Positions 1-64,000 of a stretch of 64,000 nt of DNA are shown here, piece after piece (positions within the stretch are counted from its first letter, which is position 1; every line of letters starts with the position of its first letter). The stretch is taken from positions 256,001 through 320,000 of the forward strand of contig CBDCYI010000009.1 in assembly GCA_965224085.1 (NCBI GenBank), given 5' to 3'. The translations under genes were made by a program, and so were the position numbers. The notes beneath the pieces were generated by a model. The model did no database searches and was not told the DNA's origin. It worked only from the letters and a program-made list of their open reading frames with translations. The DNA comes from Candidatus Marinacidobacterales bacterium. Lineage in GTDB: Bacteria > Acidobacteriota > Vicinamibacteria > Marinacidobacterales > SMYC01.

Positions 1-425
1 TCCTCTCCCTGCTCGATATCACCCTCGAGACCACGGTCTCGGGAATGGGCGTTGCCCACCTACTGGACAGTTCGGGTGGAGAAGCTCCGAGGACCGCGAT
101 CTCTCGCTTGGTCCTCCCGAACGACAATGTATCCGTCTCGGCGAGAACGAAGACGTACAAGTATCTAGTGAACCAGGAGTCGGATCGTCGACGTGAGGTC
201 CTTTACGATTTGGTGCGCGACCCCGGGGAGCAGGAGCCGGTCACTTTGAGACTCGTGCGGGGCACGAAAAGTTTGAGTGCACTGGATGGCTTCAGGAAAA
301 CGCTCATGGATGCGGAATTGCGAGAGGTCGACGTCCGCGAAGCTCATGGCGGAGCTCGAAACGAACGCGTCGAGGTGCCGGACGATGTCGAAGAGCAGTT
401 GCGATCTCTCGGCTACGTTCCATGA
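1..425 (+). CDS. Sulfatase-family protein, C-terminal part (runs in from window edge)
   Basis: Frame is open from the edge. YKYLVN...LYDLVRDPGEQ and terminal EEQLRSLGYV are typical sulfatase C-terminal motifs. Confidence 0.7.
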   Translation, partial: LSLLDITLETTVSGMGVAHLLDSSGGEAPRTAISRLVLPNDNVSVSARTKTYKYLVNQESDRRREVLYDLVRDPGEQEPVTLRLVRGTKSLSALDGFRKTLMDAELREVDVREAHGGARNERVEVPDDVEEQLRSLGYVP

Positions 426-484
426 GCTCAGGCGTCGCTGAGTCGTAGCACGACTATTGGCAACATGCGTGAACGCTCCACGCC

Positions 485-640
485 GTGATCGATGTGACCG
501 GTTCCATCGAGAAAGACAAATGGGCCGACATGATTGTCCTCAACCACAACCTGTTCGAGATTTCCGAAACCGAAATCCACAAGACGGAGATCCAGAAACA
601 ATCTTCAAAGGAAACGTGGTCGACGAAAAGCGCTAATGCG
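485..640 (+). pseudogene. C-terminal remnant of a YtcJ-like amidohydrolase
   Basis: TGSIEKDKWADMIVLNHNLFEISETEIHKT matches the GSIExGKxADxxVL C-terminal motif. No N-terminal part; reading decays after ~600. Confidence 0.6.
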
Positions 641-840
641 GGACGTCGCGATCGCCTGATGCCTGGCTCACTCTGGAGATACGCCACGGAGCCAGGGCGA
701 CACAGCTGCCCCCGACTTTGGCGCGATCGAAAGCAAATTTCTCTTTGCTCGCTCCCCTCCTCGTTCGGTTTTTCGTTAAGCAGGCGGCCAACTGAGAACA
801 TAAACATCGTCCTGTAGCTTCGGGCGACTCCTGCCTACTC

Positions 841-1245
841 GAAGTGAGGTGTACCGCGCCCGTGACACGAAGCTCGACCGTGACGTCGCGATCAAAGTCC
901 TTCCTGGGAGTTTGCAGGCGACGACGAACGCCTGGTCGGTTCGAGCGGGAGGCCAAGCTCCTCGCGTCGCTGAACCGTGCGAACATCGCGAGCATCTTCG
1001 GGTTCGAGTCGGGCGCGCTCGTTCTCGAGTTCGTCGAGGGACCGACACTCGCTGAGCGGATCGAGCAAAGGCCGATCCCGGTCGAGGACGCCATCGCCAT
1101 TGCGAAGCAAATTGCTGAGGCGCTCGAGGCGGGCCACGAGGCAGCCGTCACCCACCGCGACTTGAAGCCCGCCATCATCAGGCTTCAAAGAAGACGGCAC
1201 GATCAAGGTCCTCGACTATGGGCTCGCGAAAGCGCTCGATCAGTG
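841..1245 (+). pseudogene. Frameshifted and truncated Ser/Thr protein kinase
   Basis: VYRARDTKLDRDVAIKVLP, RFEREAKLLASLN...HRDLKPA and GTIKVLDYGLAKAL are separated by frameshifts. Later subdomains are absent. Confidence 0.85.
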
Positions 1246-1384
1246 TTTCACGGTCGAGCTCGGCGAGCCAGAGACTCGGCCGAGTTCCATCGTAGATGGT
1301 GAGAACGACTACGGCCTCCCGTCGTGGACGAGGAGAGGCCTGGCTCCACCTATCCGTAGCCCGAAAGCTCCGAGCTCGAGGAAT

Positions 1385-1398
1385 GATAGGAAATTTCA
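1385..1398 (-). mobile_element. IS91/ISCR-like oriIS end motif (copy 1)
   Basis: Minus strand reads TGAAATTTCCTATC, an identical 14-mer to 2224-2237 and 2241-2254. Resembles the IS91-family ori consensus (TTGAAnTTCCTAT). Confidence 0.55.
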
Positions 1399-1596
1399 TG
1401 CCGCGCGGAGCAAGCGGGGGCGAGCCAAGCTGAAACGTGGACGATTGCCGCGAGGGAGGAGCTCGCGTTAGGAGAAACTGGGCTGCGTACTGCTTGGAAG
1501 AGAGATTGGGTTCGTCGGTTGAGAGTTTCTCTTCCTCGGAAGATGCGGGTCGCAGTTGCGAATCGTCTTTCTTCTAATCGGCCCGAGTTTTTGACC

Positions 1597-2223
1597 TCAG
1601 CCACGCGGAGAGCCCACTCGATCTGCCACGATGCGGAGAAGCCTGGCGAGCCCCTCCTCGAGTACGGAAGGCTCGGTGAGTAAGCTCACGACGACGTGGG
1701 CCTCTTGCGAAAAGCCGAAGAAAAGTCCCGGATGAAGATATACGGAGGCTTGCCTCAAGACGTCGAACGCCCAGGCCTCGGAGCTCGCGACAGCGGGAAG
1801 TCGCACGGGCTGGTACCAGCCGCTATCGACCGGCAGCACGGAGATCGACACCGCGGCTCGAGCCTCGCGAGACAGCATTTCGAGATTGCTCGCGGTGCGC
1901 GACCGGATGGCTCGACGCAAACCGGGCGCAAGGTCTAGAAGCCGGGGCGCGGCCAGCTGCACCGCCGTCCCGACGGATAAATAAGTGTCGGCGACGTGCT
2001 CGAGGCGCGCGAGCGCTTCCCGGCGCCTTTCGAGAGCGCCCGCGACCGCGATCCAAGCGAGTTTCATCTGCGGAAGCCCCGCGAGCTTGGAAAGACCGCT
2101 CAAAACGAAAACCAGACCCCGGTGGGCGTCGGCAAAGCTTCGCTGCGTCCCGGAGAACGGATAGTCGAGAAAGGCTTCATCCACGATCAAGGCGAGGCCG
2201 AGCGCCTGCGAAAAATCGAGAAG
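1597..2223 (-). pseudogene. Class I/II PLP aminotransferase, 5'-truncated
   Basis: LIVDEAFLDY and SGLSKLAGLPQMKLAW (PLP lysine) are present. About 180 N-terminal aa are missing, and the ORF-track start lies inside the oriIS-like motif. Confidence 0.8.
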
Positions 2224-2257
2224 GATAGGAAATTTCAAAGGATAGGAAATTTCAAAG
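2221..2257. repeat. 17-bp tandem duplication AAGGATAGGAAATTTCA x2
   Basis: Exact copies at 2221-2237 and 2238-2254, plus AAG. Confidence 0.95.
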
Positions 2258-2285
2258 CCCTCCCAGGGCGTTCCATTGCGTTTTC

Positions 2286-2323
2286 TCCAGCTTGACCGAC
2301 GTGGTCCAGCTTGACCGACGTGG
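2286..2323. repeat. 19-bp tandem duplication TCCAGCTTGACCGACGTGG x2
   Basis: Exact copies at 2286-2304 and 2305-2323. Confidence 0.95.
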
Positions 2324-2581
2324 CGTCACGTCATTCAGTATCGGTGACATTGGCAAAGGGCATATAGCAAGACAAAGGCGGTGAGGGCGGAGGGGTTTTC
2401 GTAGGTGAAGACACAGGTATGGCGGGCGTTGCCAAAGAAACGGCACAGAGGAGATGAAGGGAAGAGAGCGAAGCTACGGCTGAGGAGGAGCGCGGGAGTG
2501 GGTCTTGGGCTTTTTGAAATGATCCAAGATTTTACGAATGACTTTCTGTTCGGTCGTATAGGTTTCATAATGCCCCCTTTT

Positions 2582-4381
2582 CTACAATCCAGGAATCCTG
2601 GGAGTTTTGGAGTCGCGAGGGGTTGTTCGCGGACGGTAGTCCTTCGAAGCCTGCACGGCATTTTGGACTCTCGGTTCGTCGAGGTCGCTACGGCGGATGC
2701 TCCATGGTACCCAGGGCGCGGGTTGAACGGCGGGCAGGATGCCGCGTCCGATGATGCGACGCACGGTCATGGTGCAGACGCCGAGAATGTTCGCGGCCTC
2801 ATTGAGGGTGAGCATCTCGCTCGGCTGGTCGTTGGATCGGTTTAGTGCCGGGAGGTTGTGGTAGGAGCGGTACGCCCTGACACGGCCGGCGTTCCAGGTG
2901 AGCCCCCTGGCTGTGCGGATGCCAACCCGGTTGAGGGTCAAGGCGATGTCCTCGTCGGAAAAGCGTCCCGCCATCTGCGTGAGGATCTCCACAGTCTTCT
3001 CGGCGCCGACGCGGCGATGGCCCGTGGTGTTCTTCCTGACGCGGTGCGCCGAGTGGATACCGCCCCTCCAGTGAACAACGGCTTCGATGGTGTCGCCAGC
3101 CTCGTTGACGTCGACAACGATCTCTTCGACGAGCGTGCGCACGATGCGCTTCTTGAGGCGCATGTCTGTCGACGGAGCCTCCCATACCCGGGCGAAGTCG
3201 GAGCCGAGCGTGAGTAGCTCCTTCGTATCGATGACCTGCTGCGATGAAGGAGCTTGCTCCAGTTCGCGAAGACGCTCCTCGAGCGCGCGCACCCGCAAAA
3301 GCGTCTCGTTCCAGCGCCGCTCGAGCTCGCCCGTCACCAGCCGATTCTCGGGGTCGGAGGCGTCGTACTGGCGAAAGCTCGGCTCGGCCTCGTAGCGCGC
3401 TTGCTCCACTTCCAGCTCCACCGCCCTAAGATGCTCGTTCCTCTTCTCCACCGCCGCCCGCCCCGCCGCGATCGCGGCTTCGATCGCGCCGGGCTCCACC
3501 ACCTTGAGGACGTCTTCCTCAACCGCTCGCTCCAGGCTGGTTCCGCGAAAGCTCAGACAGCTCGGCTCGCCGTATCGGTTGGCGGCGCCCCGACATCGAT
3601 ACAAAGCCACGCCCTCTTTGCCGGAGTAATGCACGTGGAGCTTGCGCCCGCAACGGCCACAGCGAAGTAGTCCTGCGAGTAAAGCGCCTCCTGGTCGAGG
3701 CGCACCCCTGGCCATGCGTCCTTTCATGTTGGCATTGTCCGCCAAAATCTTCTGATTCCGCTCATATTCTTCCCACGTGATGTAACCAGGATGATGGTCC
3801 TGGATCAACACCGTCCACTCCGAGCGCGGCTTGTGATGACCGCGCGTGACATGAGCACGCTCGTCCACGATGCTCGTGCGTGAGCCCGTTCGGCCAAAGG
3901 CGTAGGCACCCGCATAGATGGGGTTGTTTAACATGCTCAGAACCATCCCGTAGCTTGGCAACGCCCAAACGAGCTCCGAATCCAAGCGGCGGCCACGGCG
4001 CTTGGGTAGCGATATCTGCTGTTCACGCATCCACAACAAGCTCTGGCGCGCGCTGCCCAGCTCGCGGAACTTCGCAAACACCATGTCGAGGGCTTGTTGG
4101 ATGCGCAGGTCAGCGCTTTTGTCGAGCCCTCCCTCGACGCTCCACTGGAAGCCCACCGGAATGAGGAATCGCAGCTCGCCGCGGACCGCCTTCTGATGCC
4201 TCGCCTCATGCGAGCGTTGACGAAACAGTGTCAGCTCGTACTCGCTCATCGTGCCCTTGAGGCCGAGCAACAGTCGGTCGTTGCTAAAGCGCGGGTCGTA
4301 CACACCCTCGGGGTCGATCAGCAGCGCTCCCACCAAACTGCACAGATCAATCAGGTGATGCCAGTCGAAGCACTCTGGCAA
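2582..4381 (-). pseudogene. Large serine recombinase (recombinase domain, Zn ribbon, coiled coil, C-terminal MerR-like HTH), N-terminally truncated
   Basis: DWHHLIDLC...YDPRFSNDRLLLGLKGTMSEYEL, NPIYAGAY, LLRCGRCG and LTLNEAANILGVCTMTVRRII are present. The N-terminal YxRxS catalytic-serine region is missing. Confidence 0.85.
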
Positions 4382-4420
4382 GCAATGAGTCTTTTCATAG
4401 GGTTTGGGAAATCCGCGGGA

Positions 4421-4918
4421 TCATACCAAACGCTTTTCGAGCTTGCCCGTCATGAGAAATGACTTGAAGCGCTTCCACTGCAAAAGGCCGTAATACCAGG
4501 CGAAGACGACGAGCACGGCGAGCCCCAAGACATCCGAGATGACGTTGTAGGGATTTAACATGCCGTAGAGCCACTGGTCGAGCGGAAGATCACGGTAGCC
4601 GAACGCGCCGGTCAAAGGCCATAGCGCAACCCAAGGGCGCATCCACATGCGATCGCAAAGCTGGTGGAACCAGAGCGCGAGGACGTAGACGAGAGGCTTC
4701 CGCCACAGGAGAAGGACGGCTGAGAGTGCGAGGTTGACCGCCAGTGAGTGGAACCACACGCGCCCATTATTAATGGTCTCACTAAAGATGATGAGACCGA
4801 AAGGCTTGTCGATGATGTCGGCCAGAAGCGTGAGCAAGACGACGAAGCGCAGGTCCGCCTTTTTGTCCATGGCGTGACAAGTAACGCTCGCCGATGCGAC
4901 GTGACCAAGGACCAACAC
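4421..4918 (-). CDS. Membrane-bound metal-dependent hydrolase (YdjM-like)
   Basis: LGH...LADIIDKP...WFHSL...HQLCD His/Asp motifs in a hydrophobic protein. GTG start chosen. Confidence 0.75.
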   Translation of the reverse strand: MLVLGHVASASVTCHAMDKKADLRFVVLLTLLADIIDKPFGLIIFSETINNGRVWFHSLAVNLALSAVLLLWRKPLVYVLALWFHQLCDRMWMRPWVALWPLTGAFGYRDLPLDQWLYGMLNPYNVISDVLGLAVLVVFAWYYGLLQWKRFKSFLMTGKLEKRLV

Positions 4919-4940
4919 GAGAGGAAAAAAACGGTAGGCG

Positions 4941-5477
4941 CTACAAGCGGAGCACGAATCGCTTGCCTTCGAGCTCGAGTTCGACTTCTCTTTCACCGAT
5001 GCGCACCACGCGCGCACCTTCGATGAGGTCGCCTTCGAAGACACGCTGATCGCTTATCACAGCGACGGGATCGCCATCGATTACAGAGGTTCCTTGCAAT
5101 ACGAGGCGCGGGATCATCAGGTCGCTTTCGACAGGTTCCGTTTCCGGCTCCGGTTGCGTCGGCTCTTCCACCTCGTCTGCGTCGAATGGTGGTGCAGAAT
5201 CACGCATGGTGGCCCGTTCGCGGCCCACGACACGGATCGGCGCGGCGGGTACGTCCTCGGGCGGTGGAGCCGCCGTGGGAGGCGTCTCAATCAGAGCAGC
5301 CGGTGCGGATGCGGGCGCCCTAGTGGCGTCCACCACGTTCTCCGGCTCGGGCTCGGCGGGTGGCTCAGGCTCGGGCTCGCGCAACGGCGGAAGCAGCGCG
5401 AGCTCGTCGTCTCCATTCGCCAGTGCAAGCGTCGCCGTCGGTTTGGGAAGCCCGCTGGTCGATACGGATTTCGACAT
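4941..5477 (-). CDS. GspB/ExeB-like protein (Pro/Glu-rich linker plus T2SS-B C-terminal domain), possibly N-truncated
   Basis: C-terminal LVLQGTSVIDGDPVAVISDQRVFEGDLIEGARVVRIGEREVEL; lies directly downstream of the exeA-like gene. Confidence 0.65.
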   Translation of the reverse strand: MSKSVSTSGLPKPTATLALANGDDELALLPPLREPEPEPPAEPEPENVVDATRAPASAPAALIETPPTAAPPPEDVPAAPIRVVGRERATMRDSAPPFDADEVEEPTQPEPETEPVESDLMIPRLVLQGTSVIDGDPVAVISDQRVFEGDLIEGARVVRIGEREVELELEGKRFVLRL

Positions 5478-5490
5478 TACTTTCTTCGGG

Positions 5491-6561
5491 TCATCCGAGC
5501 AAGACCGCAGAGGCCGCGCGGTGCGAGAGCTTGTCCGAAAGCGAGACGAGCCGTAGCTCGAATTGCCCCGAGAAGTCCGCCGCGTCGGGCGCGAGCAGAG
5601 CAACCTCGGCATCGTTGCTCAAGCCCCCGAAAAACGCGCTCGGGGGGAAGCTCGCGACACCGATCGAAGCGAGGGAGAAAAGGCCTATCACGAGCCCGAG
5701 GCTTGCCAGAAGCGACGTCATACCCCATCCCCAGCGACGGTACCAAGGACGTGCTTCCGACATGTTGAGCTCGCCTATCGCACGGCGCACGATGCTCCGC
5801 GTAATCTTGCGCTGCTCGAGCACGTAGGCTGCAAGGAGCGCTCGATCACAGACGAGGTTGATGAGCCTCGGAACGCCTTTTGAAAAACGCCGCGCGATTC
5901 GAATCGCGCCGGGCGTGAACTGCACGCTGTTGCTGCCACCGGCGACCACGAGACGGTGATGGATGTAGCGCGTCATCTCCTCCCGGCTCAGAGGCGTCAG
6001 GTGATAGCGCGCCGTCACGCGCTGAGCGAGCTGGCGCAAGTCTCTCTGAGCCAGTAGGTCGTTCAACTCGGACTGGCCAATGAGCACGATCTGAATGAGC
6101 TTTTCGGTGTCCGTCTCCAGGTTAGAAATGAGACGTACTTGCTCCAACACGTCCCGCGACAGGTTCTGCGCTTCATCGATGACCAGCACTATGTTCTTTC
6201 CGTGGAGCCGAGAGTCGAGGAGGAACGCGTGGAGCCCGTCGATGAGCTCTTTGTCGCTGTCGCCGTTCGGCGCAATGCCGAGATCATGATTTACCGAGCG
6301 CAAAAGCTCGGTCGTGCCGAGCGCCGGGTACAGAATGAAAGCGCTGACCGTGTCCTCGTCGAGCCGGTCGAGGAAGTAGCGGCACAAAGTGGTCTTGCCA
6401 GTGCCGACCTCACCGGTGATGACCATGAAGCCGCCGCGCTGGCGGAGTCCAAACTCGAGATGCGCAAAAGCTTCGTTGTGCTTGGTCGAAAGGTAGAGAA
6501 ATTTCGGATCTGAAGTCAGGTTGAAGGGCTTCTCTCGAAAGCCGTAAAAGGCTTCATACAT
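5491..6561 (-). CDS. exeA: ExeA/GspA-family AAA ATPase
   Basis: MYEAFYGFREKPFNLTSDPKFLY, Walker A GEVGTGKT, IDEAQNL, GVPRLINLVCDRALL, then a TM segment. No peptidoglycan-binding domain seen. Confidence 0.9.
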   Translation of the reverse strand: MYEAFYGFREKPFNLTSDPKFLYLSTKHNEAFAHLEFGLRQRGGFMVITGEVGTGKTTLCRYFLDRLDEDTVSAFILYPALGTTELLRSVNHDLGIAPNGDSDKELIDGLHAFLLDSRLHGKNIVLVIDEAQNLSRDVLEQVRLISNLETDTEKLIQIVLIGQSELNDLLAQRDLRQLAQRVTARYHLTPLSREEMTRYIHHRLVVAGGSNSVQFTPGAIRIARRFSKGVPRLINLVCDRALLAAYVLEQRKITRSIVRRAIGELNMSEARPWYRRWGWGMTSLLASLGLVIGLFSLASIGVASFPPSAFFGGLSNDAEVALLAPDAADFSGQFELRLVSLSDKLSHRAASAVLLG

Positions 6562-6782
6562 CGTACATTCGGCCTTGGCTCACCAGAAACGACACTTGTT
6601 TCAAGGGATCGACTTTAGCACAATCTCGAGGCTTACTAAAGTCGAGGGTCCTTCGCCACCGTCATTATTCCGAAGTTCTTCCGAAGCCTCCCTCTAGATG
6701 GGAACTCGATTACGCTCTCTGTGCAAGAATTCACAAGCAAGTCAAGCTGGTATGTATAAGCTTGGGCACGGAGGAACGACCT

Positions 6783-7613
6783 ATGAACCAATTTTTCTTG
6801 GCAGCTATGATTGGTGCGCTCGCCAACGGATGTGGAGCCCCGCTGGCGAGCCCAATCGCGGGAGACATCTCGTCTGTGCTCGAGCGCGGCATCGCCGACG
6901 GCACCGGCGGCTTCGACCACAGCCGGTGGGACGAGCTGCTCGTCGCTTACGCGCAGGACGGCGGCCGCCAGTTCGACTATGCCGGTCTGAAGCAGGACGA
7001 GGACAAATTCGACGCCTATTTGTCGCGGCTCGCGAAGGCCGACCTGAACTCTCTCGCCGCGAACGAGATAAAGACGCTTTTTATTAACGCGTACAACGCC
7101 TATACCGTCCGAGGTATCTTCGAACAGGTCACCGACGACGGTACCTACAAGATCGCGAGCATCCGCGACATTCCGGATGTATTCAAAAGAGAAACACATG
7201 TGGTCGGCGGTTTCGAGCTCAGCCTCGACAACATGGAGCACAACATCCTACGCCCCATCTTCAAAGATCCCCGGGTACATTTTGCCGTCAACTGCGCGTC
7301 ATCGTCGTGCCCGCCGCTCCCCGAACGCGCTTTTTTGGCGGCTCGGCTCGACGTACAACTCGACGAGGTGACGAAAGCCACGCTCACCGATCCCGATTAC
7401 ATCTCGGTCGAGGACGGCTCACTACTCGTCACGAAGATCATGGAATGGTATGGCGGCGACTTCGTGAACCCCGCTTACAAAGGCTCCGAGAAAACACTCC
7501 AAGCCTACATCGCCAAATACGCAACCGAAGAAGTTACGTCCTTCATCAAAGAGAAGGGCGAAAACCTAGCCGTAAGATTCCGCAGCTACAACTGGACCCT
7601 GAACCGCCCGTAA
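6783..7613 (+). CDS. DUF547-domain lipoprotein
   Basis: Lipobox LANGC; FINAYNAYT, SLDNMEH, DPRVHFAVNCASSSCP; RBS GAGGA. Confidence 0.85.
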   Translation: MNQFFLAAMIGALANGCGAPLASPIAGDISSVLERGIADGTGGFDHSRWDELLVAYAQDGGRQFDYAGLKQDEDKFDAYLSRLAKADLNSLAANEIKTLFINAYNAYTVRGIFEQVTDDGTYKIASIRDIPDVFKRETHVVGGFELSLDNMEHNILRPIFKDPRVHFAVNCASSSCPPLPERAFLAARLDVQLDEVTKATLTDPDYISVEDGSLLVTKIMEWYGGDFVNPAYKGSEKTLQAYIAKYATEEVTSFIKEKGENLAVRFRSYNWTLNRP

Positions 7614-7655
7614 AAGAAAAACGCCCAGTCGCTAGAAATACCTAACGACGGGGCG
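7612..7655 (-). terminator. Intrinsic terminator for the TPR gene
   Basis: Imperfect stem CGCCCcGTCGtTAG/CTAgCGACtGGGCG followed by TTTTTCTTTT on the minus strand, between convergent genes. Confidence 0.6.
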
Positions 7656-7706
7656 CAAAACCTCAGATCCCGAATATCCGAATATCCATTTAGTTACGTG
7701 CTTTAG

Positions 7707-9341
7707 TTACTTGATTTTCTCCCCCCGGCCAAGAATGTCGGAGCGCTCTTGAAGCCCAGGATCGTTCACGCCGTACTCCGCCGCCTTCGCGGCGTGATCG
7801 ACGATCAAAGCGACGAGCGCATCGTCTTCCGGCGTGCACGGGCAACCGGCGCTGATTTGTCCGAACGCCGACCACGCGAGGCCCCAGTGCGCGAGACCAT
7901 AATTCGGAAAAGCCGCAAGCGCTTTTTGAAAATTATCGACCGCCTCGGGGAAACGCTGGCTGTCTTTGAGGGCGATGCCGTAATAGGCCCAACCGAGAGC
8001 GTTCGCATATTCCGGCGACATCACGGCTTTTTCGAGCGCTTCGAGCGCCGGCTGTAGCTGCTGGCTCTCGTAATGCGCGATGCCGAGCTCCGTCAAATAG
8101 TCTGCGTTTCCCGCATCGAGCGACTCGGCTTTCTGGAGCGCCGCGAGACCTTCAGCGGTTTGTTTCTGCGTGCGCAGGAGACGACCTTTCCGGTAGTGCG
8201 CTTCCGCGAGGCTGTCATCGAGCTCGGCCGCTTTCGAGAACTCCGTGATCGCGTCCGCACTGTTCTTCGCGCCCTCGTGAGAAAGGCCGAGATAGAGATG
8301 GCCCATCGCGTTGTCGGGATCCGTCGCGACTAGTTGCCGCATCACCTCCCCAAGCTCGCTGAACTTTCGCTGCTCGACATATATCTCCCCGAGCGCGACA
8401 TAGGCGACGATGAGATTCGGGTTCAGCTGAACAGCTTTCTCGTAATAGTTCGTCGCCATGCTCACATTTTCCTGGGCGTGGTAGACCTGCGCGAAGGCGA
8501 GGTTCGCGTCCGGGTCATCGGCGTTGACAGTGATGGCCATCGCGAGATCCGAATAGGCCTCATTGGTGTTTCCGAGAGCGTTGTTGGCCTTGCCGCGAAT
8601 GCCGTATGCGCGCGTCAACTGGTCGTTGAGCCCGAGTGCCTTGGAGGCCGAGTCAACGGCCCCGGGATAGTCCTCTTCGGCGAAGAGCACGTCGGCGAGC
8701 CCAGCATGAGCTTCCGCGGTGTTCGGGTCGAGCTCGAGGGCTTTTTGAAACGATGCCTTGGCCTCTTCTCGGTTTCCTTGAGCGAGCGCCGCTTCACCGA
8801 GGGTGTTATGCGCAAACGCATTGTTGGGCGCGAGCTCGAGGGCCTTCACCGCGATTAGCGCGGCTTCGTCGAGCTGGCCGGTCTTCGCCAGTCCCATCGC
8901 CAAACCAATGGCCACATCCGCGCTATCGGGGTTCATCTCGATCGCTTTGCGTCCGATTTCGACGGCCTTCACGTAATCTGCCGAGCGCGAATAGCCTATC
9001 GTCATGCCTTCGTAGCACTCGGCTTGCTCCTTGGCGTCGTCGAGATGCTCGGCGGCCAGCGCATAGGCGCTGGCTGCGTTCTGCCACTCCTCGAGTCCCC
9101 GATAGATCCGGGCGAGCTGGAGTCGAGAATCTCCATCGTCCGGAAAGTCCTGGAGAACTCGTAGAAACAGCCCGCCAGCCTTGGCGGAATCGTCCTCTTT
9201 CAACGCTTCCTCGGCTGCTTGGATGTAACGCCGAGCGTCCCGTCTAGAAAGCGGTTTGTCGTCCTGGGCCAGAACCGGCATCGCCAAACCCAAAATAAGA
9301 ATGACAAGGGTGGCCGCCTTGAAAGCCCCAAAAGTCCTCAT
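7707..9341 (-). CDS. Secreted tetratricopeptide-repeat protein
   Basis: Signal peptide ending VLA-Q; many TPR repeats (e.g. KALELDPNTAEAH); RBS AGGAGG. Confidence 0.9.
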   Translation of the reverse strand: MRTFGAFKAATLVILILGLAMPVLAQDDKPLSRRDARRYIQAAEEALKEDDSAKAGGLFLRVLQDFPDDGDSRLQLARIYRGLEEWQNAASAYALAAEHLDDAKEQAECYEGMTIGYSRSADYVKAVEIGRKAIEMNPDSADVAIGLAMGLAKTGQLDEAALIAVKALELAPNNAFAHNTLGEAALAQGNREEAKASFQKALELDPNTAEAHAGLADVLFAEEDYPGAVDSASKALGLNDQLTRAYGIRGKANNALGNTNEAYSDLAMAITVNADDPDANLAFAQVYHAQENVSMATNYYEKAVQLNPNLIVAYVALGEIYVEQRKFSELGEVMRQLVATDPDNAMGHLYLGLSHEGAKNSADAITEFSKAAELDDSLAEAHYRKGRLLRTQKQTAEGLAALQKAESLDAGNADYLTELGIAHYESQQLQPALEALEKAVMSPEYANALGWAYYGIALKDSQRFPEAVDNFQKALAAFPNYGLAHWGLAWSAFGQISAGCPCTPEDDALVALIVDHAAKAAEYGVNDPGLQERSDILGRGEKIK

Positions 9342-9492
9342 GACATCCCTCCTGTACAAACAAACTCAATAAAGCTCGGCGTAGCGAGCCGAATGCTCCG
9401 AGCATCCTATACCCAGCCGTGCGCCGCTTCAACCCTCGAATGAGGTTTGCATCGTGGGCGAACCCCGCTAACATGCGGGTGCCATCGAATTT

Positions 9493-12400
9493 ATGTCACA
9501 CCCTATCTTGTTCGTCGCGCCGTCGGCCGCGGCAAGACGTCGACGGGCCCAAGACATCGTACGCGATCTGCCCCGAAGCAGCCCGCTCTTGCTGCTCTCG
9601 AAAGAGCAGGAATCTGCGGATCACTTCGTCAGGGAGCTCGCCGCGGAAAGGGGATCGCTCTTCGCCGTTCGACGTTTGACCCTCGACGCCCTTGCCTATG
9701 AGCTCGCTCTTCCGGCGCTCGCCCGCGCAGGAAGAACCTCTCACAGCCGCCTCGGTCAAGAAGCAGTGATGGCGCGCGTCGTTCACCAGGGAGTTCGAGA
9801 CAACTCCCTGGGAAGACTCACGAGCGTCGCAGACGGGCCGGGTCTCGTGCGCGCTCTGACCTCCACGATCCAGGAGTGCCGTCTGCACGGCGTGACCACC
9901 GCGTCGCTCAAAGCACTCGGCGCGGAGGGCAAAGTCCTCCGGCACGTCGCCGAGGCCTACGAAGCGATCTCCCGCGAGCACGGCGTCGCCGACCGCTCTC
10001 ACGTGTTGGCGCAGGCACTCGACGCACTCGACGCTTTCGCCGGCAACCACGTCGCGGTACCGTGCGTTCTCCTCGATGTGCTCATAGAAACGCCGGCGGA
10101 GGCGAAGCTCGTGAGAGCACTCGCCGAGCGCGCGCCGACCGCGGTCGCTACCGTACCGGCGGGCGACGATCTCTCGTTGCGTTACTTGGTCGACGCCCTC
10201 GGCTGCGACGCCGAGGTACTCCCTGCTGAAGGCCCCCCGTCGCTTCGCGCTCTTCAGCAATATCTTTTCAGCGACGAAGCGCCCCCCCCTCAGGAAGAAG
10301 CGCACGAAGTCACGATTCTCTCCGCCCCCGGCGAAGCCCAAGAGGCCGTCGAGATCGTGCGGGCTGTCCAAGACGCCGCCGCGGCGGGGACACCCTTCGA
10401 CGAGATTGCGGTCTTGCTGCGCTCCCCCGGGAGCTATACGACGCTGCTCGAAGACGCATTCGGCCGCGCGGAAATCCCCGCTCACTTCGAGTGCGGTACG
10501 ACGCGCCCCGATCCCGCGGGGCGCGCTTTCTTAGCACTCATGGACTGCGCGGCGGAAGAGCTGAGCGCCACCCGTTTCGCCGAGTATCTCTCTTTGGCGC
10601 AACTACCCAAGCTCGACGCCGAGGGTCTACCGGTGCCGTCCGAGGCTTTGCCCGAGGACGAAGACATTCTCTGGGTACCGCCGAAACATGCTCTCGCGCC
10701 CAAAACGGCCGAAGCGATGGAGCCGGTACAACTCGACCTTTTTACCGAGCCCGAGAAACTCGATGAGCCGGAAAAGGCCATAGCGATTGAGGGAGGGTTG
10801 CGCGCACCGTGGCGATGGGAAAAGCTCCTCGTGGACGCCGCGGTCATTGGCAGCCACGCGCGCTGGGAGCGTCGCCTTGCAGGTCTCGGACGGGAGCTCG
10901 AGATCCGACTCCTAGAAGTCGAAGATCAAGACAGCGCCGAAGCGGAGTCACTACAACGGGAGTGTCTTGACCTCGAGCACTTGAAACGCTATGCCCTCCC
11001 ACTCGTAGAAGTTCTCGCGGAGTTTCCCACACAAGCTCTATGGGGCGGATGGATCGAAGCGCTCGAGCGGCTCGCAATGCGGGCCCTCACCCGCCCGGAA
11101 GGCGTGCTCGCGATTCTCGAGGAGCTGCGCCCGATGAGCTCCGTCGGTCCCGTCGATTGGATGGAAGTCCGCGACGTTTTGAGCGAACGCCTCACGCTGC
11201 TCTCGCAACGCCCGAAAGACTACCGTTACGGAAAAGTTTGGATCGCGCCCATCGACGCCGTGCGCGGTGCGAGCTTCCAGGTGGTGCTCGTACCCGGCCT
11301 CGCGGAGCGTATGTTTCCGAGAAAAATCGTGGAGGACCCGCTTTTGCTGGACCCGAAGCGCCGCACGCTCGGGGCGGGACTTCAACTCTCGGAAGAACGG
11401 GCTTCGAACGAAAGGCTCGCTCTCAAGATCGCGATAGGCGCTGCCACAAAGCAAATCGTTTTCAGCTACCCGTCGGTCGATCTCAAGCAAGGCCGCGCCA
11501 AAGTGCCGTCTTTCTATCTTCTCGAGATCGCTCGCGCCAGCCAAGGTACTCTTCCCGATTTTGAGACGCTCGAGCGCGAGGCCGCGAGCTCGAGCGGCGC
11601 CCGCCTCGGCTGGCCAGCACCGCTCGAGCACAAGCGCGCCATCGACGCGACCGAGTTCGACCTCGCTTTTCTCGCGGACGCGCTCCGGCGGGATGCGCGG
11701 GAGGACGACGTGCGGGGCACGGGACGCTATCTCGTCGACGTGAACCCGTCACTCGCGCGATCGCTCCGCGCTAAATACCAACGGGGACGCCCGGGAAAAT
11801 TTACCTCCGTCGACGGCTATCTCGAGCCCTCCGAAAGCGCGAGAGAGACGCTTCGAGCCCAGCGCTTGAGCGCCCGCGCCTATTCGGTCACGGCACTCGA
11901 GAAGTACGCGGGCTGTCCTTATCGGTTCTATTTGAACGCAATCCTGCGACTGCGCCCGCGCGACGTCATCGAGCCCATCACGCATCTCGACGCGCTCACG
12001 CGCGGCCACATCGTTCACGAAGCGCAGTTTCACGTCATCGGCCGGCTCGAAGAAGCTGGCTTGGTCCCCGTGACGCCGGAAAATCTCGTCGAAGTGATGC
12101 GTCTGTTCGAAGTCGTGCTCGACGAGGTTACGGACGGTTTTCATGAGCAGCTCGCGCCCGCCATCGAGCGCATCTGGCAGGACGAGCTCGAGCGAATCCG
12201 CATCGACTTGCGCGGATGGATTCGCCGCGAAGCCGAGAAGACCGACGGCTTCGTCCCCTACCGGCGAGAATACACATTCGGCATGCGGCCGCGTGGGCCG
12301 GCGGATCCCTCGAGCACCCTCGACGTCGCGAAGCTCGAAGGCGGGTTGAGGCTTTGCGGTGCTATCGACCTCGTCGAAAAACGCGCGGACGGCAAAGTGC

Positions 12401-12798
12401 GGGTGACCGACCATAAGAGCGGGAAGGTGTGGATGCCGGAAAGCGCCATCCTGAACGGCGGTGAGAGCCTCCAGCCGGTTCTCTACACACTCGCCTATGA
12501 GGCGTTGACCGGCGAACAAGTCGAATCGTCGCGCCTGTACTACTGCACGGAGCGCGGCGGCTATGCCCAGCGCGTAGTGCACGTCGACGACAAAGCGCTC
12601 GAGGTAGTCGCCGAGTTTCAAAGACGCCTCGACGACATCATCGACGAAGGTTTCTTCCCCGCCTCTCCCCAGGCCAAGTTCGGGTGCCGCTTTTGCGACT
12701 ACCTCCCCGTTTGCGGACCGAGGATGGAGGTCGACGCCAAACGCAAACAAGCGGACCCTCGTCTTTCGCCTCTCAACTGGCTGCGGAATCTCACATGA
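9493..12798 (+). CDS. addB: AddB-like subunit (inactive helicase fold plus PD-(D/E)XK nuclease with Fe-S cysteines)
   Basis: IAVLLRS, SVTALEKYAGCPYRF, GAIDLVE...DHKSG, CRFCDYLPVC; ATGA overlap with addA. Confidence 0.85.
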   Translation: MSHPILFVAPSAAARRRRAQDIVRDLPRSSPLLLLSKEQESADHFVRELAAERGSLFAVRRLTLDALAYELALPALARAGRTSHSRLGQEAVMARVVHQGVRDNSLGRLTSVADGPGLVRALTSTIQECRLHGVTTASLKALGAEGKVLRHVAEAYEAISREHGVADRSHVLAQALDALDAFAGNHVAVPCVLLDVLIETPAEAKLVRALAERAPTAVATVPAGDDLSLRYLVDALGCDAEVLPAEGPPSLRALQQYLFSDEAPPPQEEAHEVTILSAPGEAQEAVEIVRAVQDAAAAGTPFDEIAVLLRSPGSYTTLLEDAFGRAEIPAHFECGTTRPDPAGRAFLALMDCAAEELSATRFAEYLSLAQLPKLDAEGLPVPSEALPEDEDILWVPPKHALAPKTAEAMEPVQLDLFTEPEKLDEPEKAIAIEGGLRAPWRWEKLLVDAAVIGSHARWERRLAGLGRELEIRLLEVEDQDSAEAESLQRECLDLEHLKRYALPLVEVLAEFPTQALWGGWIEALERLAMRALTRPEGVLAILEELRPMSSVGPVDWMEVRDVLSERLTLLSQRPKDYRYGKVWIAPIDAVRGASFQVVLVPGLAERMFPRKIVEDPLLLDPKRRTLGAGLQLSEERASNERLALKIAIGAATKQIVFSYPSVDLKQGRAKVPSFYLLEIARASQGTLPDFETLEREAASSSGARLGWPAPLEHKRAIDATEFDLAFLADALRRDAREDDVRGTGRYLVDVNPSLARSLRAKYQRGRPGKFTSVDGYLEPSESARETLRAQRLSARAYSVTALEKYAGCPYRFYLNAILRLRPRDVIEPITHLDALTRGHIVHEAQFHVIGRLEEAGLVPVTPENLVEVMRLFEVVLDEVTDGFHEQLAPAIERIWQDELERIRIDLRGWIRREAEKTDGFVPYRREYTFGMRPRGPADPSSTLDVAKLEGGLRLCGAIDLVEKRADGKVRVTDHKSGKVWMPESAILNGGESLQPVLYTLAYEALTGEQVESSRLYYCTERGGYAQRVVHVDDKALEVVAEFQRRLDDIIDEGFFPASPQAKFGCRFCDYLPVCGPRMEVDAKRKQADPRLSPLNWLRNLT

Positions 12799-15700
12799 GC
12801 GAGCCACTCGCCGACCAGGCCGCGCGCGACGCCATCCAGAATGATCTCGACACGACTCTCGTGGTGGAGGCCGCGGCAGGAACGGGTAAAACAACAGCAC
12901 TCGTCGGACGGATCATCGAGATTATCAAAACGGGGCGCGGCGAGCTTCCGAGGCTCGTGGCCGTTACCTTTACGGAAAAGGCGGCGGGTGAGCTCAAGCT
13001 CCGTCTGCGCGGCGAGCTCGAGACCGCTCGCTCGCTCGCGGTCGACCCCGCGATAAAAGACGCTCGCGATATTTTGGCGCGGCTCGACCGTGGTCTCCTC
13101 CAGCTCGAGCAAGCCCATATCGGAACCATCCACGGCTTCTGCGCGGATTTGTTGAAGGAGCGCCCGCTACAGGCGAAGGTAGACCCACTGTTCGAAGTCT
13201 CGACAGAAGATGAGACCGAGCGCATTTACCGCCGCGTCTTCGATCGCTGGCTCGAAGAGAAGCTCGCCGATCCTCCGTCGGGTGTACGGCGGCAGCTGCG
13301 AAAGCGTCCTTTTCGGGACCAGGGCCCCATCGACGATCTTTATCGTGCCGGACGCTCGCTCGTCGATATCCGGGACTTCCCGACGCCTTGGGAAATTCGC
13401 TCTTTCGATCGCGAGGGCATGATCGATGACCTCCTCGAGCGCGCACGACACCTCGCGGAGATGGCGGAGAATCCTCATAGCCAGCGCGACTACCTTTTCA
13501 TGGATCTCGCAGGCTTACAGAGCTTCCTACAGGAACTACGCGGTCAGGAACAAGTCAGCGGCAAGCGCGACTACGACGCGCTCGAGCATCGCCTGCCGGC
13601 ACTCAAGCTCGGGCGGCGAAAAGGTCGCGGCGCGTTTGGCGGAAGTGGCGTTCGCGAGCAGATTCTCTCGGAGCGCGAGACGCTCGTGGACGCCATGGCA
13701 GATTTCAAGAAGCAGGTCGCGGCCGACCGCGCCGCACATCTACAAAACGAGCTTCAAGAAGTGGTGACGGGCTATCAGGACACGAAGAACAAGGCGGGCC
13801 GTCTCGATTTTCTCGACTTACTGATCCAAGCGCGCGACATGCTGCGCAATCATCTCGAGCTCCGAAAAGAGCTCCAGGACCGCTTCACCCATATCTTCGT
13901 CGACGAGTTCCAGGACACCGATCCGCTCCAAGCCGAAATTCTTCTCTTGCTCGCCTCGAGTGAGCCCGGCGAGGATCAGTGGCGGAAAGTGCGGCCGGTT
14001 CCCGGGAAGCTCTTCATCGTCGCCGATCCGAAGCAGTCCATCTATCGTTTTCGCCGCGCCGATGTATCGCTCTATCAAACCGTAAAGCGCCAGCTCGTCT
14101 CCGCGGGTGCGAAGCCGCAATATCTCAGTGTGAGCTTTCGTTCGGTGCCTGAAATCCAAGAGATGGTCAACAGTGCCATGGCGGAGGCGATGAAGCGCAC
14201 CGAGCACAACCATCAAGCCGAGTACGTGCGCCTCGAGCCTCACCGGCCGGGGATCGTCGGTCAACCGGCGGTCGTGGCGCTTCCCCTCGCACGGCCTTAC
14301 GGCGATTGGGGCTATTTGACTCAATATGCGATGGCGCGCTCCGAGCCCAACGCGGTCGCCGCCTGGGTACGCTGGCTCGTCGAGGAAAGCGGTTGGTTAG
14401 TGACCTCACGCACGAGCACAGAGCCGAGACCCGTCACGGCGTCGGACGTTTGCTTGCTCTTCCGTCGCTTCGTCAGCGGCGGGCGCTCGATTACGCAGCC
14501 CTACATCGAACAGCTACAAGGCCTCGACGTGCCACACGTGCTGATTGGAGGACGCGGCTTCCATCAACGCGAGGAGATCGAAGCCATGCGCGTCGCCCTC
14601 ACAGCGATCGAACGGCCCGATGACGAGCTCTCGGTGTTCTCCACGCTGCGAGGGCCGCTATTCAGCCTTTCAGACGACGACCTCTTCCTGTTTCGCACCG
14701 CGCACGGTCCGCTCCATCCTTTTCGCCAGACGGAAGCAGCCTCGGAGGATGTGCAGAAAGCACTCGACGTACTCGCTCACTTGCATCGCGGCCGGAACTT
14801 CCGCCCCGTAGCACTCACCATCCGCGAGCTTCTAGATGAAACGCGCGCTCAAGCGGGCTTCGCGCTCTGGCAAGCGGGTGATCAAGTTCTCGCCAATGTG
14901 CTTCGCCTCATGCAGCTCGCGCGCAACTTCGAGGAGAGCGGCGGGCTTTCGTTTCGCGGCTTCGTCGAGCACTTGGATGGGCTCGCGGAAAAAGGCGACC
15001 CCAACGAGCAGCCGCTCATCGAAGACGGGGTCGAGGGCGTGCGCCTCATGACGGTGCACAAAGCCAAAGGCCTCGAGTTCCCCGTTATCGTGCTTTGCGA
15101 CATCACGTGCAATTTTTCCATGGGCGCATCGCGTCATGTCGACCCGGAACGCAAGATCTTTGCGGTGAGGCTCGCCGGCGGGTCGCCGTGGGAGCTTCTC
15201 GACAACGAGCAAGCCGAAGGCGAGCGCGACGGCGCGGAGAGCTTGAGGCTGCTCTACGTGGCGGCGACGCGCGCAAGGGACGTGCTCGTCACGCCGGTCG
15301 TGGCGGATCGTGCCCAAGAGAGCGGCTGGGTGGGACCGCTTCTCCCCACGCTCCACCCTACGCTCAAAACGCAGCGCTTCCCCGTCGTCCCTTCGGGCTG
15401 CCCTCGTTTCACAGGTGAGGAGTGCGTTGTCGAGCGGGGTGATCGTGCCGACGTGATGCCCGGAGAAGGCGTCCGTCCGGGGCTTCACAAGCCGCAACGC
15501 GGCCTCCACCGCGTCGTATGGTGGGATCCGCATCATCTCGAGCGCGAGACCGCGACAAAGCCCGGGCTTCGGCGCTATTGGATTCTAAAAGGCCAGGAAT
15601 CGGACGGCCCGACGAAGGGCGCACGCGAGCACGAGAGCTGGTCCATCCATCGGGAAAGCCTCCTCGCGAATGGCGCGGTGAAAAGCCACCGCGTCACGAG

Positions 15701-16235
15701 CGTCACCCGTCTCGTCGACGAAGACGAGGCCGTGGTCGTTGGTGCGGCCCGCGTCGAGATTGCCGAGGTGCCCGGACGTGACCCGCAACGCCCCTCCGGA
15801 AAACGTTTCGGCTCGCTCGTGCATGAGCTTCTCGCCCGGACGGCTCTTGCGGAGCCGAGTGAGCCAAGTAATATCGAGCCGCTTGGAAGAAGCCTTGCCC
15901 GCATGTTCGGAGCTACGGAGACGGAGACCCGGGCGGCTATCGAAGCCGTGACCCGGGCGCTCGCGCATCCGATAATGGTGACGGCGCGCGACGCCGCCGA
16001 GTGCTACCGAGAGACCCCGCTTCTCGAGCGCACCGCGGATGGGCGCCTCATCGAAGGCATCGCCGATCTCGTCTTCCGCGCCCACCCCGACACCGCGTGG
16101 ACGATCGTGGATTTCAAGACCGATCTCCGGGTCGACATATCCGAAGAGGCGCATCGCCGCCAAGTCGCGCTCTATCAGCGCGCCCTCGAAGCCGCTACTA
16201 ACAGGCCCAACAAAGGCGTCCTCTTATATCTATAA
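12795..16235 (+). CDS. addA: AddA-like UvrD helicase/nuclease
   Basis: EAAAGTGKT, TFTEKAA, VDEFQDT, DPKQSIYRFR, MTVHKAKGLEF, LYVAATRA, and C-terminal EGIADL...VDFKT. Confidence 0.9.
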   Translation: MSEPLADQAARDAIQNDLDTTLVVEAAAGTGKTTALVGRIIEIIKTGRGELPRLVAVTFTEKAAGELKLRLRGELETARSLAVDPAIKDARDILARLDRGLLQLEQAHIGTIHGFCADLLKERPLQAKVDPLFEVSTEDETERIYRRVFDRWLEEKLADPPSGVRRQLRKRPFRDQGPIDDLYRAGRSLVDIRDFPTPWEIRSFDREGMIDDLLERARHLAEMAENPHSQRDYLFMDLAGLQSFLQELRGQEQVSGKRDYDALEHRLPALKLGRRKGRGAFGGSGVREQILSERETLVDAMADFKKQVAADRAAHLQNELQEVVTGYQDTKNKAGRLDFLDLLIQARDMLRNHLELRKELQDRFTHIFVDEFQDTDPLQAEILLLLASSEPGEDQWRKVRPVPGKLFIVADPKQSIYRFRRADVSLYQTVKRQLVSAGAKPQYLSVSFRSVPEIQEMVNSAMAEAMKRTEHNHQAEYVRLEPHRPGIVGQPAVVALPLARPYGDWGYLTQYAMARSEPNAVAAWVRWLVEESGWLVTSRTSTEPRPVTASDVCLLFRRFVSGGRSITQPYIEQLQGLDVPHVLIGGRGFHQREEIEAMRVALTAIERPDDELSVFSTLRGPLFSLSDDDLFLFRTAHGPLHPFRQTEAASEDVQKALDVLAHLHRGRNFRPVALTIRELLDETRAQAGFALWQAGDQVLANVLRLMQLARNFEESGGLSFRGFVEHLDGLAEKGDPNEQPLIEDGVEGVRLMTVHKAKGLEFPVIVLCDITCNFSMGASRHVDPERKIFAVRLAGGSPWELLDNEQAEGERDGAESLRLLYVAATRARDVLVTPVVADRAQESGWVGPLLPTLHPTLKTQRFPVVPSGCPRFTGEECVVERGDRADVMPGEGVRPGLHKPQRGLHRVVWWDPHHLERETATKPGLRRYWILKGQESDGPTKGAREHESWSIHRESLLANGAVKSHRVTSVTRLVDEDEAVVVGAARVEIAEVPGRDPQRPSGKRFGSLVHELLARTALAEPSEPSNIEPLGRSLARMFGATETETRAAIEAVTRALAHPIMVTARDAAECYRETPLLERTADGRLIEGIADLVFRAHPDTAWTIVDFKTDLRVDISEEAHRRQVALYQRALEAATNRPNKGVLLYL

Positions 16236-16292
16236 AAAAGTGGCGGCTTGGTGTGCTGGCTGCGTATCCCATGGCAGAGGGAACGCACGCAG

Positions 16293-17225
16293 ATGGCACG
16301 GATTACATTGAACCCCGGCGACAACCTGGGCAACTATCACATTCGAGCTCTTCTCGGGGTCGGCGCGATGGCGGAAGTCCACTTGGCCACGGACCGTCGT
16401 AGCGGGCGGAGTGTCGCCCTGAAGATCCTTCGGCGCGGATTCATACGCAACAAGAACTTGCTGAAGCGTTTCAGCCGCGAGGCGCGCACGCTTGCGGCGA
16501 CGAAGCATCCGAACATCGTAGCTATCCACGAAGTAGGTCAAAGTACAGGCATCCCGTACATCGCGATGGAGTACGTGCCCGGTGGGACGCTGAGAGAGCT
16601 CGTTGACGACGGCCCGATAGACCTTCACACCGTGATCGCTTTCGCCCGGCAGATCGCTGCAGGCCTCGCAGAAGCACACAAGAAAGGCGTCGTGCATCGA
16701 GATCTGAAGCCCGAGAACATCATGGTCACAGCCGACGGACAGGTGAAGATTCTCGATTTCGGCCTCTCGAAGCCGCTCGGGGCGAATAAAACCAGCAAGG
16801 CTGAGAGTGCCGAGACGAGCGAGGAGCTCACCCTGCCCGGCACTATTCTGGGAACGCTCGAATACATGTCGCCCGAGCAAGCAAGTGGCTACCGCGTCGA
16901 GTACCGCACCGACCAGTTCGCTTTTGGAGCGATCCTTTACGAATTGCTGACCGGCACGTCGGCGTTCAAGCGCGATACGGCGTTGCGCACGCTAGCCGCC
17001 ATCATCGAAGGCGCTCCCGCGCCGCTCTGTACGCACCTTCCCGGTTCCCTCCGCGCTCTCATCGCTCGCTGCATCGAAAAGGTACCCGAAGCGCGCTACG
17101 CTTCCATGGAAGCCCTTGGGGACGAACTCGGAGGAATAGAGCTCGATGACGATAGCTCGGGGAACGGGTGGCTCGCCGTGGGCGCGACGGTGCTCGCCGC
17201 GCTCGCCGCTGGCGTCCTTATCTAA
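16293..17225 (+). CDS. Ser/Thr protein kinase with C-terminal membrane anchor
   Basis: [28 protein letters not shown]; hydrophobic tail. Confidence 0.9.
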
Positions 17226-17275
17226 AGGCCCGCTCCTGGCACTAGATTTGAGTCAAATCCCGGCGAATGGGAGTC

Positions 17276-18874
17276 TTATCGTTCTTCGCCCGACAAAACG
17301 GGCTCGCGATCTTGAACCGGTGCCGGCGGAACCGGTACCTCAACTGGCACCGGCGGCTTAGGCGTGGGTTTCCTTCTCATGCTCATCAGCAGGCCCTCGA
17401 CGACCAGTCCGACGATCGTTCGCGAGTGCTGCAGGAGCAGCACAACCCAGTCTCGCTTGCGCACCTGAGGGAAGAAGATGCCCCGAAACGCTAGCGCAGA
17501 GCCAAACATGGTCGCCCGTTCGCTAAACGGCCGATGCGCGATCTTCCGGAGCGCCCCGCTAATGGCTGAGCGGGAGTAAGACCTTGCCCAGGCACTACGC
17601 ACCTCCGCCTCCGACTCGTCGACAGTGATGCTCTTTGGCGTAAACGCCATCCTGAACGGACGGAAATCGAGCCAGTGCGTCGGGCGCGTCAGACGCCCTT
17701 CTTTTGCCAGCCGATCGTAGAGCGGCGTCGCCGGATACGGCGTCAACAGTCCGTACACCGGCAGACCCGGCGGCCAGGATTCAATTTGATCCAGGGTGCG
17801 TGAGGCTACGCCGGGAGTGTCACCGTCCATCCCAAAGATGAAGGAGGTGATGGCGTACAGCCCGCGATCCGCCAACCGGTGCAGGATGCCTTCGTATTCC
17901 GCTGGTTTGTTGAACCCCTTGTTGACCGCTTTCAAGTTGACCGGGTCGATGGATTCCATTCCGATAAAGATCCACCGGCCGCCACTGGCGGAGATCAAGT
18001 CTAATAGCTTTTGATCGCGTAGGAGGTTGATGCTGATCTGCGCGACCCACGGCACGATAGCGTCACGCGCGATGATCGCCCGCAGCAGCGACTTGGTGCG
18101 CTTGACGTTGATGGCGAAGTTATCGTCGATGAAGAACACCGCGATGTTGCCGCCCTCTCGCTTCCCCCGTTCCTTAATGAGCAAGAGCTCTTCGACGACG
18201 CTGTCATTCGTACGGAAGCGGATCGAGTCGCCAAAGAACCCGGTCACGGTACAGAAGTCACAACCGTAGGGGCAGCCCCGGCCGGATTCGATCGGCACGA
18301 CATACAGGGATTTCCACCAACCCAGTTTCTTCAGCATCGGGTGCAGGGCCGACGGAATCAGGTTGAACTGCTCCAAATCCAATGTGTCCCAGGGGATTCT
18401 TGGATACTCGGCTAGATCCGGCTTGATTTCAGTGCCCGAGGCATCGACGGGCTCGTAGCGTTGCTTCAGTTGTCCCCGCGCCGCATCTTCCACTATGCGG
18501 GGCCAGGTCTGATCGGCTTCACCCAGTGCGACGGCATCCGCGTGCCGGGGCTCATCGGTCCGTCCGAGAGGCTCGTCGGGCACTTCGGTGACGTGGGGGC
18601 CGCCAAAGACCACCTTGGCGCCTGCGCCGCGCATGGCGTCCGCGGCCCGGTATGCGCGGGCGGCCATGCGTGTCATCGCGCCGATCCCCACGAGCTTGAT
18701 AGCGTTCTCTTTGACGAACGAGGCCAGGTCCGACTCCGACATCGGCCGCGCGTTAGCGTCGATGAGGAAGACGCGGTGCCCCGGTGGGGTTAAAGACTTC
18801 AGTAGAAACATCCAGAGATGCGGCATGAAGTTGCGCGTGACCCCGTTATCGGGGTTGTACAGCAATATATTCAT
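17276..18874 (-). CDS. B12-binding radical SAM protein
   Basis: VVFGGPHVT cobalamin-domain motif, GRGCPYGCDFC (CxxxCxxC), FFIDDNF, TPYPATPLY. Confidence 0.9.
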   Translation of the reverse strand: MNILLYNPDNGVTRNFMPHLWMFLLKSLTPPGHRVFLIDANARPMSESDLASFVKENAIKLVGIGAMTRMAARAYRAADAMRGAGAKVVFGGPHVTEVPDEPLGRTDEPRHADAVALGEADQTWPRIVEDAARGQLKQRYEPVDASGTEIKPDLAEYPRIPWDTLDLEQFNLIPSALHPMLKKLGWWKSLYVVPIESGRGCPYGCDFCTVTGFFGDSIRFRTNDSVVEELLLIKERGKREGGNIAVFFIDDNFAINVKRTKSLLRAIIARDAIVPWVAQISINLLRDQKLLDLISASGGRWIFIGMESIDPVNLKAVNKGFNKPAEYEGILHRLADRGLYAITSFIFGMDGDTPGVASRTLDQIESWPPGLPVYGLLTPYPATPLYDRLAKEGRLTRPTHWLDFRPFRMAFTPKSITVDESEAEVRSAWARSYSRSAISGALRKIAHRPFSERATMFGSALAFRGIFFPQVRKRDWVVLLLQHSRTIVGLVVEGLLMSMRRKPTPKPPVPVEVPVPPAPVQDREPVLSGEER

Positions 18875-19009
18875 AGAGGCTTTTAGGAGATCTCAGTGCT
18901 GGTTGAAGTTGTCCCGCGGATTACGGGGTCTGTCGGGCAACGACTAGGTGCATGTTTACTGCCGGAGTTTACGACTGCGTGGTCGGAAAGTAAAGCGAGT
19001 AAGCGACTT

Positions 19010-19219
19010 TCAACAGCGCACCCTATGGAGGCGTGAAACGGCCATCGGCGGCTGCCCACCACGTTCGGTGATGCGCTCGGAAACAGACTTCAACCCCTCC
19101 TCATTGACGTCGAGGGCCACGACGCGCGCCCCTTGCTCCGCGGCCGCTAGCGCTACCGCTTCTCCAATCCCGGACCCCGCACCGATGATGGCAACGACCT
19201 GGTCATGCAAGCGAAACAT
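19010..19219 (-). pseudogene. SDR oxidoreductase, N-terminal remnant
   Basis: MFRLHDQVVAIIGAGSGIGEAVA Rossmann motif; ends after ~60 aa without YxxxK. Confidence 0.85.
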
Positions 19220-20597
19220 TTTGACTCTTTTTCCTGACTGCAAATACGCTGACGAAGGCAATACCGCTCACGAGAAGGCCGATGAGCGGTGGGTTCCAGA
19301 TACCAAAGCCCCGGCCGACAGTCATCACGTCGACGACGATCAAGACTGGAATGCCGATCCCGACGGCCGCAAAAGCCTCGGGAGCTCCGGCTCGGCGTGT
19401 GTAGAGCGCGGCGATAACGGGAACGAAGAACAGCACGCTCAGAAACGAATAGAACACGGTGAGCGCCCCAATGATGGTCTCGAACGCGATGGCGAGCGCG
19501 ACGCCGAGGAGACCGCCGACGAGCGCCGCGCCGCGCGCGACCCGCAGCACATCAGCATCGGAAGCGTCAGGCCGCACGAAGCGCTGATAGAGATCGCGCG
19601 AGAGTGACGTCGCGAGCATGAAGAGGACCGCGTCCGCCGAGCTCACTTCCGCCGAGAAGATGGCCGCGAGCCCGAGACAGCCGAGCGCTATGGGAATCTC
19701 GCGAGCGAGCAAGGTCGGGAGCGCTAATGCCTGCGTCGAAAGCACGGGAAAGTGAACGCGCGCAACCATTCCGAGGAGCACCGGCAGGAAGGCAAAGACC
19801 ATCAAAGCCAGGCCGGCTGCGCCGACCGCAATACGCACGGTCCGTTCATCCCGCGCGCCATAGACTTTCTGCACGAGCCCGGGGGAGATAATGAAGGCGG
19901 GAACGAGAAGCGCCATGTAGTAGAGCGCGGGGCCGCCACCTTGCCAAATATCCGTAGAGCCAGCCTCGACGGACAAGCCACCGAAGCCTCCCACCGAGTC
20001 GAGCGCCGCCGGCACGATCCAAACGAAGCCCGCGGTGAGCACAACCAGCTGCACGAGGTTCACCCATGCGGACGACAAGAGGCCGCCCGCGGCGAAGTAA
20101 GCGGAGACGACGACACCTCCAATGAGACAGCCGTAAATCTTCGGGATGCCGGCCACGCTCTGGAGCACGATAGCCACCGCAATGAGCTGCGCCGCGAGCA
20201 CGAAGAGGGTCGTTACCCAGAGAAGTGCTGCGACGACACCGCGGACCGCCCCCCCGTAGCGGAGCTCGAGAAGATCCCCAACCGTCTGAAGGTCGTGCTC
20301 TTTCGCGAGTCGCCACACCCGCGGGCCCGCCCAAAACGCGAGCAAGAGGGTTCCGATCCCTGCGGAGCCCACCCACCACCAGGCAACGAGGCCACGTGCA
20401 TAACCGATCCCCGCGGCTCCCATCGTCGAGCCCGCCCCGATATTGGCCGCGAGGAGCGTCGCAAAAAGGAGCAAAGGGCCGAGATTCCGGCCCGCGACGA
20501 AGAAGGTATCGGTGCTCTTGACACCGCGGCCCACAAAAAGACCGATGACGATGAGTAGAGCCGAATAACCGAGGATGGCGAGGAGGTAAGGATTCAA
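19203..20597 (-). CDS. Sodium:solute symporter family protein
   Basis: FFVAGRNLG, ANIGAGST, SAEVSSADAVL; about 13 TM helices. Confidence 0.9.
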   Translation of the reverse strand: MNPYLLAILGYSALLIVIGLFVGRGVKSTDTFFVAGRNLGPLLLFATLLAANIGAGSTMGAAGIGYARGLVAWWWVGSAGIGTLLLAFWAGPRVWRLAKEHDLQTVGDLLELRYGGAVRGVVAALLWVTTLFVLAAQLIAVAIVLQSVAGIPKIYGCLIGGVVVSAYFAAGGLLSSAWVNLVQLVVLTAGFVWIVPAALDSVGGFGGLSVEAGSTDIWQGGGPALYYMALLVPAFIISPGLVQKVYGARDERTVRIAVGAAGLALMVFAFLPVLLGMVARVHFPVLSTQALALPTLLAREIPIALGCLGLAAIFSAEVSSADAVLFMLATSLSRDLYQRFVRPDASDADVLRVARGAALVGGLLGVALAIAFETIIGALTVFYSFLSVLFFVPVIAALYTRRAGAPEAFAAVGIGIPVLIVVDVMTVGRGFGIWNPPLIGLLVSGIAFVSVFAVRKKSQNVSLA

Positions 20598-21613
20598 CGA
20601 AGCTCCGCGGCCGCGGGAAACCGTGCGATACTCTCCGCGTGGCGCACGGCGCTCAAGATCGCGTCCGACGTCGCTTCGGCGGCGAGCGCCCCGATCATCG
20701 ATGCGCTCACGTCGCCCGACCAGCCACCGAGCGCGAGCGCGAAGATCGTATCGCCGTCCGAAAGCGTATGGGCCGGGTAGATCGCGCGCGCCAACCCATC
20801 ATGCGCCATTTGCGCGACTTTGTTCGCCTGGGTTTTCGTCAACGACGCGTTCGTGGCGACGATTCCTATCGTCGTGTTCCGACCGACGCGCGTTCGGATG
20901 AGAGCTCCGGAGCGCAGGAGCTTGCGCGCATCGGCGAGCGCTGTTCCGTCTTCGGATCGCACGCCCGCCACGACCTCGCCGGTTGCGGGGTCGATCACGT
21001 CGCCCACGGCGTTGACCGCCATGAGCGCTGCGACGATCAAGCCGTTCGGGAGCTCGATCGCAGCGGTACCAATCCCCGCCTTCATGGCGCGGGATGGCCC
21101 CGCGCTCTTGCCGACGGTCGCGCCGGCGCCAGCGCCGACATTCCCCTCGGCGATCTTCCCTGCCGTAGCCTTCTCAGCCGCCTTGTAGCCACAATCCGCG
21201 CCCGGCCGGATGTCGGGCTTGCCGCCCACGCCGAGGTCGAAGAGGATCGCGGCGGGAACGATCGGCACTTTGGCGATACCCACATCGAAGCCGATATCGC
21301 GCTCATCGAGAAAGCGAACGACGCCGGAAGCCGCGTCCAAACCGAAAGCGCTCCCGCCCGACAAGACGATCGCGTGTACGCGCTCCACGGTGTTGATCGG
21401 ATCGAGGAGATCCGTCTCGCGCGTTCCTGGCGCCGAGCCGCGCACGTCTACGCTCGCGACAGCGCCTTTCTCGGTGAGAACGACGGTACACCCCGTCGGA
21501 CGCTCTTCGAGCGTGTGCTGCCCAACACGGATGCCGTCGATCCGCGTGAGCCCAGATCCGCCCTCGCCTTGCGCAGCACCGAGCACGACAAGCAACATGC
21601 TTAGCCACATCAC
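20594..21613 (-). CDS. P1/S58 family peptidase (DmpA-like), secreted
   Basis: GSAPGTRET, SGGSAFGL, GNVGAGAGA, NTTIGIVATNA, PAHTLSDGD; signal peptide. Confidence 0.9.
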   Translation of the reverse strand: MMWLSMLLVVLGAAQGEGGSGLTRIDGIRVGQHTLEERPTGCTVVLTEKGAVASVDVRGSAPGTRETDLLDPINTVERVHAIVLSGGSAFGLDAASGVVRFLDERDIGFDVGIAKVPIVPAAILFDLGVGGKPDIRPGADCGYKAAEKATAGKIAEGNVGAGAGATVGKSAGPSRAMKAGIGTAAIELPNGLIVAALMAVNAVGDVIDPATGEVVAGVRSEDGTALADARKLLRSGALIRTRVGRNTTIGIVATNASLTKTQANKVAQMAHDGLARAIYPAHTLSDGDTIFALALGGWSGDVSASMIGALAAEATSDAILSAVRHAESIARFPAAAELR

Positions 21614-21677
21614 GTGGCGATTGTCGACGCAGGAGCCCCCGAACGCAAGCTCTACTTGTAACGTCTAGGAGGACTTG

Positions 21678-21707
21678 TCCCGCCGAAGCCCGCAGGGCGA
21701 AGGAGGA
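21678..21707. repeat. REP-like palindromic element
   Basis: TCCCGCC-GAA-GCCC-GCA-GGGC-GAA-GGAGGA nested hairpin in a divergent intergenic gap. Confidence 0.55.
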
Positions 21708-21726
21708 TGATATCGTTTCGATATCG

Positions 21727-22002
21727 ATGAAACCCGGCACGGAATCTGACAAGCTATTCGCTGAAGTCGAGAATGCGCGCGATGAAATTGTCGACTTCGC
21801 GGCCGAGCTCGTCCGCATACCCACCGTCAACCCGCCGTGCGTCGCGGACCACTGCGAAGCGATCTTCGATCGGCGCTTCTTGCGTGAAGAGGGTTTCGAC
21901 GACGCCAAGCAGGAGATCGAATCGCTCCTGATGTCCATGGGAAATGGCGGGCGCTACGAGCTCGAGGACCTCATGATCGTCGATTTGATCGGGCCCACCT
22001 AA
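21727..22002 (+). pseudogene. M20 (ArgE/DapE-like) metallopeptidase with large internal deletion
   Basis: N-terminal LVRIPTVNPP is joined directly to the dimerisation-domain motif PCVADHCEAIFDRRFLREE. Metal ligands are absent. Confidence 0.75.
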
Positions 22003-22013
22003 AGGTTCCTCGC

Positions 22014-23177
22014 GTGGAACAAGCCACCTCTCTCATCTTGATTGCATCTGCAGCGTTTTTCCTGCCGCTCATCGCCGGACACCTTCGTACACCCGCCGTG
22101 GTCTTGGAGCTTCTGTTCGGTGTTCTCGTCGGACCATTCACAGGATGGATCGAATCTTCGGAGCTTTTGGATCTGCTCGGCCAACTCGGGCTGTTCCTGC
22201 TCATGTTTCTCGCGGGGTTCGAGATCGATTTCCGCGCCATCGAGCGTCAGGGACGACGCCGGCTACTCGTCCTTCTCGCCGCCTTTATTGCAACCCTCGC
22301 GGTTGCCAACTGGTTCACGACGCGCGCCGGCTACAACGCGTTCATGACCCTCGTGCTCGCCACGACTTCCGTCGGCCTGGTCGTGCCGACGCTCAGAAGC
22401 ACGCGGCGGACGACGACACCACTCGGCCAGTACATATTAATCTCCGCGATCATGGCCGACTTCCTTACGCTCGTGCTCGTCGCGCTGTTCGCGCTCGTCG
22501 AGCGGCACGGTGTGGGAATCGAGCTCCTGCAAATGCCCGCGCTCTTTATTGCCATCATCATCGTCTTACGCACCCTGCGCCTTGCGGTCTGGTGGTACCC
22601 GGATCGTTTTCGCCGGCTCTTTTCCGCGGATGATCCCGAAGAGCTCGGCATGCGGGCGAGTCTCGCGCTGATGCTCGCCTTCGTCGGACTTTCGATGGCG
22701 CTCGAGGTCGAGCCGATCTTGGGAGCCTTTCTCGCAGGGAGCGTCTTCGCCATCGTTTTCCGGAGCCGCGGTGTGCTCGAACATCAGCTGAACGGGTTCT
22801 CCTATGGTTTTCTGATCCCGATTTTTTTCATCAATGTCGGCCTACGCTTCGAGCTCGATGTGATCCGCAATCCGGACGTGCTCGTCAAAGCGCTCGTCGT
22901 CATCGCTGCAGCCTTCGCGGTAAAGATTCTGCCGAGCCTCATTTTCTTCCTACGGGGGTTCACTGCGCGCGAGGTCCTCGCTGCTGGCGTGCTCCTATCC
23001 GCCCGGCTGAGCCTCATCATCGCCGTGGCCACCGTCGGCGTGGAGCTCGGACTTCTCTCGACGCAAGATCGCGCCATCGCCATCTTTCTGGCCGCGGTCA
23101 CGGCAACCGTGTCCCCGACCCTCTTTCGAATCTTGGCGCCCCCGCTTCCAACCAATGCACCTGAGGCGACGGCGTGA
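22014..23177 (+). CDS. Cation:proton antiporter (CPA2 family)
   Basis: LMFLAGFEID, TTSVGLVVPTL, ILGAFLAG, LIPIFFINVG; about 12 TM helices. Confidence 0.9.
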   Translation: MEQATSLILIASAAFFLPLIAGHLRTPAVVLELLFGVLVGPFTGWIESSELLDLLGQLGLFLLMFLAGFEIDFRAIERQGRRRLLVLLAAFIATLAVANWFTTRAGYNAFMTLVLATTSVGLVVPTLRSTRRTTTPLGQYILISAIMADFLTLVLVALFALVERHGVGIELLQMPALFIAIIIVLRTLRLAVWWYPDRFRRLFSADDPEELGMRASLALMLAFVGLSMALEVEPILGAFLAGSVFAIVFRSRGVLEHQLNGFSYGFLIPIFFINVGLRFELDVIRNPDVLVKALVVIAAAFAVKILPSLIFFLRGFTAREVLAAGVLLSARLSLIIAVATVGVELGLLSTQDRAIAIFLAAVTATVSPTLFRILAPPLPTNAPEATA

Positions 23178-23231
23178 CAAGTGCGTTATTATCTGGCTAC
23201 GATCGCCTCTCGGCAGATCGAAGGAGGCTCC

Positions 23232-24479
23232 ATGAACTCTCGCCGGTCCTTTCTCAAAGAAGTCGCCGCGTCTGCGGCCCTTTTGCCCATCGCTCTCGAA
23301 TCCAGTGAGGCGTCGACGCTCGCGGAAACGTCCATCGACGGCGAAGCCTATTGGCATCTCGTCCGAGCCCAGTTTTCGTTTAGCGAAAAAAAAGTCCCGA
23401 TGAACGCCGCCAATTTGTGCCCGTCCCCGCGGGCGGTGGCGGAGCGCGTCTCGGAGCTGACCGCGGATATCGACCGCGATTGCTCGTCTAACAATCGAGG
23501 AAAATTCAACGGGCTTCGCGAGGAATCGCGGAAGAAGGTCGCGAAGCAGCTCGGGGTTTCCGCGGACGAGATCGCCCTCGTGCGCAATACGAGCGAGGCC
23601 AACAACACCATCAATAACGGCCTCTCCCTCGAAGAGGGCGACGAGGTCGTGCTCTGGGACCAAAACCACCCCACGAACAACGTCGCCTGGGACGTGCGGG
23701 CGGCGCGCTTCGGGCTTACCGTGAAACGCGTGTCGACACCGAAGCACCCGAAGAGCTCCCAAGAGCTCATCGACACCTTCATCAAGGCCCTCTCAGCCAA
23801 CACAAAGGTTCTGTCGATTACGCATGTCTCGAACGTGAGCGGCATCCACCTTCCCGCTAAACAGATCGTCGAGGCGGCGCACGCCAAAGGCGTTTACGTT
23901 CATGTCGACGGCGCGCAAAGTTGGGGCGCACTCGATGTGAATCTGCGGGACATCGGTTGCGACTCCTATTCCGCTTCGGCGCATAAGTGGTTCATGGGTC
24001 CGAAAGAAGCGGGCCTGCTCTACGTCAAAGAGTCGAACATCCCGCGCATTTGGCCGAACGTGGTCGCGCCGGGCTGGGGCGACGACGTCGACCCCGACCC
24101 GACAGGCGCCCGCAAATTCGAATCGCTCGGCCAACGTGACGATGCGTGTCTCGCGGCCATCGGCACCACGGTGGATTTCCACAACGCCGTCGGCGCGGCT
24201 CAGGTCGAAGCACGCCTGATGGAGCTCGCCACGGCCCTCAAAACCGGGCTCGTCGACGCGGGGCTCATGCTCGTGACCCCCGAGGATCCGAAACTTTCGG
24301 GCGGCGTCTGCATCCTCGAAGTCGACCGCGGCAAGAGCCGCGAAGTCAAGGACCGTCTGTATGACGAGCACGGGATCGCGGGTGCCCCGACCGGTGGGCT
24401 CCGTCTGTGCCCTCACGTCTACAACACGATGGAGCATGTCGAGCGTGCCGTTCAGGGCATGAAAGCCATTCTCGCCTGA
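23232..24479 (+). CDS. Tat-exported class V PLP enzyme (cysteine desulfurase / isopenicillin N epimerase-like)
   Basis: MNSRRSFLK twin-arginine leader; RNTSEAN, THVSNVSG, VDGAQSWG, SAHKW; RBS AAGGAGG. Confidence 0.88.
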   Translation: MNSRRSFLKEVAASAALLPIALESSEASTLAETSIDGEAYWHLVRAQFSFSEKKVPMNAANLCPSPRAVAERVSELTADIDRDCSSNNRGKFNGLREESRKKVAKQLGVSADEIALVRNTSEANNTINNGLSLEEGDEVVLWDQNHPTNNVAWDVRAARFGLTVKRVSTPKHPKSSQELIDTFIKALSANTKVLSITHVSNVSGIHLPAKQIVEAAHAKGVYVHVDGAQSWGALDVNLRDIGCDSYSASAHKWFMGPKEAGLLYVKESNIPRIWPNVVAPGWGDDVDPDPTGARKFESLGQRDDACLAAIGTTVDFHNAVGAAQVEARLMELATALKTGLVDAGLMLVTPEDPKLSGGVCILEVDRGKSREVKDRLYDEHGIAGAPTGGLRLCPHVYNTMEHVERAVQGMKAILA

Positions 24480-24482
24480 CGC

Positions 24483-25307
24483 TTGAAATCCCGGTCGATG
24501 CTGCTCACCCTGTTTCTTGCGGGCTCGCTTGCGAACGCCCCTAGTGTCGATGAAATCCTCGAAAACGCGATCGAGGTTCAGCGCCTGCATGAAGAAGCCG
24601 GCAACGAGGTCAAATACGACTACGAGCTTCTGAGCGTCACCGAAAAACTCGACAAAAACGGGGACGTCAAAGTAGTCGAGGAGCATCTTTTCGAAAGCCG
24701 TCACATCGACAACGTTGCCTATGAACGCCTCGTCAAGAAGGACGGAAAGACGCTCACACAAAAAGAGCTGAAGCGCGAGGCCAAGCGCGAGCGAGACTTT
24801 CGCAAGAAGCTCGCAAAAGGCGAAGCGCGGCACAACGATGCCGAACAACGCGTCGCTTTCGATGAGGAGCTCATCGTTCGCTACGACTTTGAGCTCGACG
24901 ACGTCCGCGATGTCTCTGGTCGCAAGACCTACGTCTTGTCCTATAGGCCCAAGCCCGGAAAGCTCCCAGAGAAAAAGCGCATGGATCGCTTACTCAATAA
25001 AACCACGGGCTCTCTTTGGATCGACGCGGAGACGTTCCAGATCGCGCAGGTCGAGTTCGAGCTCACGGATCGCGTCAGGCTCTGGTGGGGCATGCTCGGA
25101 TCGATCTCTAAGATGAAGGGAACCTTCATGCGCCATCCGGTGAGCGAGGGCATTTGGCTCCCCGAGCGCGCCAATTTCTACCTTCAGGGCCGCGTCTTGT
25201 TTCGCTCGTTGCACGTACGTGAGAAGGTCGTCTGGAGCGATTTCGAGAGGCGACGACCCAAAGTCGCGGAGAACCCTTCGTCGAAGAACCCGGAGAGCCC
25301 AAGATGA
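24483..25307 (+). CDS. Hypothetical secreted protein
   Basis: 274-aa ORF with signal peptide and host-like codon use. GSLWIDAETFQIAQVEF is LolA-like. Stop overlaps the next ATG. Confidence 0.7.
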   Translation: MKSRSMLLTLFLAGSLANAPSVDEILENAIEVQRLHEEAGNEVKYDYELLSVTEKLDKNGDVKVVEEHLFESRHIDNVAYERLVKKDGKTLTQKELKREAKRERDFRKKLAKGEARHNDAEQRVAFDEELIVRYDFELDDVRDVSGRKTYVLSYRPKPGKLPEKKRMDRLLNKTTGSLWIDAETFQIAQVEFELTDRVRLWWGMLGSISKMKGTFMRHPVSEGIWLPERANFYLQGRVLFRSLHVREKVVWSDFERRRPKVAENPSSKNPESPR

Positions 25308-25747
25308 TCCAAGTCGGTCAACTCGCCCCGCCCTTTGCAGTGCAAAACGATCTAGGCGAGACCGTGCGCCTGAGCGACTACAAGGGCAAGAACGTCATCC
25401 TCTGGTTCTACCCCAAGGCTGACACCCCTGGGTGAACGCGCGAAGGTTGCGGGTTCCGCGACAACAACCAGCAGTTCAACGACAGGAACGTCTATGTCCT
25501 CGGCGTTAGCTTCGATACGGTGGACGAGAACCGGGCGTTCGTGGAGAAGTTCAGTTTCAACTTTCCGCTTCTCTGCGATACGAACCGCGCGATCGGTTTG
25601 GCCTATGGAGCTTGCGACGACAAGAGCGCGTCTCATGCAAAGCGGGTCAGCTACTTGATCGGCGCGGATGGAAACGTGCGGAAGGCCTATCCACAAGTCG
25701 ACGCTGGCGCCCATCCCGACGAGATTCTAGCGGACCTCGACGCGTAG
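25304..25747 (+). CDS. bcp: BCP/PrxQ peroxiredoxin, probable selenoprotein (in-frame TGA at codon 44)
   Basis: MIQVGQLAPPF...WFYPKADTPG*TREGCGFRD...NFPLLCD...RVSYLIGADG. The TGA at 25433-25435 occupies the peroxidatic Cys of FYPKxxTPGC, and the frame continues to TAG. Confidence 0.88.
25445..25462 (+). promoter_or_regulatory. Putative bacterial SECIS hairpin
   Basis: GUUGCGG-GUU-CCGCGAC stem-loop starts ~10 nt after the UGA and resembles the E. coli fdhF SECIS upper stem. Confidence 0.65.
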
Positions 25748-25927
25748 GGCTCTTCTCCCCTTCTGTGGGCTTCGCCCCACTATGGGCGCCGAGGTGCACT
25801 CCTTAAGTGGCGTGTCCACCTGACGATAGCGCATTCACGCGGTCCGGTATCATCTTTGCATGACCCTCCCAAAAAGACCTGGCGCACTCCCCCTCCGTGC
25901 TCGTCGGTCTCACCTCGGAGGTTTTCC

Positions 25928-26407
25928 ATGGCCCGCACCCTCTGCGTCGCCCTATGTTCGATCCTCGCCGTCGCGGCTATCGCTCTCGCTGATGACACGG
26001 AGAATGAGAACCAGCGGCAGACCCGCCCGCTCGAGCCTAGCGAAAGCGACCTCGAGTCCTTCCGTCTGACTTCGCCCGAAAGCGACCTCATCATCGACGA
26101 CGGGCACTCGGCGTTCTTTCGCGCGAGCGGTGTCGGGATGTTCGCCGCGTCCGCAGCCGATATCGCCACGACGGAGTGGGGGCTTTCGCAAGGTCTTCAC
26201 GAGGCGAATCCCGCCGCGTCGCAGCGTGGCCTCCGCCTCGCGACCCACGTGGTGGGTCCCGCGGTCGTGTACTGGGCGAGCGATCGTCTCGCGCGCAAGG
26301 GAAGGCCGAAGCTCGCGCTAGGGCTACGGATCGGCTTGATGGTGGCTTATAGCTACGCCGCTATACATAATGCGCGCCTCATTCAAGCAAGCCCGGGCAT
26401 TCCGTAG
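25928..26407 (+). CDS. Hypothetical exported/membrane protein
   Basis: RBS GGAGG, signal peptide, ADIATT...LHEANP motif, hydrophobic C-terminus. Confidence 0.6.
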   Translation: MARTLCVALCSILAVAAIALADDTENENQRQTRPLEPSESDLESFRLTSPESDLIIDDGHSAFFRASGVGMFAASAADIATTEWGLSQGLHEANPAASQRGLRLATHVVGPAVVYWASDRLARKGRPKLALGLRIGLMVAYSYAAIHNARLIQASPGIP

Positions 26408-26415
26408 ACAATCCC

Positions 26416-28605
26416 TCAGAACTCTCCCACGACGGCAATCACAGCGTTGATACCCGGCGCAAGAACGGCGCGCATATCGGGGCTCACCGGATAGGTTGTA
26501 TCGAAGAGGTTTTTGACCGTACCCCGCAGCTCCACGTTCGGCGAGAGGCGCCAACCCGCCCCGAGGTCCACCGTCGTGAAGCTCGGCGTCACCATCTCCG
26601 TCGGCCCGGGCCGCTCGTCACGCGCGAAGACGGCCACCCGCACTTGAGCATAGCCTCGGCTATTCGCAAGGTTACGACGGAGGTCGAATTTCACGTTTAC
26701 ACCGGGGATGTCATCGATGGGCGCGGCGTCATCACGGGTGTTTCCGTGAGACCAGTGGGTCGCCACTTCCAAGTTGTAACGCCCATCCAAAAACTCGGCC
26801 TGCACTTCGGCTTCGAGCCCGCGGATGTCAGCCTCACCCCGATTTCGGAAAAAAAAGAAATCACGCCGCTCCTCGAATCGCTCCACGAGATCCGAGAGGC
26901 GATAGAAATAGCCGAAGACGGCCCAGCGGACAGGTCCTCGACCGTAGCGAAGCGATACGTCGAATTGATTGGCATGTTCGGGTCCGAGGTCCGGGTTTCC
27001 CGTGATGAAGCCGCGCCCGGTGATGCCGCGAAAATATCGGTCCGAAAGCGTCGGGTCACGAAAGCCGCGCGCGAGCTGGCCCGTCAAGCTCAGTCCCCTC
27101 GCGAGCTCGACTTTGAGGGAACCGTAGCCAGAAAGCGCCGTGTTCTCAGTCGATTGGTCGTTGAAGAAGCCGCCTTCGTTCGCCGTGGTCACGCGGTCGA
27201 CGCGCGCGCCGGCCCCGAGAGACCATCGGGAGCCGAACAGCATTTCGGTACTCGTATAGACGGCGTTGTTCAAGCGGCGCGCGTTGTCGACCGCGACCTC
27301 TTCGACTTGCCGCACGATGTGGTCATGACGGTCGAACACGGTGAGCGAGCTCCGAGCTTCGAGCCCGTACCGGCCGTAGATGTCGACGCCTACCTCCCAG
27401 CGTGCGCGGCCGAGGGGCCGCACGGCAAAGCCGCGAAAGCTGAAATCCTTCGCGCTAACATCCGCGAGACTCTCGCTGTCAGGCTCCCCTGCACTCGCCA
27501 TCATCAGGCGCTCCGTGACGAGCCGATAGTTTCCCCAGAATCCTTGAAACCCCAACCGTGTGAACCCGGCTTTGGGATCGAGATCATAGGACATCGTCAA
27601 TCGGTTCGAGCGCTCGTTGGGATAAGACGTTTGAAAAGCTTCGCCGCGCGAGTCCGGACGTCCCGTATCGCGGCCGAGATTGGTTTGCCATCCGATCGCG
27701 AAATCGCCGGGCCCGACACGATGCGCGAAACGGCCTAGAAAACCTTTATCGGTGGCTCGAGAATTGAAGACAGTCCCTTCAGGGCTTCGATATTCCTCGA
27801 AGTTGCGGTAGCGCGCCTGCACGACGAAACCCCCGTCGTCGAGGCCCTGCGTCAGCTCCACGCCGGCGGTCGCTTCGGGCAATCCGGCACCGAGCGCTCC
27901 GCGAATCCGAACGGTCGTTGGGGTGCCTGGCGCAACCCGCCGTGTGCGAGCATGGATCACGCCGCCGAACGCATCTGAGCCATAGGCGACCGATCCCGGC
28001 CCGCGCGAGACCTCGACCCCTTCGAGGAAAAACGGGTCGATGAACGTTGCGCTCGGTCCCGCCCGCCGCTCGGTCGTGACGCGCGCACCGTCAAGAAGAA
28101 GGAGCGTCCGACCTCGCGCCAAGCCTCGGAGCGATGGGACCGAAGCGTGCAAGTCCGAGAGACTTCCCGCCCCCGGAACGTTCTGGATGACGTCGGTCAA
28201 GCGGGGCGAGTGCCGTTGTTGAATGGTCTCTTCGGGAATCGACGCCGTGGCACTCCCGGGAGGCGCTTCGATGTTTGGCGCGGCTCCGCCCGCCACCATG
28301 ACCGATTCGGACACGAGCGGCTCGACGACGACGACGAGGGGCCCATCGGTAGGCAGAGCCTCGATGAAGACGGGCGACATGTACGATCCGGCTGGGAGCA
28401 CGATAAGAACGTAAAACGGTGGAGACGGGTCTGGCGTCCACTCGAAACGCCCATCCCGATCGGTGCGGGCCACCCCGGTATGATCCAACAAAGATACAGA
28501 AGCGCCTATGATCGGCGTCCCGTCCGGATCCACAACACGCCCCTCGAGCGCAAAGCTCGGGCAAGCCGCCGCGAGAAAGAAAAAAAGGAGGGAGCGAAAA
28601 GGCAT
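26416..28605 (-). CDS. TonB-dependent receptor
   Basis: Signal peptide, N-terminal carboxypeptidase-regulatory-like domain, VEVSRGPGSVAYGSDAFGGVI plug motif, VKNLFD, terminal Phe. Confidence 0.92.
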   Translation of the reverse strand: MPFRSLLFFFLAAACPSFALEGRVVDPDGTPIIGASVSLLDHTGVARTDRDGRFEWTPDPSPPFYVLIVLPAGSYMSPVFIEALPTDGPLVVVVEPLVSESVMVAGGAAPNIEAPPGSATASIPEETIQQRHSPRLTDVIQNVPGAGSLSDLHASVPSLRGLARGRTLLLLDGARVTTERRAGPSATFIDPFFLEGVEVSRGPGSVAYGSDAFGGVIHARTRRVAPGTPTTVRIRGALGAGLPEATAGVELTQGLDDGGFVVQARYRNFEEYRSPEGTVFNSRATDKGFLGRFAHRVGPGDFAIGWQTNLGRDTGRPDSRGEAFQTSYPNERSNRLTMSYDLDPKAGFTRLGFQGFWGNYRLVTERLMMASAGEPDSESLADVSAKDFSFRGFAVRPLGRARWEVGVDIYGRYGLEARSSLTVFDRHDHIVRQVEEVAVDNARRLNNAVYTSTEMLFGSRWSLGAGARVDRVTTANEGGFFNDQSTENTALSGYGSLKVELARGLSLTGQLARGFRDPTLSDRYFRGITGRGFITGNPDLGPEHANQFDVSLRYGRGPVRWAVFGYFYRLSDLVERFEERRDFFFFRNRGEADIRGLEAEVQAEFLDGRYNLEVATHWSHGNTRDDAAPIDDIPGVNVKFDLRRNLANSRGYAQVRVAVFARDERPGPTEMVTPSFTTVDLGAGWRLSPNVELRGTVKNLFDTTYPVSPDMRAVLAPGINAVIAVVGEF

Positions 28606-28765
28606 GAAAGTAAAGTGTAGCCCGTGGCGGTCGGTGCGGCAAGAAAAGCGCACGAGCCGCACGTTTTTTTGCTCCTATGCCCTTGACAATGCAGGACAAA
28701 TGCCGTTTGATCGAAGTGTCCGCTTCGCCGTTGCACTTGCTTGAACCGCACAGACAGGAGTGTAG

Positions 28766-29014
28766 ATGCCGCGTAACGTGGCCGTCGAAGACTTGTTGAA
28801 AGAACTGAAGTCTTTCGCCGCTCGAAAGGTCTTTCGAATAGAAGAAGTCTACGCGTACCTGACGGAAACTCCGTTGCTCCCAGCCGCGCTCGGCTATACT
28901 AAACACATCCACAAAGATGAGGACCCATTAGTTGCTGGAGTTCCCGCCGAGGGACCCTCATTTCGTGGCAATGAGGGAGAGCTTTGTTGGGTCCCACGCG
29001 GCGCGCCAGCCTAG
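28766..29014 (+). pseudogene. Short ORF, possibly an N-terminal remnant of a cysteine-dioxygenase-like protein
   Basis: RBS AGGAG; first ~40 aa look protein-like (VEDLLKELKSF...VYAYLTETPL); the rest runs into a structured non-coding element. Family call is weak. Confidence 0.3.
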
Positions 29015-29074
29015 CTTTTGACCCCATTTACAGGGAGCCCGTGACGATCGGCAGCTAAGGAGCGGAAGAAAACT

Positions 29075-29684
29075 TTGGTCGAAATCAATCACAGAGAACG
29101 CTTCTTACGCGCCAAGATCTTGTATTACGGTCCGGCCGCGGGGGGCAAGACGACCACGCTCCAGACGCTCCACCGCCTCGCCCGGGGCAACTGCCGTCAA
29201 GAGCTCGTCTCGGTGAACACGGCTCAGGACCGAACGATCTTTCCCCACGCCAATCGTCGAGCTTCTCTCGCGCCTCGAGCAAGAGCTCGGGCCCGGCCTG
29301 ACGGAACAGGGAATTCGCTTCATCGTCGAGATCAAGCCTGGCGTGCATCCCGTTTTTGCGGAGCCCTTTCTTCTGCGCGGGCTCGTCTATACGCTCATCG
29401 AGAACTCCCGGCGACGTCTCGCGGGCGCGGGCGGGGGCGTCATTCGCATCCTCGTCCAACCCGACACCCACGGCATCCGGATCTCGATCTTCGACAACCT
29501 CATCGCCGTCTCGAACGCGCTCTCCGCACCGGCACGATTCCTCGACTGGCCGCTCGAGCGACGCTTGACCGACGTGACCCACGAGCTCATGCAGAGCGTC
29601 GTGGAGTATTTTCAGGGCCGCTGGTCACAGGAAACGCGCGAGGCGGTGGGCACGGTACGAACGATCATTCTCCCGACGCCTTAG
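29075..29684 (+). pseudogene. MglA-like GTPase N-terminus joined out of frame to a degenerate HATPase-like C-terminus
   Basis: AKILYYGPAAGGKTTTL...NTAQDRTIF, then after ~29240 another frame reads LEQELGPGL...LLRGLVYTLIENS...IRISIFDN...GTVRTIILP. Confidence 0.7.
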
Positions 29685-31006
29685 ACGCTCGCCTCGTTTT
29701 CGTTCCAAGGCGCGACTTTAGGCAGCAGAAGCAGGCCCGGTATGGCGGTGACGGCGCAAAACACGAAGAAGAGCGACCATCCCAAGCCTGCGAAACCGAG
29801 ACTTGGGACGCCATCGACCATGACACCTGTGATGACGCCCGTCAATAGTCTCGGAAGCGCCATAAGGCTCGTAAACAACGCAAGCTGCGTGGCGGTGAAG
29901 CGAAGGTTTGTTTCTCTCGCCTGGAAGGCCACCAAAGCCGAGGTCCCGAGCCCAACACCCAGATATTCGAAAGTCACCGCACCGACCAGAACCCAAATAT
30001 TGTCCCCTTGCGTCGCGAGAAAAGCGAGCCCCAGAATCGAAAGCAACTGAACCACTCCGAACATCCAGATCGACTTGTTGATGCCGATGCGAAACATGAT
30101 GAATCCGCCGGCAAAGATCCCCACGCCCGCCGAGGTGAGCGAGACTCCCTTGGACACCAGCCCGATCTCCCACGGACCGAAACCCATGTCAACATAGAAA
30201 GGCGTGATGAGCGCGGTCGCGAGCGCGTCTCCAAATTTGTAGAGCAGCATGAACGCGAGCACATAGAGCGCCTTGTGAAGCCCACCACGGCGTTCAAACA
30301 AAAACTCCTTGAAGGGCAAGATAACGGCGTCGCGGAGGGTTTTGGGAGGCGAGCCGTGGATCTTGGGCTCTTTCACTGTGAGCGTCAATAGCAAGCCGGG
30401 TAACATGCAAAGAGCCGCGACGATATGCACCAAGCGCCAATCGATGTAGGCAGACAAGATGACCGGAAGGCTGAAAGAGGCCAAGCTAGCGTAGCGCCAA
30501 GCGTTGACGTGGAACGCGCTTCCGAGACCTAGCTCGTTATCGGGTAGGATCTCACGGCGATAGGCATCGATGGCAATGTCCTGAAGAGCGGCCCCGCAGA
30601 CCACGAAAAAATACAAATACGCAATGCCCAAAATCTCTTGTTTGGGATTGAAGAATCCCATCCCCGCAATCAGAAGCATGAGGGTGATTTGTGATCCGAG
30701 CATCCATGTCCGGCGTCTTCCGAAACTCGCAACGGCGTATCGATCCAGCAAGGGAGCCACCAGGAACTTCCAGGTGAACGGCAATTGGAGAACGGCGAGC
30801 GAGCCGATGCTGATCAAACTCACGTCGTTCGTACGCAGCCAATAAGGGATGAGCGAATACACGTACCAGTAGGGCGCACCCGAGGAGAACCCGATGAATA
30901 CGCATATGAGCATGCGTGGATTCCATACGGCCTTAAAGAGCGGGACCTTTGGCTCCTCGCCACCCCCGGTTCCGACATCTCGTGTTTCTGCAGTCGACCC
31001 GGTCAA
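29681..31006 (-). CDS. ampG: AmpG-family muropeptide MFS permease
   Basis: GFSSGAP, PFTWKFLVAPLLDRY, GRRRTW, QDIAIDAYRRE, LYKFGDA, TATQLALFTS. Confidence 0.92.
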   Translation of the reverse strand: MTGSTAETRDVGTGGGEEPKVPLFKAVWNPRMLICVFIGFSSGAPYWYVYSLIPYWLRTNDVSLISIGSLAVLQLPFTWKFLVAPLLDRYAVASFGRRRTWMLGSQITLMLLIAGMGFFNPKQEILGIAYLYFFVVCGAALQDIAIDAYRREILPDNELGLGSAFHVNAWRYASLASFSLPVILSAYIDWRLVHIVAALCMLPGLLLTLTVKEPKIHGSPPKTLRDAVILPFKEFLFERRGGLHKALYVLAFMLLYKFGDALATALITPFYVDMGFGPWEIGLVSKGVSLTSAGVGIFAGGFIMFRIGINKSIWMFGVVQLLSILGLAFLATQGDNIWVLVGAVTFEYLGVGLGTSALVAFQARETNLRFTATQLALFTSLMALPRLLTGVITGVMVDGVPSLGFAGLGWSLFFVFCAVTAIPGLLLLPKVAPWNENEASV

Positions 31007-31007
31007 G

Positions 31008-32642
31008 CTAGCTCCTTCGGAGATAGAACGTCTCGAGACCTTCGAGCTCCTCCTGCTTGCGCGCCGCGCTCCAACCGAGTTCCGACTGTATGACGTCTGC
31101 GCACGCTTCGAGGACGGCGCGGCCCGGATGCCCCGCGGTACCGAGCTCGGTCCGTCGCAACACCACCGACGCGAGGTCGGACGCCATTTCTTCGCGTACC
31201 GCGTGACGCACTTCCGCGGCGAGGACGGGGCTCTCGGGGACGATGCGCTCGCGGTCCCCTTTCAAAATCTCGCTATAGGTGGAACCGTACGTGTATACGA
31301 GGTGTCTCATAACATCCGGCGGCGCATCGCCCCGTGCACTCGCAACGAAATCGTCGAAGCTTTCAATGTCACCACCGACTAGCGCCCTCTCTGATGACCG
31401 CGACGCGCTTGGAGCTTTTTGCAAAAGATCGAGCGCCCGGTCGACGGCCTTCTCAGCCACGTCGCGCGCCGTCGTGTATTTGACGCCCACGATCGTGAGA
31501 AGCCCTTCCACGCCATCGTCACGATGGTCGTCTAGACGATAGGTCTTCTGCAGCGTGACCACCGCACCGTTCGCCGATGCGGGTACCCGTGGCAACAGCC
31601 CGCGATGGATCAAGCGGACATCGCTACGCTCGAGCTTCGCGGCGGGATAGGCGGCGTTCACGTCGTCCATGAGATCCTGGACGTCCTCTTCCGTAGCTTC
31701 GAGTTCATCGGGGAGGCCGTCGAAGAGAGCGTGGCTCGTGCCCACGAGCGTCACGTCGCGCCACGGGACCAGGCAGAGAAAGCGGCCGCCTGCGCTCACG
31801 ACGGCGTCGGCGTCGCGATGCACGCGGCGGCTCGTGACGCCAATCGCCACATCGTTGACGATCGGGCGCGTGACGAGGTTCATGGCTTTCGAGAGATGGA
31901 AGAGCTTTCGGGGCGTGGGGCTCAATCCATCCACCCAAGGACCGGCGGCGTTCACGACGAGACGACCTCTAAGCTCGAGGCCGTCTTCGCCTGTGAGCAC
32001 GTCACGAGCGCGTACGCCTTTCACACGCGAGCCGACGCGCATGAGCTCTGTCGCCTCGACGAAATTCGCGACCACGGTTCCTTCCTTCGCTGCCGAGAGC
32101 ACGAAGGACAACGTGAGGCGGTCAGAGTTGTACATCTGTGCGTCGTACCAGAGCACCCCGCCCGTCAAACCGTCGCGATCGATCCCGGGTGCCATCTCGA
32201 GACAAGCGTCGCGCGTCAGTGCCTTGCCGGCTGGAAGATGTTTCTGGCGATCCGCGAGTTCGTTGCGATCCCAGCTCACGAGATCGTTGAGAAAGAGCGC
32301 CGCCCGCATCGCGGTGCGGCTCTTTAGAAAGCTCCCGCGATAAGTCGGGACAAGAAACGGCAACGGGTGCACGAGGTGCGGCGCGATGCGCATGAGGTTC
32401 CTGCGCTCGCGCACCGATTCGCGCATCCGGGTGAAATCCGCGTGTTGCAGATAGCGGAGGCCGCCATGGATGGTCTTGAGATTGTTGAAAGAGGTACCGC
32501 TTCCGAAATCACCTTTGTCGATGAGCGCGACCGAAAGCCCGCGCAGCGAAGCATCCCAGGCCGTCGCGGCACCATAAACACCGGCGCCGACAACGACGAG
32601 GTCGAACTCGCGATCGGCAAGCGCAGCGATATCTCTTTTCAT
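31008..32642 (-). CDS. glpD: FAD-dependent glycerol-3-phosphate dehydrogenase/oxidase family
   Basis: VVGAGVYG, DFGSGTS, IHGGLRYL, APHLVHPLPF, VVNAAGPW, GVKYTTAR. Confidence 0.85.
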   Translation of the reverse strand: MKRDIAALADREFDLVVVGAGVYGAATAWDASLRGLSVALIDKGDFGSGTSFNNLKTIHGGLRYLQHADFTRMRESVRERRNLMRIAPHLVHPLPFLVPTYRGSFLKSRTAMRAALFLNDLVSWDRNELADRQKHLPAGKALTRDACLEMAPGIDRDGLTGGVLWYDAQMYNSDRLTLSFVLSAAKEGTVVANFVEATELMRVGSRVKGVRARDVLTGEDGLELRGRLVVNAAGPWVDGLSPTPRKLFHLSKAMNLVTRPIVNDVAIGVTSRRVHRDADAVVSAGGRFLCLVPWRDVTLVGTSHALFDGLPDELEATEEDVQDLMDDVNAAYPAAKLERSDVRLIHRGLLPRVPASANGAVVTLQKTYRLDDHRDDGVEGLLTIVGVKYTTARDVAEKAVDRALDLLQKAPSASRSSERALVGGDIESFDDFVASARGDAPPDVMRHLVYTYGSTYSEILKGDRERIVPESPVLAAEVRHAVREEMASDLASVVLRRTELGTAGHPGRAVLEACADVIQSELGWSAARKQEELEGLETFYLRRS

Positions 32643-32648
32643 CGACGT

Positions 32649-32657
32649 ACTATAATA
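32649..32657. promoter_or_regulatory. Overlapping divergent -10 boxes (bidirectional promoter)
   Basis: TATAAT (+, 32651-32656) and TATAGT (-, 32654-32649) in a 32-bp gap. The minus box is 6 nt from the glpD ATG. Confidence 0.6.
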
Positions 32658-32674
32658 CTCGGCCTGCCGAGACC

Positions 32675-33457
32675 ATGATGCCGAACCCCGCCCCCACGGA
32701 AACTGTCCTCGATCGCGTAAGACACTATTGGAACGCACGCATCCACGACTTGGAGATGACGGAGCACGATCCGGGAACGCCGGAATTTTTCTCGGACCTC
32801 GATGAATATCGCTTCGACAAGCTTCGCTACTTGCCGGAAGTCGTCGATTTCAACGGCTATGCCGGCAGGGAGCTTCTCGAAGTCGGCTGCGGCATCGGGA
32901 CGGATCTCGTGCGGTTCGCGCGGGGCGGCGCGAAGGTGACCGGCGTCGACTTGTCGGAATCCGCGCTCGCGCTCGCCAAGCGAAACGCTGACCAGGCCGG
33001 CGTGACCATGCGCCTCGAGCTTGCGAACGGTGAGGACCTACCTTTCAACGACACCTCGTTCGACATCGTCTACGGGCACGGCGTGCTGCAATACACCGCC
33101 AACGCCAACCACATGATGGCCGAGTGCCGCCGGGTGCTGCGTCCGGGAGGGACCGCGATCTTCATGGTCTATAACCGCATTTCCTGGCTCAACGGGCTCT
33201 CGAAGCTGATGCATGTCGAGCTCGAGCACGAGGACGCCCCTGTCTTGAAGAAATATTCCATCGCGGAGTTCAAGAGCTTGCTTTCGATATTCAGCGAGGC
33301 GCGGATCGTCCCGGAGCGCTTCCCGGTGAAGTCGCGACTTCACCGCGGGTGGAAGGGGTACGCATTCAACAGCTTATTCGTCGTCACGTTCAATTCGCTG
33401 CCGCGAGCTTGGGTCCGCCCTCTCGGCTGGCATCTCATGGCGTTTTGTAAAAGATGA
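32675..33457 (+). CDS. Class I SAM-dependent methyltransferase
   Basis: LLEVGCGIG, GVDLS, LPFNDTSFDIVY, RVLRPGG. Confidence 0.92.
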   Translation: MMPNPAPTETVLDRVRHYWNARIHDLEMTEHDPGTPEFFSDLDEYRFDKLRYLPEVVDFNGYAGRELLEVGCGIGTDLVRFARGGAKVTGVDLSESALALAKRNADQAGVTMRLELANGEDLPFNDTSFDIVYGHGVLQYTANANHMMAECRRVLRPGGTAIFMVYNRISWLNGLSKLMHVELEHEDAPVLKKYSIAEFKSLLSIFSEARIVPERFPVKSRLHRGWKGYAFNSLFVVTFNSLPRAWVRPLGWHLMAFCKR

Positions 33458-33771
33458 CAGACACGTTCTCGCTCTACGATCTGCGGGTCACGGTCGTCGA
33501 GATCCGGGGACGCTCGGTCTGCGGCATGAAGGTAGGCGACAGCTTCGAGCTACGCAACAGCAGCCAGCTCGTGCTTCCGCACGGCCAGCATTTCTGTATC
33601 TACGCGCTCGCGGCCGTTGTGCCACTCCTCCCCGCCAAGCAGCGCGATCTTTCTGACAACGACTGGCTCGCTTCGGACAACCTCGTCGTGTGTCCGGATC
33701 CCGACGAGGGGCTCGTGATGAAGATCGAGCGACTCGAGAAAGTCGAGCTATCGAAGAGCGAGCTCACCTGA
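33454..33771 (+). CDS. TIGR04076-family small Cys protein
   Basis: LYDLRVTVVEI..C.MKVGD, FCIYALAAVVPLLPAKQR, CPDP. Confidence 0.75.
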   Translation: MTDTFSLYDLRVTVVEIRGRSVCGMKVGDSFELRNSSQLVLPHGQHFCIYALAAVVPLLPAKQRDLSDNDWLASDNLVVCPDPDEGLVMKIERLEKVELSKSELT

Positions 33772-33774
33772 GCC

Positions 33775-34767
33775 ATGGCGCGTTTCGCGATCTCGTTTCA
33801 AAGCGATAAATCGATCGCCGAGTATCGCGAGCTCGCGGACGTCGTGGATCGATACGACTTTCAAGCAGTGAGCGTGTATCAGGACCTCTTCTTTCAGCCT
33901 CCGTGGCCCGCACTCTTCGAGCTAGCGGAGCACACCACACAACCCTTGCTCGGCCCCGCGGTCGTCAACCCCTACTTATCGCACCCAGTTCTCGTCGCCG
34001 GCCATCTCGCGATGCTCGATGAGGTGAGCCGTGGACGCGCTTATCTCGGCGTCGGCCGCGGCGCTTTTTTCGAAGCCATCGGCGTCCCGCAGCCGAGACC
34101 GCTTCAGGCGATCCGGGAAACGGTGGAGCTCGTGCAACGCTTCTTGCGTGGTGATCGCGAGCCATATCGGGGCGAGATCTTCGAGGCCTCTGAGCAAGCC
34201 TATTTGCGCTTCCCGATTCCGAGCCGTGAGCTTCCCGTGCTCGTAGGCGGCTGGGGGCCGAAGACCATAGCCCTCGCCGGCGAGATCGCCGACATGATCA
34301 AAGTGGGTGGCTGCGCCAATCCAGAGAGCGCTCCGGTCTTTCGCGGTTACTTGAAGGCCGGAGCGGAAGCCGCCGGCCGCGATCCGAAGAGCATCGAGCT
34401 CATCTATGGCGCGGTGACGGTCATCGATCACGACCCGCGTGTCGCTGAGTCGGTCGCACGTCGGAACGTCGCGATGTATGTCGGTGTCACGGGGCGGCTC
34501 GACCCCACCTACTCGCCGCCGGAAATGAATGTGGTGGAGGGTGCTCTAGCCGCAGGGGATAAAGAAGCCGCGGCCGAAGCACTCACAAAAGACACGCTCC
34601 GACGTTTCTGCGCTTATGGCACCCCTCGCGACATCATTGCGCATATGGAGACACTCTTCGATGCCGGGGTCGACGTTTTCGAGCTCGGCACTCCGCACGG
34701 CGTGCGCGAAGCCGACGCCATTCGCATGATCGGCGAAGAGGTGCTCCCCTATTTCGAGGAACGCTAG
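33775..34767 (+). CDS. LLM-class flavin/F420-dependent oxidoreductase (Mer-like)
   Basis: LGPAVVNPYLSHP, LDEVSRGRAYLGVGRG, GPKTIALAGEIAD, GTPHG. Confidence 0.88.
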   Translation: MARFAISFQSDKSIAEYRELADVVDRYDFQAVSVYQDLFFQPPWPALFELAEHTTQPLLGPAVVNPYLSHPVLVAGHLAMLDEVSRGRAYLGVGRGAFFEAIGVPQPRPLQAIRETVELVQRFLRGDREPYRGEIFEASEQAYLRFPIPSRELPVLVGGWGPKTIALAGEIADMIKVGGCANPESAPVFRGYLKAGAEAAGRDPKSIELIYGAVTVIDHDPRVAESVARRNVAMYVGVTGRLDPTYSPPEMNVVEGALAAGDKEAAAEALTKDTLRRFCAYGTPRDIIAHMETLFDAGVDVFELGTPHGVREADAIRMIGEEVLPYFEER

Positions 34768-35486
34768 CGCGTGACGCGTCCTTTGGACGTGACGCGAAAC
34801 GGCTCTGGAAGCGCGCTTTCGACTTTCTTGCGATACCCCTTCACCTCCCACTCGAGCTTCACGAACGCTTCGCCAATCCGAATCTTGACGCGCATCGAGT
34901 CCTCATCGGGGTTCACGAGCGTCTCCAAGAGGGGTTCGCGCGCACTCTCGTCAGCATAGGATTCGAGGCATTCCACCGAGGCGAAGCGCACCGTGTCGTC
35001 CGGGCTCTTGAGACAAGGGATCATACCGGCGACGATCTCTGGTCGGTCCAAGCTCTCGAGCGCGCTTACGATCTGCGTCGCCTTCTCGCCGCGGATGTGT
35101 ACTGGATCGCCTTCACTCAGCACTTCCAAAAGAAAAGGGATGAGCTTGTCTTTCGGAACTAGCCGCTTCAAGGCGTCGATCGCCCACGTGATTTTGTCGT
35201 AGTTGCGGATGTAGCGCACGAGAGGCTCGACGCCGTCGTCACCGAAACCGACAAGAACTTCCTGGATCGTTTTCTTCTCTTCTTGATCGGTGCCTAGATT
35301 CTCCGACGTTGCGGAGAACCGTCGCGCGAGACCGTAAATCGCTTCGGGAGTTCCAATGTCTCGAAGCTTATCTGCCGCTTCCATGCGCGCCTCGTGCTGC
35401 GCGTAGCGCTCGAGGAGTGTTTTCGTACTGCGCTGTATGCGAAACTTGAGTCGTCCTTCGGCAGTCAGAAGATCTTTGATGCCCAT
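34764..35486 (-). CDS. HEAT-repeat protein
   Basis: RMEAADKL, DDTVRFASVECL and similar helical repeats; TAATG coupling to the upstream gene. Confidence 0.75.
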   Translation of the reverse strand: MGIKDLLTAEGRLKFRIQRSTKTLLERYAQHEARMEAADKLRDIGTPEAIYGLARRFSATSENLGTDQEEKKTIQEVLVGFGDDGVEPLVRYIRNYDKITWAIDALKRLVPKDKLIPFLLEVLSEGDPVHIRGEKATQIVSALESLDRPEIVAGMIPCLKSPDDTVRFASVECLESYADESAREPLLETLVNPDEDSMRVKIRIGEAFVKLEWEVKGYRKKVESALPEPFRVTSKGRVTR

Positions 35487-36718
35487 TACGAAGATAGCTC
35501 CCATTCGGGAGGAGGCCCACCCAATGCGAGGTCGAAGAAATCCATGATGCGGTTCCAGAAAATTCCCTCAGGCGGATAGTTGTCGAAGCCATGCTCTCCA
35601 CCTGGAAGAACCCATAGCGTACTTTCTAACCCCGCGCGTTTACGCGCGTCGTGCATCAACTCCGAATGCGCGATCGGAACTTGCCGATCTGCATCTCCAT
35701 GCACGAAAAGCACGGGCGCCTCGATCTCGTTGATGAATTCCGCGGGACGGACGCTTCGCAAATCAACGCCCGCACGCAATCGCACGGCAAGAAACAACGG
35801 ATAGCGAAGCGCCGTATATCCACCGCGAGACGAGAGCATCGCGCCGGCCGCGTCCCAGAAATCGCCGAAAGGCGCATCGAGTGCAAGGGCTGGAAGCTCC
35901 CGATCCCCTGCAGCTGCATAGATTGCGGACGCAGCGCCGTTGGACGTTCCGAAGAGCACGACGCGCTTCGGGTCGATACCCGGGTGGTGACGCGCCCAGC
36001 GAAGGATGGCTTTGACATCGTGGCGCTCGTTCACGGTATAGGTAATGTACTCCCCTTCGCTCGCCCCCCGGCCGCTCAGATCCATCGTGATCAGCCCGTA
36101 CCCGCGATGATGCCAATATTTGGCGCCGTTTTCGAGCGCTTGAAAACGCGAGGCGTTCGCGCCATGCACGAAAATGCCAACGCGTCCGTCGCTGCGCTGA
36201 GGCGGTGGGATATACCACCCACGCAACAGATACCCGTTATCGGAGGCGATCTCGATCTCTTCGTAAGGCAGGTCCAAATCGCCGGGGTGCCGCACGAAAG
36301 CGCGAAGCGTCATCGTCAGTGTCCGCTCGGGCTCTCCTTGCGAGACGGCGGTCAGCCGCACCGTCTCGCCGGCTTCGAAATTCCTGACGAGGTGGCTCAT
36401 CAACTCCCGCGACGACGAAAACGTCTCACCTTCGACAGAGGTGACGACGTCACCGCGCTCGAGGCCGATCTCGCGCGCCATTTCCCACGGGCGCATGATA
36501 CGCAGGCCGGGCGGTTCCTCCGACGCCCGGGTGAATCCGAGAAACGCGTAGCCGGGTACCGGGCCGTCCTTCGCGATCCCCTCGCCCCAACACTCTTCGC
36601 CCGCGACCCGACGCTGCCCCGTGATGTAATTGACCGCCATTCGATCGACGAAAAGCGCTCCGAAGACAAAGCCGGCCCCCAGGGCGAGGACCAAGAACGC
36701 AACGACGATCTTTTTCAT
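35486..36718 (-). CDS. PDZ domain plus alpha/beta hydrolase, membrane-anchored
   Basis: GLERGDVVTSVEG (PDZ); VHG, GTSNG nucleophile elbow, HGDAD and GEHG catalytic triad. Confidence 0.85.
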   Translation of the reverse strand: MKKIVVAFLVLALGAGFVFGALFVDRMAVNYITGQRRVAGEECWGEGIAKDGPVPGYAFLGFTRASEEPPGLRIMRPWEMAREIGLERGDVVTSVEGETFSSSRELMSHLVRNFEAGETVRLTAVSQGEPERTLTMTLRAFVRHPGDLDLPYEEIEIASDNGYLLRGWYIPPPQRSDGRVGIFVHGANASRFQALENGAKYWHHRGYGLITMDLSGRGASEGEYITYTVNERHDVKAILRWARHHPGIDPKRVVLFGTSNGAASAIYAAAGDRELPALALDAPFGDFWDAAGAMLSSRGGYTALRYPLFLAVRLRAGVDLRSVRPAEFINEIEAPVLFVHGDADRQVPIAHSELMHDARKRAGLESTLWVLPGGEHGFDNYPPEGIFWNRIMDFFDLALGGPPPEWELSS

Positions 36719-36767
36719 GGTGGGTGCATGATATCGCAGCATGCACCGCTAACGGGTGGCGGCCGCG

Positions 36768-37142
36768 TCAGTCTCCGGGTTCATCGGCGGACGCGGTTCC
36801 CTTCTTGCACCACAGGTCGATGAGCCGAAGGACCTCATCGCGTGTGGTGTTGACGAACTCGATGAACTCCACGCCGACCATGTAACGTTTGGAGTCCTTT
36901 TGTTTGCGCCGATAAACGATGCGCCCTTCGATCAGCGCCGTAGCCGGCAGGTCGCCGAGCCGGCCCATGATGATTTTGGATTGAGCCGAGAGCGGGAGCT
37001 TACTCCGCGTCTCGAAGCACAACCCGCCTCCCGAGATATCGCGGCTTTCGATCGAGACCGCTTTTTCGTAAAGCCGGCCGCCGCCCACCGTGATGAACAG
37101 CGGAACCCTCAGACTGGTACGCTCGAAACGTCGTTCAGTCAA
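36768..37142 (-). CDS. PilZ-domain protein
   Basis: ERRFER and DISGGG c-di-GMP-binding motifs. Confidence 0.88.
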   Translation of the reverse strand: MTERRFERTSLRVPLFITVGGGRLYEKAVSIESRDISGGGLCFETRSKLPLSAQSKIIMGRLGDLPATALIEGRIVYRRKQKDSKRYMVGVEFIEFVNTTRDEVLRLIDLWCKKGTASADEPGD

Positions 37143-37345
37143 TGAATATTCCTGTCGCGAGGCTCAGACGCCATCCCGACGCTGTCGAGGTCGCGAAGGC
37201 GTTTTTCGAGGAGATCCCGCACGAGCTCCGCGCATTCGACGAGGCCCCGATCGCTCATCTGCGTCCACTCAATATGTTTGTATTCCCTTCCCGTTGCACT
37301 CGAGATACAGCCTTCCAAAACCCGAATAAAGGAGTCGCGATCCAT
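37139..37345 (-). CDS. Small hypothetical protein
   Basis: RBS GGGGAG; 68 aa; stop overlaps the PilZ gene start. Confidence 0.55.
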   Translation of the reverse strand: MDRDSFIRVLEGCISSATGREYKHIEWTQMSDRGLVECAELVRDLLEKRLRDLDSVGMASEPRDRNIH

Positions 37346-37587
37346 GATGGTCTCCCCACAAGTAGCCATTAAATAAGACTCATTCCTATAAGCCATACCG
37401 TCCGGAGGACGGCGCATCATGGTGGGGACCTTACGAGTACCGCAATCCCGGCCACCATGTCAAGCGCCGCCCCTTCCCCTTTTCCGTTTAACGCGCGAAT
37501 TCCTGCACCTTTGCGTTATCTTTTCGAGCACACTGCCTGTCAGCAGAGATTAGCTGTAATAATTCCTCGACCGGAGCGTATTAAGAA

Positions 37588-38142
37588 GTGGAAATGTCCA
37601 GCCGCGATGAGCTCGAGAGCTTGGCGGAACAAGCTCGACAAGGAAGCTCGGAGGCCTGGGCCGAACTCTATGAAGCCAATGCACCCGCGATATTCCGACT
37701 TTGCCGCCGAGCTCTCAACAACCGGCAAGACGCTGAAGACGCCACCGCCGCCGTCTTTCTCAAGGCAAGGATGCGCCTCAAACAATTTGACACTTCGCGA
37801 CCCTTCGCACCTTGGATCTATCGCGTCGCGGCGAACCACTGCTGGGACGAGCTGCGCAAGCGAAGAACCCACGGCGAGTGGGACGAGGCCGAATCGGAGC
37901 TCCAAAAACTGCAAGACGATGCCCCAACGCCTCAGCAGGCGGTTTTGCTCAACGAGACCAAACGGAACGTCCGGAACGCCATCGCCGAGCTCGACGAACG
38001 AGCTCGGCTCGCCGTCATCCTGCGGTACTTCGCCGACATGAGCTACGAAGAGATCGGCGATGTGCTCGGCATTTCGAGCAATTTCACAGGGGTTTTGTTG
38101 CTGCGAGCGCGGCGTCAAATGAGGACGAGGCTCAAACAGTGA
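37588..38142 (+). CDS. ECF sigma factor (RpoE/SigW-like)
   Basis: DAEDATAAVFLKA, FAPWIYRVAANHC, MSYEEIGDVLGI, LLRAR. Confidence 0.92.
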   Translation: MEMSSRDELESLAEQARQGSSEAWAELYEANAPAIFRLCRRALNNRQDAEDATAAVFLKARMRLKQFDTSRPFAPWIYRVAANHCWDELRKRRTHGEWDEAESELQKLQDDAPTPQQAVLLNETKRNVRNAIAELDERARLAVILRYFADMSYEEIGDVLGISSNFTGVLLLRARRQMRTRLKQ

Positions 38143-39767
38143 GCGAGAGCACGAAGCACGTCGAGGAGCTGACCGTCATGAGGTTTTTGGACGGCGAGCT
38201 CTCGCAGGAGCGCGAACAGAAAACGCGCGAGCATCTAATCTGCTGCGCCAGCTGTCGCTCGGCCCACGAAGCCTTGAAGGCGGAGACCGAGCTCTTGCGC
38301 GCCGCCGTGCTCGAGCGTGAAGAAGCGTTACCCGGCCATCTGAGGCCGCGTCACGCCGACGTGTCGTGGGTACTGGTGGCGATGATCGCGTTCGGCACGC
38401 TCGCCGTCTCGAGCCTTTGGACGCGCTATGTCCAGCCCATCATCGAAAGCATGGAGAGCATCGGGCTCGACGGGACGAGCGTCGCGACATCCCTTGTCGT
38501 TCAAGGAGTTCTCTGGGAAGGTTGGTCCGATATGTTGACGAGTTTCGTCGAGGGCGTGTCCCTCTTACTAGTGGCGGTCGCCGCGGGCTACGTGCTGCAT
38601 TGGGGCTGGCGACGCTTTCTTTCGTCGGCGGTGACACTCTCGCTGCTGCTGGTCGCCCTCCCGGGCCTACTCGCAGCGCCTGCGAGTGTTTCGGCTGCGA
38701 TCATCAAGCACGACGTGGAAACCTACACGCTGCGAGAAGGAGAGGTTATCGATAACGATCTCATCGTCTTCGGCAAGAGAGTTGTGATCGAGGGGACCGT
38801 CGTTGGCGACCTCATTGTCGGCGCGGGCTCCGTCGAAGTTTTGGGCGAAGTGCAGGGGGACGTTCTCGGCTTTGCTGAGCGCATCGAGGTAAATGGCCGG
38901 GTTGGCGGCAATGTGCGCACCTGCGCTCGCACGCTCGTTGTCAACGGAGAGGTGGGGCGCAACATCACCGCGGGCGGCGAGGTCATTCGCTTAGGCCCGG
39001 GAGCGACACTCGGAGGAAGCTTCACTGCCGGGTCGAAAGAAGTGAGTTTACGCGCACCGGTCACGCGCGATCTCGTAATGGCGGCCGAAACGTCCGAGAT
39101 CCACGCGCGTATCGGCGGCTCGGCACTCGTCTTCGGCGAACGGCTCACGGTGGGCCCGACCGGGGCCATCGGCGGCGAGGCGAGATTTTTCGGCTCCCAA
39201 GAGCCGGAAGTCTCGGCTGATGCCGAGCTCACTTCGCCATTCGAGTTCGAAAGGGTCGACGACGACGACGAGTCGCTGACGTCCAGAGTTTGGGCCTTCT
39301 TCGGATACTGGGCCGCCGCGTTCATATTGGGTGCCGCGATCATGCTCGTGACCCCCGAAGCGACGGAAGGCGTCGTGACCCGCCACGTCCCCGACTATGG
39401 CAAGAGCTTCGTCGTCGGCGTCGTCGCGTCCGTCGTGCTCTTCGCGTTCACCTTCCTTGTGTCGGTCACCGTCGTCGGTCTTCCTCTCGGGTTGACGACG
39501 GCTTTCTTCCTGACTATCGGGCTGTACTTCGCGCAAGCGTATATCGGGGCCTATATCGGCCGCGAGATTCTCGGTACACCAACCAGTGCCGGGCAAGCGC
39601 TCGGCCGCGTGGCACTCGGACTGTTTTTGATTTACATTGCCAAGTCGATTCCCGTCGTCAATGTTGTCGTTACGATCATTGTAGCTATCTGGGGTTTTGG
39701 GGCGCTGTCGCTTTACCTCATCGACCAACTCAAACACGCAAAGAAGGCCGACCCGGCGGAGGCTTGA
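38139..39767 (+). CDS. Zinc-finger anti-sigma factor fused to bactofilin-like beta-helix repeats and a multi-TM C-terminus
   Basis: FLDGELS...HLICCASC (HxxxCxxC); repeated IEGTVVGDL/VLGEVQGDV/VNGRVGGNV; C-terminal VTVVGLPLG TM block; GTGA overlap with the sigma gene. Confidence 0.85.
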   Translation: MSESTKHVEELTVMRFLDGELSQEREQKTREHLICCASCRSAHEALKAETELLRAAVLEREEALPGHLRPRHADVSWVLVAMIAFGTLAVSSLWTRYVQPIIESMESIGLDGTSVATSLVVQGVLWEGWSDMLTSFVEGVSLLLVAVAAGYVLHWGWRRFLSSAVTLSLLLVALPGLLAAPASVSAAIIKHDVETYTLREGEVIDNDLIVFGKRVVIEGTVVGDLIVGAGSVEVLGEVQGDVLGFAERIEVNGRVGGNVRTCARTLVVNGEVGRNITAGGEVIRLGPGATLGGSFTAGSKEVSLRAPVTRDLVMAAETSEIHARIGGSALVFGERLTVGPTGAIGGEARFFGSQEPEVSADAELTSPFEFERVDDDDESLTSRVWAFFGYWAAAFILGAAIMLVTPEATEGVVTRHVPDYGKSFVVGVVASVVLFAFTFLVSVTVVGLPLGLTTAFFLTIGLYFAQAYIGAYIGREILGTPTSAGQALGRVALGLFLIYIAKSIPVVNVVVTIIVAIWGFGALSLYLIDQLKHAKKADPAEA

Positions 39768-40231
39768 TGATTCGCACGATACAGGAATTCTTCCAACAAC
39801 GCATCATCACCGAACAAACGCCGGTGGTGTCGCTCGAGCGCGCGCTACAACTAGCGACAACCGCGCTCCTGATCGAGATTTCGCGTGCGGACTTCGAAGT
39901 CGCGGACGAGGAGCGTATCGCCATCGAAGAAGCTCTCACGCGTAGCTTTGGGCTCACTGAGGATGAAACACGTGAGATCATCGCCCTTGCCGAGGAGGAA
40001 GTCGACGCCTCGGTCTCGCTCTACGAGTTCACCCGCCTCGTCGATGACAGCTTCACCTACGAGCAGAAGAAACACATCATCGGGCTCTTGTGGCAAATCG
40101 CGTATAGCGACGATCGGCTCGAGGAGCACGAAGAACATCTGATCCGCAAGATCGCCAAGCTACTGCATATCGACCACAGCGACTTCATCGCCGAGAAGCT
40201 CAGGGCAAAGGAAGCCCAGGCGAGGACGTAA
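39767..40231 (+). CDS. TerB-family protein
   Basis: ALLIEISRAD...EERIAI, SLYEFTRLV, LWQIAYSD.RL..HEEHLIRKIAKLL. Confidence 0.88.
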   Translation: MIRTIQEFFQQRIITEQTPVVSLERALQLATTALLIEISRADFEVADEERIAIEEALTRSFGLTEDETREIIALAEEEVDASVSLYEFTRLVDDSFTYEQKKHIIGLLWQIAYSDDRLEEHEEHLIRKIAKLLHIDHSDFIAEKLRAKEAQART

Positions 40232-40264
40232 CGAGCTTTTGAAAACTTGCACAGGAGCTGCTAG

Positions 40265-40427
40265 TAGTCCCCTGGAACAGAGGTTCGTGGCCTAAAGCTC
40301 GAGGTCATTTTGTGGGCTGGAAAGGCGTGACGACGAAGTCATATTGGGATATTTCGAGGAGAAACAACGCAGCCAGCGCGCAAAAGGGCCCGAGATTTAG
40401 GTTACGAATCTCTGTTCCAGGGGACTA
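40265..40427. mobile_element. MITE-like element with ~55-bp imperfect terminal inverted repeats
   Basis: TAGTCCCCTGGAACAGAG ... CTCTGTTCCAGGGGACTA is a perfect 18-bp IR that extends imperfectly to ~55 bp. No ORF; ends are in TAG/CTAG context. Confidence 0.8.
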
Positions 40428-41495
40428 GGCGTTGTGCACGTAGTTCGCGATGTGGTCGCCTACCTCTTCGGTCGAGCGACCTTTGCCTTGAAGCGCTAAA
40501 TCGGACGTCATGTAGCCTTTCCCGAGGGCGGACGCGATGCCGCGCTCGACGGTGCGTGCCTCTTCCTCTAGCTCGAAGGTATAGCGGAGCATCATGGCTA
40601 GCGACGCAATAGCGCCTATCGGATTCGCGAGGCCTTTTCCCACGATATCCGGCGCTGAACCGTGGACGGGCTCGAACAGGCCAACCGCTCCTCCGAGGCT
40701 CGCGGACGGAAGCATGCCGAGCGAGCCGGCGAGCATAGAGGCCTCATCGCTCAAGATGTCTCCGAAAAGATTCGCCGTGAGCAGCACGTCGATGTTGGCC
40801 GGTTTGGCGACGAGCTCCATCGCGGCGCGATCGACGAGCATGTGCTCGAGCGTGACGCCGGGGTAGTCCTTCGCGACCTCGGTAACGACTTCGCGCCACA
40901 GCTTCGACGTCTCGAGCACGTTCGCTTTATCCACCGAGGTCACATGCCGGCGTCTTCGCTTCGCAGCTTCGAACGCGATGCGCGCGACGCGGACGATCTC
41001 CTTCGTATGGTATGTCAGCGTGTTGACCGCCTGCCGATCCTGCCCCAAGCCCGAGATGCCACGAGGCTCGCCAAAGTACAGCCCTCCGGTGAGCTCACGC
41101 ACGATCAGAAGGTCCACGCCCTCGAGCGTTTCTGGCTTAAAGGGTGACGTCGGCGAGACGAATTGCGAGATGACGGGACGCAGATTCGCAAAGCTCTCGA
41201 TCAATCGGCGCAGCTCGAGTAGTGCGAGCTCCGGTCGCTCGTTCGGAGGTAAGTGGTCGTGCCTCGGGTCGCCGACCGCACCGAGAAAAATCGCGGGGGC
41301 GCTCGTGCACGCCTCGCGCGTCTCGTCCGGAAATCCTTTGCCGGCAGCGTCGTAGCCGGCCGAGCCGAACGGATAAGGCGTCGTGTCGCTCTCGTGGCCA
41401 AACTTGGACGCCACCGCGTCCAAGGTCTTCATCGCCTCCGCGACCACTTCGGGGCCAATGCCGTCGCCAGGCAGAACCGTGATCATCAGTTTCAT
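40425..41495 (-). CDS. leuB: 3-isopropylmalate dehydrogenase
   Basis: LPGDGIGPEV, VRELTGGLYFG, VDKANVL, NLFGDILSDEAS, EPVHGSAPDI. Confidence 0.97.
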   Translation of the reverse strand: MKLMITVLPGDGIGPEVVAEAMKTLDAVASKFGHESDTTPYPFGSAGYDAAGKGFPDETREACTSAPAIFLGAVGDPRHDHLPPNERPELALLELRRLIESFANLRPVISQFVSPTSPFKPETLEGVDLLIVRELTGGLYFGEPRGISGLGQDRQAVNTLTYHTKEIVRVARIAFEAAKRRRRHVTSVDKANVLETSKLWREVVTEVAKDYPGVTLEHMLVDRAAMELVAKPANIDVLLTANLFGDILSDEASMLAGSLGMLPSASLGGAVGLFEPVHGSAPDIVGKGLANPIGAIASLAMMLRYTFELEEEARTVERGIASALGKGYMTSDLALQGKGRSTEEVGDHIANYVHNA

Positions 41496-41564
41496 GTGTG
41501 ATCTTTAACACGAAACGTTCGCGCGATTGACGGTAGATGGGAAAAGCTTCGAAAAACTTCCGCT

Positions 41565-41598
41565 AAATGAAGGCGGGGGGCGCCCGAAGGCGCCCCCC
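41565..41598 (-). terminator. GC hairpin with C(UUCG)G loop, probable terminator of the upstream ncRNA
   Basis: Minus strand GGGGGGCGCC-TTCG-GGCGCCCCCC then GCCTTCATTT (weak U tract). Confidence 0.6.
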
Positions 41599-41822
41599 TA
41601 TGATTCCAAAAGAACTGTTGCCAAGGATTATTTATGTGGAGTTGTTTAGGACGAGGTAAATGAAAAAGCAGGATAAAGTTGCGGGTTCGGTCGATGGATG
41701 GATAAGACCCGAGCTATGAGACACAGGCCTTTTGCGGACCCCTAGCGAACTGCTCGTCATGGAATCAACAAAGCGAGATCACTTTTTACTGTCCGATTAA
41801 TACTAATGTCGTGTTTAGGTAC
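41565..41822 (-). ncRNA. Candidate structured small RNA, ~250 nt
   Basis: Bounded by a sigma70 promoter and the UUCG hairpin. 41767-41740 pairs with 41626-41601 using G-U wobbles on the minus strand. AT-rich with no RBS-led ORF. Confidence 0.6.
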
Positions 41823-41826
41823 AGCA

Positions 41827-41856
41827 ATACTATAGGCGGCTTCCCTTTGGTGTCAA
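41827..41856 (-). promoter_or_regulatory. Sigma70-type promoter
   Basis: TTGACA (41856-41851) followed by N16-TATAGT or N18-TAGTAT. Confidence 0.75.
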
Positions 41857-42216
41857 GACGAAAAAGAAGAGGCGGGACCAAACCACGCCCAATTGACTAT
41901 CGATGAACGGTTTATCCGACAGGCGTCATTTCATACCGTAGATTTATGTAGGCGCTAGATCTTCCTTCCAATAATCAGAACCCGACTCAAACGGATGGCG
42001 CTTGATCTTCATTCGGCTTTTCGCGTAGTATTAGTGGCAGAGTTCGGGCTAATGCTAGTCCGGGCACCACAACCGGCACATCCACAACTGAAATCACGAT
42101 TCTCATATCGCGATAGCTATCTATCGAGGGGATGAGGCGACTTTGTCGCTTCGTCGCGCTGCCGCCACCCAACATCGCAAGCGGCAGTGGTTCGAAATGT
42201 CGAAAGGAGCGGAATC

Positions 42217-43032
42217 GTGCAGGAGTTTCTAGTAGCGGTCGTGGCCTTTCCCACGATCGTGTTCACGTTCGGTCTCGCGGTCGCCCTCCTCTACTGGCTC
42301 GTCGTGATCTTCGGCGCGCTCGACCTGGACTTTCTCGACAGCGCGCTCGGTCTCGACAGCATGGATGCCGCTCTCGACGGAGCGCTCGAATCGATCGACG
42401 GGATGGCAGACGGGGCCGTCGAAGGTGTGGTGGAATCGATCGATGGTGCGGTCGACGGCGCGGCGGAAGGCGCAGCGGACGCCGCTGATTCGGGAGATAC
42501 GAGCGACGGGGCCCGGCAGGGCGCCCTTTCCGGGCTCTTGAACATGATGGGTGTTCGCGGCGTTCCCATCACGGTCGTTGCGAGCTTCGTGCTGCTCTGG
42601 GCATGGATTATCAGCATGGTCGGCTCCAAATTGCTGGGCGCGGCGGCGGCGACGTTCCTCGTCGGCGGCTTTCTCACAGGATCATCGGTCCTCGGTTCGT
42701 TGGTCCTTGCGGCGGTCACCGCTCGGCCTTTCCGGAAAATCTTCGTGACACCCTCTGCGCCCAGTCGCGTTTCGCTCGTCGGAAAAATCTGTATCGTGAC
42801 TTCCGCGAAAGTCGACGGTGAGTTCGGCCGCGCCGAGATCGATGACGGCGCGACCGGTTTCGTCGCCGAAGTGCGATGCCCGCAGGACAACCAATTGACA
42901 CGAGGCGCCAACGCGCTCGTGTATCGCTACGACCCGGCCGACGGCGTCTTTTTCATTGGACCCGTCGACGATGCCTTGGCTACAGCATCGAATGTGGTCG
43001 ATTCACAGTCTGGCTCGATAGGGGGAGGATAA
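42217..43032 (+). CDS. YqiJ/NfeD-like membrane protein with C-terminal OB-fold
   Basis: FPTIVFT...YWLVVIFGALDLD, acidic loop, GVPITV, LVGKICIVTS.KVD.EFGRAEIDDG; RBS AAGGAG; abuts the flotillin gene. Confidence 0.8.
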   Translation: MQEFLVAVVAFPTIVFTFGLAVALLYWLVVIFGALDLDFLDSALGLDSMDAALDGALESIDGMADGAVEGVVESIDGAVDGAAEGAADAADSGDTSDGARQGALSGLLNMMGVRGVPITVVASFVLLWAWIISMVGSKLLGAAAATFLVGGFLTGSSVLGSLVLAAVTARPFRKIFVTPSAPSRVSLVGKICIVTSAKVDGEFGRAEIDDGATGFVAEVRCPQDNQLTRGANALVYRYDPADGVFFIGPVDDALATASNVVDSQSGSIGGG

Positions 43033-45081
43033 ATGTATTGGGTAATGGTCATTATCGCCGTCGGCGTGGGCGTGCTCATTCTGGGCATGGGCCTTTTGAT
43101 GCTCATCGCCAAGTTCTATCGCAAGGTAGAACAAGGCAAAGCGCTCGTCGTCAACAAGATGAAGCAAGAGCCTGAAGTCACGTTTACCGGCGCCACGGTG
43201 CTCCCCGTAATCCACAAGGCCGAGGTCATGGATATCTCGGTGAAGACACTCGAGATCGACCGGCGCGCGAAAGACGGACTGATCTGCCGTGACAACATTC
43301 GGGCCGACATCAAAGTCAACTTCTTCGTCCGCGTAAATAAACGCAAGGAAGATGTCATCAGAGTCGCGCAGTCCATCGGCTGCGCCCGCGCCTCATCTCC
43401 CGAAACGCTCGACGAGCTCTTCAGCGCCAAGTTCTCCGAAGCGCTGAAGACGGTCGGCAAGCAGCTCGACTTCGTCGACCTCTACACGAAGCGCGACGAA
43501 TTTCGCGACGCCATCATCCAGATCATCGGGCGCGACTTGAACGGCTACGCGCTCGAGGACGCGGCCATCGACTATCTCGAGCAGACCCCCCTCTCACATC
43601 TCGACCCGCAGAACATCCTCGACGCCCAAGGCATTCGCCGTATTACCGAGCTCACCGCGATCGAGCACATCCAAACGAACGAGTTCGAGAACAACGAGAA
43701 AAAAGCCATCACGAAACAGGACGTCGAGCGCGCAAAAGTCATCCTCGAGCTCGATCGCGAGCATGCGGACGCTGAGTCGAAGCAAAAGCGCGAGATCGAA
43801 TCGGTACGCGCGCGCGAATTGGCCGCGCTCCAGCAAGTCCAGGCGGAAGAGCGGCTCAAGTCCGAAACGGCGCGCATCAAGACGGACGAAGAAGTCCAGG
43901 TCGCCGAGGAGAACAAGAATCGCCAGGTCCAGGTTGCTGCCAAGAACCGCGAGCGCATTATTGGCGTCGAGACCGAGCGGGTCTTGAAAGACCGCCAGCT
44001 CGAACAGGTGGTCCGCGAACGTGAAGTCGAGCTCCAGCGCATCGACAAAGAGAAAGCGCTCGAAGTCGAGCGAAAAGAGATCCAGGACGTTATCCGCGAA
44101 CGCGTCGCTGTCGAGCGCACCGTTGTCGAGGAACAGGAGCGCATCAAAGAGCTCCAGGTCGTCGAGGAGGCCAAGCGCACCAAGCAGGCCACCATCATTA
44201 CGGCCGAGGCCGAAGCGGAAGAAGCCCTCGTCAAGGACATCAAAGCCGCCGAGGCCCAGGAGCAGGCTGCGAAGCACAAAGCCGTCGAGCGCATCACCCT
44301 CGCCGACGCCCAGCTCGAGGCCGCCGACCGCGACGCAAAAGCCAAGATCCGTCTCGCGGAAGGTACCCAGGCGGAAGCCGCAGCCGAAGGGCTCGCGGCC
44401 GCGAGGGTCAAAGAGGCCGACGCCGTCGCCTCCGAGAAGCACGGCCTCGCTGAAGTCCGGGTCCAGGAAGCGCAAGCGGGCGCTATCGAGCAAGTCGGCA
44501 CCGCGGAAGCGACCGTGGTTCGCGAGAAAGGCGTCGCCGAGGCGCACACCATCCAGCAGAAGTTCGGCGCTGAGGCGAAAGGCCTCGCGGAAAAAGCCGA
44601 GGCGATGAAAGCGCTCGACAAAGACAGCCGCCAGCACGAGGAGTACCGCATCCGCCTCGAGAACGAGCGCCTGCTCGGTCTCGAAGCGATCCAAGCGCGC
44701 GAAGCCGTCGCCGCGCACAAAGCCCAGGTCCTCTCCAAAGCGCTCGAGTCGGCGGATATCGACATCGTCGGCGGCGACGGTGTCTTTCTCGACCGCATGG
44801 TGAATTCCATCAGCATGGGCAAGGGCGTCGACGAGCTCGTCGATCAAAGCGACGTCATCTCCGGGCTCGCCAAAGACTATTTCAATGGCGACAAGAACAT
44901 CATCAAAGAGATCCGTCAGATCATGAAGGATTCCGGCATCGACGGAGGCATGCTCAAGGACATCACCATCGGGGCGCTTCTGACGAAGATCGCTACCGAT
45001 ATGGGAGGAGACGATCACGAAAAACTGAAGAAGCTTCAACGGCAAGCCAAAGCCTTGGGCATCGACGACGTTCGGCTATAA
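43033..45081 (+). CDS. Flotillin/SPFH protein (YqiK-like) with long coiled coil
   Basis: N-terminal TM, GLICRDNIRADIKVNFFVRV, NILDAQGIRRI, AEA-rich repeats, IDIVGGD. Confidence 0.92.
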   Translation: MYWVMVIIAVGVGVLILGMGLLMLIAKFYRKVEQGKALVVNKMKQEPEVTFTGATVLPVIHKAEVMDISVKTLEIDRRAKDGLICRDNIRADIKVNFFVRVNKRKEDVIRVAQSIGCARASSPETLDELFSAKFSEALKTVGKQLDFVDLYTKRDEFRDAIIQIIGRDLNGYALEDAAIDYLEQTPLSHLDPQNILDAQGIRRITELTAIEHIQTNEFENNEKKAITKQDVERAKVILELDREHADAESKQKREIESVRARELAALQQVQAEERLKSETARIKTDEEVQVAEENKNRQVQVAAKNRERIIGVETERVLKDRQLEQVVREREVELQRIDKEKALEVERKEIQDVIRERVAVERTVVEEQERIKELQVVEEAKRTKQATIITAEAEAEEALVKDIKAAEAQEQAAKHKAVERITLADAQLEAADRDAKAKIRLAEGTQAEAAAEGLAAARVKEADAVASEKHGLAEVRVQEAQAGAIEQVGTAEATVVREKGVAEAHTIQQKFGAEAKGLAEKAEAMKALDKDSRQHEEYRIRLENERLLGLEAIQAREAVAAHKAQVLSKALESADIDIVGGDGVFLDRMVNSISMGKGVDELVDQSDVISGLAKDYFNGDKNIIKEIRQIMKDSGIDGGMLKDITIGALLTKIATDMGGDDHEKLKKLQRQAKALGIDDVRL

Positions 45082-45099
45082 CGGAAGGCTCACGTAATC

Positions 45100-48000
45100 A
45101 TGAGCACGGACGTACAACAACAACCCGAGATCGAGCGCGGCACTTACGAGATCATCCGGGACCGCTTGCTCGGCCACGGCAAGACACTCGCCGAGAAAGC
45201 CGATGGACTCAACAGGAAACGCCTCGAGATCTTCGGAGGCACCGAGCTCGCGGTCCTGGGCAACGAGCGCATCCGGACCGAGAACAACTGCATCCCGCGC
45301 GACATCAAGGAGGTGGGTAACCACCTCCTGTTCGGCTATAACGTTTTCATCGGCCTCAAGCGCGAGACTCGCGTTGAGGACGTTTTCAGCCTTCACAGCT
45401 ACGAGAAGACGGAGGACGGCTTCGTTTTTCGCAAAGTCGAAAAAAACTCTCCCGACTACTTTCTCTCGGACGTGAAATTTCTAGAGGAGTTCCACGAGCT
45501 CTATCACTATTACAAGAACACCAAGCTCCTCCAGCTGAGACGGGTCAGCGAGAAGCTTCTCGCGGTATTCCAAATTGGCGAGAAGATCGAGGACGTGCGC
45601 GTGTTCCGCTGGGCCATCTCCACCGACGGCGCGGTTACCTATATCGACAACCGCGGCGAGCGCGACCACGTTTTCCCTCGGACCCATGACTTCGAATGGA
45701 CGCTCACAGCGCGTGAAGAGCACGTGCAGGGCCGTCACCCGCACGTCAACATTCTCGACGAAGTTTTCGTCGAGACCGTCGGCGGCGATCTCACGATCAA
45801 GGTCGAGAACAACACCGAAGACGGCCAGGGTATCTATCGCGAGCCGGTGCTCGACGCCGACCAATCTTTGGACGACGCGGAAGTCCACTACGCAGAAGTG
45901 GGCACGCTCATTCTTCTGAAGATGCTCCCCTACCGCGAAACGGATTACCGATATCTCGTCTTCAACACGCGCACCAATCACGTCGATCGCATCGACGCCA
46001 TCGGCCAATCCTGCGTACAGCTTCCCGAGGACCACGGCGTCATCTTTCCGGGCGGCTACTACCTGAAGAGCGGCCACACAAAGTCCTTCGAGCGCGATTT
46101 CCGCGGGATGGAGTTCCTGAGACGTCTGCGCTCCCCGAACGGCGAAGACGTCCTTTACGCGTTTCACGAGCGTGAATCTGGGCGCACGATCCTACTTCCG
46201 TACAACATGATCCGGAAGGAGGTCGACAACCCGCTCAATTGCCACGGCTTCAGCCTCTATCCCGACGGCACGCTCGTCGTGTTCCGCGCTGGCGACGACG
46301 AGCCCAAACGCGTCCATGGGATGCAAGTCTGGCGCACGCCCTTCTTGAGCGAAGAGGCGGTGCAGTCGCGGCCGCCCACCGGCTCGTTCCTCGAGAAAGT
46401 GGGCAATGCCGAGCTCGTGCGCGGCGTCTCCGACTGCTTGAGCATTCGCCGCATGGTCGACGAGCAGGAGCCGACGCGGCAGAAATACGAGGACCTCGTC
46501 GCGGCGGCGGCACGCGTCATCGACAGCTATTACTGGCTCGACAACCCCGAGATTGGAGACCTGCGCGAGCCGCTCCGGAACGTTCACGAGTCCGCCGAGA
46601 GCATCATCGACGAGTTCGAAAAAGTCGAAGCGCTAAGGGCGCAAGCGAGAAGGACTCTCGACGAGGCCGGCGAGAAGGTCCAGGAGATCTTCCGAACCAT
46701 TTATCCCGATTCCTGGACCTCGATCGACCAATATGTCGCCTGTCTCGCGAGCTTACGCTCGGCGCGCGGGCACCTCATTACGCTCCGCGAAACACGCTAT
46801 GTCGATCTCGCCCGAATCGACACGGTCGAAGCGGAGATTGTCGAGCGCTTCGATAATGTCAGCGAGCGCGCCGTCGAGTTTCTTCTGCAAGACGAAGCAC
46901 TACTTCCCTATCAAGAACGCGCGGGCGCGCTCGAGGACGGTGTTCCCGGCCTCTCGAAAGTTACCGAGGCGAACGCCCATCAAGACGCCCTCCAAGAGTT
47001 CGGCGACAGTCTCGATCTCTTGACCGATGTGGTCAGCTCGCTCGAGATCGACGACGCCACGGTCCGCACGCAGATTCTCGGGAACATCTCGGAGATCTTG
47101 GGAAGCCTCAACCGCGTCCGTGCGCTCATCACCAACCGGCGCAAAGAGCTTCTCGGCAAAGAAGGCATCGCTGAGTTCGGCGTGCAATTCCAGCTTTTGA
47201 GCCAAAGCGTAACGAGCGCTCTATCTCTCTCCGACACGCCCGAGAAATGTGACGAACAGCTCTCGAAGCTCATGCTCCAGCTCGAAGATCTGGAAACCCG
47301 TTTCTCCGAGTACGAAGAGTTCACGGACGAGCTCACGACCAAGCGCGAGGAAATCTACGAGGCGTTCAGCTCGAAGAAGCAGTCCCTTGTCGACCGGCGC
47401 CAGCGCCGCGCGCAAAACTTGATGCAGGCCGCCGAGCGTATTCTAGGAAGTGTGACGCGGCGCGCGGAGACGTTCGAGACCGCCGACGACCTGAACGCCT
47501 ATTTCGCTGCTGACGCGATGGTCGCCAAGCTCCGGAGCACGTCAAACAATTTGCGAGAGCTCGGCGACTCTGTCCATGCCGACGAGATCGACGGCCGACT
47601 CAAAGCCGCCAAAGAAGACGCCGCCCGCGGACTTCGCGACCGCCAGGAGATCTACGAGGACGGCGCCAACGTCATCAAGCTCGGCAGGCACCGCTTCAGC
47701 GTCAACACTCAGCCTCTCGAGCTCACCATGGTGCCTCGCGACGACGCCATGGCCTTTCATCTCACCGGCACCGGCTTCTACGAGCAGGTCGACGATGAGA
47801 CCTTCGGAAAAACGCAGGATTTCTGGTCGCAAGAGCTCGTTTCCGAAACGCGTTCAGTCTATCGGGGCGAATATCTGGCCTATTGCGTGCTCGAAGACGC
47901 AGAGCTCGGAGATTCCGAGTTGTCGCTCAAGAAGCTCCTCCAAGCCACCCGCGGCGAAGGGGCGCTTCTGGGCATCATACGCGACTATGCGGCTCTGAGA

Positions 48001-50472
48001 TATGACGAGGGGTATGAGCGCGGCCTCCACGACGCCGACGCGACGCTGATCTTGCAAAAGATCCTGGGCATGCACGAGACCGCGGATCTGCTTCGCTTCA
48101 CCCCGAACGCGCGCGCACTGGCTACCGTTTTCTGGGCGCTCTACGACGACCGGAAAAAGCGCGCGGCCTGGGAAAGCCAAGCTCGCAGCCTCGTCCGCCT
48201 CCGCACCCAATTCGAGCACACGGAGGCGATGACGGAGCTCGGTGGCGAGCTCAACGAAGCGATCGCGACCCATCTCGCCGAGATCGGGATCGATGTGCCG
48301 ACGCAGGCGTCCCGTCTAGCCGGCGCCTACCTGCTCGAAGAGATCGCGCGCGAGCCGCAGAAATTCGTCCTGAGCGCGGATGCAAACGAGCTCAAGCGCG
48401 CTTTCGAAAAGCACTTGCGTGAGTCCGGCGGCGACCGCGAGCTCGAACAGGACTTGCGCGCGCTCAGCGACACGCCCGTGCGCGCTTACGAGCTCACGGA
48501 GGCGTGGATGGCCGCCTTTCTCTCGAGCTCGGAAAACGGCGATCGCTTGGCTCGCTCTTCCCTCGAGGCCGTCGTCGCGCTTCTTTTCGAAGACAAAGTG
48601 AGCCGAGACACCTCGAGCGCGCAGTCCAAAGTCACGGTCGAGGGGCTCCTTGGCCAGCACCCCCGCATGCCGCAAGGCCGTATGGAGCTCCATCTAGACG
48701 AATTCCTCTCGCGGCTCGGCCATTTTCGACATCGACAAGTCAGAGGCTTCAGAGAGTTCCAAAAAGCCCGCCACGACGTGCTCGAGCACGAGCGTGAGAA
48801 TCTACGTCTCGACGAGTACAAGCCCAAGGTCATGTCGTCTTTCGTGCGCAACCGGCTCATCAACGACGTGTATCTACCGCTCATCGGCGACAACCTCGCG
48901 AAACAGATGGGGGCTCTCGGCGACGCCAAGCGCACCGACCTCATGGGGATGCTTCTCCTCATCTCACCTCCGGGCTACGGCAAGACGACTTTGATGGAGT
49001 ACCTCGCCAACCGGCTCGGCCTCGTCTTCATGAAGATTAACGGCCCCGCCCTCGGCCACTCGGTCACATCGCTAGATCCAGGCGAAGCACCGAACGCCAC
49101 CGCGCGCCAGGAGGTCAACAAGCTCAACCTCGCTTTCGAGATGGGCAACAACGTCCTTCTCTACATCGACGACATCCAGCACACCCATCCCGAATTTCTC
49201 CAGAAATTCATCTCGCTCTGCGACGCACAGCGAAAAGTGGAAGGTGTTTGGAAAGGTCGGACGCGCACTTACGATCTGCGCGGCAAGAAGTTCGTCGTGT
49301 GCATGGCGGGAAACCCTTACACGGAATCCGGCGAAAAATTCCAAATCCCAGACATGCTCGCGAACCGCGCCGATACCTACAATCTAGGCGACATCCTCGA
49401 AGGCAAAGACGACTTCTTCGCGCTTTCCTACATCGAGAACGCGCTCACGTCGAACGCCGTCCTCGCGCCCCTCACGACGCGCGAGCAAAGCGATATCGAG
49501 TTGCTCGTGCGCATGGCGAATGGCGAGGCGATTCAAGCGGATCAGTTGAAGCACGGCTACTCCGCCGTCGAGATCGGCGAGATCCAGTCCGTTTTGAAGA
49601 AGCTTCTCAAAGTCCAGCAGGTGCTCCTCGCGATCAACCAGCAATATATTCGCTCGGCGTCGCAAGAAGACGCCTATCGCACCGAGCCGCCTTTCAAGCT
49701 CCAGGGGAGCTACCGCAACATGAACAAGCTCGCTGAGAAGATCGTGGCCGCGATGAACGACGACGAGCTCGAAAGCCTCATCGACGACCACTATCTCGGC
49801 GAATCGCAGACTTTGACGACGGGCGCCGAAGAGAACCTTCTCAAGCTTGCCGAGATGCGCAGCCGGATGAGCGAGAGCCAGAAGGCACGCTGGGAGGAGA
49901 TCAAAAGCGGTTTCGTTCGAGTGCAACGCATGGGGGGCGGCGACGACGACCCCGCGACGAGGCTCACGGGACAGCTCAGCCTGGTCTCCGAGCATCTCGA
50001 AGACATCGGTCAGAGCATCGAGCGCGCCGCCTCGAGTGCTGCTTCTCGCCCGCAAGCGATCTCGGCGGATCCCGACCTCAGCGCGTTCACCGCGCGGGAC
50101 GTCGAGGTCAAGCTCGACCTCGCTCCCTATATCGACAAGCTCCACGAGCTTCTCGAGGCCTTCCAGAACGGGCAAACACAACTCGCCGCCGCACCGCAGA
50201 TCAAGGGCGAGGCCCAGGCGCCGCCAGCGGATTACGAGCTCATCTCACGCGAGTCCTACCTCATCGAAGGCACCCTCATCCCGTTGATGCGCTTCATGGC
50301 GCATCGCTTCCGGGGCTATCGCGGGGTGGACGACCCGAAAATCAAAGCGCTCATACAGAGACTCGAATATGTCGACGATCTCCAGGAGCTCGTCAACGCG
50401 CTCGAGAAAATCAACGTCTCCGCCCTCTCGAACATAACCGACGAAGAGGAGACGGACGAGGCCTCGACATGA
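45100..50472 (+). CDS. 1790-aa coiled-coil AAA ATPase (family often labelled 'DNA repair ATPase', DUF3686-like)
   Basis: GTYEIIRDRL, RTENNCIPRD, SPNGEDVLY, Walker A PPGYGKT, Walker B LYIDDIQH, MAGNPYTESG. Confidence 0.85.
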   Translation: MSTDVQQQPEIERGTYEIIRDRLLGHGKTLAEKADGLNRKRLEIFGGTELAVLGNERIRTENNCIPRDIKEVGNHLLFGYNVFIGLKRETRVEDVFSLHSYEKTEDGFVFRKVEKNSPDYFLSDVKFLEEFHELYHYYKNTKLLQLRRVSEKLLAVFQIGEKIEDVRVFRWAISTDGAVTYIDNRGERDHVFPRTHDFEWTLTAREEHVQGRHPHVNILDEVFVETVGGDLTIKVENNTEDGQGIYREPVLDADQSLDDAEVHYAEVGTLILLKMLPYRETDYRYLVFNTRTNHVDRIDAIGQSCVQLPEDHGVIFPGGYYLKSGHTKSFERDFRGMEFLRRLRSPNGEDVLYAFHERESGRTILLPYNMIRKEVDNPLNCHGFSLYPDGTLVVFRAGDDEPKRVHGMQVWRTPFLSEEAVQSRPPTGSFLEKVGNAELVRGVSDCLSIRRMVDEQEPTRQKYEDLVAAAARVIDSYYWLDNPEIGDLREPLRNVHESAESIIDEFEKVEALRAQARRTLDEAGEKVQEIFRTIYPDSWTSIDQYVACLASLRSARGHLITLRETRYVDLARIDTVEAEIVERFDNVSERAVEFLLQDEALLPYQERAGALEDGVPGLSKVTEANAHQDALQEFGDSLDLLTDVVSSLEIDDATVRTQILGNISEILGSLNRVRALITNRRKELLGKEGIAEFGVQFQLLSQSVTSALSLSDTPEKCDEQLSKLMLQLEDLETRFSEYEEFTDELTTKREEIYEAFSSKKQSLVDRRQRRAQNLMQAAERILGSVTRRAETFETADDLNAYFAADAMVAKLRSTSNNLRELGDSVHADEIDGRLKAAKEDAARGLRDRQEIYEDGANVIKLGRHRFSVNTQPLELTMVPRDDAMAFHLTGTGFYEQVDDETFGKTQDFWSQELVSETRSVYRGEYLAYCVLEDAELGDSELSLKKLLQATRGEGALLGIIRDYAALRYDEGYERGLHDADATLILQKILGMHETADLLRFTPNARALATVFWALYDDRKKRAAWESQARSLVRLRTQFEHTEAMTELGGELNEAIATHLAEIGIDVPTQASRLAGAYLLEEIAREPQKFVLSADANELKRAFEKHLRESGGDRELEQDLRALSDTPVRAYELTEAWMAAFLSSSENGDRLARSSLEAVVALLFEDKVSRDTSSAQSKVTVEGLLGQHPRMPQGRMELHLDEFLSRLGHFRHRQVRGFREFQKARHDVLEHERENLRLDEYKPKVMSSFVRNRLINDVYLPLIGDNLAKQMGALGDAKRTDLMGMLLLISPPGYGKTTLMEYLANRLGLVFMKINGPALGHSVTSLDPGEAPNATARQEVNKLNLAFEMGNNVLLYIDDIQHTHPEFLQKFISLCDAQRKVEGVWKGRTRTYDLRGKKFVVCMAGNPYTESGEKFQIPDMLANRADTYNLGDILEGKDDFFALSYIENALTSNAVLAPLTTREQSDIELLVRMANGEAIQADQLKHGYSAVEIGEIQSVLKKLLKVQQVLLAINQQYIRSASQEDAYRTEPPFKLQGSYRNMNKLAEKIVAAMNDDELESLIDDHYLGESQTLTTGAEENLLKLAEMRSRMSESQKARWEEIKSGFVRVQRMGGGDDDPATRLTGQLSLVSEHLEDIGQSIERAASSAASRPQAISADPDLSAFTARDVEVKLDLAPYIDKLHELLEAFQNGQTQLAAAPQIKGEAQAPPADYELISRESYLIEGTLIPLMRFMAHRFRGYRGVDDPKIKALIQRLEYVDDLQELVNALEKINVSALSNITDEEETDEAST

Positions 50473-50493
50473 ACGCGCTAGACCTGCGCGCCA

Positions 50494-50502
50494 TGTTACG
50501 AT
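50494..50502 (+). promoter_or_regulatory. Possible extended -10 promoter for pspA-AAA-ykgJ
   Basis: TGnTACGAT in the 61-bp gap, upstream of RBS AAGGGAG. Confidence 0.4.
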
Positions 50503-50533
50503 TCCCAAAACCGGTTCTCACCGAAGGGAGTTC

Positions 50534-51292
50534 GTGATGGGGTTATTCGAGCGGATCCGAGCGGTCTGGTACGCCATAATCAACAAATCCGTCACTGAGA
50601 TGGAGGACGCGCACGTGATCGCACTCGCGGAGCACAAGCTCCAGCAGGCCACCGAGCGACTGAAAGAGGCGCGCCAAGGCTTGATCAGCTATCAAGCACT
50701 CGTTTTGAAAGTCGAAGGGCAAGTCGGAAGCGAAAAGTCGCGCATCGCGAGCGTCACCGGGCAGATCAAGAACCACTTGAAGGCCAATCAGGAAGAGATG
50801 GCCGGCCAGCTCGCTCTCGAGCTCGCTCGGGTCAAAGGCGAGCTCGAAAGCAACACCGAGCAGCTCGCACAACATCGCGAGAGCTACGAGAACAACCTTC
50901 TGAAGATGAAAGCGGCGCTCAAGGACATCGAGACGGCCAAGCAGGACCTCGACAAGAAGAAAGCCGCGCTTCAGATGGAGAAGGCTTTGGCCGAAGTCTC
51001 CGAGACCGCCGGCGCGCTCAACACCCAGTTCGATGTTTCTTCCGACATCGGCTCGATCCTGAGCCGCGTCGACGACCAGATCAATAAAGCCAAAGCGCGC
51101 TCGAAGGTCGCCTCCGATCTGAGCGATCAAGGCATCGATCAGCTCAAAGCGAAGCAATCGGCAGACAAGGCCGAAGCTCAGGAGCTTCTCGCGCAGTTCA
51201 AGATCGAGCAGGGGCTCGCCGAGCCGTCTTCAGAAGCAAGTGAGAAAACTGTAGGACCGCAGAGAGAAGCCACGCCAGAGTCCGGTGAATAG
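50534..51292 (+). CDS. PspA/IM30 (ESCRT-III-like) family protein
   Basis: Amphipathic MGLFERIRAVW N-terminus, all-helical coiled coil of ~250 aa, LALELAR, KARSKVASDL, C-terminal AQELLAQFK helix. Confidence 0.8.
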   Translation: MMGLFERIRAVWYAIINKSVTEMEDAHVIALAEHKLQQATERLKEARQGLISYQALVLKVEGQVGSEKSRIASVTGQIKNHLKANQEEMAGQLALELARVKGELESNTEQLAQHRESYENNLLKMKAALKDIETAKQDLDKKKAALQMEKALAEVSETAGALNTQFDVSSDIGSILSRVDDQINKAKARSKVASDLSDQGIDQLKAKQSADKAEAQELLAQFKIEQGLAEPSSEASEKTVGPQREATPESGE

Positions 51293-53006
51293 CCCTTTGG
51301 GAAGCGGCGCGCCCACTTGGGCGCGGGAGCTTGCCTCGAGCTATGTCAGTGGGGCTGCAAGCGTCTTCCTTCTCTATGGAAACGTCCACGACCTCGTTCC
51401 GGTCACGGACTCGGACGAGTTCATCTCGCTCGACGACTATCTCGCCACGCAGCTCTTCGGCCAACGGGACATCGTTCTCGCCTACGATCGCGGTAGCGGC
51501 ATCCGCTTTCTCGCTCCCGGGGATGCCGACCGTCGGGCGTCCATGCAAGAGGACTTTTACAAGACGCTCAAAGCCGTGGACTCGGTAAGCGGCACAAGCT
51601 TCGCGAGCTCGAGGCCTAAAGATCCCAAAGTCGTGTTCGAGCTCCTCGACCGCTACATCCTCCACAAGCTCGTCGAAACGCCTGCAGACGGCAATCGCAA
51701 GAGCCTCGCGATCGTGATCTGCTATGTCGAGACCATCACGCCGGCCGTCGATGGCTCGTGGCTCACGGGCGAGCTCGGCGCCAACCTCATCAAAGTGCTC
51801 AATTGGGCCAACGACCCTGGGATTCGAAGCGCTGATGTGACGCTTTGTCTCGTCACGGAGAACCTCGGCGACGTAAACCGCCGCCTCGTCGAGAACCCAT
51901 TCATCTCTAAAGTAGACGTCGAGCTCCCGGACGAGACGACGCGTGAGCGCTACGCGAGGCATTTGTTGAAAGACGCAGCAATGGCGAAGACGGTGGCCCG
52001 TGAAGGCAACGGGCTGACGCTCGTCGGTCTCGCACAGGCGGTCAGTGGCTCCGTCGAGCTCGCCAATTTGCAAGCGGCCAAAAAGGAGCTCATCGAGAAA
52101 CAGTGCTTCGGCCTCGTCGAGTTCGTTGCTCCGAGCTACGACCTCGACATGGTTGTCGCGCCCGAGGCAGTCAAAGACCGCCTCGAGCAAGACGTGTCGC
52201 TATTCAAGAAGGGACGGCTCGAAGCGCTCCCGATGGGCTATCTCCTCTGCGGGGTCATCGGCACCGGCAAGACATTTACGGCAACATGCTTTGCAGGAAG
52301 CCTCGGCATCCCAACGATCGTCTTCAAGAACCTCCGCAGCAAGTGGGTCGGAAGCTCCGAAGGCAATCTCCAAAAAGTGCTCTCGGTGATCAAAGCCCTC
52401 GGCCCCGTCGTCGTCGTCGTCGATGAAGCCGATGCCGCGCTGGGAAGCCGCGGGTCGAGCGGGGACAGCGGCACGTCGAGCCGCATGTTCGCGATGATCT
52501 CGTCACTCATGAGCGACACCGGTTACCGGGGGCGCATCCTGTGGATGCTCCTCACTTGCCGTCCTGACATGTTGCCCGTCGATTTGAAGCGGCAAGGTCG
52601 CTGCGAGGTCCACATCCCGCTCTTCCCGCCCGAGACTGAGAAGGCCCGCCACCAAATGTTTCTCGCGATGGCGCGCACAAACGGCGTCGCGATCGCTCCC
52701 AGCGACGTTCCCACCCTGCCGGAAGAGCTCTCGGGCGCGGACATCGAAAGTCTGCTCGTGCAATGCGTCCGCCGCGCCGCGATCGCGGGCGCTGCTTCGC
52801 TCTCCGCCGCGCATATCCGTGACACGCTTGCCCACTTTCGATCACCGGATTATGGTCTCGAGAAGGAGCTGCAGCAGCTCGTCGCCATCCGCGAGAGCAC
52901 CGACCCCAACTTCATCCCAAAGCGACTGCGAACGCGTTACGGAGCGCCGGACAAGGCGATAGCCCTCGAGCACCGCATTCAGGAGATCGCAGCACTTCTC
53001 CAATGA
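51285..53006 (+). CDS. Classical-clade AAA ATPase (degenerate N-terminal AAA-like domain plus one active domain)
   Basis: FLLYGNVHD N-domain; GVIGTGKT, SKWVGSSEGNL, VVDEAD, LKRQGR; overlaps the pspA stop. Confidence 0.88.
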   Translation: MNSPLGSGAPTWARELASSYVSGAASVFLLYGNVHDLVPVTDSDEFISLDDYLATQLFGQRDIVLAYDRGSGIRFLAPGDADRRASMQEDFYKTLKAVDSVSGTSFASSRPKDPKVVFELLDRYILHKLVETPADGNRKSLAIVICYVETITPAVDGSWLTGELGANLIKVLNWANDPGIRSADVTLCLVTENLGDVNRRLVENPFISKVDVELPDETTRERYARHLLKDAAMAKTVAREGNGLTLVGLAQAVSGSVELANLQAAKKELIEKQCFGLVEFVAPSYDLDMVVAPEAVKDRLEQDVSLFKKGRLEALPMGYLLCGVIGTGKTFTATCFAGSLGIPTIVFKNLRSKWVGSSEGNLQKVLSVIKALGPVVVVVDEADAALGSRGSSGDSGTSSRMFAMISSLMSDTGYRGRILWMLLTCRPDMLPVDLKRQGRCEVHIPLFPPETEKARHQMFLAMARTNGVAIAPSDVPTLPEELSGADIESLLVQCVRRAAIAGAASLSAAHIRDTLAHFRSPDYGLEKELQQLVAIRESTDPNFIPKRLRTRYGAPDKAIALEHRIQEIAALLQ

Positions 53007-53512
53007 AAGACGGCCTCGTTCGCAGACAAGTCAAGCGCATCGGCCTCGGCGTCTTCCACGCGCGTCTGTTTCTTCACCGCCTTCAGGCCGACACGCGTTA
53101 CGAGCTCGGCGGCGAGTGCATCCGCTGCGGCAAATGTTGCTTGGAGCCAGGAATTCAAGTCGGCCGCATCGCTTGGTACCTCCCCGGCTGCCGGCGGGTC
53201 TTTCTCTGGTGGCACCGAGTTGTCAACGGCTTCACGCTCAAGGAGGCCCGGCGGGAAGACCGCGTGTTCATTTTTGAGTGCAGCCATTTCGACTGGGCGT
53301 CGCGGAGCTGCGACAGCTACCACTCCCGGCCCGGAATGTGCCGCGACTACCCGCGCCTGTTCCTCGAACAGGCCAACCCCGAGTTTTTCGACGAGTGCGG
53401 TTTCAAAGCGCTCGCTCGAGGCCGGGACAGCCTCATCCAAATTCTCGAGAAAGAATCTCTTACGCCGCAGCAGCTGGCCAAGCTGAAAAAAGGCCTTTAT
53501 CTCGAAGATTGA
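53003..53512 (+). CDS. YkgJ-family cysteine-cluster (Fe-S/Zn) protein
   Basis: CIRCGKCC...CSHF...C..Y..RPGMCRDYP; ATGA overlap with the AAA gene. Confidence 0.85.
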   Translation: MKDGLVRRQVKRIGLGVFHARLFLHRLQADTRYELGGECIRCGKCCLEPGIQVGRIAWYLPGCRRVFLWWHRVVNGFTLKEARREDRVFIFECSHFDWASRSCDSYHSRPGMCRDYPRLFLEQANPEFFDECGFKALARGRDSLIQILEKESLTPQQLAKLKKGLYLED

Positions 53513-53622
53513 GATGAAAGGCTTGCTGCCGCGATTCGACTCGGTTACATTAGAGGTTGAGCCCTCTCCACACACAAGAAAGCCAAAGCTCTGCCGGCCT
53601 TGCTTAGGGGTGTCGGAACCGC

Positions 53623-54255
53623 ATGCGTAGACTGAAGATCCGGAGTTATCTCGCCACCGGTCTACTAGTCTGGATTCCGCTCGCCGTGACCCTCTTCGTC
53701 CTCCGGGTGCTGATAAATTTGATGGATCAGTCCCTCCTGCTGATCCCGCCGTCGTTGCGTCCTGAGAATCTATTGGGGTTCAGCATCCCGGGCCTGGGCG
53801 TCATTCTCACGTTCACGCTCGTCACCGTGACCGGTTTTTTGGCCGCGAACTTTCTCGGCAAACGGCTATTGGCGACCTCGGAAGGGCTTCTCGCACGTAT
53901 CCCGCTTGTGAGCTGGGTCTATTCCGGCGTAAAGAAGGTGGCGGAAACGCTCTTGTCGCCGACGAGCGAGTCGTTTCGCAAAGTGCTCCTGATGGAGTAC
54001 CCTCGCAAAGGCATCTGGAGCGTCTGCTTTCAAACGTCGAGCGAGCTTGGCGAGATACAGATTCGTACGGGGAAGGAAGTGCTCTGCGTGTTCGTCCCCA
54101 CGACCCCGAACCCCACCTCTGGTTTCGTCATTTTCGTTCCCCGCGATGAGGTCATCGAGCTCGATATGACGGTCGACCAAGCATTGAGGATGATCATCTC
54201 GCTCGGCGTCGTGGTTCCCGAGTGGCGCCGCCGCGAGCTCATGCCGGTAGGTTGA
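53623..54255 (+). CDS. DUF502 membrane protein
   Basis: TGLLVWIPLAVT, RIPLV..VYSGVK, VFVPTTPNPTSGF. Confidence 0.92.
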   Translation: MRRLKIRSYLATGLLVWIPLAVTLFVLRVLINLMDQSLLLIPPSLRPENLLGFSIPGLGVILTFTLVTVTGFLAANFLGKRLLATSEGLLARIPLVSWVYSGVKKVAETLLSPTSESFRKVLLMEYPRKGIWSVCFQTSSELGEIQIRTGKEVLCVFVPTTPNPTSGFVIFVPRDEVIELDMTVDQALRMIISLGVVVPEWRRRELMPVG

Positions 54256-54452
54256 GCGCGATTCAGGGTTCCGCAATTCGGCGCGACGGCGACTAAACGC
54301 CCGGACGCCATAGGTACGCGATCCCAGCGACGGGAATTACCGCTCCCGCACTATCGCGGGACGCGAAGAGACGATCCGTCCTCTAGCCTGGCCGGAACTA
54401 GAAATACACACCGGCGATTTGCTTCCGTAGTGCGACCACGTCGCCCCACCGC

Positions 54453-55964
54453 CTATGGGGACCCGCCGACCAAGCTCAGGAAATCCGTCATCGGAACGAT
54501 GCGTCCGTGGACGGGCACGATCGTCTCAACGTCTAGGTTCAGCCGCTCTATGTTCTCGTAGAAGGTCACGTTGCTGGCATTGGGGCTCGCTGCCGGTGCG
54601 CCACGCGGCGAGTAGACGTCCGCCTCCATCACGATCTTTTCCTTCGGCAGATAGGCGATCAACATCCCCGCGACGTGAGCGAGACCTTGAACATGATGGA
54701 TTTCCATCGTGCGCACCCCGTCGCTCAAGACGTATTTCTCCCGTAACGTTTCGAACGTGTAGCCTTCCGCGGCCTCTTCCGGCGGATAGAGGGAGAGACG
54801 GTCCGGCTCCAAAATCCATGGACGCGCCGTCAAGATCTCTTCGTAATAAGCGCGATTGCCCTCGTGGCCAATGATGGTCGCGCCCTCGTGGACATAGGCG
54901 CGCATGCCGCCCAAGTGGTCCCAGTGGTGATGCGAGTTCACCAAGAAGCCGATCGGCTTTCCCGGAATGAGCTTTTGCACTTCCTCGATGACCGCGAGCG
55001 AGCGGCTTCCGTTTAAAGGGGCCTCGAAGACCACCGAGTAGTCCTGGAACTCGACGACGACGCTGTTGTGCGACGAGCCTCCCAGATACCACACCCCGTC
55101 CGCCAGCTCTCTCGAATCCACCCGGCGCGGTGGAACGGTTGCCCCCCGCACGGCGGCGGGGACGCTCGGAGCGGCGCCACTCACGTTCGCCTGAACGTCG
55201 CTCACGACGAGCCCAAAGGAATGGTCGCCGCCGCTGACGTTCGGTTTGCGCTCATTGTCGTCGTAATCGTGATGCTGGTGGAAACGGGTGGGAAACTTCA
55301 CCCCGTCGAAGTCGCGGTAGTCGGCATACATGGTCTCATAGTACATATCGCCGACGATGGGGTTGGGGATCCAGGTCTGAATTCGGACGACCTGGTTCTC
55401 GCTGTTGAATGTAGCGTTAACCCGGTACTTGCCGAGCGCTTCGAAGGAGACGATGGTCACGCGCTCTCCGTATTCTTCCCGCGAAATAGCGGTCGGGATC
55501 CCCACCATCGCTGCTTTGATGAAGCCGTGCGGGGTGAGCCAGATCTCGAGCTGTCGGACCTCCGCGGCAGCGGGCCTCGGAACCACATTGTCTCCTTGCA
55601 GGTTCCAAGCGAATGCGCCGCTCACGACGAACACCTCCCGCCGTTCCCCGACGATCGGCGTCCTGCCGCCGCCTCGTGAGCTGTAATTCCCCTGAACCCG
55701 GACCGTCTCTTCCTTCGAGCTCTTTGCCTCGAAGTCGATGGTCCGGGTGTAGCTCTTTACTTCGGTCCGCGGCCAATCCAGTTCCGGGCTGTAGTTTTGG
55801 CCCACCGCCCCTTTCCAACCGGTCCCGGAATAGCGAATCGATCTCAGGTTGGCGACACCTAACTCCTCTGCCGCGGCCCGCAAGACGTTGTGGGCATCTT
55901 GGGCGGCGACCGTCGCGGCCATAAAAACCAGCACGGCACCCAAAGCCAAACGCGTGTCTCTCAT
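54453..55964 (-). CDS. Secreted MBL-fold metallo-hydrolase
   Basis: Signal peptide; VNSHHHWDHLGG, AHVAGML, IVPVHG. Confidence 0.88.
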   Translation of the reverse strand: MRDTRLALGAVLVFMAATVAAQDAHNVLRAAAEELGVANLRSIRYSGTGWKGAVGQNYSPELDWPRTEVKSYTRTIDFEAKSSKEETVRVQGNYSSRGGGRTPIVGERREVFVVSGAFAWNLQGDNVVPRPAAAEVRQLEIWLTPHGFIKAAMVGIPTAISREEYGERVTIVSFEALGKYRVNATFNSENQVVRIQTWIPNPIVGDMYYETMYADYRDFDGVKFPTRFHQHHDYDDNERKPNVSGGDHSFGLVVSDVQANVSGAAPSVPAAVRGATVPPRRVDSRELADGVWYLGGSSHNSVVVEFQDYSVVFEAPLNGSRSLAVIEEVQKLIPGKPIGFLVNSHHHWDHLGGMRAYVHEGATIIGHEGNRAYYEEILTARPWILEPDRLSLYPPEEAAEGYTFETLREKYVLSDGVRTMEIHHVQGLAHVAGMLIAYLPKEKIVMEADVYSPRGAPAASPNASNVTFYENIERLNLDVETIVPVHGRIVPMTDFLSLVGGSP

Positions 55965-56048
55965 AGCGCCTCCATAATTGACCCAGATCAACATCCCCAC
56001 GCCCTCGACGCCAACGGGCGGGCGTTCCGAGCGACTAACGGGCGACGC

Positions 56049-56132
56049 CTAAAGTTTGTCCATCGCCGCCGCCATGTTGTCCATCGCGAGCTCGATGAGC
56101 TTGCGGGACGTTCCGAGGTTCATGCGCATGTG
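56049..56132 (-). pseudogene. C-terminal remnant resembling MalY/PatB PLP lyases
   Basis: HMRMNLGTSRKLIELAMDNMAAAM resembles the RxNxA(T)xRxxLxxA tail; the rest of the gene is absent. Confidence 0.5.
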
Positions 56133-56318
56133 TAACATTTTTGTAATCCCTCCTGATCGCAGCCATGGCGACGCCCCAGCCCTGCCAGCGAACTCCTGGC
56201 CGCTCATTATAGCTATCGACTGGATGTTGCGCACTGCTAGACTTAGACTAAACATCGTCTTCGCAGGCCCGTAACCAAGGAAACCGTTGAGCCATCAAAC
56301 GGACGGGGGAAACGCCTT

Positions 56319-57323
56319 ATGAAAGTGACGCATGCGAAACAAGCTGCGGAAGCGATTGGCTTTGCGATGTCTCTGCTGCTTTGCACTTCGATGTCTCTAC
56401 GTGCACAACCCGAGGCATACAGAGCGGAGAACACCAAGCGACTGCTCGATCGTGTTCGTGCGGCGCCCAGATTGACTCTCGACATGGCGCAAATCGTCGT
56501 ACAACCGCCTCGCCAAGGCTGGGCGCTGGGGCGAGTTTCGTCCGTAGCGGCAGGTTCAAACGGTCTGATCTATGTGCTTCACCGGCTCCCGGACGCCGAT
56601 GCCGTCGTCGTCCTCGACCGTACGGGCAATGTGCGGAGAAGTTGGGGGAAGGGGCTCTATTCCATCCCGCACAGTATACGCGTCGATCGGTCCGGAAATG
56701 TTTGGACCGTCGATTCCGGAAACTCACATATCTATAAATTCACCCCGGACGGCGAACAACTTCTTCACATCGACGTAGGTCAGATGCCTGATAGCGACCG
56801 GCCGTTCCGTGGAGCGGCCGACATAGCCTTTGCGTCCGACGGCCACCTCTTTGTTGCCGATGGTTACGGTAACTCACGCGTGCTCGAATACGATGCAGCG
56901 GGCCGACCTATTCGGGAATGGGGCAAGCTCGACATGGGTGAGCCGAACGCCGGCCCCGGCGAGTTCCGGCTCGTCCACGGAATAGCCTTGGATAGCGAAG
57001 ACATCGTCTATGTGGCCGATCGTGAGAACGGCCGCATTCAGCTTTTTTCGCGCGACGGTACGTATCTCGGAATGTGGGATGGGCTCGGCCGCGTCTATTC
57101 GCTTTTTTTCGATGGCGACGTGATGTGGGCAGGGGTTCAACGGCTGGATCAACCAACCGGTTCACAAGGATGGCTGCTCAGGCTAAACATTGATGACGGT
57201 ACGATAGCCGACTTGATAGCCGCTCCCGAAACCCATTCCGTTTCTGTGACCCGTCAAGGAGAGCCGCTGATCGGTGTGCGGCCGAACCGGGTTTTCTGGT
57301 ACCAACATCCTCCGAACCACTGA
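56319..57323 (+). CDS. NHL-repeat beta-propeller, PAL-like (peptidyl-alpha-hydroxyglycine lyase family)
   Basis: IPHSIRVD, FVADGYGNSRV, LVHGIAL, YVADRENGRIQ, ETHSVSV; signal peptide. Confidence 0.85.
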   Translation: MKVTHAKQAAEAIGFAMSLLLCTSMSLRAQPEAYRAENTKRLLDRVRAAPRLTLDMAQIVVQPPRQGWALGRVSSVAAGSNGLIYVLHRLPDADAVVVLDRTGNVRRSWGKGLYSIPHSIRVDRSGNVWTVDSGNSHIYKFTPDGEQLLHIDVGQMPDSDRPFRGAADIAFASDGHLFVADGYGNSRVLEYDAAGRPIREWGKLDMGEPNAGPGEFRLVHGIALDSEDIVYVADRENGRIQLFSRDGTYLGMWDGLGRVYSLFFDGDVMWAGVQRLDQPTGSQGWLLRLNIDDGTIADLIAAPETHSVSVTRQGEPLIGVRPNRVFWYQHPPNH

Positions 57324-57459
57324 GTTTCGATCACAAGCAGCCGGGTTTCCACTGTCGAGGTTCGCCGCCTTCGACTTTGGGTCGCCACATCGTTTCCATC
57401 ACCAAGTTCATATCAACGCGTTCGTAGCCCCACTTCGGTTTGCCCTCCAACCTTCGAGC

Positions 57460-57940
57460 CTACAGCGTGTCCCAGGACCAGATGGCGTAGCGGTCGGCTT
57501 GGTTCAGGTTGTGGCCGGCTTCCTTGAGCGTCAACAGAATGCTTCCTCGATGGTGGCTTTCATGCGCAATGAAGTAGCTCAAGGTAGTGAAGATGCCTTT
57601 CTTGAAACCTTTGCGCTTGGGCGCGCCCGCGAGCACGTCTTCCAGAAAGGTCTCGACAGCGCGGCTGGATGCCGTGAACGCCTTTTTCAGCTGGGCTTTG
57701 CTCGGGGTTACCGTGGGCGTTGCTTTGGACTGAAATTTCTTTGAGGCCGGTCGCCAAGTCCTTGGCGCGTTTTTCCATGTGGTAGATGCGGACGTCGTGC
57801 AGGTGCGCGAATTGCCGCGCGACATCACGCCCTCCCCGTGATGACAGCGAGCTCTTCATACCCGCTGCGCTGATTTTGTCGATCAAGAACAAGTTGATGC
57901 GGTTGTTCGTCCGCCACGCTTCCACGAGCTCGTCGCGCAT
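57460..57940 (-). pseudogene. DinB-family protein with a single frameshift near 57740
   Basis: N-half ARQFAHLHDVR and C-half IAHESHHRGSI are in different frames. Removing one A from CTCAAAGAAATTT restores LKKFQSK. Confidence 0.85.
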
Positions 57941-57972
57941 TCACACCTCCTTCTGACCCGGTATTATGCCCC

Positions 57973-58230
57973 ATGCTCCGCACGTCGTACGAGGACTCGA
58001 ACGTTCTCGCAGGCGTCCTCGACCTTCTCGCGCTCGTATTCCCTTCCTTCCGCGAGCAAGAAAAAGCGGCGCGTAGACTCGGGCTGCGCTGGGAAGAGTG
58101 CAGCACGCCGTTCGCGTTCGAGAGAAAGGCCGTATCGTCGCGCACGTGGGTCTTCTGGAACTTCCGGCGGTTATGAACGGCGAGCTCCGTTCGTCGGCAG
58201 CGTTCACGGAGTAGCGACCCACCCCGAGGC
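57973..58230 (+). pseudogene. GNAT acetyltransferase remnant
   Basis: LDLLALVFP...STPF, then GRIVAHVGLLELP, then VHGVATHPE across two frameshifts; truncated. Confidence 0.7.
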
Positions 58231-58310
58231 TAGACTCATCAAGCTTCCCGCAACTTCGAGGTGTTGAAACGACGGCGCCTTCGCACTACGATCGCTTAGG
58301 GAGGCTATGC

Positions 58311-59534
58311 ATGCAACGCGTTCCGAGGCTCGCCCTTTCTTTTGCCATCGTGCCCTGCATCACCGCGGGCGCCGAGAGGGACGCGGTCACGTATACGAGC
58401 GATGTGGCGCCGATTTTTGTCAAGTCCTGCATGACGTGTCACCGTCCGGGCGAGATCGCCCCCATGTCGCTTCTCTCCTACGAAGAGACTCGGCCTTGGG
58501 CGCGCTCGATCAAACGCGAAGTGCAGAGCCGCGCGATGCCGCCGTGGCACGCGGATCCGGCCTATGGCGATTTCTCGAATGATCGTCGCCTCACCGATGA
58601 GGAAGTCCAAACGATCGTCGATTGGGTGGACGCGGGCGCGCCGCTCGGAAACGCAGAAGACATGCCCGAGCTTCCCGATTTCGTGGAAGGATGGCAACTC
58701 TCCAATCTGCTCGGGCCTCCTGACGCCATCTTCCCGATGGAGGAAGCGTTCATCGTCCCGGCATCCGGTCCCGACTTGAACCCGAATATCGAAGTCCCTA
58801 TGCCGCTCGATGGCGACAAATGGCTGATCGCCGCCGAAGTCCGCGGGAACCCTCGCGTCGTGCACCACAACGTCGTCTCTGTCTATGGACCCGATGGCGA
58901 GCGCGACAAGACGGGACGGCTTGCGAGCGTCGTGCCCGGCAAGCAATACGACCTCTTCGCGAACGGTTCGGGGAAATATGTCCGCCAGGGCTCCCATCTC
59001 CGCTTCGGTCTTCACTACCACCCTTACGGGAAAGAAGAAAGCGACCGCTCATCGGTCGGTGTGTGGTTCGCGACCGAGCCTCTCCAATATCAACTTTATA
59101 CGGCCGTCGTTGCCGATCACGATCTTGCCATCCCGCCGGGAGACCCGCATTATTTAAGCATCGGTGAATGGGAGTTCCCTTTCGACTCCGAGCTCACGCT
59201 CATGAAGCCCCATATGCACTATCGAGGCAAAGACATGGAGTTCAAAGTCGTCTATCCCGACGGTCGCAGCGAGATCCTCCTGCAGGTCCCGGAATACGAC
59301 ATGAATTGGCAGATGAACTACGAGCTCGAAGAGCCCATCTTCATGTCAAAGGGCACGAAGATGATCGTCACCTCCCACTTCGACAACTCCACAGAGAACC
59401 GATGGAACCCGGACCCGACGATGTGGATCTACTGGGGTGACGATTCCCGCGACGAAATGATGGAAGGCTGGTTCGACTATCGCAAGAAGTTGGAACGAGC
59501 GCTCGATCCGACCGAAGCACCGCCGAAACCCTAG
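58311..59534 (+). CDS. Secreted c-type heme plus copper type II (PHM/DBH-like) monooxygenase-domain protein
   Basis: CMTCH heme motif, MPPW; VVHH, LHYH, PHMH and DEMM copper ligands. Confidence 0.85.
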   Translation: MQRVPRLALSFAIVPCITAGAERDAVTYTSDVAPIFVKSCMTCHRPGEIAPMSLLSYEETRPWARSIKREVQSRAMPPWHADPAYGDFSNDRRLTDEEVQTIVDWVDAGAPLGNAEDMPELPDFVEGWQLSNLLGPPDAIFPMEEAFIVPASGPDLNPNIEVPMPLDGDKWLIAAEVRGNPRVVHHNVVSVYGPDGERDKTGRLASVVPGKQYDLFANGSGKYVRQGSHLRFGLHYHPYGKEESDRSSVGVWFATEPLQYQLYTAVVADHDLAIPPGDPHYLSIGEWEFPFDSELTLMKPHMHYRGKDMEFKVVYPDGRSEILLQVPEYDMNWQMNYELEEPIFMSKGTKMIVTSHFDNSTENRWNPDPTMWIYWGDDSRDEMMEGWFDYRKKLERALDPTEAPPKP

Positions 59535-59547
59535 GAATCTATCTCGA

Positions 59548-60132
59548 ATGGCCGTTTTATTTACATTCATTACGTCAGCGTCCCTGCTGCTCGCAACCGC
59601 CGTCGAGCAGAACCCTGTGGGCAACTGGAAAATGACGATCGAGGTCGGCCACATCGGGGAAGCCTTGCGCACCGTGATTCTAGAGGTCACCGAAAATGGT
59701 GAGCAGTACAAAGCCGAGCTCACAAGCATGCAGAACCGCATGACCGAGGCCGACGAAGTGACGTTCGAAGACGACCTTTTGACGGTCTATTACGGGTCGT
59801 ACGAGTACAAGCTCGCGATCGAGGGTGACACCGCCACGGGCACGGTGGTCTCCCCGGCCGGCACGCAAGACGTGACGGCCCGTCGTCAGCAAACCCAACT
59901 TTTTGCCGGCGACGCACCGGAGCCTTACCAGAAGATTTGGCGCGGCTCGCTCGAAAAAGACGAGGACGGCTACAAGATCGTAACACGGCGTCACACGTTC
60001 GGTTTCGTGAACGCCGACGCTTTCGAAAAGCAGCTCGAGAGCTTCGTCGGAAAGGGCGTCGCGATCACGGGATTCTGGCGCGTCGACAAAATCGAGATCC
60101 ACACGATCGAGCCCTGGGAGAGACGTCGCTAG
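59548..60132 (+). CDS. Hypothetical secreted protein
   Basis: Signal-like N-terminus, PVGNWKMTI beta-rich domain, operonic position. Confidence 0.7.
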   Translation: MAVLFTFITSASLLLATAVEQNPVGNWKMTIEVGHIGEALRTVILEVTENGEQYKAELTSMQNRMTEADEVTFEDDLLTVYYGSYEYKLAIEGDTATGTVVSPAGTQDVTARRQQTQLFAGDAPEPYQKIWRGSLEKDEDGYKIVTRRHTFGFVNADAFEKQLESFVGKGVAITGFWRVDKIEIHTIEPWERRR

Positions 60133-60143
60133 AAACCTCCTCG

Positions 60144-61790
60144 ATGCGCGTCCTGCTTGTTGTTTTCCTCGCCTTTGTCTCCGCCTGCGAGTCGGAGAGC
60201 GAGCGGGAGCCCGCTGGGATCGCTTTGTTGAACGCCACCATCTGGACCGGAGATCCCGACAACCCGACCGCGGAGGCCGTTCTCATCGAAGGCGATCGCA
60301 TCGTCGCGATTGGCTCGAGCATGGAGATTCGCCCCAAGATCGGCGACGCGCGTGTGATCGACGCCACTGGTCGATTCGTTGTTCCGGGTTTCATCGACAC
60401 GCATGTCCACTTCCTCGACGGCGGCTTCAAGCTCGCCTCGGTACAGCTGCGCGATGCCGACACCCCCGAAGAGTTTGCCCGCCGCATTGGAGATTTCGCG
60501 AAGACCGTCCCCGAAGGGGCGTGGATTACCGGAGGCGATTGGGACCATCAACTTTGGGGCGGCGAGCTTCCCCATCGTGCGATGGTCGACGCGCTCACGC
60601 CCGAACATCCCGTGTGGGTCAATCGGCTCGATGGACACATGGCTCTAGCCAATAGCCTGGCCCTCGAGCTCGCAGGCGTCACGCGGGACACGGCCGACGT
60701 GGCCGGCGGCACTATCGAGCGCGACGGCAATGGAGAACCGACCGGAGTCCTCAAGGACAGCGCGATGGGTCTCGTCTTCGACGTTCTTCCGCCCCCGGAC
60801 GACACGGCTTACGACCGCGCCCTCGAAGCCGCGACGAGCCACGTGGCCGTCCAGGGGGTAACGAGCGTCCACCACATGGGCAGCTGGGACACTCTTGCGG
60901 TGGCCCAACGGGCGCGCGACAACGGCACGCTGAAGACACGTATCTACGCGGCGGTCCCGCTCGTGGATTGGGAGCGACTACGCGACGTGGTGGCCGAACA
61001 CGGCGGCGGGGACGCTTGGCTGCGTTATGGAGTCCTCAAAGGCTTCGTCGATGGCTCACTCGGATCGCACACCGCAGCGTTTCACGCTCCGTTCGACGAC
61101 CAGCCCTCGGATCGAGGCTTTTTCATCAACACGGAAGAAGAACTTCATACGTGGATCTCGGGTGCGGACGCGGCCGGGTTGCACGTCGTCGTCCACGCCA
61201 TCGGGGATCGCGCCAACGAAACACTCCTCGACATCTTCGAGCGTGTTGCCCGAGACAACGGCGCGCGCGACCGGCGTTTTCGCATCGAGCATGCTCAGCA
61301 CTTGAGGCCCGAGGACATCCCCCGCTTCGCGGAGCTCGGCGTCATAGCGAGCATGCAGCCCTACCACGCGATCGATGACGGACGCTGGGCGGAGCGCTAT
61401 ATCGGCCCGGTACGCATCCAGACCACCTACGCGTTTCAAAGCTTGCTGGATGCGGGCGCGACCCTCGCATTCGGTAGTGATTGGACGGTCGCACCGGCGA
61501 CACCGGTCGAAGGGATCTACGCCGCCGTGACGCGGCGCACGCTCGATGACGCGAACCCAGACGGCTGGGTCCCGGAAGAAAAAATCTCAGTGGAAAAAGC
61601 ACTCGTCGCCTATACGAGGAATGGCGCCTACGCATCCTATGAAGAGAACGAGAAAGGGATGCTGAAGCCCGGCTTTCTAGCCGACCTCGCTGTGCTCGAC
61701 CGTGACTTGACGCGCATTTCCTCGGAAGAAATCCGCTACGCCGAAATCGTGATGACTATCGTTGGCGGTGAAATCGTTTACCAACCATAG
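60144..61790 (+). CDS. Amidohydrolase_3 (YtcJ-like) lipoprotein
   Basis: Lipobox VSAC; PGFIDTHVH, DGSLGSHTA, VHAIGDRA, RIEHAQ, FGSDW. Confidence 0.92.
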   Translation: MRVLLVVFLAFVSACESESEREPAGIALLNATIWTGDPDNPTAEAVLIEGDRIVAIGSSMEIRPKIGDARVIDATGRFVVPGFIDTHVHFLDGGFKLASVQLRDADTPEEFARRIGDFAKTVPEGAWITGGDWDHQLWGGELPHRAMVDALTPEHPVWVNRLDGHMALANSLALELAGVTRDTADVAGGTIERDGNGEPTGVLKDSAMGLVFDVLPPPDDTAYDRALEAATSHVAVQGVTSVHHMGSWDTLAVAQRARDNGTLKTRIYAAVPLVDWERLRDVVAEHGGGDAWLRYGVLKGFVDGSLGSHTAAFHAPFDDQPSDRGFFINTEEELHTWISGADAAGLHVVVHAIGDRANETLLDIFERVARDNGARDRRFRIEHAQHLRPEDIPRFAELGVIASMQPYHAIDDGRWAERYIGPVRIQTTYAFQSLLDAGATLAFGSDWTVAPATPVEGIYAAVTRRTLDDANPDGWVPEEKISVEKALVAYTRNGAYASYEENEKGMLKPGFLADLAVLDRDLTRISSEEIRYAEIVMTIVGGEIVYQP

Positions 61791-63167
<1,377 letters not shown>

Positions 63168-63193
63168 CGAGAGCCGTAGCTCCCTAAAGCTCG

Positions 63194-63733
63194 TCAGTGA
63201 ATCAGATAAGCATAAACGTCGACAGAAGCGCTGCGATCGGTCGTGTTGTAGAGAAAGACTCGATATTCGGGAAAGGCGATCGGTAGGCCAGCTCGTGAAC
63301 CGCTGAAATACATCGCGTCTTCCGGCACGGGATTCGCGATGGCCTCGAGCTCGAGATGAACCTCGCCTTCAATGAGCGCGCGGAGGATGTTCTCCTCTTC
63401 CGGAACGAGAACGACCGCGACGGATCCTCCCCCACCCGTACTGCCGCGAAGTTGGCCGTGCAGGCTCAGGACCGCCGATGTAAACCCTTCGGTCGTGATG
63501 CTTCCCACCTCGGTCCAAAGACTCGTCTGGGTGCGCCCGGCGGGTGCGACCACGACGTCGACCATGGCCGCCATATCGCTATGGGGGATCGGCGTGGGGA
63601 CCGCGACGTCCCCCACGATCGGATGCGGGTTCTCGAGATTCACGACGATCGTTCGGGTGAGCTCCTGTACGCCGAACCCGGCCGCGAAAGCCAAGCAGCC
63701 CCCCACGATGGACAACAACATCTGACGCCGCAC
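63194..63733 (-). CDS. Hypothetical exported protein
   Basis: RBS GGAGG, hydrophobic N-terminus, 179 aa beta-rich. Confidence 0.65.
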   Translation of the reverse strand: MRRQMLLSIVGGCLAFAAGFGVQELTRTIVVNLENPHPIVGDVAVPTPIPHSDMAAMVDVVVAPAGRTQTSLWTEVGSITTEGFTSAVLSLHGQLRGSTGGGGSVAVVLVPEEENILRALIEGEVHLELEAIANPVPEDAMYFSGSRAGLPIAFPEYRVFLYNTTDRSASVDVYAYLIH

Positions 63734-63891
63734 CGCCGTATTCCTCCCGTAGCCACCGCGATTGTAACGTCAGCCGCTGCCGAAAGAGAAATCCTGCGAG
63801 ATAGCTTCCACTGTCAGATTCCCCCCCAGGTGTTTCCCTGCGCGTCCACATCGTATTCGAAATCTACGACGAAGAGGTCGATAATGAGCGC

Positions 63892-64000
63892 ATGGCCCAA
63901 GACAAAGGTTTGCCTCCGTGGGCGTGGGTAGGGTGCGGCTGTGTCGGAGCGATCATAGCGCTCGTCGCCGTCGCCGTGGGGCTCGGCTTCTGGGGCGTCA
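63892..64000 (+). CDS. Membrane protein, N-terminal part (runs off window)
   Basis: MAQDKGLPPWAWVGCGCVGAIIALVAVAVGLGFWGV; GATAAT 6 nt upstream of ATG (leaderless-type). Confidence 0.6.
   Translation, partial: MAQDKGLPPWAWVGCGCVGAIIALVAVAVGLGFWGV

Follow-up and report, generated by a model that had tools for sequence, protein, structure and literature searches.

The locus probably consists of two separable membrane-stress modules, which one acidobacterial family has placed in a single co-directional array with leuB on one side and the resident ykgJ–DUF502 pair on the other. Three layers are found at this single site: a flotillin trio (module A), a PspA pair (module B), and the resident CxxCxxCC and DUF502 genes. 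Module B is a reduced form of the PspA–ABC transporter–AAA+ operon. A membrane-stress or membrane-remodelling role is a sensible reading for the locus, and the stacked modules hint at cooperation, yet they do not form one indivisible machine. The window, that is, the whole stretch of 64,000 nucleotides that was analysed, contains the following features:

42187..43032, + strand: YqiJ/NfeD-like membrane protein, module A gene 1 (281 aa; GTG start, with an in-frame alternative start at 42217)
43033..45081, + strand: flotillin-like SPFH protein, module A gene 2 (682 aa)
45100..50472, + strand: giant AAA+ protein with DUF3686, DUF7902, a helical region and one AAA+ module, module A gene 3 (1790 aa)
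50473..50533, + strand: spacer separating modules A and B (61 nt)
50534..51292, + strand: PspA/IM30 protein, module B gene 1 (252 aa)
51285..53006, + strand: tandem AAA+ ATPase, module B gene 2 (573 aa)
53003..53512, + strand: CxxCxxCC (YkgJ/YcgN-like) Cys-cluster protein, local neighbour (169 aa)
53623..54255, + strand: DUF502 membrane protein, local neighbour (PF04367, 115 bits)

Gene layout and domain composition

In the open reading frame listing of the window, the six genes are intact and run in the same direction on the + strand. They are separated, in order, by 0, 18 and 61 nt and then overlap by 8 and 4 nt (the latter between the AAA stop and the ykgJ start), which bears out the description of a tightly packed array with three overlapping genes at its end. 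A 690-nt intergenic region lies 5′ of the trio, followed by leuB on the opposite strand; the other neighbours in the window are TerB, an MBL-fold protein and an NHL-repeat protein. The 61-nt spacer contains no terminator-like hairpin and shows no homology to the ~200-nt region found 5′ of pspA in relatives that have no trio. Its end carries the Shine-Dalgarno-like stretch GAAGGGAG ahead of an ATG at 50537, which makes this the likelier pspA start in preference to 50534. The two modules may be co-transcribed across the spacer.

Every gene identification made in the earlier note, which had been drawn from the sequence alone, holds, the YqiJ/NfeD and SPFH labels needing additional analysis. The 281-aa protein comprises three hydrophobic segments, an acidic linker and a β-rich C-terminal domain. 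It has no Pfam match, including to the YqiJ_N, YqiJ_OB and NfeD domains, and YqiJ_N is matched by one of its 28 homologues (E 9e-5). Its language-model feature neighbours in the ESM Atlas are YqiJ_N, YqiJ_OB or NfeD_TM proteins (0.92–0.94), a lead only. In keeping with the YqiJ/NfeD label, it is a small multi-pass membrane protein encoded directly 5′ of an SPFH gene, which it abuts, stop directly at start; in 69 of 80 trio loci from across phyla, a homologue immediately precedes the flotillin gene.

The 682-aa protein combines a hydrophobic helix at its N-terminus with a Band_7 domain, a long helical stretch rich in Glu, Ala and Lys, and a C-terminal domain. At full length it matched nothing in Pfam, NCBIfam or the PDB sequences, an outcome probably due to the low complexity of the long helical stretch. 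A scan of residues 1–220 alone found Band_7/SPFH (PF01145) at residues 31–175 with 45.6 bits (cut-off 23.6). The C-terminal Flotillin domain (PF15975) stayed below its cut-off of 27 (10.5 bits, E 0.67), and the term flotillin-like therefore rests on the SPFH domain, the long coiled coil and orthology to the band-7 plus flotillin proteins of Ravi et al. The protein is 47–70% identical to the product of the gene 5′ of the giant ATPase in 77 of the 80 loci.

The giant protein is built of DUF3686 (PF12458, 704 bits), DUF7902 (PF25472, 89 bits) and one C-terminal AAA+ module at residues 1285–1410 (31.5 bits), which has both a Walker A (PPGYGKT) and a Walker B-like motif (YIDDIQH). The latter reads D-D, not D-E; GYGKT and DDIQH are invariant in sets of 8 and of 21 homologues, so that the D-D form is probably functional. 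Among species-representative genomes, 581 relatives were confirmed. The predicted fold of the C-terminal part (pLDDT 70) yielded no more than weak AAA+ matches (RuvB, NorQ, MCM and ClpA), and the RuvB-like matches are restricted to the P-loop region or to weak fold similarity. The statement in the earlier note that this family recurs next to flotillins, with a ‘DNA repair’ label that lacks support, was confirmed: the label is Pfam's own description, a flotillin is adjacent in the same 77 of 80 loci, and the constant neighbours in these loci are membrane proteins. No mention of DUF3686 was found in the literature searched.

In module B, the PspA protein matches PF04012 with 44.1 bits (cut-off 33.9), its residues 3–226 covering profile positions 1–218 of 220. 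Its C-terminal tail reads FKIEQGL, a linker and EKTVGP. A K-T-h-G-P motif, defined after inspection of the same sequences in which it was counted, occurs in 18 of 23 PspAs that are linked to an AAA, against none of 15 other PspAs. The AAA-linked PspAs thus appear to have their own clade-specific C-terminal tail, a feature new here.

The 573-aa ATPase (PF00004, 74 bits) is a tandem in which the N-terminal copy is degenerate, without a Walker A motif (consensus there HGNVxD), and the C-terminal copy belongs to the classical AAA clade. Its model (pLDDT 88.8) aligns over ~600 columns to the D1–D2 tandem of Afg2/Drg1, Cdc48/p97, Rix7 and NVL, with E values down to 8e-21. Membership of the Cdc48/VAT/p97 family was rejected (TIGR01243, 58.8 bits; cut-off 802.65), there being no separate N-domain within the 573 residues and no Walker A in the first copy; the protein would resemble type II AAA+ enzymes in its working but is no Cdc48 orthologue. 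An identity as Vps4/CdvC was likewise rejected, the CdvC model giving 29.4 bits (cut-off 650) and the protein being a tandem AAA without an MIT-type domain.

The Cys-cluster protein contains CIRCGKCC and matches PF03692 (CxxCxxCC) with 26.5 bits (cut-off 23). Its gene adjoins the DUF502 gene, which is conserved by synteny in the family. It persists at the site in two genomes without a functional PspA–AAA pair (G413 and G406) and has no homologue in the 80 trio loci or in 40 AAA loci of the phylum. YkgJ is a neighbour and no part of either module.

Separability and repeated joining of the modules

Homology was accepted throughout at E ≤1e-3. Within the acidobacterial family, tblastn recovered the full six-gene order in five relatives (G401, G402, G403, G409 and G410) at about 56–96% protein identity, the giant matching in two pieces in G410. 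The locus of G412 has the trio, PspA and AAA without YkgJ, and a 5.7-kb contig of G408 shows giant–PspA–AAA. Four genomes of the sister genus g229 carry PspA–AAA–YkgJ at the same site, with both genes of the pair unbroken in two of the four, and have no DUF3686 anywhere in the genome. YkgJ–DUF502 stands alone in G413, and decayed versions of the locus are found in G415, G404 and G406. The leuB, TerB and anti-sigma genes are likewise syntenic; gene order is generally conserved in the family, and the retained adjacency of A and B is therefore weak evidence for function.

In the phylum, the AAA family is present in 64 of 401 genomes and the trio in 10 of 401. The six genomes with both have them on different contigs in every case. 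The trio is conserved and stands alone in seven of eight loci compared from the phylum, the eighth being interrupted by a contig end, and no relative of the window PspA, AAA or YkgJ was detected in these eight at E ≤1e-3 (best weak match E 0.061). Conversely, none of the 40 AAA loci contains a trio. In 21 of these 40, a PspA gene lies in the same locus (directly adjacent in L024 and L033), and the AAA gene has ABC transporter genes for SBP-OmpA, permease and ATPase beside it in 21 of 40. The linkage of PspA to the AAA is conserved, and module B is a unit. Most of the AAA loci with the ABC set additionally carry an uncharacterised 290-aa gene. Queries with the SBP-OmpA and 290-aa proteins of the closest relative found no match in this genome, and the ABC set is absent from the locus.

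Across phyla, none of the 80 trio loci contains a relative of the window PspA, and a relative of the window AAA was found in two (one a partial generic match, one real). Outside the one family, pspA–AAA–ykgJ shows no linkage to the trio, and the refuting condition named in the earlier note thus came out against its proposed machine. PspA-family genes of other kinds do recur beside the trio. In 14 of the 80 loci, all with gammaproteobacterial titles, a YjfJ-type PspA gene precedes NfeD, and DUF2170 is present in 10 of the 14; this YjfI–YjfJ(PspA)–trio operon of Gammaproteobacteria is already known. In locus L130, a PspA-like and AAA pair is divergent from the trio, as it is in three of nine relatives with room to show the pair. 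In this Planctomycetota arrangement the two modules share an intergenic region of ~140–380 nt, the AAA is only about 26% identical, and the PspA-like proteins are without the K-T-h-G-P tail. These arrangements show at least two independent joinings of the PspA–AAA pair to the trio, one in this family and one, divergent, in a Planctomycetota lineage, which is new here; with the gammaproteobacterial operon, the number for PspA-family genes is at least three. The latter pattern speaks in favour of the earlier note.

Two unrelated accessory modules with no functional connection could have accumulated by chance at one variable spot beside leuB. Within the family the site is found empty, with B only, with both modules, or decayed, and it looks prone to gene gain and loss, so that the stacking could be accidental; the separate contigs in the six genomes of the phylum, and the location of the AAA family elsewhere in the five closest giant-ATPase genomes, agree with this. 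We nevertheless consider chance stacking unlikely, as the same two modules are adjacent in the Planctomycetota lineage in another orientation and with a distant AAA, and the trio of Gammaproteobacteria is joined to another PspA clade. By a rough estimate, a one-copy gene present in ~16% of genomes would be no more than two genes away from the trio in ~0.1 of ~600 species, whereas at least two lineages were seen.

The opposite view, a strict form of the reading in the earlier note, is that of one obligate six-component membrane-remodelling machine (scaffold, polymer, two motors, NfeD and Cys-cluster protein) whose parts work only together. The tight packing with its 61-nt spacer and overlaps, the order kept in five relatives, and the joint decay or deletion of both modules in G415 and G404 would fit it. 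It is largely refuted by the separability of the modules in the family, in the phylum and across phyla: g229 retains PspA–AAA–YkgJ without the trio, G412 is without YkgJ, G413 retains YkgJ–DUF502 alone, and neither the trio loci of other phyla nor the AAA loci show the combination. We regard it as very improbable; tight packing and conservation in close relatives are insufficient to define a machine.

An anti-phage or abortive-infection system of membrane proteins and ATPases is less credible still: the trio is patchy and accessory, its 10 genomes being scattered over families, and the AAA weakly matches IetA/IteA models, but there are no flanking defence genes (leuB, TerB, DUF502, MBL-fold and NHL-repeat neighbours), no nuclease, protease or pore effector in the locus, no PADLOC match for NfeD, Flot or YkgJ, and P-loop-level matches only for the giant. 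IetA/IteA of the Ietas defence system was rejected as an identity for the 573-aa ATPase, with 48 bits for NF042959 (NCBIfam; cut-off 510), a score that reflects generic AAA similarity, and 51.9 bits for PADLOC IetA, over the AAA domain only; the locus has no IetS-type or protease partner.

Relation to described operons

Both modules have already been described computationally (Ravi et al. 2024, mSystems, PMC11237479), and the comparisons made here refer to the accessible part of that text. The CesT/Tir–PspA–YqiJ–flotillin–AAA+(–PLD) operon contains the same trio genes in the same order, and our survey is in line with that description. In the window, PspA is downstream instead of upstream, belongs to another clade and has its own tandem AAA+, and there is neither a CesT/Tir (DUF2170) partner nor a PLD gene. 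DUF2170 is absent among the scanned window ORFs, and no DUF2170/YjfI gene followed by a YjfJ-type PspA gene lies 5′ of the trio. The same source describes a PspA gene with a two-AAA+ protein whose N-terminal copy is inactive, sometimes together with an ABC ATPase, a permease and a PBPB-OmpA protein. The window AAA is likewise a tandem whose first copy is degenerate, and its relatives carry the same ABC, permease and SBP-OmpA set; in contrast, the four middle genes are missing in this family, with the result that pspA overlaps the AAA gene, and the pair is located behind the flotillin trio.

The Pseudomonas aeruginosa bacABCDEF operon (PMC2587700, 2008; PMC10948618; PMC13086221), for which the relevant papers were available in part, has been studied experimentally. 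Its six genes are co-transcribed according to RT-PCR (Wallart et al. 2024, PMC10948618) and include the PspA homologue BacB and the short NfeD protein BacC (PMC10948618); bacD encodes the SPFH protein BacD/PaFlo3 (PMC13086221), and a sigma-54 promoter has been proposed. Pseudomonas-titled loci in our survey read DUF2170–PspA–NfeD–Flot–giant, with a rhomboid or PLD gene next downstream; by this gene order, bacE would encode the giant ATPase. The bac operon, as far as these sources describe it, differs from the window in having no second AAA+ and no YkgJ, and in its YjfJ-type PspA with a DUF2170 partner. The claim that no characterised locus has the full combination holds in part only, given the co-transcribed bac operon and the published description of both modules. 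No biochemical tests of either module were found in the literature searched, where genetics concerns only upstream genes of the bac operon.

Cooperation between SPFH proteins and PspA has a precedent. In the Bacillus subtilis PspA–YdjGHI system, which Scholz and colleagues are said to have described in 2021, an SPFH protein reportedly links PspA to the membrane; its SPFH family and partners are different and it has no ATPases.

Possible working of the two modules

On the reading as two separable modules, it is plausible from the gene arrangement that A and B cooperate in the repair of damaged membrane, and their proteins may be in physical contact. The flotillin and its NfeD-type partner would form an oligomeric scaffold at the cytoplasmic face of the membrane, which the giant ATPase would remodel or load. 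The tandem AAA+ would engage the K-T-h-G-P tail of PspA, an ESCRT-III-fold polymer, and would then extract or disassemble its subunits, as Vps4 does for ESCRT-III. The repeated joining of PspA to the trio argues, on genomic grounds, for a common target of flotillin scaffolds and PspA polymers, namely the same membrane lesions.

According to the accessible part of a 2025 review, a Vps4-like ATPase that regulates polymers of the ESCRT-III type ‘appears absent in bacteria’ (PMC7619361). Module B resembles the ESCRT-III/Vps4/CdvC systems of archaea and eukaryotes in that a gene for an ESCRT-III-superfamily polymer lies beside one for a classical-clade AAA+, and in the short conserved tail after a flexible linker, at the position of the MIM motif. 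It differs in its ATPase, a Cdc48-like tandem instead of an MIT domain with a single AAA. A speculative extension, to which we give a low probability, is that PspA and the tandem AAA+ are the missing bacterial counterpart of ESCRT-III/Vps4, with the ATPase recognising the tail and recycling PspA polymers, and that in this family and the Planctomycetota lineage they are wired to the flotillin–giant scaffold, giving a complete ATP-driven apparatus for membrane repair or vesiculation on flotillin-marked patches. The PspA clade that is accompanied by a tandem AAA+ of its own and has a private C-terminal tail offers a concrete, testable candidate for such a Vps4-like role.

The six-ORF array and the identity of its products

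The earlier note had placed six co-directional ORFs at the locus, and this was borne out by the ORF list, in which every frame is open. The first four ORFs are separated by 0, 18 and 61 nt, and the last three overlap by 8 and 4 nt.

ORFs of the array (window positions, strand, product)
42187-43032, +, YqiJ/NfeD-like protein (NfeD), 281 aa; the earlier note's 42217 is an alternative start in the same frame
43033-45081, +, flotillin-like SPFH protein (Flot), 682 aa
45100-50472, +, giant DUF3686 AAA+ protein, 1790 aa
50534-51292, +, PspA, 252 aa
51285-53006, +, tandem AAA+ protein (AAA), 573 aa
53003-53512, +, CxxCxxCC protein (YkgJ), 169 aa

Four of the six products were identified directly with Pfam. 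The giant matches DUF3686 (704 bits) and DUF7902 (89 bits), and it has an AAA domain at residues 1285-1410. PspA matches PspA_IM30 with 44.1 bits (cut-off 33.9), the second AAA protein reaches 74 bits and the CxxCxxCC protein 26.5 bits (cut-off 23). The whole 682-aa flotillin-like protein gave no match to Pfam, NCBIfam or PDB sequences and no score against the Pfam Flot domain; its residues 1-220, scanned alone, match Band_7/SPFH (45.6 bits). No Pfam family was matched by the 281-aa protein, and YqiJ_N is matched by only one of its 28 homologues. It is labelled YqiJ/NfeD-like because it lies directly upstream of the SPFH gene (69/80 loci), and its language-model neighbours (YqiJ_N, YqiJ_OB or NfeD_TM at 0.92-0.94) provide a further lead for that label. 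The C-terminal 591 residues of the giant were predicted to adopt a fold (pLDDT 70) with weak Foldseek matches, the best at E 2e-4, to RuvB, NorQ (TM to target about 0.5), MCM and ClpA. DUF3686 is named in no paper of the literature collection searched. Reading the locus as a defence system was rejected on PADLOC and NCBIfam scores.

Separability of the trio and the PspA-AAA pair

The region downstream of leuB was compared among genomes (G-numbers) of the acidobacterial family to which the window belongs.

Locus states within the family
G401, G402, G403 (same genus), G409, G410: full array, NfeD-Flot-giant-PspA-AAA-YkgJ
G412: trio (NfeD-Flot-giant) with PspA-AAA, without YkgJ
G408: giant-PspA-AAA on a short contig
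G405, G414, G417, G418 (sister genus g229): PspA-AAA-YkgJ-DUF502 without the trio
G415, decay: giant fragmented, only residues 2-73 of PspA left, AAA, NfeD and Flot lost, YkgJ-DUF502 retained
G404, decay: NfeD and Flot frameshifted, deletion between Flot residue 617 and YkgJ residue 94
G406, decay: PspA and AAA stubs, YkgJ-DUF502 intact
G413: YkgJ-DUF502 alone

DUF502 comes after the full array where the contig permits, except in G409, and the giant of G410 matches in two pieces. In the four trio-less genomes of g229, DUF3686 is absent genome-wide; PspA and AAA are unbroken in G417, and in G414 up to the contig end, while PspA is frameshifted in G405 and both genes are fragmented in G418. These states mark YkgJ and DUF502 as resident genes of the site and show that PspA-AAA can occur there without the trio, which forms the outermost layer. 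Decay is recurrent in close relatives (loci L159 in G404, L139 in G415, L157 in G406 and L137 in G410), the lesions being frameshifts and internal deletions, plus a single large deletion reaching from flot into ykgJ.

Outside the family, the trio is found on its own. DUF3686 is present in 10 of 401 sampled genomes of the phylum, and eight of the nine other loci were fetched, the ninth match being a fragment at a contig end. The order NfeD-Flot-giant is kept in seven of the eight, the remaining one being cut at the giant. No relatives of PspA, AAA, YkgJ or DUF502 were found near these eight loci at E 1e-3, the threshold applied throughout (best weak match, E 0.061), and the genes downstream of the giant vary from locus to locus, including histidine kinases, a GGDEF protein and a GNAT protein. 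Across species-representative genomes, 581 relatives of the giant were confirmed, the best 80 of which were kept for neighbourhoods; by record title, these belong to Actinomycetota, Myxococcota, Gammaproteobacteria, Planctomycetota and Acidobacteriota. Among the best 80 of 581 loci, flotillin adjoins the giant in 77 (in the other three the locus starts at a contig end) and NfeD is adjacent in 69, and relatives of the window's PspA, YkgJ and DUF502 adjoin the trio in none. AAA is adjacent in two of the same 80, with a partial generic match in L087 and a full-length relative in L130. Greedy ORF calling was noisy in high-GC loci, with many antisense artefacts, and neighbour clusters were interpreted only at three or more members; all counts are samples of genomes, in which relatives are non-independent observations.

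Two other features accompany the trio. In gammaproteobacterial loci the giant is followed by a rhomboid protease gene in six and by a PLD-like gene in nine (examples of these genes are L110:7268-7837 and L100:17139-17834, with clusters in L092, L097, L099, L109, L121 and others); PLD is named in the trio context in the accessible part of Ravi et al. 2024 (PMC11237479), where rhomboid was not seen. At L009:2221-2799 (G022), nfeD and the full-length flotillin gene are separated by an additional Band_7 fragment of 192 aa; it shares 39% identity with the flotillin N-terminus and looks like a partial duplication.

The 573-aa ATPase family occurs in 64 of the 401 phylum genomes at E 1e-20 or better. 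Six of the nine other trio genomes also have it, on a different contig every time, and the trio is found in none of 40 fetched AAA loci. An ABC transporter set, comprising an OmpA-domain solute-binding protein of 570 aa (SBP), a permease and an ABC ATPase, lies beside AAA in 21 of the 40. PspA was also found in 21 of 40, several loci ending before the expected position, with a locally iterated profile whose scores are inflated, since its own matches and coiled-coil sequence went into its training. Most ABC-bearing loci also have a protein of ~290 aa adjoining AAA, the commonest order being pspA-SBP/OmpA-permease-ABC-290aa-AAA; in L024 and L033, as in the window, pspA lies directly against the AAA gene. 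Outside the family, the closest relative is G033 (AAA 57% and PspA 64% identical), which contains the full transporter version; its SBP-OmpA and 290-aa proteins, used as queries, gave no match in the window's genome, and the window therefore carries the PspA-ABC-AAA operon in reduced form. The ~290-aa protein (L015:4078-4959 (+), L013:6816-7685 (-) and homologues) has no convincing Pfam family; it is conserved between the ABC ATPase and tandem AAA+ genes and persists without the transporter in L014 and L032 (PspA-290aa-AAA).

The trio and the pair thus occur apart (0/80, 0/40, and g229 without the trio), and the single six-part membrane-remodelling machine proposed in the earlier note is unsupported. 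Both modules have already been published as comparative-genomic predictions, according to the accessible part of PMC11237479.

Repeated joining of PspA to the trio

The joining of PspA-family genes to the trio takes three forms. PspA was assigned across the 80 loci with Pfam on cluster representatives and the iterated profile, one representative per PspA class being checked with Pfam or hhalign. In the first arrangement, a YjfJ-type PspA (representative, Pfam 182 bits) lies directly upstream of nfeD and co-directional with it in 14 of the best 80 of 581 loci, all with gammaproteobacterial titles, and DUF2170/YjfI precedes it in 10 loci. These loci are of the operon type described in the accessible part of Ravi et al. 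(PMC11237479) and, by gene order, appear to match bacABCDEF of P. aeruginosa, whose six genes are co-transcribed and whose bacA and bacB mutants are affected in biofilm and virulence, as reported in the accessible parts of PMC10948618, PMC13086221 and PMC2587700. The second is the array of this acidobacterial family. The third is found in a Planctomycetota-titled lineage, where a gene for a PspA-like protein (hhalign 99.3% against the AAA-linked PspA profile) and a tandem AAA+ gene of the same family (26% identical to the window's AAA) diverge from nfeD-flot-giant, the two sets sharing an intergenic region of roughly 140-380 nt. This arrangement is present in L130 and in three of nine fetched relatives with room upstream, and absent in the other six, in a sample that left out four further DUF3686-positive relatives.

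Since the family array and the Planctomycetota arrangement differ in orientation, position and sequence, they represent independent events. By a rough estimate, chance would yield such adjacency in ~0.1 lineages among some 600 species. Set against this, the independent joinings shift the reading away from accidental neighbours and towards modules that work together wherever a genome has both; from gene arrangement, it is plausible, at roughly even odds, that the two separable modules cooperate in function. Cooperation of this kind was suggested for PspA homologues encoded elsewhere in the accessible part of Ravi et al. (PMC11237479). The PspA-tandem-AAA+ pair joined to the trio was not found in the text of that paper as far as accessible, and may be listed in its Figure 3, its web app or its supplements (Table S3, Text S2.2).

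In the window, pspA-AAA would likely be co-transcribed with the trio, since the 61-nt giant-pspA spacer contains neither a terminator-like hairpin nor a counterpart of the region upstream of pspA in the trio-less genomes. A promoter and terminator scan of 41400-54600 gave counts equal to those of shuffles, with nothing within the spacer.

The tandem ATPase, the PspA tail and the surrounding region

The predicted model of the tandem AAA+ protein (pLDDT 88.8, pTM 0.85) aligns over ~600 columns with the D1-D2 tandem of Afg2/Drg1, Cdc48/p97, Rix7 and NVL (E to 8e-21). In the first copy, the consensus reads HGNVxD and there is no Walker A motif; the second contains GxGKT and DEAD-type motifs. This build matches the one given for a PspA partner in the accessible part of Ravi et al. 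(PMC11237479), a pair of AAA+ domains of which the N-terminal one is inactive. Membership of Cdc48, PAN, CdvC or IteA was rejected, the protein scoring far below each family cut-off.

PspAs linked to this ATPase end in a tail composed of F/Y-x-x-x-x-G-hydrophobic, a Pro/Ala/Glu-rich linker and (K/R/Q)(T/E/D)(L/I/M/V)G(P/A/S). It lies within the last 30 residues of 18 of 23 AAA-linked PspAs and in none of 15 others (the genome's canonical PspA and 14 of YjfJ type), a count that is descriptive because the pattern was composed after the sequences were seen. The tail, not found in the accessible text of Ravi et al. (PMC11237479), may be a handle by which the tandem AAA+ protein engages PspA. Complex prediction with full AAA, full PspA and alignments of both scored 0.29 against a mark of 0.32 in a run without controls, a value that weighs neither for nor against their contact. 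According to the accessible part of a 2025 review, a Vps4-like ATPase appears to be absent in bacteria (PMC7619361).

Upstream of leuB, a stretch of ~145 nt (41563-41711) is 75-77% identical in three g229 genomes. It contains a hairpin (41575-41598) with a perfect 10-bp GC stem followed by a T-rich run, which lies downstream of a promoter-like site on the minus strand (41856-41829, TTGACA-16-TATAGT, 11/12 matches). This stretch may serve leuB as a leader or attenuator. The leuB-nfeD intergenic region gave no match in Rfam.

Elsewhere in the window, a zf-HC2 anti-sigma-like ORF (37812-39767, +, 651 aa) and a TerB-domain ORF (39290-40231, +, 313 aa), both syntenic in relatives, overlap in different frames at their longest extents by ~480 nt, so one start or ORF end of the two is miscalled in the mechanical ORF list. 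At 2582-6561 (-), a large serine recombinase (Recombinase, Zn_ribbon_recom, HTH_17), two ORFs without a family and an AAA_22/AAA_16 ATPase possibly form a mobile element, ~36 kb upstream of the locus, and AddAB-like helicase-nuclease genes come next (9493-16235).

Follow-up and report, generated by a model that had tools for sequence, protein, structure and literature searches.

Proteins of the PspA family, bacterial relatives of ESCRT-III that act in membrane repair, have an ESCRT-III fold and an N-terminal amphipathic helix, and they form polymers at the inner membrane face. In ESCRT-III/Vps4 systems, the clients of Vps4 carry a docking motif at the extreme C-terminus of the polymer-forming protein, and this motif (MIM) docks on the MIT domain. 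Systems combining vps4 with ESCRT-III are limited to the archaea and the eukaryotes according to Makarova et al. (mBio 2024; PMC10936438), and, in the words of a review from 2025 (PMC7619361), an ATPase resembling Vps4 "appears absent in bacteria." The closest bacterial arrangement was predicted in silico by Ravi et al. (mSystems 2024; PMC11237479), who described PspA adjoining an "inactive classical AAA + classical AAA" protein and proposed from genome context the same Snf7/Vps4 (i.e., ESCRT-III/Vps4) analogy that is considered here. Genes for PBPB-OmpA, an ABC ATPase/permease, and TM-Snf7 optionally extend their dyad into a long operon, and Table S3 of that paper also includes operons of the order CesT/Tir-PspA, YqiJ/YuaF, Band-7/flotillin, and "beta-propeller + coiled-coil + AAA." A whole-word search of its main text gave no "MIM," "MIT" for archaeal Vps4 only, and "tail" in a reference title only. 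In archaea, a PspA-like gene has been described upstream of an MIT-less Vps4-like ATPase with a VAT-type N domain, in ESCRT neighborhoods that include SPFH proteins and an ABC substrate-binding protein (Makarova et al.; PMC10936438). Our literature search found no experiment on the PspA/tandem-AAA dyad.

The window analyzed here (i.e., the whole stretch of 64,000 nucleotides), which comes from an acidobacterium, contains a pspA gene that overlaps the gene for a tandem-AAA ATPase. As in the dyad of Ravi et al., two AAA domains are present in one polypeptide, the N-terminal copy is inactive, and adjacency to PspA is conserved across clades (66/80 related loci); the link to that dyad rests on an operon layout (PspA, SBP/OmpA, permease, ABC ATPase, TM protein, and AAA in the relatives that we fetched) identical to the OGG56892.1 row of the paper. 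Unlike the published examples, the window holds the bare dyad without the optional long-operon genes, its order (PspA and then AAA) is the reverse of that in their Clostridium example, and its flanks differ, with an NfeD-flotillin-DUF3686 module upstream and a coupled CxxCxxCC gene downstream. The shared tail motif, the predicted docking of the tail on the N-domain, and the NfeD-flotillin-DUF3686 context in place of the ABC/TM genes are new here. Because the dyad idea is already in print (Ravi et al. 2024), the value of the present locus lies in testability rather than discovery. The dyad is widespread (967 representative clusters contain the degenerate N-domain at E ≤ 0.001); it would be an obvious candidate for the missing disassembly of bacterial PspA/Vipp1 polymers, and the pairing may show how this occurs. 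Its minimal form here (two overlapping genes, no ABC/TM partners), together with the predicted contact, gives a simple two-protein system with named residues.

Layout of the locus and motifs of the ATPase

The list of open reading frames gives a pspA frame on the plus strand that begins at 50534 (GTG) or 50537 (ATG) and ends at 51292, with a ribosome-binding site (GAAGGGAG; 50523-50530) ahead of the ATG. The 251-aa product (50537..51292, +) is a divergent paralog of PspA/IM30 (ESCRT-III superfamily). It belongs to the PspA_IM30 family (PF04012; 44.1 bits vs a cut-off of 33.9), its residues 3-226 covering positions 1-218 of the 220 in the profile. Elsewhere, the same genome encodes another PspA, which is canonical (133 bits). 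The ATPase gene (51285..53006, +; 573 aa) opens with GTG, a start that is supported by homologs also opening with MN(S/N)PL. As read in the original prediction, this gene overlaps the pspA stop; the two frames share 8 nt (GTGAATAG), and the same 8-nt overlap occurs in three genomes of the same genus. GC content is even. Scanning detected no plus-strand terminator-like sites between the DUF3686 gene and pspA, where pspA meets the AAA gene, or where the AAA gene meets the CxxCxxCC gene; the counts of the promoter and terminator scans were equal to those in shuffled sequence. An extended -10 element had also been suggested upstream of pspA (TGTTACGAT; 50494..50502, +). The sequence TG-T-TACGAT is indeed present, but it is a weak candidate, which matches TATAAT at 4/6 positions and has no -35 element, and scanning for promoters gave no candidate upstream of pspA.

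The ATPase comprises a degenerate D1-like domain and an active classical AAA (D2-like) domain. The latter matches the AAA family (PF00004; E = 1.5e-20) at residues 320-445 and includes, all on the plus strand, Walker A (GVIGTGKT, residues 323-330; 52251..52274), pore loop 1 (RSKWVGSSE, residues 351-359; 52335..52361), Walker B (VVVVDEAD, residues 376-383; 52410..52433), and the second region of homology (SRH; DLKRQGRCE, residues 433-441, with arginines R436 and R439; 52581..52607). Across 80 homologs, the Walker A residues G323, G326, T327, G328, and K329, the Walker B residues D380 and E381, and the whole stretch from D433 to R439, including both SRH arginines, are invariant, as are R351, G356, and E359 of pore loop 1, whose aromatic residue is W or Y. 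The intact Walker motifs and the arginine finger (LKRQGR) of the original prediction are thus confirmed. At the sensor-1 position, Cys425 stands in place of the canonical Asn, and relatives have Cys, Ser, or Ala; judging from the sequence, this replacement could mean slow or altered hydrolysis.

In the degenerate domain (about residues 1-275; 51285..52109, +), LLYGNVHD (residues 29-36) occupies the position of the P-loop. The predicted structure of the ATPase (pLDDT 87.2) aligns over residues 9-538 with residues 209-763 of p97, which span D1 and D2 (Z = 21.9, 445 residues aligned, rmsd 8.6). Residues 9-270 are AAA-like, align with p97 D1, and form no three-helix bundle, and the full-length alignment to D1 and D2 of p97, Cdc48, and Rix7 corresponds to two AAA-fold domains. 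The proposal of a degenerate AAA-like domain ahead of the active one agrees with both the p97 D1 alignment and the altered P-loop.

Family assignment of the ATPase

The ranking of HMM scores, a PDB profile search, and fold comparison were used to assign the ATPase to a family, and they mark it as a D1-D2 tandem of the Cdc48/p97-like kind that lacks an N domain and is probably not a member of the Vps4 family. Pfam searches of the protein gave no match to the MIT domain (PF04212) at E ≤ 0.01 and none to the Vps4_C helix (PF09336); a search for Vps4_C in five Planctomycetota/Bacteroidota genomes (loci L020, L017, L028, L045, and L027) also found none. The CdvC model (NF041006) scored 29.4 bits vs a cut-off of 650, which is below the scores of the CDC48 (58.8 bits), PAN (49.6 bits), and FtsH (38.8 bits) models; the 58.8 bits of TIGR01243 (cut-off, 802.65) come from the D2 part only. 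VAT was the best PDB profile match (E = 9.5e-35), and the 60 PDB sequences that ranked highest in this search comprised VAT, Afg2, Cdc48/p97, NVL, NSF, Rix7, and YME1, with no Vps4 among them. The fold also matches those of substrate-threading AAA proteins (p97, Cdc48, Rix7, Vps4, and spastin) at Z of about 21. Fold by itself leaves Vps4, FIGL1, spastin, and p97 D2 tied at this value and cannot tell one from another. The pore loop RSKWVGSSE, originally described as Vps4-type, is not diagnostic of Vps4, because VAT D2 is aligned as SKWVGESE. The caveats that accompanied that description, namely, that SKWxG occurs in other AAA proteins and that no MIT domain was visible, proved to be well placed.

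The locus shares several features with Vps4/CdvC systems. An ESCRT-III-superfamily gene lies directly upstream of a gene for a classical-clade AAA ATPase, the pore loop has the K-W-hydrophobic-G form, and superposition of the D2-like domain and yeast Vps4 (3eih) gives Z = 21.8 and an rmsd of 2.9 over 262 aligned residues. As with MIM and MIT, a C-terminal motif of the polymer subunit is predicted to lie on the noncatalytic N-terminal part of the ATPase. In contrast to Vps4/CdvC, there are two AAA-fold domains instead of a single type I cassette, and the predicted receptor is a dead AAA domain, whereas that of Vps4 is a three-helix bundle. The D1-D2 tandem is shared with Cdc48/p97/VAT and the SKWVG pore loop is the same as that of VAT D2, but the double-psi barrel N domain is lacking (about 8 residues precede the D1 equivalent), the D1 P-loop is lost, and the sensor-1 Asn is replaced. 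The archaeal loci of Makarova et al. (PMC10936438) likewise have a PspA-like ESCRT-III relative directly upstream of an MIT-less classical AAA ATPase; their ATPases, unlike the present one, combine one AAA cassette with an N domain of the double-psi barrel type.

Conservation of the pairing and its gene context

We examined 80 related loci, which are the best-scoring of 561 relatives and represent kin rather than independent samples. Upstream of the ATPase gene and on the same strand, pspA is present in 66 of them, in 34 cases no more than 600 nt away and in 32 cases at 3.0-5.3 kb inside one gene cluster. Eleven of the 14 loci without pspA are contig ends with <3.5 kb of upstream DNA; the other three (L017, L041, and L052) have at least 8 kb of upstream DNA with no PspA match. 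Planctomycetota, Acidobacteriota, Gemmatimonadota, Bacteroidota, Myxococcota, and other groups are represented among the loci, and only pspA and the ATPase gene are common to this lineage and the 66 other loci. The homologs are therefore mostly paired with PspA, and these sequence comparisons support a conserved functional unit of pspA and the ATPase. Separately, relatives of 818-856 aa (P0124, P0134, and P0149) were considered as PspA-ATPase (Rosetta-stone) fusions and rejected; in P0124 the degenerate domain is present twice, and comparison with PspA revealed no similarity (hhalign probability 0.4).

Three genes precede the pair on the plus strand. The first encodes a 281-aa membrane protein (42187..43032, +), which has no Pfam or NCBIfam match, holds the same position in 5 relatives, and is labeled YqiJ/NfeD-like from its place before the flotillin gene. 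The second encodes a 682-aa protein of the flotillin (SPFH) family (43033..45081, +) that is conserved in 5 relatives and has no Pfam, NCBIfam, or PDB sequence match; its assignment to flotillin/Band_7 clusters (at 0.99) comes from a protein-atlas feature search only and serves as a lead. The third, a single-copy gene in this genome, encodes a giant DUF3686 AAA+ protein of 1790 aa (45100..50472, +) with a propeller, a coiled coil, and one AAA module (PF12458, E = 8.2e-212; DUF7902; AAA at residues 1285-1410), and in 6/10 relatives tested, its distance upstream of the AAA gene is about 6.2-6.5 kb. This NfeD-flotillin-DUF3686 module is kept upstream of the pair in four genera and was found within 10 kb of the ATPase gene in 0/80 of the wider relatives; it may be cotranscribed with the pair. 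The small TM protein, the flotillin, and the DUF3686 giant correspond to the module of the Table S3 operons of Ravi et al. (PMC11237479) and of the Pseudomonas aeruginosa bac cluster (PA3732-PA3729), which here, too, lies beside a PspA gene. Unlike in the CesT/Tir-PspA operons, PspA is here of the tandem-AAA-linked type and follows the module instead of preceding it, and there is no CesT/Tir gene.

Downstream, the start of the gene for a 169-aa CxxCxxCC protein (YkgJ-type Zn/Fe-S; 53003..53512, +; PF03692, E = 1.1e-5) shares 4 nt (ATGA) with the AAA stop, and such a gene also lies 3' of the ATPase gene in L001, G077, G104, G083, G134, and G116. A DUF502 membrane protein gene follows (53623..54255, +; PF04367, E = 1.6e-33) and is found downstream of the cluster in 5/6 relatives fetched. 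In most lineages, the usual cluster contains an OmpA-fused binding protein (SBP-OmpA), an ABC permease and ATPase, and a 280- to 300-aa TM coiled-coil protein. Searches with the L002 proteins as queries did not find the ABC binding protein and TM coiled-coil genes in this genome, which is 95% complete.

Predicted tail docking and candidate mechanisms

The tails of 56 ATPase-linked PspAs share the pattern F221..G226..K237-x-V/L-G240-P, in which K237 is invariant and F221, G226, and G240 are at least 90% conserved. In the present protein, the predicted docking site reads F221-K-I-E-Q-G226-L-A-E-P ... K237-T-V-G240-P (51197..51259, +). The simpler expression K-x-hydrophobic-G/A matches 56/56 of these tails but is too loose to set them apart, because the C-terminus of the canonical PspA of the genome matches it too. 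An acidic PspA tail had been suggested as a handle for the ATPase; the tail is conserved and predicted to dock, but it is only mildly acidic, and the conserved feature is the sequence motif rather than acidity.

Complex prediction placed the PspA tail on the degenerate N-domain with an ipSAE of 0.61 (0.60-0.62 in three runs), compared with 0.00 for the best of 3 controls. The calibrated ipSAE mark is reached by 116/157 solved complexes and 2/215 mismatched pairs, figures that hold only roughly here because the complex was predicted with one ATPase monomer and our own alignments. The runs share at least 91% of contacts, with a partner pLDDT of at least 65. The predicted interface comprises PspA residues 212-224 and 228-243 and ATPase residues 4-5, 17-23, 55-61, 93-102, 126-140, and 179-184; the contacts of lowest error join K237-P241 to Y20, to Q56-Q60 (including the invariant F58 and G59), and to D184. 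Considered together, the ATPase residues of the predicted interface show no higher conservation than the other residues of the N-domain (mean, 0.572 vs 0.646; one-sided Mann-Whitney p = 0.97). Because the tail is conserved and is predicted to lie on the ATPase (0.61), a Vps4-like division of labor is plausible.

We propose that pspA and the overlapping AAA gene may encode a two-part membrane-remodeling unit. PspA would polymerize at the inner face of the membrane, as established for its family, and the degenerate D1-like domain, which would be unable to bind ATP in the usual way, is predicted to be the receptor for the PspA tail, with K237-x-V/L-G240-P and the preceding stretch as the docking motif. 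By analogy with Vps4 and Cdc48, the active D2-like ring would draw the C-terminus of PspA through its pore and so pull out subunits, and the polymer would be disassembled, recycled, or reshaped. That the pair is such a PspA-polymer remodeler, Vps4-like in its working and outside the Vps4 family, is a reading that we consider evenly poised between right and wrong. The ESCRT-III/Vps4-analogous pair of the original prediction survives here in its conserved pairing and predicted tail contact, but not in Vps4 membership, since the ATPase is a D1-D2 tandem. More tentatively, bacteria might possess an ESCRT-III disassembly machine of their own that differs in build from Vps4. A Cdc48-derived tandem AAA protein might use its dead D1 ring as an MIT analog that reads the K-x-(V/L)-G-P tail of a dedicated PspA paralog and feeds the subunit to the D2 pore, and in this acidobacterial family it might be joined to a flotillin/NfeD scaffold and the DUF3686 giant in one membrane-microdomain repair system that replaces the cell-wall-tethered ABC module found elsewhere; we regard this combined proposal as somewhat doubtful.

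The position of the predicted contact, on the inactive domain and not in the pore, is compatible with an adaptor no less than with a client. PspA could be an adaptor or regulator whose tail anchors the ATPase to stressed membrane or gates it there, with the motor unfolding or extracting other proteins, such as membrane proteins or components of the ABC/TM-coiled-coil or flotillin module. The further conserved genes in most relatives (SBP-OmpA, ABC permease/ATPase, and TM coiled-coil) and the flotillin/DUF3686 module adjoining the pair in four genera are consistent with this alternative, and the products of the usual cluster could be the true client in most lineages. However, no alternative client is constant, pspA and the ATPase gene being all that the loci have in common, and the docking motif occupies the very C-terminal end of a polymer-former, as in the clients of Vps4. 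We consider the adaptor role unlikely, although a precedent exists in Escherichia coli PspA, which binds and inhibits the AAA+ protein PspF (PMC7619361).

The ATPase might instead be an assembly or holdase chaperone that keeps new PspA monomeric or loads it on the membrane. Translational coupling via the 8-nt overlap would bring both proteins together at synthesis, the altered sensor-1 could suit a slow, holding ATPase, and Ravi et al. (PMC11237479) name "assembly" besides remodeling for PspA-linked chaperone-like partners. The invariant Walker B, both arginine fingers, and the aromatic pore loop are, on the other hand, marks of a processive threading motor, and we judge a chaperone improbable, although its mechanism overlaps with that of the remodeler to the point that sequence hardly separates the two.

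An anti-phage defense ATPase of the IetA/IteA type, with PspA as a bystander or membrane effector, is suggested by matches to the PADLOC IetA model (E = 1.9e-14; 51.9 bits) and to NCBIfam IteA_antiphage (NF042959; 48 bits), but this identity is so improbable that we rejected it on scores and gene context, given that the IteA score is far below its cut-off of 510 and below that of CDC48, the IetA match is confined to the generic AAA part, no defense-type neighbors were seen in the loci, and the locus is in stable synteny from genus to genus, lies beside housekeeping genes, and shows the even GC content described above.

The PspA-ATPase gene pair and its conservation

The pspA frame runs on the forward strand from a GTG at position 50534 to a stop at 51292, with an ATG at 50537, preceded by the ribosome binding site GAAGGGAG, as the likely start. 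Its product matches the Pfam family PspA_IM30 over residues 3 to 226 (44.1 bits against a cut-off of 33.9). On the same strand, a tandem-AAA ATPase gene of 573 codons is read as an ORF from a GTG at 51285 to 53006, and the two frames share 8 nt (GTGAATAG). This overlap is taken to be real because close homologues of the ATPase likewise begin with MN(S/N)PL and because three same-genus genomes keep the identical 8 nt. The extended -10 element proposed upstream of pspA (TGTTACGAT, 50494 to 50502) matches TATAAT at four of six positions; no -35 element accompanies it, and the promoter scan reported no promoter there.

Scanning one genome per species identified 561 relatives of the ATPase, of which the best 80 loci were retained. 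They derive from Planctomycetota, Acidobacteriota, Gemmatimonadota, Bacteroidota (Balneolaceae), Myxococcota, Elusimicrobia, and others. Searching with a profile built from the linked PspAs placed pspA upstream of the ATPase gene, in the same orientation, at 66 of the 80 loci, a descriptive count given that these loci are a top-scoring sample of kin. It lies within 600 nt of the ATPase gene at 34 loci and 3.0 to 5.3 kb upstream, in one co-directional cluster, at the other 32. Of the 14 loci lacking a match, 11 have <3.5 kb of upstream DNA, and no PspA was found upstream at the remaining three (L017, L041, and L052) despite 8 kb or more of DNA. Homologues of the ATPase lying mostly away from PspA would have counted against the original prediction; this is not what was seen, and the pairing stands. 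Within the class of the window's genome, 50 of the 151 genomes searched contain the ATPase.

The window pair belongs to a known, predicted type of system: both the pairing and the ESCRT-III/Vps4 analogy were put forward in silico by Ravi et al. 2024 (PMC11237479; section 18, Text S2.2/Table S3). A passage of a 2025 review (PMC7619361) states that a Vps4-like ATPase appears to be absent in bacteria. Our literature searches found no experimental study of a PspA-tandem-AAA pair. In a whole-word search of the main text of Ravi et al. 2024, "MIM" was absent, "MIT" was used for archaeal Vps4 only, and "tail" occurred in a reference title only. The present analysis adds a minimal two-gene form of the pair, its junction with a flotillin/DUF3686 module, and a hypothesis of tail recognition at residue level.

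Affinities of the tandem-AAA ATPase

Pfam matched one AAA domain in the ATPase (PF00004; E = 1.5e-20; residues 320 to 445). The predicted motor motifs were all located: Walker A, GVIGTGKT (residues 323 to 330); pore loop 1, RSKWVGSSE (residues 351 to 359); Walker B, VVVVDEAD (residues 376 to 383); and the LKRQGR arginine motif, within DLKRQGRCE (residues 433 to 441), with R436 and R439. Across 80 aligned homologues, the catalytic residues do not vary. In place of the canonical sensor-1 Asn, the protein has Cys425 (Cys, Ser, or Ala in relatives), and the preceding Thr424 is invariant across the family (sensor-1 region, residues 422 to 428; window positions 52548 to 52568). In the AlphaFold2 model (mean pLDDT, 87.2), residues 9 to 538 match residues 209 to 763 of p97, i.e., D1 plus D2 (Z = 21.9; 445 aligned residues; rmsd, 8.6). 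This makes the N-terminal half a genuine AAA-like domain, and it is degenerate, as had been proposed, since LLYGNVHD occupies the position expected for the P-loop. Overall, the protein has a type II AAA architecture, consisting of a tandem that lacks an N domain and has a dead D1.

The ATPase is not a member of the Vps4 family. No match to MIT or Vps4_C was obtained at E ≤ 0.01, and the CdvC equivalog model, whose cut-off is 650, scored 29.4 bits, which is lower than the scores of the CDC48 (58.8), PAN (49.6), IteA (48), and FtsH (38.8) models, each of which also falls far short of its own cut-off. A profile of the 80 homologues retrieved VAT, Afg2, Cdc48/p97, NVL, NSF, Rix7, and YME1 as its 60 best PDB sequences, and Vps4 was not among them. 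The SKWVG pore loop, described as Vps4-type in the original prediction, is not diagnostic, since VAT D2 carries SKWVGESE in the alignment from the same search. The modelled active AAA domain superposes on Vps4 (3eih; Z = 21.8; rmsd, 2.9; 262 aligned residues), and FIGL1, spastin, and p97 D2 superpose on it equally well, so that the predicted fold alone cannot decide Vps4 membership.

The degenerate N-domain by itself matched 967 clusters at E ≤ 0.001, 332 at 1e-10, and 33 at 1e-30 in a search of 1.84 billion representatives. Among these relatives, P0124 carries an extra copy of the domain ahead of the usual tandem, and P0134 and P0149, of the same length class (818 to 856 aa), likewise show two matched stretches. 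Another relative, P0234 (721 aa), combines the domain (E = 2.7e-19) with an FtsH-type AAA domain and Peptidase_M41. The membrane part that FtsH usually has is not apparent in P0234, which may represent this architecture in the form of a soluble protease.

The PspA tail and the putative mechanism

A second, canonical PspA (133 bits) is encoded elsewhere on the same contig, and the ATPase-linked PspA (44 bits) is a divergent paralogue. Alignment of 56 ATPase-linked PspAs revealed that the tail beyond the ESCRT-III core contains F221-x-x-E-x-G226-L-x-x-P, a variable spacer, and K237-x-(V/L/I)-G240, with K237 invariant and a Pro following G240 in 34 of the 56. What is conserved is this motif and not the acidity to which the original prediction had pointed. 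The canonical PspA is without the F..E.GL..P part; tail specificity is not established, because its C-terminus, KKKMGI, fits the final element in its most relaxed form.

A complex was predicted from the whole ATPase (80-row alignment) and PspA residues 190 to 251 (56-row alignment). It reached an ipSAE of 0.61 (0.60 to 0.62 in three runs; 0.00 for the best of three controls), a mark that 116 of 157 solved complexes attained, compared with 2 of 215 mismatched pairs; this calibration is only rough because we supplied our own alignments. At least 91% of contacts are shared between the runs, and the partner pLDDT is at least 65. On the ATPase side, the predicted interface is confined to the degenerate N-domain (residues 4-5, 17-23, 55-61, 93-102, 126-140, and 179-184); on the PspA side, it involves residues 212-224 and 228-243. 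The contacts with the lowest error pair K237-P241 with Y20, Q56-Q60, and D184. Among the N-domain contact residues, F58 is invariant and G59 is conserved at ≥90%. As a set, the interface residues are not more conserved than the remaining N-domain (0.572 versus 0.646), which includes the buried core. We know of no solved tail/ATPase complex of this kind, and the prediction is therefore unlikely to have reproduced a known structure. As a prediction, the model supports binding of the PspA tail to the degenerate N-domain.

Gene coupling, kept linkage, intact motor motifs, and a conserved tail are observed here. Our best reading, to which we give about even chances as a whole, is that PspA forms a polymer on the membrane, that the dead D1-like ring would recognise the tail motif, and that the active ring would pull the PspA C-terminus through and remove subunits; the tail contact is predicted, and we infer both threading and disassembly. 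This way of working would resemble that of ESCRT-III/Vps4 but with parts of the Cdc48 type. It is clearly less probable, if still worth considering, that PspA serves as an adaptor or regulator while the motor works on other clients, and rather unlikely that the ATPase is an assembly or holdase chaperone. A role as an IetA-like defence ATPase is very improbable; both scores and context speak against it, and it was rejected on these grounds.

Genomic settings of the pair

In the window, the junction between the IsoDH gene and pspA is the precise site of a three-gene module (42187 to 50472). The module encodes a membrane protein (281 aa; NfeD-like by position), followed by a flotillin-family protein (682 aa; atlas feature score, 0.99), for which no Pfam, NCBIfam, or PDB sequence match was found, and a giant DUF3686 AAA+ protein (1,790 aa; E = 8.2e-212; Pfam label "DNA repair ATPase"). 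The order TerB - IsoDH (opposite strand) - NfeD-like - flotillin - DUF3686 - PspA - AAA recurs in five regions from three genera (genomes G077, G104, G083, G134, and G071), in four of which CxxCxxCC and DUF502 genes then follow. In a fourth genus (G140), the sole feature seen was a matching DUF3686-to-ATPase spacing. Genome G116 and locus L001 show IsoDH - PspA - AAA - CxxCxxCC, with the module absent from the junction; DUF3686 is present in 6 of 10 relatives tested, and neither DUF3686 nor this flotillin occurs within 10 kb at any of the 80 wider loci. The flotillin module therefore represents an insertion or loss specific to this lineage, situated exactly at the IsoDH/pspA junction. According to Table S3 of Ravi et al. 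2024, the same module also adjoins a different, CesT/Tir-linked PspA; the window thus brings together two PspA contexts already described in print.

Downstream in the window, the CxxCxxCC gene (PF03692; 53003 to 53512), itself followed by a DUF502 gene, starts 4 nt inside the ATPase end (ATGA). It is also found 3' of the ATPase in L001, G077, G104, G083, G134, and G116 and forms a third, family-specific part of the PspA-ATPase unit.

Two layouts were found in other phyla: (i) PspA - AAA - 97-aa protein - SBP/OmpA fusion - ABC permease - ABC ATPase - TM coiled-coil protein of ~290 aa and (ii) PspA - SBP/OmpA - permease - ABC ATPase - TM protein - AAA. A matching layout is printed in the OGG56892.1 row of Table S3 of Ravi et al. 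2024. Searches with the L002 proteins did not find the SBP/OmpA binding protein or the TM coiled-coil protein in the window's genome (95% complete). A conserved gene of ~97 aa without a Pfam match lies directly 3' of the ATPase in L003, L005, L007, L010, L012, L024, and other Planctomycetota (cluster c8; 16 loci). Balneolaceae-type loci (L040, L045, L048-L051, L053, L055, L057, L058, L061-L065, and L080) have a different cluster, which begins with pyrimidine-nucleoside phosphorylase, PspA, and a second short PspA-like protein (~154 aa) and ends with a 294-aa TM protein, enoyl-CoA hydratase, a CNNM/CorC transporter, and then the ATPase; their PspA tail motif reads KT(I/V)G, with a Lys/Ser-rich end after it.

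Synteny extends to TerB and IsoDH, which neighbour the cluster in all relatives retrieved. In the window, a zf-HC2 anti-sigma-like ORF (37812 to 39767) overlaps the TerB-domain ORF (39290 to 40231) in a different frame, and one start is therefore probably mis-set. At locus L104 of G134 (4944 to 10324), the DUF3686 gene is split into two overlapping ORFs (864 and 1,091 aa), which is a frameshift or an assembly error.
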